Positions 1-64,000 of a stretch of DNA of 64,000 nucleotides are shown here, one piece after another (position 1 is the stretch's first letter; each line of letters opens with the position of its first letter). Position numbers and translations under genes: made by a program. The stretch is taken from contig OZ024741.1 in assembly GCA_964016885.1 (NCBI GenBank), forward strand, positions 382,044,001-382,108,000, in the 5' to 3' direction. This stretch comes from Eledone cirrhosa. Taxonomy: Eukaryota. The notes under the pieces were generated by a model. It saw nothing but the letters and a program-made list of their open reading frames with translations, was not told the origin of the DNA and did no database searches.

Positions 1-628
1 GAGTATTGGTGGAAGGGCTGATGCCTTGGGCGTTAAGCAAAAATGTTGAGGCGAGAGTGGATGGTTTTAATTGTTTTGGTGTGTTGTTAATTTGTTTGAT
101 TGTTAATGGCAGCAATGGGAATTTGTTCAGTGGGGTGATAGTGGAGGGTGGTGCTGGGTGATAGCTCGAATGTTTTTTTCCAGTTATTTTGCCAGATTCA
201 TTATGGCTAAACAAGAGGAAGACGTTTCCTGTTTAGGAGACTGTTGATGACTGTGGTAGTGTTTATTTTTATGTAGGTTTTTGTTTTTGTTTTTGCTATT
301 ATTTTTATTTTCATTTGTCCGACGGGTCCCCGGGAGATGGGTAAAGGGACAATCCCGGTGTAAACAGAATCTGTCTCGCAGGGAAAAGCGGCAGATTTGT
401 GGATTCCTTGTTTGAGTTATTGGTGGTTGTGTTGGTGTTAAATTAGAGTATGTATTATGGTGGTGGCTGTTTGTGGGGATATACCATTTTGTCCTAGGTA
501 AATGGGTGAATTTGCAGCCACTATCCGTACATATTCTATAGCGTAGAGAGTAGTGGCAAATGATGGGGTTTCGAGTGGGTGTGTATGTGTGTGTATGTGT
601 TGTGAGAGGTGTAGATGATGGTTTGAGT
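1..628 (-). mobile_element. Fragment of a LINE (possibly CR1/L2-type): ORF1 end with two CCCH zinc fingers and probable start of an APE endonuclease
   Basis: Minus-strand translation gives ICHYSLRYRICTDSGCKFTHLP (finger 502-558) and ICRFSLRDRFCLHRDCPFTHLP (finger 337-393), both C-x8-C-x4-C-x3-H. Near position 1 it reads FLLNAQGI, like an APE N-terminus. It abuts the broken Tx1 ORF2 at ~628. Clade is tentative. Confidence 0.6.
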
Positions 629-3343
629 AGTGCCAGGCGCCCAGTTTTCCCGGTATTTGCTTGACCAAGGATTGCAACTCGGTGAGCGAGACGAGTCTGG
701 GAAAGGCTCGCCTCACAAACGGGCCCACACCAGTTGACCGGTGAGGAATACCTGGAGGTGCAGTAGCCTTAAAGCGTGTTTACGTATAATTAGCCACGTC
801 ATCCCCAGCCCTCCTTTCGAAGGGTGTTGATAGCAGATGGATCTCCTCACCATAGGAGCCCGCTTCTTCCAAAGGAATTGGAAGAGTGCACGCTCCATTT
901 TGGCGAGCGTTTCAAGGCACAACGGTCAGGCGGTAGTAGATGACGGACGCTATATAAGTGTTCGCCACCTCAGCCCGACCTTTCATGGACAGTTTGCACT
1001 CGGCACACTTCTGGGTTAGTGAAAACTCCCTGTTCGTTACCTCACCCCAGTTCTTCTCCACCTGGAGGTCTGGTCCGAACCAGACCCCCAGCAACTTCAC
1101 CGGGCATTCCGTCCAGCGCCCGACGACGCCATCGGAGGGCATCGATATTCCCCTCCACGTGCCGAGTTGCAGACCGATGGTCTTGTCCCGGTTCAGCTTA
1201 GCCCCTGTAAACCTTTCGTACTCCTCCAGTAAGGTGCCATCGCTCCGATTTCCGAGGCCGTCGACACCATTACTGTTACGCCATAGGCGTAGGCCGACAC
1301 CGCTTTCCGCATCCCGGTTCCAACGGGATGCCCTGCAACAACTCCACCTTCCGCAGCAGTGGCTCTAGAGTCATTACATACAGAAGGGAGGAGAGAGGGC
1401 ACTCTTGTCGGATGGACCTCGCGATTTCGAACGGCTCCGAGAGGTAGCCGTTCACCTTAACCCTAGAGCAGATGCGGCTGCTGTGTATGACATTGATCCA
1501 GCCCCTTAAACGGGTCCGAAGCCTGCCGCCGCTAGCACCGCATCCATGTAACCATGGTCGACCCTATCGAACACCTTAGATTGATGCAAGTTGATCAGGG
1601 CCCCACCAAAGCCGGGTTCGTTCCCAACCCTCTCTATGATGTATCACATGAGGTGGAGGTTGTCGTGGATGGACCTGGACGGGATAACATATATCTGCGC
1701 ATCTCCCATCAGGTTGCTCACGACAAGCGCCAAACTCTTTGCTAGCTCCTTCGTCAAAATCTGTAACTCTGTATTTACCAGAGTTATGGGCCTGAAATTA
1801 TTTATATCGTCACCCTTGTTCTCGTCCTTCCTCACTAGCCTGACTACGCCCTTGGTCACAGCACAGGGAATTCTCCCGTTCTGTTGCCAGTTGCAGTAGA
1901 CCGCCTCGAGGAGATCGGGGAGCAAGTCCGGCATAGATAGATATAATTCGTATGGAAGACCATCGAAACTCGGGGATTTGCGTTTGCCGCATTGGCTCAG
2001 CACGTCCTCTATCTCAGCGGCTGAAATCGGCTCCTTGCAGGACTTCCCCTCCCTGTCCGAGAAACGCGGCAGGCCGACGAGGTATGGGCCGATGTCCACT
2101 TCCCCAATCGGCTCCCCGCCCCTTCCGAACAATCTCGGAAAGTGCTTTTGAAAAGCCTTGCACATCTGCTAAGATTTAAGGATCACCCGTCCATCCTGGT
2201 CTCGCAAAGACCGAATAGTGAATCTATTCCCTCTTTTGGCTTCTGTCACGCGGGCGCAGCTAACAGCTTTGGTCCCCTCGTTTCCCAGAGCACGTATTTT
2301 GCTTCGGACGATGCAGCCTTCGTGTTTCGCGTCGAAGAACTGGCCCAGAGCCGTTCTCGACGCTAGCACTCTGGCCACGTCGCCGCTTCTAATTGCCTCT
2401 TCTACACTATCAACCAACTCACTTTCCTTCCTATTTCTATTTGAGGCTAACTCCTTACTAAATTCTATAGAGACTACTCTAATCTCTCTTTTGAGAGATC
2501 CCCACCACCTGCTGTTGACGATGGCGCCCGTCAACCGCTCCTTAACTAAAGTGCTAATCCGGTCCCGGTAAGCCTTACTTGCCGATAAGATCAAGTTGAG
2601 CTTCCAGTAACCGGGTCTCTGTCTATGCAATCTGTCAAGGTTGACCATGCAGGTCACTAACTTGTGGTCTTAATAGCCAACCATGCGCATTTTTGGACAA
2701 CTTAAAAAGTCCTTATCCTTATTTCTAATTAAGAACCTATCTAGGTACGACCTAGATGATTCGCTACGGTTTGCCCAAGTCTAGGTTGGCGCAGTCGGAA
2801 AATCTAGTCGATATCTATCGGCCAGGTCAAATCGACCGATTAACCCTTTGAGGCTATTACACCCCTCTCTATCGGGACAGGCCCCTACGTTGTCCCAACG
2901 TGCATCTAGGATACCATTCCTGTCCCCCACTAATAGCAAGGAGCGGTACATCTCTAGAAAAGTCTCCAGACGATGGAAGAAGTCCGGCCGCATTGACCCG
3001 AAAGGGCCGTAGACGGCTACCAACCTAAACGCTCCGCCTTCACCACTGCCAAGGTCCAGAAACACTAGTCGACCCTTCGGGTCCAAATGTACCGTCTGTG
3101 TTGCGAGACCCAGATGCTTTTGCAGCAGAACGACAACCCCACCCCACCTCCGGGCTGACAGAGAGATGCGTGCATCTCAAAGTCATCACAGGTGGGGGCC
3201 AGCTGTCGCACGTTGCTGATCCGGGCCTCGCAAATCACCATCACACCTCTACGTTGTGACCTGAGGTGATTTAGAAGCATTGCTTGCTTCCGAGTTGAGC
3301 CCAGGCCACGCACATTTAGACAGCCTACTCTTAGCATAGCCAT
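628..3343 (-). pseudogene. Tx1 copy 1 ORF2 (APE-RT), fragmented
   Basis: Consecutive ORF fragments 3065-3367, 2781-3086, 2169-2657, 1644-2165, 912-1142 and 713-922 carry APE/RT motifs homologous to copy 2. Confidence 0.9.
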
Positions 3344-3367
3344 GTTGGTGGTGAAGAGAACAGGCAC

Positions 3368-5031
3368 TTACCTCTCTGCGTCCCGGGTATCGGGCTGCAC
3401 AATTTCCATGAGGGTGGGGGACGAGTTGTTGGGTGGGATGGTTGTTTGTGGAAGTGTGGGGGCATCGGTGTGTTGTGTGGTTGGGGTGTTTGGAGTTGTG
3501 TGGGTGTGAGGGAGGGGGTCGGGAAGTTTTTAGGAGAACACGAAATGGGCCCGGGGGGGGGGGGTACGTCCTCTTTAAAGTTGTTTTTTAGTGTTTAATG
3601 TGTCCTCTGGGACCTTAATCATTTTGAGGTGGGGGAAATCCCCTGCCTGGGTGAAGTTAGGCCCTTGGATTTTTACTAAATTGTTGTTGTACACAATGTT
3701 TAGCAGGCTTTTATTTATTGTGTTTATGTATGTGTATGCATGTTTTTGTTTTTGTGTGGTATTTTTTGTTTGCTGTTGTTGTGTACTCTTTTGTGTTGGT
3801 GTCTGTGTTATGTTTTGGGGAGGGGTTGTTTTCATTTGTGTGCCTGAGGTGTGTTTTTGCTTTTTTTTCTGTTGATTGTGTGGAAGTGCTCCTCCTCGTC
3901 TGACGACGAACGAGGGTCTTCTTCCGCGTTAGAGGGGAGGGGTAGATTTCCGGGTTGTGTTTGCGGTGCGGGTGTTTTGGAAATTGTTTTTTTTTTTACT
4001 GGGGGGATGGGTTGGATATTGTTTTGTTTTGGTTTGAGCTGTGGTTGTTGTTTTTGTAGTGGTGGTTGTGGTGATTGTGTTGGTTGTGCAGTTGTTGGTG
4101 GTGTAGGGAGGATTGGGGTTTTCTTATTAAGTTGAAGAGAGACAGCCCTCAGGTGACCTCTGGCTCCACAGAGGTAACACGAGGGCCGCCTACCATCAAC
4201 GGTAATGTTGATAAAAGTTTCATCATCCAGTATGACGCGTTCAGGGATCTGGGCGATTCTTTCGGGCCTCATTTGAACTACAAGTTCGAGGCTCGTTCCA
4301 CTGAACGCGTCACCCGAGGCCTTTCCCATGGATATTAGTGTGTTATCGTCTAGGTTCAGGAAACCTGTCAATACCCACCATATGTCCATAATCGGAAAAA
4401 TGGTGTGAATTTTTATTTTTTGTGTCCTTCTACCCATGTACGTAGGGTAGAAGGTGTATGCGGTGGATGTGATTGGTTTTATGGACAGTTTCACTGCTGT
4501 GTCCCTGTCCTTCATGAGAATGGATAGACTCCCGCAGAGTCTATCCTTCTGAATGAATATGATGTCTTTCATGACATCTTTTAAAACCAGCTCTATCTCA
4601 CCCTGTGATAGTTGAGCTGGTTTTTTGCATTTGTGTGAGACTGTTCTAAACATGACAATGTTTAGGAGTCTCTGGCTTTTTAGTTCCGAGGGGGAGTGGA
4701 TCGAAAATGATTCATTTTCCCCGTACACTATGTATTTTTTGGCATCTGCCAGTAGCTCCTGCGCTTTGCTTATATCTACTGGCAGATAGTCGGGGGTTTT
4801 CCTTGCCGTCTGGGCGAAGGAGACCTTTTCCTTGTTTGTGTTGCTGTTTTAGTTAGTGGAGTTGTTGTTATCATTGTTGTTGTTATCCCTGTTATTGGTC
4901 TTGTTGTTGTTGTTATTGTTATTGTTGTTGGTGTTGTTTTCGTTCGTAGCATTGTTGTTGTTGTTGTTGTTGCTGGTGCCGCTGGTTGTGTTGGTTTTGT
5001 TCATTGTTTGACACTTTTGTTTTGTTGCCAT
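3368..5031 (-). pseudogene. Tx1 copy 1 ORF1 (gag-like), frameshifted
   Basis: ORFs 4849-5031, 3832-4728 and 3575-3835 are collinear with copy 2 ORF1; it ends MEIVQPDTRDAER*. Confidence 0.85.
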
Positions 5032-5416
5032 GGCAACGTCAAGTTGTCGGTCAGCAGGTGGAGAAAATCCTTCCTCTGATTGACCTTTGTCTTTGACATC
5101 TGCTACTATGAGAGTGGCAGGAGAAAGCTGTAAGCATATCTACCCCTTTCCCCCTTCGAAGTTGGTGAAGAAGATTCAGCCATTTAAAAAAAAAACTGTT
5201 AGCTTTTCAAAAAAAAAACTTTTTGTTAACTATTTCGCCTAAAGGCGTAGACTATTTTGAAAGAACTGACCAGATCAAAATTTGACCTGGCAGTCCCTCT
5301 ACAAAATGGTACAAAAATGAAAGTTTACAGTCAAGAATTTCTATAGAAATTTAAGCAGAACTTATTCAGCAAATTTCACGCGTGTGACCATCCCAGATAT
5401 ATATAGAGATAGATAG

Positions 5417-7514
5417 ATACACAATCATACACGGGTGTGTATGATTGTGTATAGAAGATTATATTAATAAAAGGAATTCCAACTTTGTCTGATTTACTCG
5501 TTTTATTTTCAATCCTATAAAATTTATAATGGTATTAGAATGAAATAGTATGGTAGAATATTAAATGTTAGGTGTTATTTGAACAAGTACTTTCATGCTT
5601 TCGCAATCTTCAGGCTCATATTCAGTGGTGAAAGTCGTTTGCAATGTTCAACTGTAATGAGATGGGTAAATGTTGTGCCTTATATACAGTGAAAAGTGGC
5701 TCCAGAATATTAAATTTTGCAAATGTATTTCGACCAATCGGTGTGTAGTTTCACTGGATTACCAAAGCTGATAGGTTTAGGCATCACGGTTGGTTGAGCA
5801 TGTCTAACGACTACTAATTGACCCTATCCAAAGCATCAATTGTTTTGCTATTTTTAGAAATGATGAAATTAGCATTTTCTAGTAATCATCACCATCAACA
5901 TAATAATTATTATTATAATTATTGTCGTTGTTGTTGTTAGTAGCCGCAGTCATAGTCATAGTAGAACATTACATTATTATTTTTCATTTAGCTGTGTTTG
6001 AATTTATCAATAAAATTATTTTCTTTGATTTTTCTCTTGATTTCACTTGGGCTGTGTAATTTGTAGAATGGGAATATTATAAATATTCCCTGACCACATG
6101 TTGCTAGATGGTTACTTAGGGGTATCTGACGGACATTTGGGTCTCTGATTTGTTGTCGGTGTACCCGTGCACGTTCCGATAGTGCATTTCCAGTTTGTCC
6201 GACATAGTTCTTCACAATTCGGGCATTTAATGCAGTAAATTAGATTTCTGCTTTTGCAGTTCATATTTGCATTTGGGAATATTTTTCCAGTTTTTCTTTT
6301 CATATATTGACCGGCGTGTATGGATTAACATCTGCCACATCGACTATCATTGCATTTAGATAAAGTGAATGATTGGTCTTTGTTGGTAAGGTAAAACTTT
6401 GCTTTTGTTAGTAATTGCTTCAAATTTTTCGGCTGTCTTTTACTAAGAGTCAAAGATCGATTTGTGATTAAGCCTTTTAATTCATTACTTTGAGCAATGA
6501 TCGGTAGGTTTGCTTTGGCAGTGTTGAAGATATTCTGGTGACATGGGTTGTGTGTCATTATAAATGGTATCACCAGTTCTTGGTTTCTTCTTCCTTGGGT
6601 TGTCCTAAGTTGTTGTATAGGTATTTTTATAGCCCGCTGTATGCCTTTTTCTATAAGTAGAGATGGGTATTTTTGTTTGAGCAAAAATTCTATCAGTTCT
6701 GTTAGGAGTTTGTACCTGGGATTCGTATCTTCTACAATGGTACAAATTCTTCTGGCTAGGCAGTATGGGATGTTGCGTTTTGTATGCTGTGGATGGCACG
6801 ACTTAAAATTCAGATATTGATGAGTGTCTGTGTGTTTATAATATATATCCGTGGTAATGGTGGTGTCGTTTTTGATTATCATTATATCTAGGAATGGTAA
6901 TTCGGAACTACTCATCTCTTTTGTGAATTGGAGAGATGGGTGAAGGTTATTCAGGAGGATATTGAACTCATCCAGAGTATCTAGAAATTCTGTCCATTTT
7001 ATGAAACAGTCGTCAACGTATCTCTTCCAAGATTTTTCAATGTACTTTCTAAAGTCAGTACTATATTTTTCCTCTATTTCTTGGTAGAGTTGTTGTTCTA
7101 AGTATCCCATTACAGAGTTCGCGTAAACGGGAGCAAACTTCGTTCCCATCTCTGTGCCTCTAATTTGGATGTAATTCTTTTCATTGAAGAAGAAAGTTTT
7201 GTTTTCCAGAATAAGTTTAACTGCGTCTAATATAAATGGCGCTGTGAATCTGATGGGAATCACTTCTCTATGTTTTTCCACCCAGTATTTAACCACCTTT
7301 ATTCCTAAATCATGTGTAATATTGGTGTAAAGGCTTACCACATCAAAATTAAGTAGAAGTGAATTCGTTTCCTTGGTTTTGGGAAGATGGGACAGGAAGT
7401 CGATATCATCCCGGATGAAACTGGGTATGTGAATACATAGTGGTTTCAAAATAATGTTAACAAAATTGCTTAGACGGTGGGTGGGGCATGTTGGACCAGC
7501 TATAATAGGTCTAA
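5417..7514 (-). mobile_element. Penelope-like element family A (Neptune-like), 5'-truncated copy with pLTR
   Basis: RT motifs (FDVVSLYTNI, GTEMGT, WKRYVDDCF, DIYYKHTDTHQYL), Cys linker CNDSRCGRC, and GIY-YIG (LIYCIKCPNC..YVGQT). The non-coding part 5417-5980 is homologous to 27030-27620. Confidence 0.95.
5580..5618 (-). ncRNA. Minimal type I hammerhead ribozyme in PLE-A pLTR
   Basis: Minus strand reads TGAGC-CTGAAGA-TTGC GAAA GCAT-GAAA-GTAC-TT-GTTCA. Stem I keeps pairing by a G.U wobble relative to the other copies. Confidence 0.8.
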
Positions 7515-8172
7515 ACACACACACACATACACACACACAAGCACACAAATAAACATACATTTCTTTACTTTCTTTATTCAATAGAAAATATGAATTCTGG
7601 CACCCCAGCGAAATAACCATATTCACTGAACCAGAACAATTCTCCAATCCAATTTCTCTTGACCATTATCTTTTGCTTGTCATAAAATTCTCTAAAAAGG
7701 CTACAGAATAGATTTCCAAATAAGGGCGCGAACATTTTATGAAAACTTGTTCACGTGTCAGCCATAATTTCATTTATAACCAATCAAATTACGTTTATTA
7801 AAAAAAAGCCTTCGTGAGCGCCCTTTTTTTTAAGTAAAAAGAAATTCAAACACTCATATATGAAAAAACAACCTGTGCCCCCCCCCCCTTGTTTGAAGAA
7901 CTTTGTAACGCGAACTGGCGCGAAATTTATTATAAGTATTGACCAACCAATCAAATTACTTCTCTAAAAACCTGGCATTTCGAGCCACTTTTTTCCATAT
8001 AAAACAAGTAACATTCAGAGACCAACCAGATGTGGAAAAAACCACAGACCCTCCATCTGAACTCTACTTTTGAAAAGCAGAAGAACTGCGTAAACGGTAA
8101 AGGAACCAAATAAATATAATTATTTTTCTAAAAATAAGACTCCAGTTGCATTTTCGATTTCATCTTTTTCTT

Positions 8173-8191
8173 TATATATATATATATATAC

Positions 8192-8267
<76 letters not shown>
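8173..8267. repeat. (TA)n microsatellite
   Basis: Direct reading. Confidence 0.95.
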
Positions 8268-8271
<4 letters not shown>

Positions 8272-9649
8272 AACCACACAATTGTGTATATATTATATTG
8301 AATATATGCATGTATATGATTCTATATATGAATGTGTGTTAATTTTTCCCGTTCTGGTCCAAATGTTTTTTCATGAAGTGCCATCGAATGCCATTCAACT
8401 GTTTAAGAAATAGTCATTGGGAAATGAATATTATATTGAAATTGTAAGGTGTTACTTCGCATAAATGTATATCTTTAATCATATTCGAGAATCGGCAAAA
8501 GAAATTACCCATATGAAACTATCTTACTGATCTCATGCCACTGACACTCAATTCATATCAGGTTTAGATCTTCGCTCTAAAAATGTCATGGCTAAATTAT
8601 TTTAATTTAAAATAATACTGTTGTATAATATATAATTATACCAAAATATATAATTATACCACTGCTAATTTGTTTGTTTTGAAGTATCATACTACTGGTT
8701 AAGGCGACCTACAACCAAAGGCATGTCCACCGTTGTGATTATGTATTTGTTTTCATAGAGTGTGTCTAGTTATACATTTAAATTGGACACATGCACGCAC
8801 AAATGGTTAAATGTTTTACTTTGAAACCGAGTTTTTTTACCTACCGAGTGACCTCTAACGTGGTGTGAAACTACGCCAAGGAAGAGATAGTACCAAATCT
8901 TCAGTGATGGGCCGTGTTAAATATTGTTTCATACTGATTAAGGTTAAAACTCCGTTAAGTGAATACGTGTCTGTCGAATGAACAATAATAGCTTACACGT
9001 CAATTCACGAGCTGAAAGTTCAAATTGTTGAACAATTTGTAGCTCATTGCCAAAGCCTACAAACATTCATTTCTTTGACTCTTGGGGAAGATATTGCCGG
9101 ATTGTCTATCAAGGCGGGGAATTATTTTGACCTTATCTCAATGGATCATGGACGAGATTCATCATTTCCATTTTGATTCCTTCAGCACTAGTTTTCCAAC
9201 TAGGGAGATGTTATCTGCGTATTGTATGAGGTCAAAATAGAAATGAAATATTTCCGGAGATTGTTTCGATGATTCATGAAAAATTAACAACAATGCATAT
9301 AAGTCAGTAATCAATATTTATATTGCTTGTCGCTGAATGTTTATTTATTTTAGCTCTATCATACACAAAGCGTTACATATCATTCGCTGGCCTTCTCTAC
9401 TGCTATTTTGACAATACAGAACGAGTCAGTCATGATCATTTTTTTTGTGAATTATCTTCAGGTAATCACTGTCATCTTATATTATGCCAACAATAGATTT
9501 GCGCATCGAATTTTAATATATGCACGCAAGCATGCATATCACTAAACAAAATCAAAAGCATAAACAGAACTCTCTCTCCCCTCCCTCTCTCTCTATATAT
9601 ATATGTATGTGTATGGCTTTCTCTCTAAATATATATATATATATATATA

Positions 9650-10735
9650 TACAATATTAAATAAATGGAAACTATATTTATAAAGCCATATTTATTTCAC
9701 TATATATATTTCAGGGATATCATATTAACAATATGCTATGCCTTCCTCAGACAAAATACAATATAGATAAATAGATTTGACATACCGTAACAACATCGAC
9801 TTGTATTTGAAAAGTTGATTTGGCAGTGAAAAAATTGTACACAGAGAGAAAGAAAGAGAGAAAAAAAAGGAAAGAAAGACAGAAAACGAAGAAAAAGAAG
9901 AAAAAAGAAGAAATGCATGGAACAAAATAGAGAGATGGAAAGATAGATAAAGAGAAGAACTTCATGTAAAGAAACAGAGAGAGAAATATATATATATATA
10001 GAGAGAGAGGAAATAGAGATAGATACATATATATAGAAAACTAGGTAGTGGGACGTCAGTTGAGTAAACGTATCAATGATACATTTATTTATTTATTTAT
10101 TTATTTAGCTCTAGTATTAATGTAAGGGAGATATATGTGGTTAGGATAGAAATCAGCTGTTATATAGAGAGAAAAAAAATATGTCTGGTTTTTTTTCTCT
10201 CTATATAACAGCTGGTTTCTATCCTAACCACATATATCTCCCTTACATTAATACTAGAGCTAAATAAATAAATAAATAAATAAATAAATGTATCATTGAT
10301 ACGTTTACTCAACTGACGTCCCACTACCTAGTTTTCTATATATATGTATCTATCTCTATTTCCTCTCTCTCTCTATATATATATATATTTCTCTCTCTGT
10401 TTCTTTACATGAAGTTCTTCTCTTTATCTATCTTTCCATCTCTCTATTTTGTTCCATGCATTTCTTCTTTTTTCTTCTTTTTCTTCGTTTTCTGTCTTTC
10501 TTTCCTTTTTTTTCTCTCTTTCTTTCTCTCTGTGTACACTTTTTCACTGCCAAATCAACTTTTCAAATACAAGTCGATGTTGTTACGGTATGTCAAATCT
10601 ATTTATCTATAAAACTATTTATATTGTATTTTGTCTGAGGAAGGCATAGCATATTGTTAATATGATATCCCTGAAATATATATAGTGAAATAAATATGGT
10701 TTTATAAATATAGTTTCCATTTATTTAATATTGTA
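9650..10735. repeat. ~1.08 kb near-perfect palindrome (fold-back element, probably inverted PLE-type pLTRs)
   Basis: Arms 9650-10179 and 10189-10735 are reverse complements around a 9-nt loop, with a few indels (e.g. ~12-bp insert near 10611). Confidence 0.95.
10627..10692 (+). ncRNA. Hammerhead ribozyme motif in the palindrome arm (mirror copy at 9693-9758, minus strand)
   Basis: TATTTTGT-CTGAGGA-AGG(long imperfect hairpin)CCT-GAAA-TATATA-TA-GTGAAATA. Confidence 0.65.
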
Positions 10736-11022
10736 AATATACTCCAAACACTTGTCGAGTACTTTTATATCAGTTATAAATATTTACTAGTTGTAACCCA
10801 ACAATTTAAATATAACTTTCCATATATATATATATATATATGACTATGTCTCTCTCCCTCTCTTTCTCTCTCTCTCTTTCTTCTCTCTCTCTCTCTCTCT
10901 CTGTACAGCTATTGCTTCTGAGGATTGACCACAGAATGGATATGTTCTTACAAGAATAATTACTTTCATACACAAACAAGTTTGACAAGTTGGTAAATCC
11001 AAACATTATTATATGACAGTAT

Positions 11023-11200
11023 GGTGGATTGGCAGTATCGGTGGACGCTATGCTTTCCAGCATAGTTACGTCCCTTTACGATCTGAGTTCAAATCCCGCC
11101 GAGGTTGACTTTGCCTTTCCTCCTTACGGGGTCGATAAAATAAAGTACCAGTAATGTACTGGATAATTGCTGGCCTTGTGCCTAAAGTAGAAACAATTAT
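11023..11200 (+). mobile_element. tRNA-derived SINE with Meta-domain-like core and 16-bp TSD
   Basis: B box GAGTTCAAATCCC, core GCCTTTCCTCCTTACGGGGTCGATAAAATAAAGTACCAG, TSD ATTATTATATGACAGT at 11005-11020 and 11196-11211. Four copies occur in the window. Confidence 0.85.
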
Positions 11201-11387
11201 TATATGACAGTGTAATTTAACGTTAAATACGTTTGTACAATAAGCAATTAAAACAAACATTATATTAAACACAAATCAGGTCGTTGTTTTTTTTTTCTAA
11301 CATTGTCAACACACTGCTGTCATCGGTGTTACAGTAGTTGAATCGTCTTGCTCAAAAATATCACCCCAGTTACAAACATACATCCAT

Positions 11388-11418
<31 letters not shown>

Positions 11419-11439
11419 GATATATATATGTACATACAT

Positions 11440-11718
11440 ATAGTAATAATACATTGAGGGCTCGACATATAGTAATAATACAAAGAGGGCTCGATAAGTA
11501 TAAATATATATCAAATATATAAGAACCCTAGACCAAATGTTTATTAAAATAACAGATTAAACTTTAAGCAAAGAATCGGTGATTTCACCCTTAACGGGAT
11601 CTTCTGAAACCCAAAAAAATCAAGATGTGAATGCAGAAGTAAATATTTCGAAAAACTTTGCAACCGAAGGAAAACAGGAAGACGATACTTCCATTCTTTG
11701 CTTAAACTTTAATCTGTA
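11440..11718. mobile_element. Short fold-back repeat family, copy 1 (copy 2 at ~21022-21196)
   Basis: Shares about 110 bp with 21054-21151. Internal inverted repeat ACAGATTAAAcTTTAAGCAAAGAAT / ATTCTTTGCTTAAACTTTAATCTGT. Confidence 0.65.
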
Positions 11719-12040
11719 CACACTTTAATCTGTGCACATAATACATTTGTACACACCTGTGCTAGGGCGAGTAGTAAAATTTTAATTTTATTTTTAATTT
11801 TCGGCAAACCCAAGCCTAACTCGATCGGTATGCAAATGAAGCTACTCAGCCAATGTATATTTAAGAAAATAATATATATTTTACCTGTTCAGCACAGTGG
11901 CAGAGACAAATACTGTCACTATGAAAGGTAATGAGCCAGAAACATGCTGATTTTCCTCAAAGCCAGTGTCGAGCAAACGGATGCCGATCAGTCACCGGCA
12001 TGGCACAGCTTTCGTACATATGTGTATGTATAAATTTGTG

Positions 12041-12042
<2 letters not shown>

Positions 12043-12137
<95 letters not shown>

Positions 12138-12150
12138 GTGTGTGTGTTTG
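12043..12150. repeat. (TA)n(TG)n microsatellite
   Basis: Direct reading. Confidence 0.95.
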
Positions 12151-12862
12151 TGATTGAGTGTATATGTGTGTGTGTGCCTGTGTACGTATGCATGCTTACA
12201 CACACACGCATATATATATATATAATATTTGAAACCAGGCCATCGAATTAGATAACACTCTTCAATGAAGTGTATAATATTTTGAGAAGAGAACATATAT
12301 GTTAACACAGTCGATTGATATAAATAATAGCTACGAATATCCTTTACAATACCCGTATAGACGCAGAAAGTGACCAGGAGTTTCTACAGAGAGTCGAAAA
12401 CTGTATCCCGGTTGAGCAACATGTGCAATTATACTAAACGCCCTCTGAGGACAATTATCGTATACATGCTAACTATCACCTTTAGCTATCATATTTGAAA
12501 ACAAACCACATGAGTTGAAATTCTTGGGAAATGTAGAAAATCTCGGACGTAGAAAGTAATTGTCATCATAGGCGATTACTATGATTTATAGCTTAGAAAA
12601 GTATTGCTAAGAAAATCGATTAAATACCTCTGTAAACGGAAAAAGTGACCTATATTTCAGAAATACAGAATTCGCTTCTCTGTAGTGGCTGTGGGCTGGT
12701 AATACATTCTATAAAGCAGTTTACGTGATTTTCTAAGCTCTCATTAATAGCAATCGACTGGGTTCACAGTGAACCACCGTGTAGGATATTTTCTACAATT
12801 ACTATCAACTATACGTATATGTATAAGTATATAATATTAAAACGAAATCCTCGAATAGAACC

Positions 12863-13782
12863 GAAGAACTTCGATCGTGTTCCCACTCACTCGATGTTTT
12901 AATTAAGCTAATATCCTTAGTATGCTAACTCAAATGATAACTGAGTGTACACTGTAACGGTAAACACTGAGAAAAGTGATTTTGTGGAAAATTAGATTCT
13001 CTCTTCCCAGACCAATTAATAAGTTTCCACTGTTCCTCTGTTCATATGGAATGGCGCTCACAGAAAATTGGGTAATGCTATTATGTATTACACAATTCGG
13101 CTAGGGGCTGCTTGATCGGCGAGAAAAATGAGCCTCTTCTGAACAGTTTAGTATCTACCTACAGTGTTGGCTACACGTCGCCATTACAGTAATAATTGCC
13201 TCCATTCTCTGTATCATATGAACGTGAGAGGGAGGTAAACAGACATGTACTATATCATAGGATAACACTGGTACATTTTTTCAAAATGAAAAAATAAAAA
13301 AATAACCAAGAACCACTCTACCAGGGCTTCCAAGTAGAAAGCAAAGACAAAAACTGCTCGCAATTAATAAAATCGAACTTTAATAAACTGAGTAAATAGT
13401 TCAACCTACAATTTGTATGCTGGAAGTAAATAATAATAGTGAGACGAAGTAATTCGGATAGGACGGACGGAAGATATTCGATCGTTTTCCCACGTATTCG
13501 ATGTTTTAATTAAGCTAGTGTCCTTCAGATGCTAACTGATATGAAAACAGAGTGCACACTGCAACGTTAAATAGTAAGAAAAGTGATTTCATGAGGGTAG
13601 AAAATTAGATTTTCTCTTCCCGTATTAATTAATTCGTTTACACTGCACATCTGTTGGCGACAGTCCACGTGGAGTGGTGTTAACAGAAAATGTGGGATTG
13701 CTATTAATTACTACATAATTCAGCTATGAGCAGCTTTATCAGCGAGGAAAATTAACCTCTTCTGAATAGTGTAGTGTCTACC
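12863..13782. repeat. Two diverged ~300-bp direct repeats (~12863-13160 and ~13470-13782)
   Basis: Shared blocks TTCGATCGT..CCCAC, TCGATGTTTTAATTAAGCTA, GAAAAGTGATTT, ACAGAAAAT, GCTATTA and CCTCTTCTGAA.AGT. Confidence 0.75.
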
Positions 13783-15189
13783 TATATATATAAACAAATA
13801 TATATATATATATATGGGGGGGGGGGTCTGTGTGCGTGTGTGTCTGTGTGTGTGTTTACTAGCAGAGGTACCCGGTGTTTCACGGGAAGGAAAGTGGTCC
13901 TTATAACTTAGAAGAAGGAACAAAACAAGCAATATAGAAACTAATTATTCTAATTTCCGTATATTCTTCAATTGAGGTACGTGGTGAAATTAATTGTGAA
14001 TTCATAATACAAAAACAATTTTTAAAATTCAAAATACAAAACGTATCACTTTTATGAGATCTGAAAATTCGATCACATATTTTGAAGGAACATAGCAACT
14101 TCTGAATAAACAGAATGCTTTTTTGTCAGATTTGGGGCATACACAAATAAGCTTTGTAAAGTATCCACCCTGGATTATTAGGTAACGTGGTAACATCTAA
14201 AGAGGTTGTGGACAGTAAAAACTGTCTGCTTCCTGGCATCATCTTTTTTCAAAACTAAAATGTGGATTAAATGAGAAATGAGTGGAAATTACATGAATAT
14301 CTTCACCAGGGAGATATAAATCAATGACGAAGCTTATCTCATTGTAAACGAAAGTCTAGAAACTCATTGTAAACGGAACGCTAACATCATTGAGGAAGTA
14401 GAAGTCAGTGTGTTTTAATTTACCTCATTTATTTCTTACACAATCACTGTTATGGTTATTTTGGTAGCAGCTGTTACGTAATTGTTTCGAGATCATCAGA
14501 CAGCTGTTACATGACAGAAAGTTGCAAGAATAAAATAAATGAACAAATGTAAAAACAAAAGCCAAATTCATTCAGGCTCTTCCATTTAGTCATATGCCAC
14601 GGGAGGATCTTATATAAACAAGAAGTAAAGGTGTAAACATAGAGAAAGACTTATCGAATAGTTAATCTATTAAGAGTCCTGAAGGTTTGAAACCCGAGTA
14701 TCCGCATGAACACCTAAATGTTCCAAACTACATATTCAACTGTCATTTATCCGTCGAGCCCCATTTTCTGGTAAACCCGCACGCTCTCTGAAGAATATTT
14801 CCTTAGTACGAATTTTGCTTAACTAAGGAAATTCGCGCGGCTGTTTAAAAGTCACACGTGTTTATATTTCTACCTCAAAAGATTTAAATATGTGTTTCTA
14901 ATGTATCAGTTAGTCCCCCTGAGGTAGGTTGTAAGTCAAAATTATACTAGCATACCCTTTAAAATCGAGAATCGAATTAAGCAGTTATAGCTGATCTATT
15001 CAAATCTTCTTCTTGTTGAACTAATAATTTCCTATTAATAAACAACCAGTAGCAGGTGCATTGCAGGCATGCATGTGCTTCTTAGAGAACCAAAAGCCTT
15101 ATCTGGTCCAAAATTTGTTTAAAACATAAGCAACTTTATTTCACTGCGTGTGTTACTTCAATTGATACTAACTCACTAGAATCGACAAA

Positions 15190-15371
15190 TAATAGTTTCT
15201 ATTTTGGCACAATGCCAGCAAATAACCAGTACATTACTGGTACTTTATTTTATCGACCCCGTAAGGATGAAAGGCAAAGTCAACCTCGGCGGGATTTGAA
15301 CTCAGATCGTAAAGGGACGTAACTATGCTGGAAAGCATGGCGTAGACCCTCTACTGATACTGCCAATCCAC
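15190..15371 (-). mobile_element. tRNA-derived SINE (same family as 11023)
   Basis: Reverse-complement match to 11023-11200. Confidence 0.85.
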
Positions 15372-16724
15372 AAGGAATAGCGTTTAAACAGTGTGGAATA
15401 AAACGTATTCATCTATTTGAACTTTGTGTAACACCTTTCTATATATACCAAAATAACTGTTTCAATATTCTCTCTATTCATGTGTCTTTCTAATAAACCA
15501 TCAACTCATTAAAACGGAATACAGTATCGCAACATTAAACTATGATTTATCTAGCCAGCGTCTAATGTTAATTTTCCTTTAGAACAGAATGACATACGTT
15601 CTAATGCTAAAACTCTTTAAATCCACAATATTCAATTTTGCCTCGCTAGCCGATTTCAAGTTTTGTAACTAGGAAACAACTTCAGTATTTATAGAATAAG
15701 ATAATGTATCATCATTTAGATCCGGTGATTTGTTGTGTAAGCTTTCATGCAAAAATAGATTACTTGTATGTAGCAGGACATATAGGAAATGAATAGGAAT
15801 TTGATGCTGAAAGTTTTCACAATAATACAATCTCGTTTGTAAAGTTGGCAACTACATGATCACAGTATGAATGTCATGCTTAAATTTCAAAACTGCTTTC
15901 GGCTCTTGTCCTTCATAATGTCAAAACATTCACATCGAATTATGTAACTTGAATATATAGTGTTTAGTCATCAATAATTGTGCGCACGTTAAAATTATTC
16001 TGAATTTTATGGTCAGGCTTTTCGCTTAAATATTTGCATATATAGATTTCAACCAATTTATAAATGTATGTCTCCAATGCTGTATTCATATTCATGAGAC
16101 ATTATCAGGCTTATGATATACATTCTAGTATGATATGCATATATTGCAGTTGAGGAACATATTTCCAATGCTAATTATAAATGCTACGTTCATCATATGC
16201 ATTTAATTGTTCATTCTATTATAAAGTTGATTCTAATTGTAAGGAAGAATTAACTCAGTACTGCCCTTAACAACTGTTGAAAAAGAATATTACTCTGTAT
16301 ATGAATTCGGTACAGTATTGCGGAAATTCGCAATGTTTCATGTCCAATTTCAAAATCAAAGTAACTATACGAAAAGATTGATAATATTTTAAGTAATAAC
16401 ATTTTGAAACTCTTTTGAAATATATTTTGAAACTCTTCAGATCGATAGTATGAATGTGCAAAATATATTGAGTAAAGCTACAAAGGAGTAATCTAATTAG
16501 TGATGGCGACGGCTACAAATATAGTCATGTTAGGTATTTAAACCTGTGGATATCATATGATAGACTGGACCCTCAATAAATCAATTTAACGGGAAGTCGA
16601 ATGTACATTCAAAGAAATAACAAGAACCGAGAAGTTAGATCGCAGATATAAAAGACAGCGGGAAGCGAAAACCAACCAAACAGTGAGTGTGTTCTGTTAT
16701 TAATTCTGGCAATATTACGCAAAT

Positions 16725-19700
16725 ATGACCCTCCCCAAGTATAACAATATCTGTTTCGACACACGATTTCATATAAAAAACCTCGCTAAACTAATTCATC
16801 GCCGCTACGGCATTAGCTTGTGCCAAGCTGAAAGGTTATTGAAAGACACTGTTTTCTGTTATATAAAAACTACAATAACAACAGAACAAATCCGCTTCTT
16901 AAAACACTGTGTTTCCTCCAAAACATACACAACAAACATATCAAAACAAGTAAATAATTTATTATTGAACAAAACACAAGCCGAACGGCTAAAACACACA
17001 ATAACGGTCAATATGAAAAGAACAACATACACAAAAGTCAACGCACTCTACAGACAAAAACGCATCAACGGTAAGGAAATCCGAAATCTCATCACAGCAA
17101 ACGAGAGAGACGACTTCATGAGCGTCATCCGACGCGAAACGAAATATGCTCAAAACGAATGCTGTAGGCATTTCAAGAAGAAATTAGAATGGATGAATAA
17201 GAAAAAACTACAAGAAAGGAAAATCGAATATTCTCAAAAATACCCAGATAACATCGACAATATCCGTATGACTGATGTAAAACTACCGGAAGAATTTACC
17301 AATGACCACACAGTAAATATCTATGGGAACACTTTAATCAGTGAACAAGAACAACAAATCCTAAGGTTCCCACCAAAATTTGCCATCTACAAAAAGATTA
17401 ACCCTATGGAATGCAAAACGGAGCTGGAAAAGTGTTTCACAAAAATACGTTGGAATGCAAAGGTAAACAACAACAACAATAATAACGGTAGTAGAAATAT
17501 AAACAATAACTCTGGGTATAGAAATAACAACCATAACCATAACAATGGCAGGAAAGTGAGAAATAGTGATAATGGCAATAATACTAGCGATAGACGGAAC
17601 AACAACCACAATAATAATAATAATAGAAACGTTAACCACAGACACAGCAACAGTGACCACAGTAGTAATAACGGTAACAATACGAACAACAACAACAATA
17701 ACCACAGTGGTAATAATGGAAATAGTACATGTAGCAACATCAACAAAACAAGAAACATAATAATAGTAACAACCACAATGGTAGAAATAACAGTAACAAC
17801 AACAACAATAACGGTGAAGTAAACAACAATACATCTAGCAATCATAACAATAATAATAATGCTAATGATAGAAACAACAACAACCACCATGATAACAATA
17901 ATAGCAACACACACAACTATGACGATAGAAATAACGACAACCCCTTAGAGAAACTATTTTTCAACCCAGCTGACAAATCATATAAGATGGGTAATATCTA
18001 TCCTACGAGGTTACCCTTTAATAAAAGAGTTTGCATACCACAGCAAATAGATGACGAGACGGAGGCACAGTTCACCATAGCTAGAAATAAGATTAGACAA
18101 GTAGTAGACAGGTATACTATGAGACAGAGCAGACCAGAGGCCCAACAACTTGGGAGAAAACCTGTAGAAGGCTTGGTTAGCCTCAAGCAGCGCACAAGGG
18201 ATGGTGAGGTAGTGTGTCTACCCACAGATAAGTCTGGTAGGATGTCAATAGATAGCATGCCGAACTACATCGAGGCAATGCAACCCCACATCACCAACAC
18301 GAGCGAAGTTGCACAACTAACACACGATGGGAGAGAAAAAATCCTCAACGCTCACATGATGATGTGGACTGACATCCTAAAGCCAAGCAGACGCACTGCC
18401 AACAACTTCCAGGCGTCTAACAATGGCATACCACCCTTGTATGGGCTACGCAAAGACCACAAGACAGTCGACGACCCGACAACAGGACCACCAACAAGAC
18501 CCGTATGCGGAGCTAATATAGCTAGCAACTACAGGATCTCCTACTTCCTCTCAATGGTTATACGCCCCATAATCAAGATGTCCCCAGATGTATGTGAAAG
18601 TACAGAGGACCTCCTCAGCAGAATCAGTGAGTGCAACAAAAACAGGAGCCTATCCAACTGCATAATAGGCAGCATGGATGTGGTGTCACTGTACCCATCC
18701 ATTAACATTGATTTTGCTATGAAAAGATGTGTGGAGATGATCATTGAGAGTGAGGTGGAGTTCTGCGACATCGACACAGACGAACTGGGCCTCCTACTTA
18801 GACTTACCTACGACACTGACTACCTAGACAGCTATGACCTTGATGTTTCTGCCCTAGTAGACCTATAAGAGGTACACCCCCCACCATAACCTCAATGGCT
18901 AAAAAGACTCCCATAGGAAGGTGGATTGGGTGGACCAAAGCTATACGGACCACCAAAACACTGATCAGGTAAGAAAAATGGTCGCACATGCAATAGGGGC
19001 TAGTATCAAAACTACACTAAAGGGCCACATATTTAAGTTCAATGAGAAAATCTACATCCAAAATGAGGGAGCAGCCATCGGCGTCAGCATAGCTAGTGAT
19101 GTTGCCAACCTTTTCATGGTATGGTGGGAAAGGAGATTTAAAGATCTCCTTAATGAAAGCTTCATAGACCTCATCATGTACTCTCGTTATGTAGACGATA
19201 TCAATATAGTTATAAGAACACCCCCACTAAAGAGCACTAACAAGTTTGATTTAGAACGTAGCACGATGGAAAGCATCCAGCAGATAGCTAATTCCATACA
19301 CCAGAGTATAACTGTAACTATCGGCTTCCCTTCCAAACACCCTAACAATAGCCTACCTGTATTAGACACAGAACTCTGGATTAACACTATAGACGAGAGA
19401 GCCCAAATTCTCCACTCACACTATGCTAAACCCATGGTCTCCAAATACCTGATACTCAAAAACTCAGCAATGTCCAGTAGTGCTAAGTTTAATATTATGA
19501 TCGCAGATTTGGTACGAGTGATGAAGAATGTGTCCAGCATGTGCGACCCAACAGAAATGGAAAGACACATCCAACACTTCATCAACCGCATGCAGTTCTC
19601 TGGCTACAACCAAAGAGACAGAGTCAGAGTATACGAAGGAGCCATGGAAAAGTATAAGACCCTCATAGAACTGGACATGAAAGGAATTTGCTCACTATAC

Positions 19701-20344
19701 AGGAGCAAATCATGGAATAGCTTAGATAGGGCTAGACATAAGATAGGGAAGGCCACATCATGGTACGACAACCAGAGATATCAGAGTGCCATGTTTGTGG
19801 ACGCCACCCCTGGAGGGAAATTAGCTAACCAGTGTAGAACGGCCCTGAGAAAGACCCACTTAAAAATAAAGGTGGTAGAAAAGCCAGGAACCACCATAAA
19901 ATCCCTGATCAGCAAAACCTACCCTTTTAAGAAAACCCACTGTACCAATAGGAAATGTATCATATGTAAGGTGAACCCCGGATAAAATGTAAAACTAGAA
20001 ACGTAGTCTATAGCATAAGATGTACAGAGGGTACTTGCAGAAACATGACAACAACATACATAGGTGAGACAGCTCGTAGCATAGGTGAAAGGATAGACCA
20101 ACACTGGGGGGAACTAAAAGGACGAAAAAACGGGTCAGTACTATACGAACATGCTAGACAACAACATGACGGTAACATAGACAACATAGAAATTAGAATA
20201 ATATCTAAACATAGGAATGACCCAGCAGATAGGCAAATCAGAGAGGCCAGTGAAATAGAAATTAGAAGACCAAAGCTAAACAGAAAGAATGAGTGGAACA
20301 ACAACAACACCCAAACAAACAACACTGACCTAAGAGAAGTATAA
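16725..20344 (+). pseudogene. PLE-B polyprotein (N-terminal domain, Asn-rich tract, RT, GIY-YIG), several frameshifts
   Basis: ORFs 16725-17822, 17987-18868, 18921-19985 and 20045-20344. Confidence 0.85.
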
Positions 20345-20625
20345 ATAAATAAGTAAATTAAATAAAATAAAATAAGATAAATAAATACATACACAAGCAC
20401 AATAACAACAAGCACATAAACACACACTAGTCACCCAGCAGACACAACACTATACACACTAGTCACACAGCACACATAACACTATACACACACGCAAACG
20501 CATGCGCAAAGAAGACAAAATAAAATAAGATAAACAAACAAGCAAATAAATAAATAATTATATAGACAGACTGAATAAAAAATGGCGTAGACATACAACA
20601 CAACAGGAGGAACAATGGATATAAC

Positions 20626-20666
20626 ACCACTGACGATGTTGCAGATGTGCAACGAAAGATTTATGT
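20626..20666 (+). ncRNA. Degenerate hammerhead ribozyme in PLE-B pLTR
   Basis: CTGACGA-T-GTTGCA GATG TGCAAC-GAAA-GATT-TA-TG. Core and 6-bp stem II are intact; stem I is weak. Confidence 0.6.
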
Positions 20667-20917
20667 AAATTATGTAAACTATATATATGTGTTTGTGTCT
20701 ATATTGTATCTGTATTATTTTTGACCGTCGGTCAGTCAATGGCAACATTGAGGACCGAGTAAGTTAGATCGCAGATATAAAAGACAGCGAGAAGCCAAAA
20801 CCAACCAAACAGTGAGTGTGTTCTGTTATTAATTCTGGCAATATTACGCAAATATGACCCTCCCCAAGTATAACAATATCTGTTTCGACACACGATTTCA
20901 TATAAAAAACCTCGCTA

Positions 20918-20999
<82 letters not shown>

Positions 21000-21245
21000 G
21001 TGTATATATATATATATATATATAGTAATAATAATAAATTTGAAGACTAAAATCCAAAGAGGGTTCGATAAGGATAAATATATATCAAATATATAAGAAC
21101 CGTAGAGCAAATATTTATTAAATAACAGATTAAAGTTTAACCAAAGAATCGCTAGCGATTCCATGCTTAAATCTTAATCTGTTATTTAATAAATATATAT
21201 ATATATATGACAAGTAAGTATGTTTTGAAACAGTGAGCAGGTTTG

Positions 21246-21532
21246 AAATTAGAAAATAGAATAGCTTTCACCGTATTTTTGACTAAATACATTTTAGCCT
21301 GATAATGGGGTTTAGAACCCTCAGATAAATGGAAAAAGATGAGTATTGATGTACATGGGAGTCGAACCCAGATCTTTGGTTATCCAGACCACTGTGCTAC
21401 CATTAAACCAACACATCACTCATGTACATCAATACTCATCTTTTTCCATTTATCTGAGGGTTCTAAACCCCATTATCAGGCTAACATTTCTTTAGTTAAA
21501 AATACGGTGAAAGCTATTCTATTTTCTAATTT
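21246..21532. mobile_element. Fold-back element with ~115-bp inverted arms around a tRNA-like head
   Basis: 21246-21362 is the reverse complement of 21418-21532. The element lies between (TA)n tracts. Confidence 0.85.
21347..21417 (-). other. tRNA-like sequence (SINE-type Pol III head, not a bona fide tRNA call)
   Basis: GATGTG acceptor pairs with TACATC. A box TGGTTTAATGG, anticodon arm TGGT-CTGGATA-ACCA, T arm TGGG-TTCGACT-CCCA, and TTTTT about 10 nt downstream. Confidence 0.7.
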
Positions 21533-21594
21533 AATATATATATACATGGTGTCTCCAAAAATGTGCACGTCTGGGACACCCTGTATATTTATAT

Positions 21595-23020
<1,426 letters not shown>

Positions 23021-23021
23021 A

Positions 23022-23722
23022 GGTATATGGTCTTTAAAGCGATGAAATACCAATAATTGTTGGAAGATCGCTGTTGAAGGACTAATTTATTCATATGTAA
23101 CCCATTTGCAACCACGCAACACGTTTGTTCTCATATTCACACATATATCTTTCACCGCTATGACCCGTCTATTTCGTTCTTACTGCTTCCTCTTTCTCTG
23201 TATCTTTACCCTCTCTAACAGTCACTCTGTTAGCCTCTTCCTCACCCTTCACTCACTCACTTTCTGCAACTACCTCTCCTCCTTCCTCCCGTTTGACCTG
23301 TGCGTAATTCTTTTCTCGGGCACGCTTGACCAGGCTGGTTACACTTTCTCTCTCTCGTCTACGATTTCACAGAACTTATGTTCATCGAATTCACGGACTG
23401 GACTCCTTCTTCCTTCCGTTTGACTTGTGAGGAATTCCGTCCTTGCTCACATTTCGACTAGGTTTGATGGTCTTTATTCTCTCTCGATCACGATTTCACC
23501 GAACTTATATTCATGGAAATCTGTGACTTGACTCTTTCTTCATCACTTTTCGTTGCTTTACCATCTTTGTTTGTTTACACTCTCGCTCGTTCCCCTTATT
23601 TACGTGTCCCAACGACTTTCTTTAGCCGTTGCTCGCACCGACCGTAGGTATATGGTCTTTATAGCGATGAAATACCAATGATGGTTGGAAGATCACTGTT
23701 GAAGGACTAACTTTATTCATAT
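23022..23722. mobile_element. ~700-bp non-coding element with ~75-bp terminal direct repeats between (TA)n tracts
   Basis: GGTATATGGTCTTTA.AGCGATGAAATACCAAT...CTGTTGAAGGACTAA at 23022 and 23648; internal ~60-bp repeat at ~23348 and ~23478. Confidence 0.7.
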
Positions 23723-23724
23723 AA

Positions 23725-23784
<60 letters not shown>

Positions 23785-23795
23785 CTGTACGTATG

Positions 23796-23840
<45 letters not shown>

Positions 23841-23848
<8 letters not shown>

Positions 23849-25153
23849 GAATAATCGAGTATCGAAAAATCGGCGCACGAGTTCACGATAAACAAAATTC
23901 GAGATGAGCGGCAGAGGGCTCCATAATTCAGATAAATCAGAGCTATAACTATCGTTAAAATACCGTCACACGTAGAATATGTCTACAATCAACCAAACGA
24001 CCGAAGAATTGCGATATTGAAGATTCGGGACACTCAGATAAATTATCAATAAATCAATAAATCAAATGAATGTAAAAAGCATACCCGGACCCACTAGAGA
24101 GATGGTATATCTAACTTCTTGGGTTTCTGTAAATCCTTAAACTGTCCTCCATCAGCTCACATAAAAATATAAGACTTATAGACGACGGGGGACTGGAGTT
24201 TACTTCTTCAACGAGCTTTAGTCCGAACGAATGAAAAGACAAATCCCAGGCTGAAAATACGCACATGGATTTCAGCAAGGGAGATAACCTTTATATCCGC
24301 AAAAAATATTCGGGAAAATGTGGAATAACACATATCGAATAAGAGTGCTCAATAGACATGTTAAAATAAACAGGAGCTATTCATAATTTAATAGAATCGA
24401 CAAAAAATGAACAATAAAATTAACTGGTCAATAGCTAGGTCTAGAGCTAAATATAGTAGAATAATCGAGTATCGAAAAATCGGCGCACGAGTTCACGATA
24501 AACAAAATTCGAGATGAGTGGCAGAGGGCTCCATAATTCAGATAAATCAGAGCTATAACTATCGTTAAAATACCGTCACACGTAGAATATGTCTACAATC
24601 AACCAAACGACCGAAAAATTGCGATATGGAAGATTCGGGACACTCAAATAAATTATCAATAAATAAATAAATCAAATGAATGTAAAAAGCATACCCGGAC
24701 CCACTAGATAGATGGTATATCTAGCTTCTTGGGTTTCTGTAAATCCTTAAACCGTCCTCCATCAGCTCACATAAAAATATAAGACTTATAGACGACGGGG
24801 GACTGGAGTTTACTTCTTCAACGAGCTTTAGTCCGAACGAATGAAAAGACAAAACCCAGGCTGAAAATACGCACAGGGATTTCAGCAAGGGAGATAACCT
24901 TTATATCCGCAACAAATATTCGGGAAAATGTGGAATAACACATATATCACATATTTTTTTATGTGTTTGACACGAATTACTTGGTCGTTTCTATGGCTGT
25001 GCGGATGACGGTTTAACCATCGTCTCAGTGTGTTTGGCCTTTAACGTATGTTGTAGCTCTGGTTCGTCAGAATTATTGACCGCTTGCCACACATCTCGGA
25101 AGTTGCTTTTCGCTAATTTCAAAGCCGAAATACGATTCTCGCTAATTTATATT

Positions 25154-25156
<3 letters not shown>
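23841..25156. repeat. Partial tandem of a 610-bp unit between (TA)n tracts
   Basis: ATATAGTAGAATAATCGAG starts at 23841 and 24451. The copies are near-identical over ~490 bp; a third copy starts at 62937. Confidence 0.9.
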
Positions 25157-25229
<73 letters not shown>

Positions 25230-25341
25230 TAAGAGGAATTCCAACTTTGTCTGATTTACTCGTTTTATTTACAATCCTTTAAAATTTATAATGGTATTAT
25301 AATGAAATAGTATGATAGAATATTAAATTCTAAGTGTTAAT

Positions 25342-25380
25342 TGAACAAGTACTTTCATGCTTTCGCAATCTTCAGGTTCA
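25342..25380 (-). ncRNA. Hammerhead ribozyme (inverted PLE-A pLTR)
   Basis: Reverse complement of 27430-27468. Confidence 0.8.
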
Positions 25381-27257
25381 TAATATGTGGTGACAGTCAA
25401 GTTTGCAATTTTCAACTGTAATAAGATGGGTAAATTTCCTACCTTTTATACATTTTATACAGGGAAAAGTGGCTCCAGAGTGCTAAGCCCTGTAAACTGC
25501 ATTTCGGCCAATATAGCTGGTCCAACATGCCGCACCCACCGTCTAAGCAATTTTGTTGACATTATTTTGAAACCACTATGTATTCACATACCCAGTTTCA
25601 TCCGGGATGATATCGACTTCCTGTCCCATCTTCCCAAAACCACGAAAACGAATTCACTTCTACTCAGTTTTGATGTGGTAAGCCTTTACACCAACATTAC
25701 ACATGATTTAGGAATAAAGGCGGTTAAATACTGGGTGGAAAAACATAGAGAAGTGATTCCCATCACATTCACAGCGCCATTTATATTAGACGCAGTTAAA
25801 CTTATTCTGGAAAACAACACTTTCTTCTTCAATGGAAAGAATTACATCCAAATTAGAGGCACAGCGATGGGAACGAAGATTGCTCCCGTTTACGCGAACT
25901 CTGTAATGGAATACTTAGAACAACAACTCTACCAAGAAATAGAGGAAAAATATAGTACTGACTTTAGAAAGTACATTGAAAATCTTGGAAGAGATACCTT
26001 GACGACTGTTTCATCATCTGGACAGAATCTCTAGATACTCTGGATGAGTTCAATATCCTCCTGAATAACCTACACCCATCTCTCCAATTCACAAAAGAGA
26101 TGACTAGGACCAAATTACCATTCCTAGATATAATGATAATCAAAAACGACACCACCATTTTCACGGATATATATTATAAACACACAGACACCCATCAATA
26201 TCTGAATTTTAAGTCGTGCCATCCACAGCATACAAAACACAACATCCCATACTGCCTAGCCAGAAGAATTTGTACCATTGTAGAAGATACGAATACCAGG
26301 TACAAACGCCTAACAGAACTAAGAGAATCTTTGCTCATACAAAAATACCCATCTCTACTTATAGAAAATGGCTTACAGCGCGCTATAAAAATACCTATAC
26401 AACAACATAGGACAACCCAAGGAACAAGAAACGAAGAACTGCTCATACCATTTATAATGACACACAACCCATGTCACCAGAATATCTTCAACACTGCCAA
26501 AACAAACCTACCGATCATTGCTCAAAGTAATGAATTAAAAGGCTTAATCACAGATCGATCTTTGACTCTTAGTAAAAGACAGCCGAAAAATTTGAAGCAA
26601 TTACTAACAAAAGCAAAGTTTGACCTTACCAACAAAGACCAATCATTCACTGTATCTAAATGCAATGATAGTCGATGTCGCAGATGTCAATCCATACACG
26701 CCGGTCAATATATGAAAAGAAAAACTGTAAAAATATTCCCAAATGCAAATATGAACTGCAAAAGCAGAAATCTAATTTACTGCATTAAATGCCCGAATTG
26801 TGAAGAACTATATGTCGGTCAAACTGGAAATGCACTATCGGAATGTGCACGGCTACACCGTCAACAAATCAGAGACCCAAATGTCCGTCAGATACTCCTA
26901 AGTAACCATCTAGCAACATGTGGTCAGTGAATATTTATAATATTCCCATTCTACAAATTACGCAGCCCAAGTGAAATCAAGAGAAAAATCAAAGAAAAGA
27001 ATTTTATTGATTAATTCGAACCCAAGATAAATGAACAATAATAACACTTAGGGCTATTACTTCTACTACCACTATGACTACGACCACTAACATCAACAAC
27101 AACAACAATAATAATAATAATAATAATAAAAGTGATGTTGAGTGTGATGACTAATAGAAAATGCTATTTTCATCATTTCTAAAAATAGCAAAACAATTGA
27201 TGCTTTGGATATGATTAATTATTGGACGTTAGACATGCTCAACCAGCCGTGACGCTT

Positions 27258-27400
27258 AAACCAATCAGCTTTAGTAATTCTGTGAAACTACACACTGATT
27301 GGTCGAAATAAAGTTTGCAGGGCTTAGCACTCAGGAGCCACTTTTCCCTGTATAAAATGTATAAAAGGTAGGAAATTTACCCATCTTATTACAGTTGAAA
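27258..27400 (+). promoter_or_regulatory. Putative Pol II promoter in PLE-A pLTR
   Basis: CCAAT at ~27261, inverted CCAAT at ~27298, TATAAAA at 27351 and 27360, Inr-like ACAGTT at ~27391. TATA and ACAGTT are kept in the diverged copy at ~5650-5690. Confidence 0.45.
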
Positions 27401-27429
27401 ATTGCAAACTTGACTGTCACCACATATTA

Positions 27430-27468
27430 TGAACCTGAAGATTGCGAAAGCATGAAAGTACTTGTTCA
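27430..27468 (+). ncRNA. Minimal type I hammerhead ribozyme in PLE-A pLTR
   Basis: TGAAC-CTGAAGA-TTGC GAAA GCAT-GAAA-GTAC-TT-GTTCA, with palindromic stem III. Confidence 0.82.
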
Positions 27469-27672
27469 ATTAACACTTAGAATTTAATATTCTATCATAC
27501 TATTTCATTATAATACCATTATACATTTTAAAGGATTGTAAATAAAAGGAGTAAATCAGACAAAGTTGGAATTCCTCTTATTAATATAATCTTCTATACA
27601 CAATCATACACACCCGTGTATATTTACCTATCTATATATATATATATATATTCCTATTGTGTATATGCCAAC

Positions 27673-30600
27673 ATGTCTGGAAAGCAACAAATGAAATCAA
27701 CAGAATCAGAAAGAATTCTAAAGGAGATATCATCGAAATTATCAACACTTATCACGATGATGGACACACAATCCTCTATTTTAAAGGAAATAGAAAAACA
27801 ATCTTCAGACGGAAAACTTATAACTGAACATATAAACTCTGAAATTAATAATTTAGCTGAATTTATACCAACAGTTATCAAAGATACAACAGAGAGCCTA
27901 CCACAACCCCCTTGGATGTCAGAAATAAACGAAAGAAATTTGGAAAACAAAACACATCGAATAAGAAAAGAAATGTGGAAGACATGGAAAAAATTCCTTA
28001 ACATAAGAAAACAAAATTTCTGGAAAGCACACAAATGCGAAAAATATGTCGAAACACATTCGAAATGGCTCTCTCTAACGGCACCCATACTCCCTCGTAA
28101 ATACCTAATTACAGAAATTGCAGGAGAACCAGAAGAAGAAACAAAACTCCGATGGGAACTTACATTGACAAAATTCAGGACCAACATCTCCATTTCTGAA
28201 TGTAAACAATCCCGCTACAAAGCCAAATATGAAGCTATTGATACCAAATTGAAGTTGAAATTTCAAAGCTAACGACTGGTATTATAGCTGAAAAACTACG
28301 AGAACTATGGATCAGAGATATCTCAAAAGAAGAAAACAAATCAAGAAAGGTACGGCAGCAGAAACAATTATTTCTCGACGAATATGCTGCAAATTACGGT
28401 AAATACTCTGGAACCCTGAGAAAAAGCATTAAAAGTGGACAATCTCATCAACACAACATACGCCAGAACACGTGCCAACACAAACACTCACCTTACCTTG
28501 AATCAAAGAAGAATTACGGTAATAACTCTTCGCTTTTTCTACAAAAACACCCTATCGCACACAACATGAACAAAAAGCACAAACACGATAGATATTCTTT
28601 TGACCAGACCATGAGAAGTAGTAAAACCAGGAGATTATTCTCAAGATCTCAACAGAGACTACCAACAAGGAATGTGGAAACAAAACGTAGAATAACCAGA
28701 TCACTTTCAAGATCTCAACAGAGATTGCCCACAAGAAACTGGACGAAAAAACGATCTAAACCTGAAAGCAAACCTAGGTCATTTCAACAGATTGTTAAAA
28801 GTAATGCTGACAGGAAGAAAAATAATATACAGAATACCAAAAATAGGACAAAATACATAACGAAACCAAATATAATATCACGACCAAAAGTTCATCAAGC
28901 GAACACCAACAGGAATATAAATCCTAAACAGAGAAAAATCCATTTTTTAATGTCAGGACAACAAAAACCGGAAAAAAGAAAAGCTCCAGGAGGAAACATA
29001 CCCAAAACAACTGTGCACGTAGATCCTAAAATAATTAATTTATCTAAAAGAGATCTTGACAATGATGAAATGCAAATTCTGTCAAAAGGACTGAAATTCA
29101 CACCGACTCCAACAGTCAACCACCAAGAACTGACGGAGGATACCCAATAATTCTGTCGATAATTACATCTTGTAGAATTCTTCGCTGATAAAAGTAATGA
29201 GAGTGATGAATCACTAGTAAAGAATAAATCAAATTTCACCCCGCCAAAAGGAAGAAATATCTATCTCGACCAATACATTGACATCCTGTCTAAATTTCCT
29301 CTTAGACATAATACTAATGTTAGGCCAAACATTAACAAATCAGAAATGTCTGCACTTAAACGTATACAAAATGATAAAACAATAATAATTAAACAAGCAG
29401 ATAAAGGGGGTGCAGTTGTTATAATGGATACTGAATACTACAAGGATTTGGTCGAGGAACAACTGAAAGACACAACATTCTATCATGAAATACCGTCAAA
29501 TATAGACCACAACATCATGAAGAAGATCAACAACCTGGCTTCAAAATACCATAACTCTCTTACTGATAAGGAAAGAGACTACAACACCAATTTTGAGCCG
29601 AAACCCAGCAACCTGTATGGCCTACCGAAAGTTCATAAGTCAAAAGCAATACAACTGGCAGTAAGAGAACAAAACAGTGAGTACATTAAATTATTACATC
29701 CAAAAGACTTAAAACTTAGACCTATTATAGCTGGTCCAACATGCCCCACCCACCGTCTAAGCAATTTTGTTGACATTATTTTGAAACCACTATGTATTCA
29801 CATACCCAGTTTCATCCGGGATGATATCGACTTCCTGTCCCATCTTCCCAAAACCACGGAAACGAATTCACTTCTACTCAGTTTTGATGTGGTAAGCCTT
29901 TACACCAACATTAAACATGATTTAGGAATAAAGGCGGTTAAATACTGGGTGGAAAAACATAGAGAAGTGATTCCCATCACATTTACAGCGCCATTTATAT
30001 TAGGCGCAGTTAAACTTATTCTGGAAAACAACACTTTCTTCTTCAATGGAAAGAATTACATCCAAATTAGAGGCACAGCGATGGGAACGAAGATTGCTCC
30101 CGTTTACGCGAACTCTGTAATGGAATACTTAGAACAACAACTCTACCAAGAAATAGAGGAAAAATATAGTACTGACTTTAGAAAGTACATTGAAAAATCT
30201 TGGAAGAGATACCTTGACGACTGTTTCATCATCTGGACAGAATCTCTAGATACTCTGGATAAGTTCAATATCCTCCTGAATAACCTACACCCTTCTCTCC
30301 AATTCACAAAAGAGATGACTAGGACCAAATTAACATTCCTAGATATAATGATAATCAAAAACGACACCACCATTACCACGGATATATATTATAAACACAC
30401 AGACACCCATCAATATCTGAATTTTAAGTCGTGCCATCCACCTCATACAAAACGCAACATCCCATACTGCCTAGCCAGAAGAATTTGTACCATTGTAGAA
30501 GATACGAATACCAGGTACAAACGCCTAACAGAACTAAGAGAATCTTTGCTCAAACAAAAATACCCATCTCTACTTATAGAAAATGGCATACAGCGGGCTA

Positions 30601-31208
30601 TAAAAATACCTATACAACAACTTAGGACAACCCAAGGAAGAAGAAACCAAGAACTGGTCATACCATTTATAATGACACACAACCCATGTCACCAGAATAT
30701 CTTCAACACTGCCAAAGCAAACCTACCGATCATTGCTCAAAGTAATGAATTAAAAGGCTTAATCACAGATCGATCTTTGACTCTTAGTAAAAGACAGCCG
30801 AAAAATTTGAAGCAATTACTAACAAAAGCAAAGTTTGACCTTAACAACAAAGATGAATCATTCACTGTATCTAAATGCAATGATAGTCGATACGGCACAT
30901 GTCAATCCATACACACCGGTCAATATATGGAAACAAAAACTGGAAAAATATTCCCAAATGCAAATATGAACTGCAAAAGCAGAAATCTAATTTACTGCAT
31001 TAAATGCCCGAATTGTGAAGAACTATATGTCGGTCAAACTGGAAATGCACTATCGGAACGTGCACGGGTAAACCGTCAACAAATCAGAGACCCAAATGTG
31101 CGTCAGATGTCCCCAAGTAACCATCTAGCAGAAAATTACACAGTCCATGTGAAATCAAGAGAAAAATCAAAGAAAAGAATTTTATTGATAAATTCAAACC
31201 CAAGCTAA
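27673..31208 (+). pseudogene. PLE-A polyprotein with long N-terminal region, RT, Cys linker and GIY-YIG; frameshifted
   Basis: ORFs 27616-28272, 28566-29150 (INLS..LSKGLKFTP) and 29346-31208 (ADKGGAVV, YGLPKVHK, RPII, RYLDD, YVGQT). Confidence 0.9.
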
Positions 31209-31610
31209 ATTAACAATAATAACACTTAGGGCTATTACTTCTACTACCACTATGACTACGACCACTAACAACAACAACAACAACAACTACAACAATAATA
31301 ATAATAATAAAAGTGATGTTGATGGTGTTGATTAATAGAAAATGCTATTTTCATCATTTCTAAAAATAGCAAAACAATTGATGCTTTGGATATGATTAAT
31401 TATTGGTCGTTAGACATGCTCAACCAGCCCTGACGCTTAAACCAATCAGCTTTAGTAATTCAGTGAAACTACACACTGATTGGCCGAAATACAGTTTGCA
31501 GTGCTTAGCACTCTGGAGCCACTTTTCCCTGTATAAAATGTATAAAAGGTAGGAAATTTACCCATCTTATTACAGTTGAAAATTGCAAACTTGACTGTCA
31601 CCACATATTA

Positions 31611-31649
31611 TGAACCTGAAGATTGCGAAAGCATGAAAGTACTTGTTCA
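31611..31649 (+). ncRNA. Hammerhead ribozyme in 3' PLE-A pLTR
   Basis: Identical to 27430-27468. Confidence 0.82.
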
Positions 31650-32022
31650 ATTAACACTTAGAATTTAATAATCTATCATACTATTTCATTATAATACCAT
31701 TATAAATTTTAAAGGATTGTAAATAAAAGGAGTAAATCAGACAAAGTTGGAATTCCTCTTATTAATATAATCTTCTATGCACACCCGTGTATATTTACCT
31801 ATCTATCTATATATATATATATATATAATCTAGCTGTCGTCTGTTCTACAGAGTGGATGTAATTCACTTCGCGCAGAAGTTTTGTTCAAATTTATTGCGG
31901 AAATTTTGTGAGTTCAAATTTAATTTTGATACTATTGTGTAGCTTGACCCCCCGTCTGAACTGTCAGGCGGTGGGTCAGCTCATCTTTACCCCTCCTAGA
32001 GGTGAAAAACCTGTTTTAAGAA

Positions 32023-33974
32023 ATGTTGTGGCAAAAAAATTTCAATCGTCTGACAGAAATGTTAAACGAAGCGAACGAAAATAGTGGTGGGGGGACAGCG
32101 GTAAGAGTTGTAAGCTCGCACGATTTAGTCCCCCCTTCCTTCCCAACTAACGTCATAGAGAAGGAAGGAAAAAATAAAATAAAAACAGACGAATCTGCGA
32201 AGAAAAATGACGAAAACACAAATCTGGACATGGTTTCCAACAACGAAAAAAAAAAATTTGAAAAATTGCATGACAATACTAATACCACAAACAAAGACAC
32301 AACACACACAAAAATAACATTTGAAAATAATACCATAACAGAAAGCAAAGCAGACGACAGAGTCAACAAGATTTCATTTGCACAAACAACAAAGAAATCT
32401 TTGACATATATACCTGAACATATTTCAGATGTGGCACGAAGAATCACAGACGCCAAACAATACATAAGTGAAGGAGAGCATGGTATTTTATCGGTAAAAA
32501 TGCCTCAAGATCTCACCAAAGACATTGAAAGTCGAACGGTCGTGTTCCGCACCATCAACAACACTTCAAAAAAACCTGAACAGCCAACTCAGGCAGATAT
32601 CAAAACAGTACTCACAGAAGTACTTAATGAAACCACTTTCATAAGAAAAGACAGACTGTATGGAAGCCTAGCAATTATTATGAAGAACGAATCGGCGGCA
32701 AAAAAAATGTGCTATGTCACCGATTCGTTCAAATTTTTTTACCTTTTATCCATCTTATATGGGTAAAAGAAGGTAAAAGAACTCAACGCATATGGCTGGA
32801 TGCAATGATGCCAGATGTAGACTACTGCTGGCTCATAGCTGGCTTCATCGATCCAGTGAATGACAACGTGATTTCCATTGGGAAAACCACAGGCAATGCG
32901 TTCAGTGGAACAGGTATAGAGCTGGTAGTGCAAATGAAGCCTGAACGCATCGCCCAAATACCCGACAGAATCCTATTAGAGGGCCACGGGTATATAAACA
33001 TTAGCGTGGAGGGGAGAAGGCCGTCCTGTCATATCTGTGCAGGCAGAGGGCACCTGAAGGCCGCTTGTCCCCAACTCACCAAAAAGAAAACCCTGCTACC
33101 AACACCAGCTCTACCACCACCACAACAACAGATAAACAAACAACCAAACGCAATCCCACCCAACCCGTCCCTCAGTAAAACTACACCACCACCACAACAC
33201 AAACAGTCACAACACATTACCCCAAAACAAAATACAGGCCCACCCAATCCCTCACTCAATAAAACAACACAACCACCGCAGATACAACACACAACACAGT
33301 CTAACATAGTGACATCCATCTCCCCCACAAAGAAAACCAACACGGAAACATTACCAGCAAACATACCTCTTCCCTCCAACGCTGAAGATAACCCAACGAA
33401 TTCGGAGGAAGAAACGGAGTCCTTCAGACAGATTAAAAGGAAAAAAAGAAAACATGTGCAAAACACACAAGGCCAAACAACCCCCACCCAAATCTCAACA
33501 CAATCCAACAAAACAGAAAACACCCCTCCAGCAACAAACAAAACCAAACCTGCCCCTCCCCTCTTCGAAACACTCACGCCATCCGAAAAAAAAATATTAC
33601 ACTATACTTACATCAATAGAAACAATAATAAATTAAATGAACTCATATACAATAATCCTTCGGTACAAACCGAAGGTGTAAACTTTGTTTCTTCAGAAAA
33701 CTACCCACATTAAACATTAATAAAGATCCCAATGAACCTCTACCAAAAACTAAAAAAGGATTTTAAGGAGGACGTAGGACCACCCTCTGTCAAACCCATA
33801 AACCGCGTCCTACTAAAAATCTTTCCCCCTCCCCTTCCCCTCCCCAACACAACTCCAAACACCCCAACCCCACCACACACTGACGACCCCACACCACCAC
33901 AAGACACCCCTTCACCCAACACCCCCGACCCCATGGAAGTCGTGCGACACGAACCCCGGGAAGCGGAAAGGTAG
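32023..33974 (+). pseudogene. Tx1 copy 2 ORF1 (gag-like), frameshifted
   Basis: ORFs 32023-32766, 32709-33713 and 33732-33974, ending EPREAER*. Confidence 0.88.
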
Positions 33975-34007
33975 GTCTCTACACTCTCCTTTGGCTCTGC
34001 CGCCCAC

Positions 34008-37000
34008 ATGGATGTGTTAAGAGTAGGATATTTGAATGCACGTGGCCTGGGCTCAACTTGGAAGCAAGCAAAGCTTCTAAATGACCTCAGGTCATGTGGT
34101 ATAAATGTAATGGTTATCTGTGAGACTCGAATCATCGTCGTGCGGTAGCTGGCCCCTACCTTCGATGCCTTTGAGGTGCATGCATCTCTCTGTCAACCTG
34201 GAGGTGGGGGTGGGGTTGTCGTACTGCTGCAAAAACACCTGGGTCTTGCCGTACAGGTTGTGCACTCGGACCCGGAGGGTCGTTTGTTGGTGCTAGACGT
34301 TGGCAGTAGTGAAGGTGCGGCCTTGAGACTGGTCGCCGTCTACTCCCCTTTCGGAGCTGAACGGCCCGACTTCTTCCAGCATTTGGAGACTTTTCTGGGA
34401 ACGTCGCGTTCCCTGCTTCTAGCGGGGGATTGGAATGACATCCTAGATGCACATTGGGACTATGCAGGAGCATGCCCTAATAGAGGGGGTGTAACAGCCT
34501 CAAGGGGTTACTCGACCGTTTTAACTTGGTCGATAGATATCGACTAGATTTTCCAACTGTGCCTACCTGGACTTGGAGAAACCACAGTGGTCAATCTAGA
34601 TCGTACTTAGATAGATTCTTAGTTAGAAGTAAGGATAGGGACATATTAAGCTGTCCAGAAATGCGCACGGTTGGCTACACGGATCACAAATTAGTGACCT
34701 GCGTAGTCAATCTCGAGAAAACACATAAACAGCGTCCCGGTTACTGGAAACTTAATTTGTCTTTACCGGCAAAAGAGACTTACAGAAACCGGATTAGCAG
34801 ATTAGTTAAGGAGAGGTTGACGGGTGCAATCGTTAACAACCGATGGTGGGCATCTCTCAAAAGAGAGATTAGAACAGAATCAATAAGTTATAGCAAGATG
34901 TTAGCTGCCGATAGGAATAGAAACGAGAAAGAATTAACAGGTAAATTAGAAGAGGCAATCAAAAGCGAAGATGTGGCCAGAGTGCTGGCATGGAGGACGG
35001 CCTTGAACCAGTTTTTCGATGCAAAGCACGAAGGCGGCGTCATTCGAAGTAAAATACGTGCTCTAGGTAATGAGGGGGCCAAAGCCGATGGCTGGGCCCG
35101 CGTGACAGAAGCTAAGAATGGAAATCGATCCACCATCCGGTCGTTGCAAGACGAAGATGGACGGGTGATCCGGGAGCCTAAGCAGATGTGCGAGGCCTTT
35201 CAAAGGCACTTTGCCCGATTGTTCGGGGGAGGCGAGGGTCCGGGCGGGGGCGTGGATATCGGTCCATACCTCGACGGCCTGCCGCGTCTCTCGAGCGAAG
35301 AGGCAGAGTCCTGCGAAGGACCAATCTCGGCTGATGAGATCGGAGATGCGCTGAGCCAATGCAGCAGACGCAAATCTCCAGGTCTCGATGGTATACCTTA
35401 CGAACTTTATTTAGCAATGCCGGTCTTCTTCTCCGAACTCCTCGAAGCGGTCTACTGCAATTGGCAGCAGAACGGGAGAATTCCTTGATCTGTAGCCAAG
35501 GGCGTAGTCACGCTGGTGAAGGAAGGACGAGAACAAGGGAGATAGTATAAATAATTTTCGGCCCATAACCCTGCTAAACACAGAGTTAAAGATTTTGGCC
35601 AAGGTGTTAGCAAAGACGTTGGAGCTTGTCGTGGGTGGCCTGGTGGGAGATGCGCAGACATGTGCTATCCCATCCAGGTCCATTCACGATAACCTCCACC
35701 TCATGCGATACATCATAGAGAGGGTTGGCAACAAACCCGGCTTCGGTGGGGCCCTGATCAACTTGGATCAGTCTAAGGCCTTCGATAGGGTCGACCATGG
35801 TTACCTGGATGCGGTGCTAGCGGCGGCTGGGTTCGGTCCTGTTTTCAGAGGCTGGATCACTGCCTTACATAGCAACCACATCTGTTCTAGGATCAAGGTG
35901 AACGGCTACCTTTCGAAGCCGTTCGAAATCACACGATTCATTCGACAAGGGTGCCCTCTCTCCTCCCTTCTGTACGTATTGACTCTCGAGCCTTTACTGA
36001 GGAAGTTGGAGTTGTTGCAGGGTATCCCCCTGGAACCAGGATTGAGCAGAGCGGTGTCGGCCTACGCCGATGACGTAACAGTAATAGTATCGACCGACTC
36101 GGAGATCGAGGCGATCGGTACCTTACTGGAGGAATACGAAAGGTTTTCAAGAGCGAAACTGAACCGGGAAAAATCCATCTGGCTGCAACTCGGAACGTGG
36201 AGAGGCAGACCGATGCCTCCCGACGGTGTCGTCGGACACTGGACGGAGGGCCCGGTAAAGTTGCTTGGGGTCTGGTTTGGACCGAACCTCCAGGTGAAAA
36301 AGAACTGGAACGAGGTTACGAACAAGGTGTTTGCACTAACCCAGAAATGGGCCAAGTGTAAGCTGTCCCTAAAAGGGCGGGCGGAGGTGGCGAACATTTA
36401 CATAGCGTCCGTCACTTACTACCGCCTTGCCCTAAGGAAACACTCACCACCATGGAACGCATGCTCTTCCAATTTCTTTGGAAGAAGCGCCCTCCTATGG
36501 TGAGAAGATCCATCTGCTTCCAACAACCTTCGAAAGGAGGGCTGGGGATGCCGTGGTTGATGATGCGTAGGCACGCGTTAAGGTTACGGCACCTACAGGT
36601 ATTCCTCACTGGTCAACTGGTGTGGGCTCCGTTCGTGAAACGAGCCTTTCCGAGACTCGTCTCGCTCACCGAGCTGCAGTCCTGGGTCAAGCAAAGGTCC
36701 GGAAAACTGGGAGACTGGCACACTGAGTGTGCTCAGGCGCTCAGGGCTCTCTGGCAAGCGTGCCAGGCCGTCGGTGGAGAATCCACCTCATCATTCTATA
36801 GAGGGCTGGTGGCTAGCAGGGGCGATGACACCCTTGGAGAGTCGCTGGACATGGAAGAGGACGAACTGGCCAGCCTGTTCGGTGGGACTTTCGGCCCGGG
36901 ACCAATGGACAACTTCCAGAAGTCACTAGCCTGGCAGTGCTACCGAGGGGCTCTACCCGTTCGAGAGAGGCTCTACAGACACGGGCGCCCGGGCAGGGAT

Positions 37001-37432
37001 CCCTCAAAAAAGATTTGCTCTAGATGCGTGCGTCACGAAGAAACCGTTGCGCACGCATTGGTGCAATGTCCGGGCGTGGCTGATCTGTGGGGCTACGCCG
37101 AACGACTGCTGTCGCGGGTGGCGCCGATTCAATTGACCGCCGAGTCCGTGATGACAATCAAACCGCCTCCCCTCTTCACAAAGGAAGCAAAGGCGGTTTT
37201 TCTGTGCGTAATAGCCATGCTTAAAGAGGTTGTTTGGTGGACACGATTGAATGGTCTGAGGTCAGGCAACTTCCTCTCTGGCCATAGTCTGGTCTACTTC
37301 TTCCGATATCACTTCGGAAGAAGGATAAGAATGGAGAGGGAGGTGCTTGGCCACTGGCAGTTTTATGAAAGGTGGGTGATAGTGGCGAGAATGGCTCGTG
37401 TAAATGGGCCTTCTCTGTATACCATCCTGTAG
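34008..37432 (+). pseudogene. Tx1 copy 2 ORF2 (APE-RT-Zn finger), disrupted
   Basis: ATG 34008 (MDVLRVGYLNARGL); fragments 34176-34547, 34526-35488, 35595-36503 and 36452-37432. Confidence 0.92.
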
Positions 37433-37647
37433 GTAAAGAAGTAAAGGAGAGGGGAGCACCTTCTCCATGTGCTCCCCGGGCAAAGGATTGCACACTTTTT
37501 CGGGGATGTGTGCAACCCCCATCACGTCCCCTCCCTTTTGAGTTTATTTTCGATTATTTTCATTTTATACCCTTTTTACTCGATTGTATGTAAACTCCCC
37601 CTTTGTATTTGTCCCTTCTTTTTATGCCTTTATGGTAAATAAAGAAA

Positions 37648-37839
<192 letters not shown>

Positions 37840-37891
37840 CTGATACCATCAACACCATAAACACAGAGGTGACATATCACAGAACTGACTA

Positions 37892-37947
37892 ACTGCTTGA
37901 TGAGGTCATAGCCATTCAATGGCTATCATCGAAATATATTAAGCAGT
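37892..37947 (+). ncRNA. Degenerate hammerhead motif in a ~150-bp island between (TA)n
   Basis: ACTGCT-TGATGA (C3 missing)-GGTCATAGCCAT TCA ATGGCTATCATC-GAAA-TATAT-TA-AGCAGT. Confidence 0.55.
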
Positions 37948-40189
37948 AAATAAAGGATTATGAGTTCATGCAATTGACCTATATATATATATATATATGT
38001 ATAGATAATGACGATTATTAGGAAGAAAAATATATTTGTTCCCCTTTTTATTTATTTCTCTTTTTTTCTGGGTTAGAAAATGATGATTAAAACGAAATAT
38101 TTTACTCTGTGTGAAGTGTTAAGGTATTAGTTGATTTATTTATTAATTAACAATAGCATTTATGGTATATATAATTATATATATATATATACACACATTT
38201 TTTCGGAACATATGCAAATATTGAATGAAAGATTATTGCAAACGCAACGGCAGCTCTCTAGTAGATTTCTATTTTTAAACGCACACATATGTCTGAAGTT
38301 ACACCACGCTGGCCTTTATTGCCTGGGTTATCTCATTTTATAGAATGTTTGTCTTTCCTCAGTTTGACCTGAATAACATTGTTAGGGCAACGGCTCTCTT
38401 GATTACCTGAGGGACGAATCTACAACGTATTTCCTATTGTATCTTCTAATTTGTATCGAATCATGAAGCCCCATAGATCATTATTTTCAAGTTGTCGCAG
38501 TTGAAGGTACACTTCACATCTGACACGCAGCTGTTAACTATATTCTTCCACATTAAGCATACAGAATTAGAATGTATGTAGTGTCACTGAAATTATATAC
38601 GTCAACAATTCTTCTTTTTTCCCTTAGATGGTGTCACGAAACATCAGCAACCTCATGGCTTTGTGTTTATTGTGACATGGCCACCAGGAAGAAATGATTG
38701 CATTTTTGCATACGTAGTCTATCCTCGCTAACATTTCAGTGCTTCTTCTGATATTTTGTTTTGGAGGTCCTTTTAGATACAGTGCACAGTGTATATCTAG
38801 AAACACATCGTCTGAATGAAAATGAAATGATTACAGCTGGAATGTTTTAGATACTTTATATATTTTTCCTATAAATTAGCTTTGTACGTATGCTGGGAAT
38901 GCGACGTATATTTTGTTTTCTGAGTTTTTCCAATATTCTTGGTTTCGAAAGAGATGGAGCAAGCGAGGGTAAAAGGAATAGTGATGTAAAGATTTACGTC
39001 AAGTTAACCAATGTTAAACTGAAGATTAGTAGCGACAATATCAACAAAAGAATATCGAACTCTTAAAAAACCCACAGTTAATATTGATAACATAATCAAG
39101 GAGAGCGGTAGATTTGGTGAACAGTTTACCTGTCTAATGAATATTTTGCCGAATTCAAATATGGTCTTTTAGATACTGAGATTAAATTCCAACACTTAGC
39201 AGACATATTCTGAACATAGCAAAATTATTGTTTCCACATGCAAATCTTCCCGCCTTGTGACAATGTACTAATTTAATATGGTGTGACGAGGTTACAAATT
39301 AACAATAATGTCTATCTTATTTAATACAATGGCATAAGTCCAATGTGTTTCCCTCCCTTAAGTCTCATACAGCACCCCATATTGTCCACTTATAGAAAGT
39401 GTACATCACAACTAGAGGGAGACAATTTCACACTTCAGAAAGAAAAGATAAATAAAAAAAAACAGATCAATAAAACAGATAAGCGCATTTTGAAATTTCT
39501 GGTATAGTCTCGTAACACATGAAAGAGTCGTAGGGGCGTCGTAGGGACATAATGCCTTACTTGTGCATTTTTAGCGTGGCAGAGACCATCTCTCTCAAGG
39601 CCAGAGTAGAGCAAATTTATTCAAAAGTAGGATACAAAGTGAGATTTAGGATGTGACAAAGATGTGTAGAGGTAATACCACCACCAGTTCTAGGCTACAA
39701 GTTTTCTCATCAACCACTAATCGATGGAAGTCAAAGTTGACTTCGGTGAGATTTAAAGCCACAGAGCAGACAGCCGGAACGAATACCGTAAAGCATGTTA
39801 TCCGACATTCTAACGATTCGCTGCCTATACTTTACGGCCAACAGTTTTCATTGGGCCATACCAGTGTAGACGAAATCATACAGTACCTCAGATATATGCA
39901 AAGTACTCGCATAGACTCTTGTATAAGCAAGTACAAGATTTCTAGCTAAATCCTAAACTAAAATAAATGGCAAAATCATGAATGGTGTTGGAAGATCATA
40001 TCGTTCAACCGAAACGATGGAAATTTTAAGCGATTTGCTGTATTATAGTCTCGTAAATTATAGGCTATTAAGTATCCAAGAACAAATAAAAAATGTTTTA
40101 TTCAAAAATCGGCCCATGTTTGAACATTGCTGTCATATCCATCATACACTTGATAGGTTTGATGAGGAGTGCTGCATATCTGCATTGAA

Positions 40190-40664
40190 ATCGAGTAATG
40201 ACCGAAGAAATACGATCATGATTCAGGCAGCAGCAATGGGGTTCCTCAGAAGGGTATATAGTGTCACGTTATTTGATAGAGTGCGTAACTCGGAGTTTGG
40301 AGTGTTATTCCAGGTAGAACCACTACTTCTATGAATAGAGAGAACACAGTTCTGACACTATGGACATGTGGTTAGAATATTTTAGAAAATAATCGCTTCA
40401 CCTATTTTACGCGCAAGACAAACCGGCAGAAGACCCAGCGGTAGACCACGAGCAAGATGGTCTGATTACATCCATGAGCTCACTGGTTTCACTTGGGGTC
40501 CAGCTGGACCAGTTGGAGTTAGTTGCTTCTGAGAGGTTCCACAGGAAGGAGTATTTGATGATTTTGACACCATGACCCTCTCAGGTATAAGTGGGTGGAG
40601 AAGAAGAAGAAGAAGAAGAAGAAGAAGAAGAAGAAGAAGAAGAAGAAGAAGAAGAAGAAGAAGA
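40190..40664 (+). mobile_element. RTE-clade LINE 3' remnant ending in (GAA)n
   Basis: IQAAAMGFLRRVYSVTLFDRVRNSE..VEPLLL, YGHVVR and RRPSGRPRARW motifs; (GAA)n at 40598-40664. Confidence 0.75.
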
Positions 40665-41249
40665 ATGCGCATTTAAAAAACTAATGGGTTATTGTCATTC
40701 AGTTTAAAATACTTGATCAGGTCCTTGAATATTTCGTATCGCACACTTTTATCGGATACTTCTACACAATTCGAATATGCTAAGTGTAAAGAGTGAGACG
40801 CTCCTAGGAACGCTTCTAACAGTCTAGAGAATTACGGCCGTCCGGCTCCAGTCAATCTGGGGATAGCCACCAGTCCAAATGCACCAATTTCACTATTGCT
40901 AACGTCCAAGACAAACAACATACGTACTGGGTCCAGGAAAACATCAGACCACGTACATTTATACATCATATTCATCGTTTAGACCTGTTAGCGGGATAGT
41001 TAAGAAGAATAAAAGAGGGACTACTTACCCTCCCGTGTGCTGTTGAAAATTGCGTGCTCTGAGGTGCATATCTTGTAAGATTTCCCTTGAGACCCTCCTT
41101 TAAAAGCCTGCTCATGGAGTGGGGAACCACTCGCGAATGCTTTTTGTCATCACCTAGTGACATTCACTCCATCATTAAAGTTGCTAACACTTTAAATATG
41201 CTGGCACCGAAATTATCTCAATTTCTCTCACTATCTTTACTTCGTGCTA

Positions 41250-41360
41250 TCATGGCCATCTATTGTGAGTTCGATTCCCGAAGCGAGCGATCCGTTTTGT
41301 CCTTGGGAAAGACATTTTATTTCACGTTGCTCCTTCTACCTGGAGTTGCAAACGAAAGAT
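41250..41360 (+). mobile_element. Degraded tRNA-derived SINE (CORE-like)
   Basis: B box GAGTTCGATTCCC followed by TGTCCTTGGGAAAGACATTTTA. Confidence 0.45.
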
Positions 41361-42081
41361 AGTATTAGCAATTGGAAAAACCAATGGAAATATTCTTTCC
41401 TCGGTTCAATTTGACGAAAGTCGATCGACTGTCGATAGTGGAAAGTTCTGATGCTTGTTCAATTGTGGATGCAATGTTATTGCTGTTTTTGTTGCTATTC
41501 TTGTTCATGTTGTTTTTATTGTTCATTTTAGTAATCTGTAGAATTTGATTTGATTTCGGGAATACTATCATTTACATTCTCGTGTTAATTCAATGTTGCT
41601 GCTGCTGTTATCATCGTTATTGTTTTTTATGTGTTATTGTCGTTGCCGTTGTTTTCGCTTCTGCTGTTTTTGAAGTCGGTGTTGCCGCTACTGTTGTTAT
41701 CGCTGCTAGTGTTAATGAAGACTCAATAATGCTGGTGACAGTGTTGAAGTTGGTGGTGTTGTTGTTCTCACTTTTCTCGTATATTTCATTTAAGCTCCTT
41801 CTAGAAGAGGAAACTTCGGTATCTGCCATGATTCTCTTTTAGATTATGGGGTGGAGGTTAAGCCAGATTAAATGCAACTTTAACTCTTTAAAATTATGTG
41901 GGAAAAACGAACTCCATCGGAAGATGGTTAATTTAGACACAGCAATACACAAACATTCCAAACAAAAGGTTTGTATAACCAATGAAAAGTAACAATCTTA
42001 CAGAGTAAAAACTTGGACGGTATAGATTTAAGAAACAAAAACAACAGTAATAATAACAATGATAATGATAAAAAAAAAAAA

Positions 42082-45000
42082 TTCTTTGTTTATTAATCAT
42101 AAGTGTTGACACAAACTATAACATTAAGGACAACACAGGACAATACAAATGGGCATTTCGGCGTGTAAAAAAAAAACAAAAAACAAAAAACAAACAATGT
42201 GTGACAAAAGGAAACGATGAAAAATTCCCAATAGGAAGGAGGCCTCTGAGGGTGGCTCCTGGAGAAACCCACAAGAAAAGCTACGGTTACCCTGACCTAG
42301 GGTAACCGCTAGGGTTTTCCTCCTACAATGCTACATGCACACGATAAGGGTAGGCCCATTCACACGGGCCATTCTTGCCTCTCTCACACACATTTCAACA
42401 AACTGGCTGGAGGTCATCACTTCCCTATCCACCCTGATTTTCCTCTTCAGGTGAAAGCTGAAAAAGTTAATAAGGGCATCACCGAAGAGGAAAGTACCGG
42501 TCCTCAACCCTTTCAGACGTGTCCACCATACAATCTCTTTTACCATGGCAACCAGGCAGATAAAAACTATCTGTCCTTCTCACAATGGACTCAGCTGATA
42601 GCCAGACCCGTTCTTCACGTGACAGCAGGTGTTCGGCATAAATCCACAAATCAGTAATGCTCGGACACTGGACGGGTGCGTGCTGGACGGTTTCATCGTC
42701 CTGTGCGCATCTCGGACGGGCTCGGCTGACGGCACTTCCATGCCAGTAGAGTTTATCCCGAACTGGCAAGGCTCCTCGGTAGCACTGCCAGGGATTTCTG
42801 GAAGTTGTCCAAGGGCCCCGGCCCGAAAGTTCTCCAGGAGAGATTTGCTAGTTGGTTTTCGTCGACCCTTAGAGTCTCCCCAAGGACGTCGTTGCACTTT
42901 CCTTCAACTAATCATGTACGGAAAGCAAAGGTGGAATTTCCAGCGGTTGTATTGCTCGACTGGTCGAGGGCTGTAAGCGCCTGAAGAAGTTCTAGTCTCC
43001 AAACGCTTCTTCTCGGTTTTCGCTTGACCCTGGACTGCAGCTCGACCAAGGAGACAAGCTGGGAAAACATGTGTCTAGCAAAGGGCGACCACACTGATCA
43101 CCGTCGAGGAAGAGCTGGAGATGCCGTAGCCTGAGCGCATGTCTGAGTATCAAGGCCACGGCATGCGCAGCCCTACGCGTGGCGAGTGTTGACAGCAGAT
43201 GGACCGCCTGACGATCGGATCACGTCCCTTCCACAAAAGGCGAAAGAACAAACGATCCACGACGGTCAGGCGGTAGTAGATGACGGACGCGATGTACGCA
43301 TTCGCCCCCTCGGGTCGACCTTTCAGGGATAGCTTCCTCTCGGCCCATTTCTGGGTGAGAGAAAACACCTTGCTCGTGACATCCTCTGTTTTTTTCGGTC
43401 AGCTGGGCCGGATCGAACTAGACCCCTAGCAATTTAACCGGTCCGTCCGTCCAGCGCCCGACAACGGGTTGGGTGACATGGACCTGTCTCTCCAGGTGCC
43501 GAGTTGCAGGCCTACTGATTTTTTCTGGTTGATCATTGCTCCTCTCACTACCTCGTATTCTCTTAGTGTGGTGTTGATTGCCTCGATGTGTTTAGTGTTC
43601 GACACCACTACGCTGATGTCGTCTGCATAAGCTGACACTGTTCCTCCGCATCCTAGTACAGGTGGGATCCCTACCAATTTCCCAAGTTTGTGCAGTAATG
43701 GCTCAAGAGTCAATACGTACAATAAGGATGAGAGAGGACATCCCTGGCGGATCGAGCGCATGATGTTGAACGGTTCCGAAAGGTGACCATTCACTCACAC
43801 CACAGAGCAGACGTCACTGTGCATGGCAGCAATCCAGCCTCTGAAGACAGGCCGAAAGTCAGCTGCTCGTAGGACTGCTGCCAGATAATGCTCAAACCTA
43901 TCGAAAGCTCCCACTGATCTAAATTGATCAAAGTCACACCCGTGCCAGGTTCCCTAGCTACCCTCTCCACGATGTATCGCATGAGGTGGAAGTTGTCAGG
44001 GATGGATCTGTCTGGAATGGCGCATGTCTGCACCTCTTCCACCAGACCACCAACGACGAGTGCCAAAGTCTTTGCTAGCACCTTGGCCAAAATCTTGAAC
44101 TCTGTGTTTAGCAAGGTTATGGGCCTGGAATTAACTATGTTATTCCCTTTGTTCGGATCCTTTCTCAGCTGCGCCACCGCTACTCGCCTCACAGAGCTGG
44201 GAATTATTCCGTTCTTTTGCCAGCTCCAGTAGACGTCCACCAAGAGGCCTCCGAACAAGTCTGGAATCTGTTCGTAAAGTTCACAGGGCAGACCATACAG
44301 ACCAGGCGATTTACCCCTTGTGCAACCAGTCATTGCCTCCCGTACTTCATCAGTTGTTATCGGCTTTTCACAACACTCCACCTCAGTGGGAGAGAGCCGC
44401 GGCAGTCCGTCGAGGTAGGCACTAAAGTGTATCCCTCGATCCGGCGAGCCGCTGCCCCCAACAGCTGAGCGAAGTGTCACTGAAAAGCTTCACACATTTT
44501 CCCGGGATCGAGTAGCATGCGCCCGTCGTGGTCCACCAAATACCGGATCGAGGTTTTGTTGCCACGACGCACCTCCGCCACTCGTGTCCATTGAACGGCT
44601 TTCCTCCCCTCGTGTTTGAGTGCACGCACCCTAGCTCTGATAACGCAGCCTAGGTGATTTGCATTGAAGAATTAGTCAAGGGCCAATTGTGCCGCAATGT
44701 TTACTAAGCGCCTCGTCTAATTTTCTAACTAGTTCTCCCTCTACTCTATTTTTCTCTATTGTTAAAGCCTTATTAAACCTAATGGACTCTATTCTAATCG
44801 CTCTTTTCAGAGCAAACCACCATTTGTTGTTGACGGTGGGCCCTGTCAATGCCGGTTTAACTAATTCGCTAATCCGGTATATGTAGGGCTTGCGCGCTGT
44901 TAATGACGCGTTTAGCTTCCAGTATCCAAGTCCCTGCCTATGAGGCATATCTAAGTGAAACTCACAGATCACGAATTTGTGTTCCGTGCAGTCGACTATT

Positions 45001-48000
45001 TTGAAATGGGGACAGCCTATGCTTAACCTATCTATTTTCCTACAAATACCCCATCTAGATATGATCTGGATGACCCGATGCGGTTTGTCCATGTCCACAT
45101 TGGCCCATTCGGGAAATCCAGACAGTAGAAACCGTCTAATCAGGTTTGCGAGGCTTTTACACCCTCCTCCTCTATTCGCTAATCCCACACAGTCCCAGCG
45201 TGCATCTAAGATCCTGTTCCAATCGCCCACTAACTTCCCCCCGATCCAGGACGGCTGGGAGATGCGTTCACATCGTAGCCACCGGAAGATCGGTGCGAAG
45301 GCTCGTGCTTCGGATAGTCTGGTCTCGCTGATGGCCACCACGTCTATGTTTAGTGACCTGAAGTCGTTGAGCAGGTAGCCCTGCTTCCATGCTGACCCCA
45401 GGCCAAGCGCATTTATGCTGCCTATTCTGAGTGAGGTCATGTTGAAAAGGAGTGGAGAAATATGGGAAATACCACTTACCTTACTTCTCATAGCGGAAGG
45501 ATGGCTTCCCCATCCTTCTGACAGCTTGTGGCCTCCTGCGGAAGGATGTCCCTATAAATCCTCCTGCAGAGTGTTTGTCGGAAATGTCCGATGTCCTTGG
45601 AGAATTTTTGTTTTAGTGTCGTGTACGGTTTCTGTGTGATGCGAGTGATTTGTATGTGTTGAGGTCGTGTGAACTTTTGGGTTGTTGTGTAGTCTTTTTC
45701 TGTGATGCTGGTGTTGTGGTGGATGTAGTGTAATAATTGGTTGTTGTTCAAATTTAATGCTGTGTACTGTGTATCATTTTGGTTGTACGGTTTTGTTGGC
45801 GTTTGTTGTGGGTTTGTTTCTGTTTCGCTTATTGGTGATTTTAGTGGAGTTGGTGATGGCGGTTGTGCGGTTAATGATGGTGATGGTGTTGGTGTTTGTG
45901 GTGATGGGGCTTGTGATGCCGGTGTAGGTGGTGGCATAGCTGTCTTAACTTTTTTGTTTGTTTGCTTATATGTTTCCCCTTGTATTTTTTTTGGAGGGCA
46001 AAGGAAGATGATTTTGGTGGGGGCCTTCATTTTTCCTTTTTCTTTTTTCCTGATACCATTTCCCACTCCGCCTCCTCGTCACAATCTGTCTCTAGTTGGT
46101 TGAGATAGGTCGGAGAGTGGAAAATCCTCCACAGGCGTTAGTTTTTGTTGTGGCGTGGTGGATGGTGGAGGCGATGGCACTAATTCTGGCGCGGTGGGTG
46201 GTGGTGGTGTTGGTTTTGCTACTGTTGCTAGGATTGTTGCTGCTACAATTGCTGCTTATGTTGTTACTACAGTTGTTGCTGACATTTCTGCAGCTGGTGG
46301 TTTTGATGGTGGGTGGGAGAGGTGCCCCCAATCTTTAGCCTGAGGGCAGGAAGCCTTTAGGTGGGTTCCTTCACCACAAACGACATACGTAGGCCTTCTA
46401 CCCTCAACGATTACGGGGAGGCTTCTGCCGTCATTGAGGTCTATCACCTCTGGAATTTCCTGAATGCTTTTTTGGTCGACTTGGATCAGGAGCTCCATCC
46501 CAGATCCGGACCAGTTCTCCTGCTTTTCTTTTGTTACCTCAATTATTTTCGTGTTGGCCTCGATGCCGGTGAGGACAGCAGCCATTAGCCAGAATTTCAA
46601 TGGCCGGCGGAACGTAGGTCACCTTGACCTTCACGAGACTCTGACCACAATAGCTTGGGAGGAGTGTGAACTCGTCACTTCTTAATGGTGCCATGGAGTG
46701 ATCTCTAGTTTCCTGTGAAGTTCCAAAGAACACGTCCACGGTTCCATATTTGGGCCCACGTCTGATGTGGGTTTTTTTTCGCCCAAACATGTCCCAACGT
46801 TTTTGTATCTGGGACTCGGATGCCCGTTCCACTCGGCATGATTTTGTTTTTATCGTCCCATATGATACGGTGCATAGGCATCGATGCTCCATTTTATTAT
46901 ATGGGGAGGGGGGAAGGGGGTTAATCTTTTTTTTACCATTCGCTTGGCTCCATTCAATTCATCCTGGCTTACCTCTATTATTTAGCTTTTCTTGGTTGCT
47001 TTGGCAAATGACACATTTTGTTTTGCGCTGGTGTTGTCGTTGTTGTTGTTATTATCATTGTTGTTGTTGTTGCTGTTGTTGTTATTGTTATTTTTGTTAT
47101 TGTTATTTTTAGTTTCAGTTGTGGTGGTGTCAGTGGTGTTCGGCGTGGAAGAGTTGATTCTGGGTGAATCTATTTCGATGTCACGAGATAATGATTTCAT
47201 TTATTGGCCAAAAGGGCCGACATATAGGGGACAATACAAAAGACTGGGACACTGGGGTTTTACAGAAAAATCAAGTAAACAATATGAATCACAAAAAGAA
47301 ATTAACAATAAAACTACAACAAAAAAAAATTCCCCAATAGGGGGGATGACCACCCAGGCTTCGCTCAGGTACCCCACCAATCCTGAACGACCCGACGCTT
47401 CGAGAGCACCCTGGAAAGCACCCCCTCTCCTCCTCAAATTTACCTACCTACAGCCGCATAACCAGAGTATGTCAACTCACACGGGCCATTCTCGCCACAT
47501 TCACCCACCTTTCAGCAAATGTACTGGGGGGGGGGGGGGGCAGCACTTCTCTCTCCACCCTCACCTTCCATTCCAAGTGAAACTTGAAAAAGTTGATGAG
47601 GGATTGGCCGAAGAGAAACGTGTGTTCAGTCCTTTCAACCTCATCCACCATACAACCTCTTTCGCTTCTGCCAGCAGACAGAGGAAAATTGCCTGCTCTT
47701 CCTCGCCAAAAGAAGGCCGCGGGTGAGATCTTCATTATGGACTCGGCCGAGAGGCAGATCCGTTCTACACGCGACAACAGCTGTTCAACATAGCTCCACA
47801 AGTCAGTAATGCACGGACACTGGACGAATGCGTGCAGAACGGCTTCGTCGCTCTGCGCGCATTTCGGGCAGGTCCATCTGACAGCACTTCCGTGCCTGTA
47901 GAGTTTAACTCGAACCGGCAAGCGAGCGATTTTTGGAAATTATCCATCGTCCACGACTCGAAAGTCCTCCGGTACAGACTGGTTAGTTCGACTTCGTTGA

Positions 48001-51000
48001 CTCCCAGAGCCTCTCTGGGTGCGTCGTCGCACTTGCCCACCACTGATCCTCTACAGAACTCGAGAGTGGAAGTTCCACTGACCGCATTGCCCGCCTGGTA
48101 GGGGGAAGTGAGTGCCTGGCAACATTCCAGATTCCAGTCACCCAGTCTCGGTCTCTTCTTGACCAAGGACTGCAGCTCAGTCAAAGAAACGAGCTGCGGA
48201 AAGGCCCGTGTGACAAACGGTGACCACACCTGTTCACCGTTTAGGCAGAATATCTGGAGATGCCGCAGCCGCAGCCTCATCGCGTGCCTGCGCATCATTA
48301 GCCACGGTATGCCCAGCCCTCCACGTAGAGGGTGCTGGCAGCAGATGGACCGCCTCACCAGCGGACCCTGACCCCTCCACAAGAATTTGAAGAGGAGCCG
48401 CTCCAAGATGGCGAGGCGCGAACGGGGGAAAGGGACGACGGTCAGGCGGTAGTAGATGACGGACGCGATGTACGCGTTCGCCACCTCCGCCCGACATTTC
48501 AGTGATAGCTTCATCCCATCCCATTTCTGGGTGAGACTGGCTACCCTGCCCGTCACCTCGTCCCAATTCTTATCCACCTGGAGGGCTGGCCCGAACCAAA
48601 CCCCTAGCAACTTTACCGGTCCGCCCGTCCAACACTTAACGACGCTGTTGGACGGCATGGGCTTGCCTCTCCAGGTGCCCAGTTGCAAGCCCACCGACTT
48701 TTCCGGGTTAAGTTTTGCTCCAGTCAACCTTTCATATTCCTCCAATAAATTGCCGACCACCTATATTTCTGATGTGTCCGACACCATCACGGTGATGTCG
48801 TCCGCATAAGCCGACACAGCCTTTCCACGTCCCGGTTCGAGCGGGATGCCTTGCAACAGGTCCAGCTTCCGCAGTAAAGGCTCGAGAGTCAATACGTACA
48901 GAAGGGAGGAGAGAGGGCACCCTTCACGGACCGATTGGGAGACCTCAAATGGTTCCGAGAGGTGGCCATTAATTTTAACCATCGAGCAGGTGTTGCTGTG
49001 CATTGCTGCGATCCAGCTTCTGAAGACGGGGCCAAAGCCAGCCGCCTTGAGGACAGCCTCCAGATACCGATAGTCGACCCTATCGAATGCTTTCGATTGA
49101 TCTATGCAGCCGACAAGTGCATCCTGAATCTCAGCTGAAGTAATTGGCCTTTCGCAGCGCCCAGCGTCAGCCGTCGAGAGTTGCGACACCATCGAGGTAG
49201 GGACTGAAGTCCGCCATCATCTCTGACCCGCCGCTTCCCCCGAACAACCGAGCAAAATGTTGGCAAAAGGCCTCACACATCCGCTTGGAATCGCTCAGCT
49301 CGTGTCCGTCTCGGTCTGTCAAAAACCGAATCGTGGTTTTATTACCACGCTACGCATCTGCCACGCGGGCCGATCGAACAGCTTTGGTTCCCCCGTTTCT
49401 TAGAGCACGCGCCTTAGCTCTGACAATGCAACCTTCGTGTTTCACATTGAATGAATGGTCTAATGCCATTCTCGCCGCTAGCACGTCAGTTGCAATTCCA
49501 CTACCAATAGCCTCGTCTAACTTATCTACCAACCCCCCCTCCTTTCTATTTTTCTCTAACGCTACTTCTTTGCTAAACTCTATCGACATTACCCCACCAT
49601 TTATTGTTGACGACTCCCCCGTCGACTTTTTCTTAACTAAATTGTTGACCTAGTCCCTGTAAGCCTACGTGCCGGAAATGACATGTTTAGTTCCAATAAC
49701 CAGGTCCTAACCTACGCGTCTTATCTTGGTCGACCATACAGATCACAAACTTGTGATCTGAATAGGCGACTGTTTCAAAACTTGACAGCTTACACTATTT
49801 CTGTCTATTTTCCTAATGAATATCCTGTCTATATACGATCTAGATGACCATATGCGGTTAGCCCAGGTCCACACTGGCGCATTAGGGAAATCAAGTCGGT
49901 ACCTGTCAGACAGTTGGAACTGGCTGATCAGGTTCTTGAGGTTTTTGCACCCCACGCTCCTATCGGATACTCCCACACTGTCCCAGCGTGCGTCTAAGAT
50001 GCCGTTCCAGTCCCCCACTAACAGTAAAGGGTTAGACGTGCCCAGAAAGGCTTCCAGGCGTCTAAAGAGGTCCGGCCGTCCTGCCCCAGTAGGAGCATAG
50101 ACGGCCACCAGTCTAAAGGCACCAGCTTCGTTATTGTTCACGTCCAGGACCACCAACTTCCCGTCCGGGTCCCGGAAGATCGACCTCACCTCGAGATCCA
50201 GGCCTTTCCTAAAGAGCACTGCCACCCCGCCTCCTATTCCCGGCCGGCTATCAGATGCAAAGATCTGATAGTCGTCGAAAATGGGGGCTAGTGCGCGCGT
50301 GTCGGAAATCCTGGTCTCGCTGACGGCAATTACATACATTTATAGAGACCTGAGATCATTGAGCAGATGACCCTGTTTCCAGGACGATCCCAAGCCTCGA
50401 ACATTTAAACATCCTAATCTTAATACGGCCATGTTGGAAGGTTAAAAGAGAGAGAGGAAATGTTTACTTACCTTCCGGGCTCTTGTGAAGGTCGGGTAGT
50501 TCGACCTCCATAGTTGGTGGGGTTTCTTTTGGGAACCCCTTTAAAAGTCTTGAAGTTGGTTTTACGTCCGGGGTTCACACGTCCCGAGGAAATCTCTCTC
50601 GTATTTCTTTGTATAATTCGATCGACATTCGCACCAGAACCAAATCTTCCGGCACGCGAAATTTGGTCGATTTAAAACTTTCCCCCTCTTTTTGTATATT
50701 TTCACTTCTTGCCACGAGGGTAATCAGTCCCTTGTTGGTCCTCCCGACGAGCACGAAGTTTTGTATGTTTTGTTGGTGTGATTTTATTTGTTTGCGTGGC
50801 TGTGGTTGTGATGGTTTTGGTGGTGTTGTTTCGGTTGTGTCTGTGTTTGTTGTGAGTGCGGTGTGTGTGGTTTCAGATGTTTGTGTGTATATTTGTTCTT
50901 ACGTCTGTTTAGGTTGTTTGCGTAATGGTGGTTTTGATGTTGGTGTTATTGGAGAGATGTTTGCGTGGGTGGTGTCTGCGTTTTTTATTGTGGGTGATTT

Positions 51001-51670
51001 TGTGCTTTGTTGAGTTTCCTTTTCTTTTTGTGTTTCCTTTTTTGTATTTTGGGGGATTTTGGTTTTCCCTCATCTTCACTACTGGTAGATGAGGGGTCTG
51101 TGTCTGTAACTGTGTCTGTATGTATGTTCATGGTTTTATTGGTGTGTGTATTTTTGGGGGGAGAGGGAATTTGGATGTCACGAGATAATAATTTATTTTT
51201 GTTTCTGTTGTCAATGTGGTGGTGGTGGTGATGGTGGCATCAGTGGTGTTGGTTGTTCTTTTTGACATTGTGGTGGTGGTGGCGGCTATAACACCTGCAG
51301 TTATTGGTAATGGCGGGAAATCCATGCTTGCATGCGGCAAATTAAAATAATTGATACTGGTATTAATTATATTTTCAGTGTTGGCAACCGTGGCAAGGTT
51401 TACAATGGTGGTGGCGGGAGATAATGATCTGTTAGAAGCAGGAGATTTGTAGACCATGTTTTTTTTTTCAAAGAAATATATTATTTGATCGATAAAAGGT
51501 TTAACTTTTGGGCTCAAGGCCCCAATATTATTGAATGTCATCTTCAGAAAGCAATATGTGAACTTATAAACACTTAACAACAAAAATTTTCCATAACTGG
51601 CAATTTGAAACGACTGAAAACAACAAACCTTTGTGGAGCTCACGATAATACGATTTCCTACGTAGGTCAC
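42082..51670 (-). mobile_element. Tx1 LINE copy 3 (42082-47192 plus 51174-51670), full length, interrupted by copy 4, flanked by (TTA)n-like tracts
   Basis: 5' UTR and ORF1 start at 51670-51190, continuing at 47176 across the TSD. Degenerate knuckle YVVCGEGTHLKASC; ORF2 45440-42331 APE/RT fragments; AATAAA near 42092. Confidence 0.9.
47193..51173 (-). mobile_element. Tx1 LINE copy 4, 5'-truncated, nested in copy 3, with internal RT deletion near 49105
   Basis: TSD GATGTCACGAGATAAT at 47177-47192 and 51174-51189. ORF2 runs 50432-47448. ALVGC joins directly to IDQSKAFDRVD. Confidence 0.92.
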
Positions 51671-51700
51671 CAATAATAATAATAATAATAATAATAATAA

Positions 51701-52685
51701 AGAGATCTGAAGGTGGAATAGGTCTTATCAGCATAGAAGACTGTGTTCACATGAAGAAAATCAACCTGCACAAATATGTGACTGACAGTAGGGAGCCGAT
51801 GCTCAAAATTGCAGAAGGAGGTGACAATAGACCAGAGGATGTCCATAAAGGAAATAACAAGGAGAAAGAGCAACCTTCAAGAAACATCCCTTCATAGCAC
51901 CATCTTTAGGAAAAAGGAATTTAGAGGTCCCCAGACATGGAACTGGTTAAAAAGAGGAGACCTTAACAAACCTACAGAACGAATGATATGTGCTGCGCAA
52001 GAGCAAGCCCTCAGAACGAGGTGGGTGAAACACTTATTGACAAGGAGGAGACCAGCTCACTGTGTAGGATCTGTGGAGAGAGAGAAGAGACTATGGCTCA
52101 CATTGTATCCGTGTGTAAACACGTAGCCCAGACTCACTATAAAGGCTGGAGATATGATGTTATAGGCAGGGTGACCCACTGGCATCTATGCAAAGTAAAT
52201 AATTTACCACATTCTGAGAAGTGGTATGAGCATAAGCCAGAGTCGGTGATAGAAAACGATCAGGTGAAGGTGCTGTGGGATTTTAGGATACAGACGGACA
52301 AGAAATTAGAACACAACAGGCCTAACTTGATTGTTTTTGAAAAGGAAAAGAAAAATCGTGCCTGATTGTAGATGTAGCCTGCCCATTTGACACGATTTTG
52401 CAAGAAAAGGAGGGGGAGAAAATTAACCGATACCAGGATTTAAAGTAAGAGTTAAACAGGATTTGGAACTGCAATGAGATCAAGGTCGTCCCGATTGTCA
52501 TAGGAGCACTAGGTACTATCTCTAGGAGTTTCCAAGTATCATTAAAGAAGATTAGTCCAGTCCCGTTTCTTGGAACACTTCAAAGGGTAGGCTTGCTGCT
52601 AACAGCAAGAACCCTTCGATATGTCCTGAATATCTGAGGCTGCAGGTAGCGACTTGATATTCATTCCAACGAACTTTTCAGTTAA
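51701..52685 (+). mobile_element. R4/Dong-clade non-LTR retrotransposon 3' fragment (CCHC plus restriction-like endonuclease)
   Basis: ICAAQEQAL, LCRICGEREETMAHIVSVC, VLWDFRIQTD..HNRP, IVDVACPFD and VPIVIGALG; preceded by (AAT)n at 51672-51700. Confidence 0.88.
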
Positions 52686-52689
52686 TTAA

Positions 52690-53895
52690 CATCAAAAGGC
52701 AGATGCAGATAAAATATATCTCCCTAGGAAATAAGGAGGACGTGGATTAATCCAATTAGATATTGCTTTGAAATATGCAACAATTGGATTACCTACATAC
52801 CTAAGGGAGGTGCATGATTGCATGAGCAAACTCGTTTTGAAACAGAAAGCATCAACAGATCATACTCCATTACAAAAGATGCACAAAGATACAGTAATGA
52901 ACTACACATTTCAGAAGTTCCAATTACTGCTGAAATGAAAAATACAGAAAAGGCAAAGCAAGTAAAAGTAACTGCAAAGAAATAACTGCTACAGGAACTG
53001 GCTAAGAAATGGCAAGAAAAAAACCCTGTAAGGAAAATAACCAGAAAGAGCTAACAATCCTGATGTTGACAACATTTTAACCCATCAGTGGTTGGCATCC
53101 TCTGGACTGAAATCGGAGACTGATGGACTGATTATATCAGCACAAGATCAGTGTCTGCCAACAAAAAATTATCAAGCCAACATAATAAAAACTGGATGCA
53201 ACCCATTATGCCGTGTATGTAAAAATCAACCAGAGACAATTGATCATATAATTTCAATGTGCAGTCCTATAGCTCCAACCGAATATCTAAACAGGCATGA
53301 CAGAGCTGCACAATACATACATTGGATAATGTGTAAGCATTTTTACCTGCCCCATCAAAATAATTAGTGGGAGCATCAACCACCTCCCATACTTGAAAAA
53401 TATCATATCTGAATCTTGTGGAACTTTAGTATCCAAACAGGTCGAAAAATAGACCTAATATAATACTGAATGACTTTAAAAAGAGAGTATGCCTGCTAAT
53501 TGACACGTCCGTTCCAATAGACAAGAATGTATCTATAAAAACATTTGAAAATGAGATAGAAATTGGAAAAATGTGGAAGTTGAGAACTAAAACAATACCA
53601 GTGGTTGTAGGCGTTCTAGGAATGATACCTACGGGGTCTAATGATAACTTATCGTAAATCCCAGGAAACCCGCGTATGGAAGACATTCAAAAGATAGTAC
53701 TAATGGGAACTACCCACATACTAAGGAAGATTCTGTCAATATAATACATCACAAGTCTAAACACCTACAGATGCATGGGTGTGTGTTCTTTCTTGAACAT
53801 GGTGGACCTTGTTGTCTCTTGAGTTCACTGATTGTGACTTGGTGATAACTTGTATGAACATAAAGCAAGATAAATGCAATAATAATAATAATAAT
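52690..53895 (+). mobile_element. Second R4/Dong-clade 3' fragment ending in (AAT)n
   Basis: KADADKIYLPRK*GGRGL, LKSETDGLIISAQDQ, LCRVCKNQPETIDHIISMC, YLNRHD, IPVVVGVLG; (AAT)n at 53878-53895. Confidence 0.88.
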
Positions 53896-53909
53896 TTCTT
53901 TATTATTAA

Positions 53910-54021
53910 TAATAATAGCTTCTACTTTTGGCACAAGGCCAGAAATTAGCTCAGTGTTTTACTGGTGCTTTAATTTATCGACCCCGTAAGGATTAAAGGC
54001 AAAGTTAACATCGGTGGGATT
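53910..54021 (-). mobile_element. Partial tRNA-derived SINE
   Basis: Matches the core and tail of the 11023 family. Confidence 0.7.
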
Positions 54022-54651
54022 ATGAGAATAATAAATGTTCAAAATATGTCTTATTGAAACATCTTACAAAACTCTAGGCAATTTTAATCAGATTTTTTAG
54101 ATGAAGGAAAAAATATCGTATCGATATTTTGAAGGATATAAGCAAAACCTATTAGTGAGAATATGATAAAATTCCGTAAATAAAAATGGATGATTATAGG
54201 AAGAAACAGAATATCTTATGATTTCTGTTCGGTAACAAGAGATTAATGGAACTATTGTTAAAGCAAATATTGAAAAATAAATTCCCTTCAAGCTAGTAAG
54301 TATTGGATGTGTAGTGACATAGATGAAAGAATAAAATTGGCAAGCTTGTAAGAAAGAAATATAGGGAAAACCTGAAATGATAACGTGAAATACATAAAGG
54401 ATAAGTGGACTATATGAATTCAATATGAATGTAATGGAGCAGTACCACCAACTCAGTTACCTTTCTGAAATAAGTAATGTAACGTTTTGAAGGGTATCAG
54501 TCCCCTCGTGCAAGGACATCAAAATGCAGCAGAATATAAACAAGTACAAGGGAATTTATAACATATCAGATGGTTTGCTAGAAAAGGCAGACACATGCCT
54601 TCTTAAAGGGCACACTAACTCTCATGTAAAAAGAATGTACCATTTGGATAA

Positions 54652-54870
54652 TATAATTGTTTCTACTTTAGAAACAAGGCCAGCAATTTGAAAGGGAGGG
54701 GAAAGTCAATTAAATCGACTTCAATGTATTAACTGGTGCTTTACTTTAACCACCCCATATGATGAAAGTTAAAGCTAACCTCGGCGGGATTTGAACTTAG
54801 AACGTAAAGGGCCGTAAATTTATGCTGCGATGCATGGTGTCCTACGCTCTATGGATACTGCCAATCCACC
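54652..54870 (-). mobile_element. tRNA-derived SINE, longer variant of the same family
   Basis: CCTCGGCGGGATTTGAAC..ACTGCCAATCCACC and tail TTGTTTCTAC..AAGGCCAGC. Confidence 0.8.
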
Positions 54871-55269
54871 GGTTCCTGATATACAAATCAGAGAACGTGA
54901 CTGGTCACAATGTATGGAAGGATACAATATCTAATGGAATGTTATTGTTCAGATATTTGCGAATGTAATGTTGATGTGGACCTATAAATATTAAAGCAAA
55001 AATGCTCGAGTATTTGTGTTCGGATACACAGTGCTAAATCGAAACCATGCAATGTGGGAGTCGACCTCCGCCAAGCATGCGTACTGTCACTTCTTCTGTT
55101 CATTATTTTCATAAACAGGACTAACATGTGCAGTATGGATGGAAGTCGTGTCATTGCTGACGGTGTAAAATCGGTCGGAATTTGCAGACATGGTGTTACT
55201 TAACTCGACAGAAGGTGATATTAACAGAAGATTGATGTTGAGTGCTGCATGGCCGAATACTTTGACACT

Positions 55270-56090
55270 TGTACACTCAGGTAAGTCTCTCTAGACCAAT
55301 CTAAATGTGAATGTAGTTCCACTGAAGCAAGTGGCGTATATCAAGTATCCATGATGGAAGGCAGAAGGCTGAATTAAGTGGAGGAATTGAATGGGCTGGT
55401 GAAGTAATACGACAGCTTCAGCATTCCGTAAACAGAAAAAGGGAGGTAGTGGTAAAAACCAACCAAGCTATCTTCATATCGGTATTCGTGCCAACCTTTA
55501 ACTATGGTCAGGTTACTTGGGTAATGGCCGAAATAATACAATCGCGAATACAAGCGGCCGAAATGGCGTTCTTCCGAAGATCAGAGCGTCACTCCACGTA
55601 GCGCAGCTACTTTTCTGAATTGAGAGATGACAGCTCTGATTGTATGGGCATGTACCTAGAGGGTCTCAGAGAAGAACGCTGGACAGATTCCACGGGCAAC
55701 TCCAACTGGCAGGAAACACTGAGGTAGACAACGTGCAAGCTGGTTGGATAACATCCATTGCGAGATGGTTGCTTCTGACAGGAGGAGGAAGAAGAAGAAG
55801 AAGAAGAAGAAGAAGAAGAAGAAGAAGAAGAAGAAGAAGAAGAAGAAGAAGAAGAAGAAGAAGAAGAAGGATGCGCTTGCTGCACGTCAACTCTGGTGCA
55901 TTTTAAAAACTAATGGGTATTTGTCATTCAGTTTAAAATACTTGATCAAGTTGATGTGACAACATCCTTGAACTTTGACCGTCTAGCTTGGTTATGAAAC
56001 CGGTTCAGTTGATGACGGCTGTTTCTGACATTAACTGCTTGAATGGGTGTTTGAGGATTCTGACCCCATGACTCTCCCAAGAAGAAGAAG
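55270..56090 (+). mobile_element. Old RTE-clade remnant(s) interrupted by (GAA)n 55788-55868
   Basis: YGQVTWVMAE..SRIQAAEMAFFRR and YGHVPR motifs; the terminus GACCCCATGACTCTC resembles ~40565. Confidence 0.65.
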
Positions 56091-58902
56091 ACAACATTAA
56101 CAACATTACTATGTCACATACACACATACACGGAAATATTTTGCGCACGGCGGTAATTGAATTCAGAAATTAAAGAGGTGTTCGTAAATACGGCTCTAAA
56201 AAATCTGCCAATCAATCATATAGGTTTAATCAAAAATAGCATGAAACATTGAAAAAAATACATGTTGTAGTGTATAAATATTTTGAACAACAATTTGTAT
56301 ATAGCTTTGAAAACTATGTATGTTCCTTAATTCCCAGAATGCTTCTTACTTACAACAAATATTTCTGTCATACCATTTATTTTTCTATTTTACCTATTCT
56401 ATTGTATATTTTAAGATTTACGAGTTATTCTATCTCCAGAAATCTACACATATGCTTACAATATATATATGTTCATTGAAACAACCTCCCCACACACACA
56501 CTTATATATATACTTTTTCATCACACAATACTAAAAATCTATTTATTCAATATTATAAATATTACAATAATAACGTATGTATGTTTTTTTTCTGTTTTTT
56601 TTTTCCTGGAGTTGTTTTATTATTTTGATATTTATCTATGGATATTAATATTTCATACACTGTGTTCTCAGAACTTTCTTAAACCGTTCACTGTAATGAA
56701 TTTCTACATTCCTACCTTATTGCCTAAGATATTTAACATAAATTCTATTTGAGCAGCTTCAATATATTTAATTCGATAATTATTTAAATTTCCCGTGTAT
56801 ATATCCAATTTACTCATATTTTACTTCCCTTTTTGTTTGAATTTAAGGGAATACATTATTATTTTTTTTCGGAATATTTAACTCCCTTCTCTTGAGCTGT
56901 TAACGTTTTCAAATTTGGTTTTTAATTTTCACATAACCTGAAGTAGAAATAGCGTCTTCTTTAATAGCGACGCATATTTGTACTACTATCTATATTGATA
57001 ATTCAACTTTATTTAAATCAGATATTTGTATAATACAATGTAAGGAATTTTTTTTAAATATAGCAGATTTTACAATATATTTATATGCTTCAAAGCCATT
57101 TTATATCGTAATACCTCAAATTATTTGCATTACACATTCCATATTTTATGCACATAGTTTTCCATATGTTCTGAAACCATTAGAATAATCCATTTATCAT
57201 AGCTACGTTAATCTTTTCCATGTACACATATTCACACATAATTATTGATCCAATCCATGATTCCATATTAGTTTACTTTACTTTTCTCTGGCTCTTCCCA
57301 TCTTAACATTTATTGTTTATATATATTATAGTCTGCCTTTTTCTATACATTTGTTTTAATGTGTTTTTTAAATTATTCTGTACAAAAGTTTATATTTTAT
57401 TCAAAATATTGATAGGTTTTATCTCTTCAATATTTAAAGTTTTATCTCTTCAATCCTTAAAGTAAACCTTGGTGAAACATATGAGCTGCAGTCACCTTTC
57501 CTATCAATATTGTTTCACTTGTCATTTCAATATACATATAAAAATAACAAATACCTATACTAGAAATCAGCGTAAAGTTGAAGGTTTTCTGTGTAATTAA
57601 CATATATATAACTACCATTTTGATTTATAAGCGCTAGATTTGATAATAATGAACTTCACATTTAAAAGTAAAACACTAGTTATACTAAAACCTTTCCAAT
57701 AAAGATGTGTGCTAGCATAAACAAAGTATTTAGTTATTTCCCTCGTCAAACGTGTGTCTCGCCCAAATTAGATTCACTATTCCAGATATCTTCTCTATTT
57801 TATATGACATGCATGGCGTTTCTGTAACAACATACCTCCTTACACAGATTCATAAAGGCCGTTATACTGAAAAAAAAACAATAGCTTCTGGAATGTAAGT
57901 ACAGATATATTTACTTATGTTTTTGTGTACAATGAATAGTTAAAGGCGCTTAAATTGCAGGGTTCATTCGTTTTGCAGCTAAGACGCCTAATTAAAAATA
58001 CAGCAGTCATATCTGAATTGAACTAACTTTAAAACGTCATACTCACAAAAACATAAACACACACACACATGCACATGTTATGCTACATGTTGACTTCAGG
58101 GAATATATATTCATATATGAGTTAATTTCGGCCATTTTCGCTTGTCATATTTTCAATGTACCCTGCACTTCTTCAGGCCACATCTCTTTTTAAAATATTT
58201 TCAAAATATTTTGAAGGATAAATTGTTCCTATGTTTGATTAGGTGCATAATGTGTATATAGAAGAGCAGTATTACGTCCCTCTACACGTCAAAAACGTGA
58301 ATGATTGAAATATGATAGCATTAGAAACAGACAGAAATGCAGAACAAATATAGACCTAAGGTGCTTCTGTTTCAAATGTATGTCGGGGAATGAATATAGT
58401 AATAGCATGAGACAAGGGTAGGGCTGCAAAAAGAAGAATAGTGTAAATTAAAAGAAAAACTGCAGAAACTATATGCATATGTCTCCATATTTGTCTGCCA
58501 TTATTCAGATGACGATTGAGGCAACCAGTTCCATGATAGATGCTTCTCAAATTGATAGCATTTCTTATATATTTATTTGACATAACACAACAAATTATAA
58601 TGGCATATTATTTACATGTAATCAAATGTCGATGAATCAAACAACTTTCGTTCACAACTCTAAGGCAATTATGATTATTATTAAGGAACATCATTGTTGC
58701 GAAGCTTTATAAGTGTATTACAAGTAATGATTCTTTTTCTATTATGCTATTTTGGAAAACGTACCATCATATAACTCAGGTGTATATTTTCTTTGATTCC
58801 AGATAAATCTTTCACAGTGCAGATGAAATTAATTTATCATTAAATGCTTTAGTTGTAACATATTTCAATGTTGCTCTACGACTTGAATTTGCCTTTCTAT
58901 GT

Positions 58903-59030
58903 TCCATTATTTTAGTATCATGAAACTTGGTTGATTTCTATTTTTATTTTAGATATGCATTATTTGTAAATAATGCATATCTAAAATAAAAATAGAAATC
59001 AACCAAGTTTCATGATACTAAAATAATGGA
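58903..59030. repeat. Perfect 128-bp palindrome (63-bp arms, 2-nt loop)
   Basis: TCCATTATTTTAG...GCATTATTT GT AAATAATGC...CTAAAATAATGGA. Confidence 0.95.
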
Positions 59031-59573
59031 TGAAAGGCTGTTTGACTACAAGCTACATTATTTCATTCGTCACTGAGCTTTTATCGTTATTCACATCTAA
59101 CAAGACAAAGTTAAAACATTAATATGTTTAAAGCATGTTTAAGCAGGTGTCTGTCTCTTTGATAGGTTAATATTCGTATTGGAAATTCAATTGTTTTGCA
59201 TCGCAACCACAGAAGGATTGACCGTCTTATTAGTATTTTTATTACACAAGTTATTTATGTAAGTTTCAGCTAGGGACATTCACCGGATATAAAGTATAAC
59301 CAAAAATATGTATCTCCTTTCTATATAATGTTGTATTAGTGTTACTGTAACTGTTAGCCTCAAACGAAAGTGTAAATATCTAAAAAAAATATAACGCAAA
59401 ACAGTCAATAAAATACAATCGAAATGTATAGACTTAAATTGGTCGTTAGAAAAGTAAACATTACTGTTACTAATTTGTAGTGCTATATAGCTAGCCCCCA
59501 AAATGTTATACTTTGTTTTCTGCTGGTATTTCGTTGTGTTGTTATAACATCAAATGTATGCAATATCCAACTC

Positions 59574-59605
<32 letters not shown>

Positions 59606-59611
<6 letters not shown>

Positions 59612-59754
59612 TCTGAAGACGGCGTATATATGTGTTTGGTATGTATATTTAATCTTGATAATTTGTATAATTTTGTATAATTTTGTACATAGATCTGTTG
59701 AATATGCATACCAATTATAACACATATATATCCTAGAAACGATCGTTAAATAAT
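59606..59754 (+). ncRNA. Hammerhead motif with greatly extended stem II
   Basis: ATTATTT-CTGAAGA-(~116-nt hairpin)-GAAA-CGATCG-TT-AAATAAT; the base of stem II is mismatched. Confidence 0.6.
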
Positions 59755-59802
59755 GAACTTTTTTTGTTTAATATAAGGAATTGTTTGTTCATTATTTGTT
59801 TA

Positions 59803-59872
<70 letters not shown>

Positions 59873-59876
59873 TTTG

Positions 59877-59917
<41 letters not shown>

Positions 59918-59951
59918 ATATATATATATATACATATATACATATATACAT

Positions 59952-59984
<33 letters not shown>

Positions 59985-60056
59985 TTATTCCGGGTTGAAT
60001 CGGAGGTAACCACAGTAAGTAAGGTACTCAATACATAGCAGAGTATAAAAGTTTAC

Positions 60057-60111
60057 TGAGATTCCTGATGATTTCTAATGAATGAAACAGTTCTAGTCCT
60101 GTAGAATCTCA
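60057..60111 (+). ncRNA. Type I hammerhead ribozyme in a ~130-bp island between (TA)n
   Basis: TGAGATTC-CTGATGA-TTTC TAAT GAAT-GAAA-CAG TTCTAGTC CTG-TA-GAATCTCA; predicted cleavage after GUA at 60103. Confidence 0.85.
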
Positions 60112-60134
60112 TCTATATATATATATATATATAT

Positions 60135-61225
60135 ATATCCAAAATTAAGATAATCAAAATTATGGGTGTCATGCCAGAAAGATATGCACCATATCACCCG
60201 CAAAATAAGCTCTAAGATTCTAACGAATAGGTCCGAGCATTTTATAATAACTAGAAATTGATTAACATATAAATAAACATGAATAATCACATGAGATAAT
60301 TTTTACAAGTGTGTAAGCACACATAGCTAGGTAGTTAACCAGAACTTCAAAAATAGATACCTTATAATATGATTAATCTTCCCTGTATATATTCCATTAA
60401 AGAAATATATTTCACCAATTAATCGAATGGTAAACCATGGAGGCCGGTACTTGGATTTTCAACAAGGAAGAGGTCCAGCGTTCTATGTTTACACTTCAAG
60501 TTCTGGTTAACTTTACTTAGTTACCTACCTAGCTATGTGTGCATACACACTTGTAAAAATTATCTCCTGTGATTATTCATGTTTATTTATATGTTAATCG
60601 ATTTCTAGTTATTATATATATATAAAATTAAGATAAATCAAAGGGAATTTAATCTAAATCAAAATTATGGGTGTTATTCCAGAAAGGCATGCGCCATATC
60701 ACCCGTGAAATAAGCTCCACGATTCTAATGAATAGATCCGAGCATTTTATAACAACTAGAATTTGATTAATATATAAATAAACATATGAAACAATCAGAG
60801 GGATAATTTTTACAAGTGTGCAAGCACACATACCTAGATGGGTAACTAAATAAAGTTAACTAGAACTTCAAAAATAGATACCTTATAATATGATTAATCT
60901 TCCCTGTATATATTCCATTAAAGAAATATATTTCACCAATTAATCGAATGGTAAACCACGGAGGCTGATACTTGGATTTACAACAGGGAAGAAGTCCAGC
61001 CATCTGTGTTTACGCATTAAGTTCAAATCAGCGACTGGCCAGTAACCCGTGCCGTATCTACTAAAAATACACACATCATACCAGCTTCGTCCCAGTGGCG
61101 TGAATAGGGTTATCGACAACTAGAAACAGCAGTCAAGTCATTTCAACAGAGTTAGCTCTACGATTAAGGAGCCGTATTTATATATCTATATCCAAAATTA
61201 AGATAAATCAAAGTGAATTTAATAT
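60135..61225. repeat. Partial tandem plus inverted copies of an unclassified ~400-bp repeat between TA tracts
   Basis: 60135-60500 is repeated at 60622-61025; ~60497-60615 is an inverted copy of ~60243-60350; the terminus AAAATTAAGATAA occurs three times. Confidence 0.8.
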
Positions 61226-61233
61226 ATATATAT

Positions 61234-61869
61234 CTAAGGCGGGTAAAATTCCCGAGATCCATGGACGAGTTCTCTCCAGCGGTCTCTGTCCCTCATTATC
61301 GCTGCCATGTCCTGCATCTCCAACAGACCAGTGTCTGTCCTTAGGGCATCAACATACGTTAACCTTGGTCTTCCTCTTCTAGTGTGTCCATGTAGGGGCT
61401 CCCAAAGGAGTACTGAGTGCAATGTCAATTCTGGATGTCGGTGAGCATGTCCAGCTAACCTCAGTCTCCTCTGTGTCACTTTTGAGCTGACTTTTGGGAT
61501 GCTCTCATACAGCTCTGAGTTTTTCATCCTCAGTGTATACTGATTAATGTTCAGAGCCATCCTCAGCATTCTCGTGTAGCGCCCATCCACCATCTGAGTG
61601 AGTTTTTTGGTCAGTGTCCAAGTCTCAGACCCATACAGCAGCACAGACTCCACTACAGCAATGAAGAGGCGGATTTTCAGGTCTCTACGAAGGTCCGACT
61701 TCCACACCGATCTCAAGCTGTGGCACGCCGCCCAGGCCTTGCTCTTCCTCTCAACCACATCATCTTCCGTATTCCCAATCTTTGCTCCCAAATACAGGAA
61801 GTCCTCAACCAATTCCAGCGGCTTCCCGCCTACATTAGTGATCCCCTCTGGCTTCTCAACATTTATGGG
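61234..61869 (-). mobile_element. RTE-clade LINE 3' end
   Basis: VEDFLYLG, LLYGSETWTL, RRLRLAGH, GRPRLTYVD and DRDRWRELV; ends at a TA tract. Confidence 0.92.
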
Positions 61870-62936
61870 TTAAATAACTACCTTATTCGAGTGGCACCGG
61901 TAAGGTATTGTCAGCCATTGAAAAGAAATATGGAGAGTCGATCTAACAGCACTAGGGTTCTAGCCCCTAATTACACTGTCAAGGAGCAACCTGGTCGTTA
62001 TGACTCTGCTGGCTTAGAGCCACAGAAAGGGCCAGTGGATGATGGATCAGCTGTCTCTGAGACAAATATAAAGAATGCAGTTTTGTCCTGCAGAAGAGCC
62101 ATCAAAATGGGCACTTTGAATGTGAGGACTATTCGGACGCTGGAGAAGAGAGAGGAGTTGGGACATCTGTTCGAGGAGAGTGGTATACAGATACTTGCGA
62201 TCCAAGAAGACAGGATTCTACACGATGAGCCCGTGAGGAGTGTGATGATTGGGAAGAAGAGCCAGCTTATCACTACATCGGCAGTGAAGAACACAACAAA
62301 TGCTGCAGTAGAAGGAGTGGGTTTTGTGTTCAGTGCAAAAACCAATCTGTTGGTGAGGGAAATAATGCCTATCTCCCCGCGAGTGTTGAGGGTGACCTTC
62401 AATGGAAACCCAAGACTGACAGTCATCTCAGCCTATAGTCCAACCGAGGGGGACAGTGATGTGAATGCGGAAGAGTTCCATGAGGAGGTGTGTAGAGCTG
62501 TCAACCCCACTCAGGCACACAATATCCTGCTTGTTTTGGGGGACTTCAATGCACATCTGAGTAAGGAGGGCAGTGAAGATCATTGCTGGTACTTCCATAA
62601 CAACACCAACCGAAATGGAAGACTACTGAGAGACACACTGCTGGAGGCGAACTTGATGGCGACCAACCTAGGGTTTAGGAAGAATCTGGGGAAGATGTGG
62701 ACCTACATCTCAGATATGCACCTGTCCAAGTCCCAGATTGATTTCATTCTGGTGAGGAAAAAGTGGCGGAATAGTGTTCCGAACACGGAACCATACAGCT
62801 ATTTCAGTACACTGGGTAGTGACCACCGGCTTGTTATGAGTGAGGTCCGCGTAAGCTTAAGAAAGAGCAAGGCTCAGCCCCGGAGAACAATATATGGCTG
62901 GGGAGCTTTCAAGGAAGATGATAAGCTACAGGAGAG
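61867..62936 (+). mobile_element. RTE-clade LINE 5' part (APE endonuclease), inverted relative to the 3' end
   Basis: MGTLNVRT, ILAIQE, GVGF, ISAYSPT, LGDFNAH, NRNG, SQIDFIL and SDHRLV; cut at 62936. Confidence 0.92.
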
Positions 62937-63599
62937 GTTCACGATAAACAAAATTCGAGATGAGCGGCAGAGGGCTCCATAATTCAGATAAATCAGAGCT
63001 ATAACTATCGTTAAAATACCGTCACACGTAGAATATGTCTACAATCAACCAAACGACCGAAAAATTGCGATATGGAAGATTCGGGACACTCAGATAAATT
63101 ATCAATAAATCAATAAATCAAATGAATGTAAAAAGCATACCCGGACCCACTACAGAGATGGTATATCCAGCTTCTTGGGTTTCTCTAAATCCTTAAACCG
63201 TCCTCCATCAGCTCACATAAAAATATAAGACTTATAGACGACGGGGGACTGGAGTTTACTTCTTCAACGAGCTTTAGTCCGAACGAATGAAAAGACAAAA
63301 CCCAGGCTGAAAATACGCACAGCGATTTCAGCAAGGGAGATAACCTTTATATCCGCAAAAAATATTCGGGAAAATGTGGAATAACACATATATCACATAT
63401 TTTTTTATGTGTTTGACCCGAATTACTTGGTCGTTTCTATGGCTATGCGGATGACGGTTTAACCATCGTCTCAGTGTGTTTGGCCTTTAACGTATGTTGT
63501 AGCTCTGGTTCGTCAGAATTATTGACCGCTTGCCACACATCTCGGAAGTTGCTTTTCGCTAATTTCAAAGCCGAAATACGATTCTCGCTAATTTATATT

Positions 63600-63653
<54 letters not shown>

Positions 63654-64000
63654 TAAGAGGAATTCCAACTTTGTCTGATTTACTCGTTTTATTTACAATC
63701 CTTTAAAATTTATAATGGTATTATAATGAAATAGTATGATAGAATATTAAATTCTAAGTGTTAATTGAACAAGTACTTTCATGCTTTCGCAATCTTCAGG
63801 TTCATAATATGTGGTGACAGTCAAGTTTGCAATTTTCAACTGTAATAAGATGGGTAAATTTCCTACCTTTTATACATTTTATACAGGGAAAAGTGGCTCC
63901 AGAGTGCTAAGCCCTGTAAACTGCATTTCGGCCAATATAGCTGGTCCAACATGCCGCACCCACCGTCTAAGCAATTTTGTTGACATTATTTTGAAACCAC
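62937..64000 (+). repeat. Duplicate of 24491-25576 (610-bp family, (TA)n, inverted PLE-A pLTR with hammerhead at 63766-63804, truncated RT)
   Basis: Near-identical collinear sequence, including the junction TTCGGCCAAT|ATAGCTGG; runs off the window end. Confidence 0.93.

Follow-up and report, generated by a model that had tools for sequence, protein, structure and literature searches.

The window, by which we mean the whole stretch of 64,000 nucleotides of Eledone cirrhosa contig OZ024741.1 analysed here, contains four copies of Tx1-like LINEs of the Tx1/L1 group with two ORFs, whose mutual identity is 64–80% (Table 1). Copy 2 is full-length and belongs to a young family, of which the best 40 genome matches are 98–100% identical and 906 exon-end motifs were counted in the genome. 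The copy-3-type family gave the largest count among the counted families (2549 exon-end matches). In copy 2, ORF1 is interrupted twice, with a frameshift near 32760 followed by a stop at 33711-33713. The motif CxxCxxxxHxxxxC is present in all six aligned ORF1s, and Pfam zf-CCHC matched one of three sequences weakly. ORF2 of an intact 1145-aa relative contains PF03372 (E 2.6e-8), PF00078 (E 5.7e-26) and PF13966 (E 3.9e-5, under the curated cut-off), and the window copies hold pieces of these domains. The closest named protein match was an Argonauta protein (62%), and the sole match named TX1 was a plant protein (23%) in a comparison without named Tx1 reference elements. No relatives were found in the viral contigs searched. 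About 12 of 19 5'-truncated copies, counted by eye, adjoin (TATC)n or (TA)n, and tandem arrays of elements are linked by (ATT)n or (TATC)n. Closely spaced 3' ends had hinted at ORF1-only elements; these proved to be 5'-truncated insertions. Copy 3 is either one family's spacer joined to another family's 3' end or a decayed copy (duplex −17.3 kcal/mol).

Table 1 Features of the four LINE copies in the window (a slash marks the exon end of a donor).
Feature	Position	Strand	Remarks
Copy 2, full-length Tx1-like LINE	31827..37645	+	flanked by (TATC)n/(TA)n tracts; member of a young family
GTGAGT in 5'UTR, copy 2	31908..31913	+	
ORF1, copy 2	32023..33974	+	conserved core, CCHC knuckle, low-complexity tracts
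Predicted 5' arm, copy 2	33935..34023	+	runs from the ORF1 end through donor and pyrimidine spacer into the first codons of ORF2
U1-type 5' splice site AAG/GTAGGT, copy 2	33968..33976	+	overlaps ORF1 stop; phase 2
ORF2, copy 2	34008..37432	+	APE endonuclease, RT, zf-RVT; broken; loop closed by the predicted helix
Predicted 3' arm, copy 2	37413..37499	+	final codons of ORF2 with the stop, then the purine-rich start of the 3'UTR
ORF2 stop TAG, candidate acceptor, then G TAA, copy 2	37430..37436	+	
Local 3'UTR hairpin, copy 2	37451..37477	+	9-bp stem; competes with the long-range helix
AATAAA, copy 2	37638..37643	+	precedes (TA)n tail
Copy 1		-	ORF2 start at 3343; near 630 the 3' end gives way to other sequence
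Donor GAG/GTAAGT, copy 1	3366..3374	-	phase 2
Copy 3, ORF2	45440-42331	-	arms pair poorly
Donor AAG/GTAAGT, copy 3	45474..45482	-	
Predicted 5' arm, copy 4	50414..50507	-	
Donor AAG/GTAAGT, copy 4	within 50414..50507	-	at 50471; phase 1; ORF2 start at 50432
Predicted 3' arm, copy 4	47356..47465	-	includes ORF2 stop TAG ending at 47448

Every copy carries a consensus 5' splice site at the end of ORF1. The sites reported in the first-pass annotation, GAGAG/GTAAGT in copy 1 (3371, -), GAAAG/GTAGGT in copy 2 (33971, +), GTAAG/GTAAGT in copy 3 (45479, -) and GGAAG/GTAAGT in copy 4 (50471, -), were all recovered. Conservation of the donor is far above chance: its GT is present in all 20 families of the genome and is retained across codon phases 2, 1 and 0, and the overlapping ORF1 stop may be TAA, TAG or TGA. 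An exonic AG or GG precedes it in 20/20 families, and the donor variants are U1-compatible. At 30 of 30 loci of the copy 2 family, AG/GTAGGT is kept. In family X1, the predicted donor variant was wrong at +4. There is good support for selection on a U1-type donor at the ORF1 stop. Among 36 distant relatives, a site of at least 8 bits near the ORF2 start was found in just three, compared with 5.3% of random windows, the scores coming from a crude frequency-based model rather than a trained one. In one distant relative, which lacks the helix, a donor-like site precedes the stop of the longest open frame by some 8 codons; it was rejected as a real counterpart, and 1/36 at 10 bits is close to the background of ~1%. 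Many unrelated 5'UTRs of the clade also carry a GTRAGT motif, mostly without exonic AG, at a distance of 30–85 nt from their 5' end. Strong acceptor-like sites in the 5'UTR sit in hairpins, as judged by eye. A 5'UTR intron was discarded after the scan of one family gave a single match, not at the donor, among an uncounted total of copies.

The earlier reading overlooked the main feature of these elements, namely predicted long-range pairing over both splice sites. The end of ORF1, the donor, the spacer and the opening codons of ORF2 form a stretch that is complementary to the final codons of ORF2 and the first ~70 nt of the 3'UTR; copies 2 and 4 are predicted to form some 66 pairs. In copy 2, the 66 inter-arm pairs give a gain of −27.3 kcal/mol relative to separate folds. 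Cognate arms scored −41.6 kcal/mol versus −31.8 kcal/mol for swapped arms (0/50,000 permutations overall; 0 and 11 of 50,000 inside each of the two clades), counts that overstate the significance because the families are related. Among the closest family pairs, cognate pairing was favoured in 6 of 7, two of them marginally, and in families F and S the own arm paired no better than the arms of others. Compensatory pairs occur in both clades and also within ORF2 codons: ORF2 nucleotide 5 and stop position −8 form C:G in 17, A:U in two and a mismatch in one of the 20 families. Joint folding was better than separate local folds in 20/20 families and better than all 25 spacer shuffles in 14/20; family S failed the shuffle control (18/25). 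The helix formed in unconstrained folds (3.3–3.7 kb) of five out of seven elements, and 38 of 39 pairs were long-range in the whole-RNA fold of copy 4. It was absent from the whole-RNA folds of copy 2 and a second copy of its family. The same matrix test on 18 distant relatives gave no arm signal (−13.4 versus −13.0; 6081/20,000), and an Rfam search of copy 2 returned no match. Since the arms are complementary and change in step, the RNA is predicted to fold all of ORF2 out as one loop, with the helix covering both splice sites. Distant arms control the choice of message or protein in RNA viruses, by long-range RNA–RNA pairing, and in pre-mRNAs, by structures that mask splice sites; we know of no such control in a LINE, and, unlike in those systems, the predicted loop is exactly one ORF.

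The 3' side of the proposed intron is weak. ORF2 had been described as ending in an acceptor-like TGTAG, and such ends are present at 37432, 47448 and 42331 but not above chance: a stop TAG in 15/16 families equals the synonymous-site background, at which 18 of 40 two-fold purine sites match it. An AG is found at the ORF2 stop in 19/20 families, and the copy-3-type family ends in CTG TAA, leaving no acceptor AG. By the crude model, the candidate acceptor ranked 9 of 253 AGs in a copy of the copy 2 family. The ORF2 end was the best or second-best acceptor of ~260 AGs in 8/11 families of one clade and was poor in the other (rank 33–92 in four families besides the TAA family). Several families have a CAG 7 nt before the stop AG, and the TAA family has a strong site some 250 nt upstream. 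Regeneration of the ORF1 stop on splicing holds for copies 2 and 4 but is seen in 11 families of 18, where random phase would give 8.5. The donor phase has changed in the young family K, so that it matches its downstream stop. Pairing with the ORF2 start offers another explanation of the acceptor-like letters, which the predicted helix can account for by itself.

Nine genome scans for ORF1+3'UTR copies with the exact junction found none (counted denominators 906, 2549 and 1703). Three candidate spliced copies were rejected: L149 is a 24-nt ORF1-end fragment adjoining another repeat, L367 contains point changes only and L295 has an internal deletion away from the donor. A word search with ORF1 gave no match, and a profile search found at least 150 relatives, with no junction in the C-termini of six of them. 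Contigs from four runs of unrecorded kind were neither for nor against splicing: no 33970-to-37433 joint of copy 2 was present in the best 15 of 108, and at a two-family locus the best 15 of 142 joints were filled by an inserted repeat. The central proposal of the first-pass annotation, removal of ORF2 as a single intron, is possible, but no junction turned up in genomic copies and the acceptor and regenerated stop do not exceed background.

Microsatellite-targeting non-LTR retrotransposons of the Tx1 clade include Kibi and Koshi (PMC4494074), and ‘L1-Tx1’ families are listed for Octopus vulgaris (PMC13282606). The window elements resemble the Tx1 clade in their two ORFs, the APE-RT-zf-RVT ORF2 and microsatellite insertion. 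They differ in the donor and predicted long-range helix, neither of which is described in the portions of these accounts considered here, and the main text of PMC13282606 does not mention splicing, introns or ORF1. The literature searched contained no LINE precedent for the arrangement; Repbase-type reports, which that literature did not include, may bear on its novelty. In human L1, spliced RNAs (SpIREs and SpORF2) lose the promoter or ORF1, are judged dead ends and account for ~2% of full-length insertions as genomic copies, while a conserved 5'UTR donor is mostly unused, with sequestration in RNA structure suggested (PMC5860796, PMC2896524). The donor of the window LINEs lies instead at the ORF1 end, and the predicted loss is ORF2. 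The analogy drawn earlier was with the spliced gag RNAs of the Ty1/copia elements Drosophila copia and Arabidopsis EVADE (EVD), to which BARE1 can be added. In these elements, a conserved U1-type donor follows the RNA-binding protein gene, the acceptor is weaker and U1 additionally blocks early termination; in copia, a ~3 kb intron covers all of pol (PMC5580714). The likeness holds for the conserved U1-type donor after the structural gene (20/20 families). It is imperfect, because Ty1/copia elements, which are LTR elements with one ORF, obtain the Gag stop by splicing (PMC5580714), whereas ORF1 of the LINEs has its own stop. In the LINEs, moreover, a predicted covarying helix lies over both sites of the candidate intron.

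From donor conservation, complementarity and arm covariation, we infer the U1 and splicing steps of a timing switch between unspliced full-length RNA and ORF1-only RNA, a reading to which we give a probability of roughly 0.4. U1 would bind the donor during its transcription, and the candidate acceptor and 3' arm would appear together 3.4 kb later. If the pyrimidine spacer were to pair first with the purine tract, the helix would close over the two splice sites and drive U1 off, so that a full-length template for ORF2 translation and retrotransposition remains. Should the spliceosome win instead, ORF2 would be removed. The spliced RNA would lack the 5' arm and, given cis preference, is proposed to be rarely copied back. 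The Ty1/copia precedent of a strong donor, a weaker acceptor and a double U1 role supports the switch (PMC5580714), but it is not evident what a spliced message would gain when ORF1 already comes first and carries a stop of its own. In short, the U1 site may be restrained by the helix, with ORF1-only splicing as its likely alternative fate. It is more doubtful that the LINE regulates itself by a built-in anti-splice-site, whose 3'UTR arm would zip the ends of ORF2, evict U1 and set the ORF1-only share, making the reverse transcriptase gene a structure-gated intron.

A perfect donor without a selected acceptor would also be accounted for if U1 bound without splicing, aiding elongation or blocking early termination in ORF2 until the 3' arm evicts it, with only complete RNAs cleaved at the terminal AATAAA and exported. 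This would extend to the TAA family, in which the 3' arm complements all six donor bases, and is in line with the second GTRAGT near the 5' end in many families (not found spliced in the family scanned) and with the splicing-independent U1 role demonstrated for EVD (PMC5580714). However, AATAAA occurs 0–1 times in ORF2 per family representative, so there is little canonical signal to suppress, and many families pair the donor only partly (0–6 of 6 bases); we consider this account rather unlikely. Less likely again is a cytoplasmic role of the helix, with the donor used separately: it could damp reinitiation between the ORF1 stop and ORF2 start, help the RNA escape decay by placing the ORF1 stop close to the poly(A) tail or mark full-length RNA for the reverse transcriptase. 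The predicted helix spans the ORF1 stop, spacer, ORF2 start and ORF2 stop, in keeping with this role. One family has ATA instead of ATG at the ORF2 start in 10/10 copies; no in-frame Met precedes codon 35, and one copy retains an intact ORF2 of 1145 codons. This points to termination–reinitiation. The donor consensus and the exonic AG, fixed in three phases while the paired neighbours covary, would be left unexplained.

The form in which splicing was originally envisaged, a simple alternative intron in which selection acts on donor, acceptor and regenerated stop alike and the complementarity is incidental, draws on the conserved donor, the stop AG in 19/20 families and the matching phase change in family K. 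We find it improbable, as the acceptor and regenerated stop are at background and the covarying arms are hard to call incidental. A transcription-factor site in the DNA has been argued for human L1, where the 5'UTR donor lies within a RUNX3 site (PMC5860796), and would suit the 5'UTR GTRAGT motifs with their general lack of exonic AG; the ORF1-end site, in contrast, keeps AG or GG in every family with U1-compatible variants, which makes this explanation very improbable. The least credible is a fusion of ORF1 to ORF2 by a short intron that would run from the donor to an AG among the opening codons of ORF2. Such a fusion is in-frame for copies 1 and 2 and the spacer is pyrimidine-rich, but the first AG is in frame in just 7/20 representatives, the introns would be 39–61 nt, and the fused RNA would retrotranspose in cis although no fused copy passed filters that admit such copies.

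Most of what is understood about the way in which a bicistronic LINE RNA without introns escapes splicing and decay, and balances its two proteins ORF1p and ORF2p, comes from mammalian L1. Young copies, numbering thousands and spread over at least 20 families, offer a predicted helix defined to the base and a donor with swappable variants, so that the question is directly testable. If the proposed switch includes splicing, the literature searched would contain no earlier case of a LINE with a conserved, spliced message for ORF1 alone; if splicing does not occur, the element would borrow U1 and then remove it with its own RNA. In either case, the genome contains thousands of strong donors that may affect host transcripts.

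The four Tx1-like LINE copies of the window (copies 1–4) code for an APE endonuclease, an RT and a zf-RVT region. An intact relative has an ORF2 of 1145 aa that, among named proteins, comes closest to one from Argonauta (62%), in keeping with an octopod host. The elements are ~5.8 kb long with microsatellite tails, and tandem stacking was seen. (TATC)n or (TA)n adjoins approximately 12 of 19 5′-truncated copies, and Tx1 elements targeting microsatellites are known (PMC4494074, partial text). Two motifs from the ORF2 start occur 7282 and 2555 times in the 3.0 Gb genome. Stretches were fetched around chosen matches and one copy was taken per family, giving 20 families, a non-random sample picked by motif variant along contig C1. 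These copies are 70–99% identical to a reference copy in ORF2 and form two main clades. In copy-3-type and copy-1-type families, the same spacer and ORF2 are found joined to differing 5′UTRs and 3′ ends, which suggests that families have exchanged modules. The other RT-bearing repeats of the window include a nested or duplicated set (90–95% identical) and one Exo_endo_phos_2 element.

Coordinates of features in the window and in stretches (L numbers) fetched outside it.
Feature	Location	Strand
RT-bearing repeat	window 5397-7665	
RT-bearing repeat	window 16704-19985	
RT-bearing repeat	window 25162-31834	
RT-bearing repeat	window 61519-64000	
5′UTR GTRAGT motif	window 31908-31913	
5′UTR hairpin, copy 2	window 31940-31985	
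Short, very high-copy repeat inside ORF1 of a copy-4-type element	L159:4821-5010	
24-nt ORF1-end piece, ending at the donor, next to an unrelated repeat (5′ junction)	L149:1493-1517	
ATA family	L253:6538	-
ATA family	L249-L255, L273	

The splice donors that the first-pass annotation had read at the ORF1 ends of copies 1–4 are all present exactly as described, and AG|GTAGGT is retained at 30 of 30 loci of the family of copy 2. In one batch, the donor scores above 7 bits at 45 of 49 ORF2 starts, and the remainder look like damaged copies. The donor GT is invariant in all 20 families, while its phase (phase 2 in 13, phase 1 in 6 including family K, phase 0 in one) and the overlapping ORF1 stop (TAA, TAG or TGA) differ. 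In the phase-0 family, ORF1 continues through the spacer, yet the donor is retained. Distant relatives (~24–32% identity) carry a donor-like site of at least 8 bits in 3 of 36 cases, against 5.3% of random windows. We infer that the site is accounted for by U1 pairing rather than by coding need or chance. GTRAGT also occurs 30–85 nt from the 5′ end in the unrelated 5′UTRs of many families, mostly without the exonic AG; it may serve as a promoter-proximal U1 site or act at the DNA level.

A long-range helix is predicted between the ORF1 end, donor, spacer and ORF2 start (5′ arm) and the ORF2 end and 3′UTR start (3′ arm). The pyrimidine-rich spacer and the purine-rich 3′UTR start are complementary, and for 9 of 16 families the spacer has no better pairing partner elsewhere in the element. 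The mean pairing over 20 families is −41.6 kcal/mol for cognate arms versus −31.8 kcal/mol for swapped arms; this advantage was reached by none of 50,000 permutations overall and by 0 and 11 of 50,000 within the two clades, a significance inflated by relatedness among families. The closest family pairs gave −14.5, −12.7, −5.5, −5.2, −1.0, −0.1 and +0.7 in this test, which was null for 18 distant relatives (6081/20,000). Alignment folding found double-sided changes in two subgroups, 4 in one (row-permuted control, 3/300) and 2 in the other (22/300), and only 8 consensus pairs in the indel-rich large clade (control, 52/300). When the arms may also fold locally, the joint fold is still favoured in 20/20 families and is better than all 25 spacer shuffles in 14/20, with one clear failure. 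In family X1, the spacer was found after the 3′ arm, and in 5/5 complete copies the two have a pairing energy of −38 to −46 kcal/mol; the donor variant predicted for this family was wrong at +4. The two arms very probably co-evolve.

The predicted helix extends from ~35 nt inside ORF1 to ~15 nt inside ORF2 and comprises 66 pairs in copy 2 as well as in copy 4. ORF2 nucleotide 5 faces position −8 from the stop as C:G in 17 families, A:U in 2 and a mismatch in one. The segment of first and last ORF2 codons passed the permutation test across all families and within one of the clades and failed in the other (6000/20,000). The covariation of these codons offers another explanation for the pyrimidine tract and the CTG that precede the stop. 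The helix appears in 5 of 7 whole-RNA folds and is missing from those of copy 2 and a second copy of its family, in which a local hairpin wins. Stable 5′UTR hairpins of unrelated sequence precede the ORF1 start in most families; in copy 2, 0/200 shuffles fold as stably.

As for the proposed acceptor at the ORF2 end, 15 families out of 16 terminate ORF2 in TAG. This does not exceed the background, as conservation is equally strong at 18 of 40 two-fold purine synonymous sites. In the copy-3-type (TAA) family, with 2549 exon ends counted, ORF2 ends CTG TAA. In a crude model ranking ~260 AGs per element, the ORF2 end is best or second-best in 8/11 families of one clade, often through a CAG lying 7 nt before the stop; it comes 9th in the family of copy 2 and 33rd to 92nd in four families from the other clade. 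A candidate alternative acceptor lies ~250 nt before the ORF2 stop; among acceptor-like sites it scores highest in the TAA family, and it scores high in several others. As for the stop proposed to be regenerated by splicing, 11 of 18 families (TAA and phase-0 families omitted) have a stop no more than three codons from the predicted joint, against 8.5 expected at random phase. One young family has switched donor phase and so matches the downstream stop, but no such match is seen in its relatives that share this 3′ end.

Precisely spliced retrotransposed copies, the predicted genomic trace, were not found by proximity scanning in the family of copy 2 (906 exon ends) or by a purine-tract scan in one family (1703 exon ends); two further purine-tract scans gave no match and one unspliced copy. 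Scans for non-spacer sequence behind the exon end, with filters designed to pass predicted joins and passing roughly half of arbitrary ones, returned 2, 32, 6 and 0 matches in four families, all spacer variants except one 24-nt fragment. This 24-nt piece, in L149, may be filler capture or a chimeric-RNA trace. The absence of spliced copies is moderate evidence only, because an ORF2-less RNA needs copying in trans and L1 proteins favour their own RNA (PMC5860796, partial text). It weighs more heavily against a short intron from the donor to an AG in the first ORF2 codons, which would fuse ORF1 to ORF2 and keeps the reading frame in 7 of the 20 representatives.

Drosophila copia removes all of pol by splicing, and in EVD a conserved donor is used and U1 additionally blocks early termination; in both, splicing provides the Gag stop (PMC5580714, partial text). 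In human L1, splicing from a 5′UTR donor yields SpIREs and SpORF2 (PMC5860796, PMC2896524, partial texts). No ORF1-end donor or ORF2-closing helix was found described for a LINE, with subscription journals and Repbase reports outside the coverage. U1 may bind the donor with no splicing ensuing, a somewhat unlikely reading that fits the TAA family better than a choice between helix and splicing. Cytoplasmic roles of the helix, slightly less likely again, fit a family in which ATA replaces the ORF2 ATG in 10/10 copies. There, ORF1 runs through the spacer, its stop overlaps the ATA, and ORF2 is intact in one copy (1145 codons), an arrangement that suggests non-AUG termination-reinitiation. These readings are compatible with one another and with the one we prefer, at a probability of roughly 0.4, that competition between helix pairing and splicing decides the fate of the RNA. 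The donor would be transcribed first and be open to U1, and the candidate acceptor and 3′ arm would emerge together 3.4 kb later. Pairing could start at the spacer and zip over both splice sites, so that the template stays unspliced; RNAs spliced before pairing would become an ORF1-only message.

Follow-up and report, generated by a model that had tools for sequence, protein, structure and literature searches.

Do the decayed LINE copies at this locus preserve traces of splicing that removed the whole of ORF2, and is the spliced product under selection? In the initial annotation of the window (the entire 64-kb stretch of DNA analyzed), a donor-like site at the end of ORF1 was proposed to lie in a different codon phase in copy 4 than in copies 1 and 2. 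A matching change directly after the ORF2 stop codon, about 3 kb away, was taken as evidence for selection on the spliced product. The coordinates of the relevant features are presented in Table 1.

Table 1. Features of the LINE copies in the window (a slash marks the predicted exon-intron boundary)
Feature	Position	Strand	Remarks
Copy 4, L1/Tx1-type LINE	47200..51168	-	5'-truncated, decayed; inserted in the 5' region of copy-3 ORF1
Copy 4, likely target-site duplication, 5' side	51169..51199	-	31 nt, 87% identity to the 3' copy
Copy 4, likely target-site duplication, 3' side	47172..47202	-	
Copy 4, ORF1 C-terminal domain and tail	50464..50766	-	Single frame with one TGA inside; terminates in MEVELPDLHKSPEGK-stop; relatives P0012, P0013, P0014, P0020
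Copy 4, donor-like site AG/GTAAGT	50466..50473	-	Phase 1; first intron base 50471
Copy 4, spacer from donor to ORF2 ATG	50433..50471	-	39 nt, pyrimidine-rich
Copy 4, ORF2 (endonuclease, reverse transcriptase, zf-RVT region)	47448..50432	-	9 frameshifts, 3-4 stops, ~133-codon deletion
Copy 4, ORF2 stop codon TAG	47448..47450	-	Its AG is the candidate acceptor
Copy 4, GTAGGTAA	47440..47447	-	Directly 3' of the ORF2 stop; differs from copy 2 by a tandem duplication of GTAG
Copy 4, 3' UTR	47200..47447	-	Terminal AATAAA at 47205-47200
Copy 2, donor-like site AG/GTAGGT	33969..33976	+	Phase 2
Copy 2, ORF2 stop TAG, then GTAA	37430..37436	+	
Copy 1, donor-like site AG/GTAAGT	3366..3373	-	Phase 2; copy without 3' end
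Copy 3, donor-like site AG/GTAAGT	45474..45481	-	Phase 2 as read, uncertain: in-frame TGA just upstream
Copy 3, ORF2 stop TAG, then CATTGTAG	42323..42333	-	
Fifth copy, donor-like site GG/GTAAGT, then AG	41023..41030	-	Phase ambiguous

The elements are decayed L1/Tx1-type LINEs in an octopod-like genome. They display the features of the L1 group: an ORF2 encoding endonuclease and reverse transcriptase (RT), an L1-like RT, a separate upstream ORF1, target-site duplication and 5' truncation. In copy-4 ORF2 an N-terminal AP-type endonuclease is followed by the RT (Pfam Exo_endo_phos, E 7e-13; RVT_1, E 2e-13). The C-terminal cysteine-rich region (zf-RVT) was detected in copy 2 and in the relative P0002, whose best PDB match is human L1 ORF2p (E ~1e-21 versus 1e-12 for R2). 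The putative Tx1 assignment is that of the initial annotation. Elements of the Tx1 clade have a CCHC zinc knuckle in ORF1 and frequently prefer particular target sequences. A zinc-knuckle-like CCHC motif can be seen in copy 2, with degenerate versions in copies 1 and 3; in P0014, Pfam zf-CCHC scored under the cut-off (E 0.069). TA repeats adjoin copies 1 and 2, not copy 4. LINE/L1-Tx1 families are reported from Octopus (PMC13282606, PMC8967140). The two-ORF organization with an apparently zinc-knuckle-like ORF1 and an endonuclease/RT/zf-RVT ORF2 is shared with L1-group LINEs of the Tx1 clade, from which the window copies differ in that a donor-like site is conserved where ORF1 stops and the ORF2 stop supplies a candidate acceptor.

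Copies 1 and 2 are 80.6% identical. The ORF2 of copy 1 ends abruptly near position 630, leaving this copy with neither a 3' end nor an acceptor. For copy 4, an internal deletion in ORF1 was considered and dropped in favor of 5' truncation with target-site duplication. Copy 3 was omitted from the initial annotation, and a fragmentary fifth copy is likewise absent from it.

The putative donor is strongly conserved. RG/GTRRGT occurs at the ORF1 end in all five copies, 28-42 nt upstream of the ORF2 start. The pattern is not enriched across the window (16 matches on both strands of the 64 kb versus 12.5 expected); the evidence lies in the position of the motif. Before the ORF2 start, six of the eight donor columns are invariant compared with 9 of the 94 other ungapped columns, in an alignment that the motif itself helps to anchor. 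The motif is retained despite a change of frame, contributing the stop codon in copies 1-3 and Gly-Lys in copy 4 and, apparently, in P0014. That the donor consensus is preserved while the flanks and the reading frame change suggests that the constraint acts on the RNA, a stronger finding than phase compensation. Alternatively, no splicing may be involved, and the motif might serve translation, either as the conserved context of a stop codon or as a signal for reinitiation at ORF2; its overlap with the stop codon of ORF1 (copies 1-3) and its short distance from ORF2 would allow this. We regard such a role as very unlikely: the motif persists at the DNA level in sequence coding for Gly-Lys instead of a stop, the bases that do not vary match the 5' splice consensus, and the ORF1/ORF2 junctions of copies 1, 2, 3 and 4 showed no special fold (z -0.12 to 0.26).

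The phase difference itself is real. The first intron base of the copy-4 donor, AAG/GTAAGTAA, lies 40 nt past the ATG of the MEV motif (50511), which makes it phase 1, whereas the donors of copies 1 (3371) and 2 (33971) lie 38 nt past their own ATGs, that is, in phase 2. The MEV anchor proposed as common to the three copies is present in copy 2, while copy 1 reads MEI. An earlier caveat, that the ORF1 frame had been derived from one decayed copy, is largely resolved, as the MEV frame is confirmed by database relatives, two of which back phase 1. The alignment of P0020 with copy-4 ORF1 is gap-free across 56 of 56 residues, as far as the split Gly codon; P0014 terminates with GK-stop as copy 4 does, and P0012 has the same ORF1-to-ORF2 frame relation. 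Judging from these relatives, phase 1 probably characterizes the copy-4 lineage. The O. sinensis sequence P0019 (LOC118765946, XP_036364761.1) has N-G as its final codons.

A different origin of phase 1 has to be weighed here, namely that a 41-nt phase-2 form lost one base once it had inserted, which would leave nothing to compensate. This explanation overlaps the other alternatives and is not exclusive of them. Nine frameshifts in ~2.9 kb of copy-4 ORF2 translate into a probability of 0.12 for one such event in 40 nt. In the fifth copy the distance from the ATG is 41 nt and the tail is QQHTGG-stop; the tail closest to it, that of P0020, is QQHPEG-stop, and P0017 also ends in G-stop; the R-stop endings of P0013/P0021 are expected from phase 2 as well, and the copy-4 exon fits phase 2 too. 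However, a base loss accounts poorly for the GK-stop of P0014, for the stop positioned exactly after GK in unspliced copy 4, and for P0012, where GE is followed by a spacer-like peptide leading into QHG and the frame, compared with that of copy 4, shows no net change. The fifth copy, for its part, must contain one or more frameshifts close by. We consider a base loss possible, if doubtful.

At the other end of the putative intron, the letters are as originally described: the copy-4 downstream exon starts with GTAGGTAA, that of copy 2 with GTAA. Because copy 1 lacks an acceptor, the comparison is in effect between copies 4 and 2 alone. The claim that the stop is reached at the same residue count holds within copy 4, where spliced ORF1 would end in GR-stop and unspliced ORF1 in GK-stop (15 aa from M either way), but not between copies, as the count for copy 2 is 13. 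Similarly, GTAGGTAA does provide the phase-1 stop, yet it was too much to call it exactly what is needed: phase 2 also stops immediately, so phase 1 is not singled out. The putative exon of copy 3 starts with CATTG and gives a tail of 7 residues, not 1, in the phase read (2); the predicted spliced tails of copies 2, 3 and 4 are thus 1, 7 and 2 residues. Phase and stop match exactly in two of the three copies, copy 3 being off as read, and there is one informative change.

The direction of that change is the one predicted by compensation, since the phase-1 tail would be 53 residues with a copy-2-type exon versus 2 with the GTAG duplication. On the other hand, among the 638 YAG/G sites in the window, a phase-1 stop occurs exactly two codons in at 45 (0.07) and within two codons at 71 (0.11). 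The post-ORF2 change in copy 4 relative to copy 2 amounts to one 4-nt tandem duplication in a UTR already differing by several indels. With a single event, a chance probability of ~0.07-0.11, no discrimination of phase and copy 3 off, the case for compensatory selection from the matching changes in copy 4 is weak. The GTAG duplication may have been weakly selected, but as a single event it is indistinguishable from chance. Tandem in-frame stops after ORF2 were rejected as the cause of the post-stop sequence (the next stop is 3, 68 and 52 codons on in copies 2, 3 and 4).

A regenerated donor or slippage explains the duplication equally well. AG/GTA(G/A) past the ORF2 stop could represent a second, recursive-type donor, with the phase-2 stop following automatically from GTAR and the duplication reflecting slippage or donor strengthening. 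Indeed, GTAGGTAA together with the preceding AG fits the donor pattern (copy 4, 47442-47449), a phase-2 stop arises unaided at 35 of 61 YAG/GTA sites, and a 4-nt tandem repeat is also found within the copy-4 donor, GTAAGTAA. That the copy-3 ORF2 stop is not followed by GT, and that no near-top downstream acceptor column is common to all three copies, makes this explanation unlikely.

The candidate acceptor AG is part of the ORF2 stop codon TAG in all three copies having a 3' end. According to a crude, uncalibrated acceptor score of our own, it ranks 1st of 253 AGs in copy 2, 7th of 241 in copy 3 and 4th of 218 in copy 4, and first of the 47 AG columns common to the three; stronger AGs are present elsewhere in copy 3. 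The pyrimidine content is no higher than under synonymous-codon resampling (P 0.19, 0.25, 0.16), and ORF2 relatives end in similar residues, so the pyrimidine tract may stem from the encoded protein. P0005/P0031 extend 29 residues beyond the usual ORF2 end. A U1-recognized donor might be real without being paired with the ORF2-stop AG, serving to block early polyadenylation, to retain RNA in the nucleus or to join other acceptors in the 3' UTR or host exons, with the post-stop sequence incidental. Such a role would suit a strongly conserved donor whose acceptor is not supported above coding needs. T-rich 3' UTR AGs score equally or higher in copies 3 (42259) and 4 (47314), and U1 is reported to suppress early termination in the EVD element (PMC5580714). 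Still, no other shared candidate outranks the ORF2-stop AG, and all three copies have both TAG and short tails; we see an unpaired donor as somewhat improbable, though a real contender. Within the window, five junction probes for intron-less copies gave no true matches, and neither further 3' UTR copies nor an ORF1-only copy were found.

The model we favor, at a probability of about 0.5, is that ORF2 was an optional intron whose removal gave an ORF1-only mRNA. It is built on the observed motifs, frames, positions and tails, from which we infer U1 use, acceptor choice and purpose. Active elements would have carried a U1-recognized 5' splice site in the last ORF1 codon or two, most likely joined at times to the AG within the stop codon of ORF2. 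This would remove ORF2 as a single intron of 3.0-3.5 kb (putatively 3,024 nt in copy 4, ORF2 plus spacer) and leave an mRNA for ORF1 alone, in which the 3' UTR is short and a stop closely follows the junction. Unspliced RNA would provide ORF2p and template new insertions. In the copy-4 lineage the donor would have shifted to phase 1, with the GTAG duplication holding the spliced ORF1 tail at two residues.

Known systems offer partial parallels. In Drosophila copia, the intron of the spliced gag RNA spans all of POL, and optional splicing in plant Ty1/Copia elements yields shGAG RNA, an mRNA for the structural protein alone (both PMC5580714). The putative arrangement here resembles them in the structural-protein-only mRNA, the stop soon after the junction and the donor conserved at the end of the structural ORF (5/5 copies). 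However, those systems are LTR retrotransposons in which the single gag-pol ORF depends on splicing for the stop, whereas here a LINE is involved and ORF1 has its own stop. Human L1 RNA contains functional donors and acceptors (SpIREs), compared with the predicted sites here; the events covered in the accessible text of PMC5860796 fall in the 5' UTR and ORF1, with no ORF2-only intron described there. HAL1 (half-L1) elements are ORF1-only L1 derivatives (PMC5753468), and a retrotransposed spliced RNA would resemble one. Our literature search for a LINE with an ORF1-stop donor and an ORF2-stop acceptor found no such description. Word-based searches for ORF1 homologs yielded none among 2,780 candidates and none among 8,000 scored (lengths 260-2,000 only). 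For contaminating copies in bacterial and archaeal genome contigs, 0 of 364 pattern matches were confirmed and a second scan gave no matches. ESM Atlas returned no usable match to the ORF1 C-terminal domain, and Rfam one tRNA-like match only.

LINEs need far more ORF1p than ORF2p, which is generally credited to inefficient ORF2 translation from one two-gene RNA. In human L1 the two ORFs are translated unequally (PMC9115989). The compensation claim by itself adds little. More broadly, and only tentatively, an octopod L1/Tx1 lineage might carry ORF2 wholly within a spliceosomal intron with the ORF2 stop codon as acceptor. Splicing would then set the ORF1p:ORF2p ratio, junctions 3 kb apart would co-evolve so that the C-terminus of ORF1 stays the same, and half-L1 elements would arise directly by retrotransposition of spliced RNAs. 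If true, a LINE losing ORF2 through splicing would have converged on the copia strategy, host splicing factors would gain a switch over element activity, and the origin of ORF1-only elements would be hinted at.

Self-comparison of the window, eukaryotic DNA rich in repeats, revealed four long related LINE copies and one fragment, which share 63.6-80.6% identity from the donor to the 3' end. ORF2 contains endonuclease, RT and zf-RVT domains, and the best PDB match of a close relative is human L1 ORF2p; the putative Tx1 label for these LINEs is plausible. Searching 1.84 billion proteins with a profile built on the C-terminal domain of ORF1 retrieved nine relatives, plus one cluster member. Relatives bearing a species name belong to Argonauta hians, Octopus sinensis and O. 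bimaculoides, which makes an octopod host probable. One ORF2 relative (P0005/P0031) is deposited as a Herbaspirillum MAG, a name that probably reflects eukaryotic contamination.

A donor-type motif is found 28-42 nt upstream of the ORF2 start in all five copies (16 matches in the window), and six of its eight columns are invariant compared with nine of 94 neighbouring ones. A pure translation signal is a less likely reading of the motif; it is retained both as a stop codon and as Gly-Lys, and because it is kept under either reading, we argue for constraint on the RNA. Judged by this conservation, the donor-type motif at the ORF1 end is real.

The initial annotation had placed the copy-4 donor in phase 1 and those of copies 1 and 2 in phase 2, using a frame anchored on MEV. 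Both phases were reproduced: the first intron base of copy 4 (50471) lies 40 nt past the ATG of MEV, and the donors of copies 1 and 2 lie 38 nt past their own ATG. The motif itself is shared with copy 2; copy 1, which lacks a 3' end, has MEI. The frame is confirmed by comparison with database proteins carrying MEVE in the same frame (P0012, P0013, P0021), and P0020 gives an ungapped alignment with copy 4 (56 of 56 residues) that includes MEVELPDL and reaches the split Gly. Ten ORF1 tails were compared, their splice phases being deduced from amino acids. P0013 and P0021 (GKPAR-stop) are compatible with either phase. The G-stop of P0017 and P0020 could come from a phase-2 donor, from a spliced form, through decay or because the contig is cut short. 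P0015, P0016 and P0018 carry no information on phase, and P0019 (O. sinensis XP_036364761.1) has a weak GR. Past N-G, the P0019 tail abounds in purine-coded residues, as against the pyrimidine-rich spacer, a hint of possible splicing in this gene model at that point.

The copy-4 phase might instead have arisen by decay after insertion, with a frameshift chance of 0.12 within 40 nt; the fifth copy, at 41 nt from the ATG, is in phase 2 and P0020-like, but has a second stop as in copy 4. Against such decay, the intact 603-residue ORF1 P0014 ends in GK-stop, and P0012 (GE, a spacer-like peptide, then QHG) has the ORF1-to-ORF2 frame relation of copy 4, although a frameshift-aware alignment puts a -2 and a +2 event in this stretch. 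Given that frameshift chance, we consider phase 1 of copy 4 probably genuine.

Matching changes about 3 kb apart had been taken to indicate selection on the spliced product. Unspliced, copy 4 ends in GK-stop and, joined to 47447, in GR-stop; copy 2 has an R-stop tail either way. Equal length therefore holds within a copy (15 versus 15 residues from M in copy 4) but not between copies (13 in copy 2). The copy-4 post-stop sequence is that of copy 2 with an exact GTAG tandem duplication, past which both copies read GTAAA, seven bases and AGGAGAGGGG; several further indels separate their UTRs. Read in phase 1, a copy-2-type exon adds 53 residues, and with the duplication only two. This shortening favours selection, but it is a single change, and chance alone is set by the 638 YAG/G sites in the window: 45 give a phase-1 stop exactly two codons in, as in copy 4, and 71 a stop within two codons. 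The copy-4 putative exon has an immediate stop in phase 2 as well. A GTAR start alone always gives a phase-2 stop (35 of 61 YAG/GTA sites), and a rival reading takes the post-ORF2-stop sequence as a regenerated donor. The copy-3 putative exon encodes a seven-residue tail in its phase as read and exactly two residues in phase 1; because that phase is uncertain (frameshift chance 0.22 in 60 nt, in-frame TGA just upstream), copy 3 neither backs nor firmly refutes the stop rule. The observation is partly confirmed and its interpretation partly supported; by itself the compensation argument is weak, and compensatory selection seems rather unlikely. As the motif is kept despite the changed reading, the phase change is better evidence of the donor than of the acceptor, and the ORF1-end donor is the stronger signal.

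Copy 4 is best read as a 5'-truncated insertion nested in the ORF1 of copy 3, because it is flanked by direct repeats, has an ORF1 N-terminus upstream (with a DFPPL motif, also present in P0014 and P0019) and is followed downstream by sequence leading into the SFA motif of copy 3. It is a dead element: its ORF2 has lost about 133 codons and bears nine frameshifts and three to four stops.

Features mapped in the window
Feature	Position	Strand	Remark
Direct repeats flanking copy 4	47172-47202, 51169-51199		31 nt each, 87% identical; likely target-site duplication
ORF1 start of copy 3	about 51457-51190		upstream of nested copy 4
Fifth copy	40660-41900	-	heavily deleted, donor motif kept, ends at TTC repeat
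Sequence interrupting copy 1	1-630	-	encodes CCCH-like zinc finger; further along, apparent endonuclease-domain start (by eye); probably a different LINE
TA repeats, both ends of copy 2	31800-31830, 37625-37835		with next row, suggests TA-microsatellite target preference in lineage of copies 1 and 2
TA repeats, copy-1 5' end	5395-5425
3' UTR hairpins just past ORF2 stop	37445-37480 (+), 47390-47430 (-), 42280-42312 (-)		fold z-scores -2.55 (copy 2), -1.76 (copy 3), -0.38 (copy 4)
RT element, three copies	5397-7514, 25512-27651, 29163-31822		90-95% identical; Penelope-like by eye
Additional long RT element	16704-19985
Two adjoining decayed element ends	51700-53750	+	next to AAT repeats; look like R4/Dong-type 3' ends (by eye)
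Endonuclease ORF	61519-62982	+
1.1-kb stretch, twice	24491-25576, 62937-64000		97% identity
tRNA-like Rfam match	21347-21417	-	37 bits; possibly a SINE head

The candidate acceptor is the ORF2 stop codon itself. Among 21 ORF2 relatives, ten share this end point (six distinct tails), two extend 29 residues further and nine stop short of the end. By a crude acceptor score, the ORF2-stop AG ranks 1/253, 7/241 and 4/218 in copies 2, 3 and 4, and first among 47 shared AG columns. Synonymous resampling revealed no pyrimidine excess at this site (P 0.19, 0.25 and 0.16; combined by hand, about 0.14). The putative intron is present in copies 2, 3 and 4, and the window holds no intron-less copy. A further rival is that the U1 site is real but unpaired with this acceptor.

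According to PMC5580714, the spliced-out intron of Drosophila copia spans all of POL; the same paper describes spliced GAG RNA controlled by U1 in plant Copia elements. Functional splice sites are described for human L1 (PMC5860796), and HAL1 elements have ORF1p as the sole encoded protein (PMC5753468). The main text of two octopus papers (PMC13282606, PMC9115989) contains neither 'splic' nor 'intron'. No LINE with an ORF2-spanning intron was described in the full-text literature searched, a coverage that excludes most subscription journals and Repbase Reports and does not establish absence from print.

We put at about 0.5 the probability of the leading model, in which the ORF1-end donor is at times spliced to the ORF2-stop AG to yield a putative ORF1-only mRNA. 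Such occasional splicing would remove ORF2 and leave a stop just beyond the junction, followed by some 200-250 nt of 3' UTR, while the unspliced RNA would be the source of ORF2p and of new insertions.
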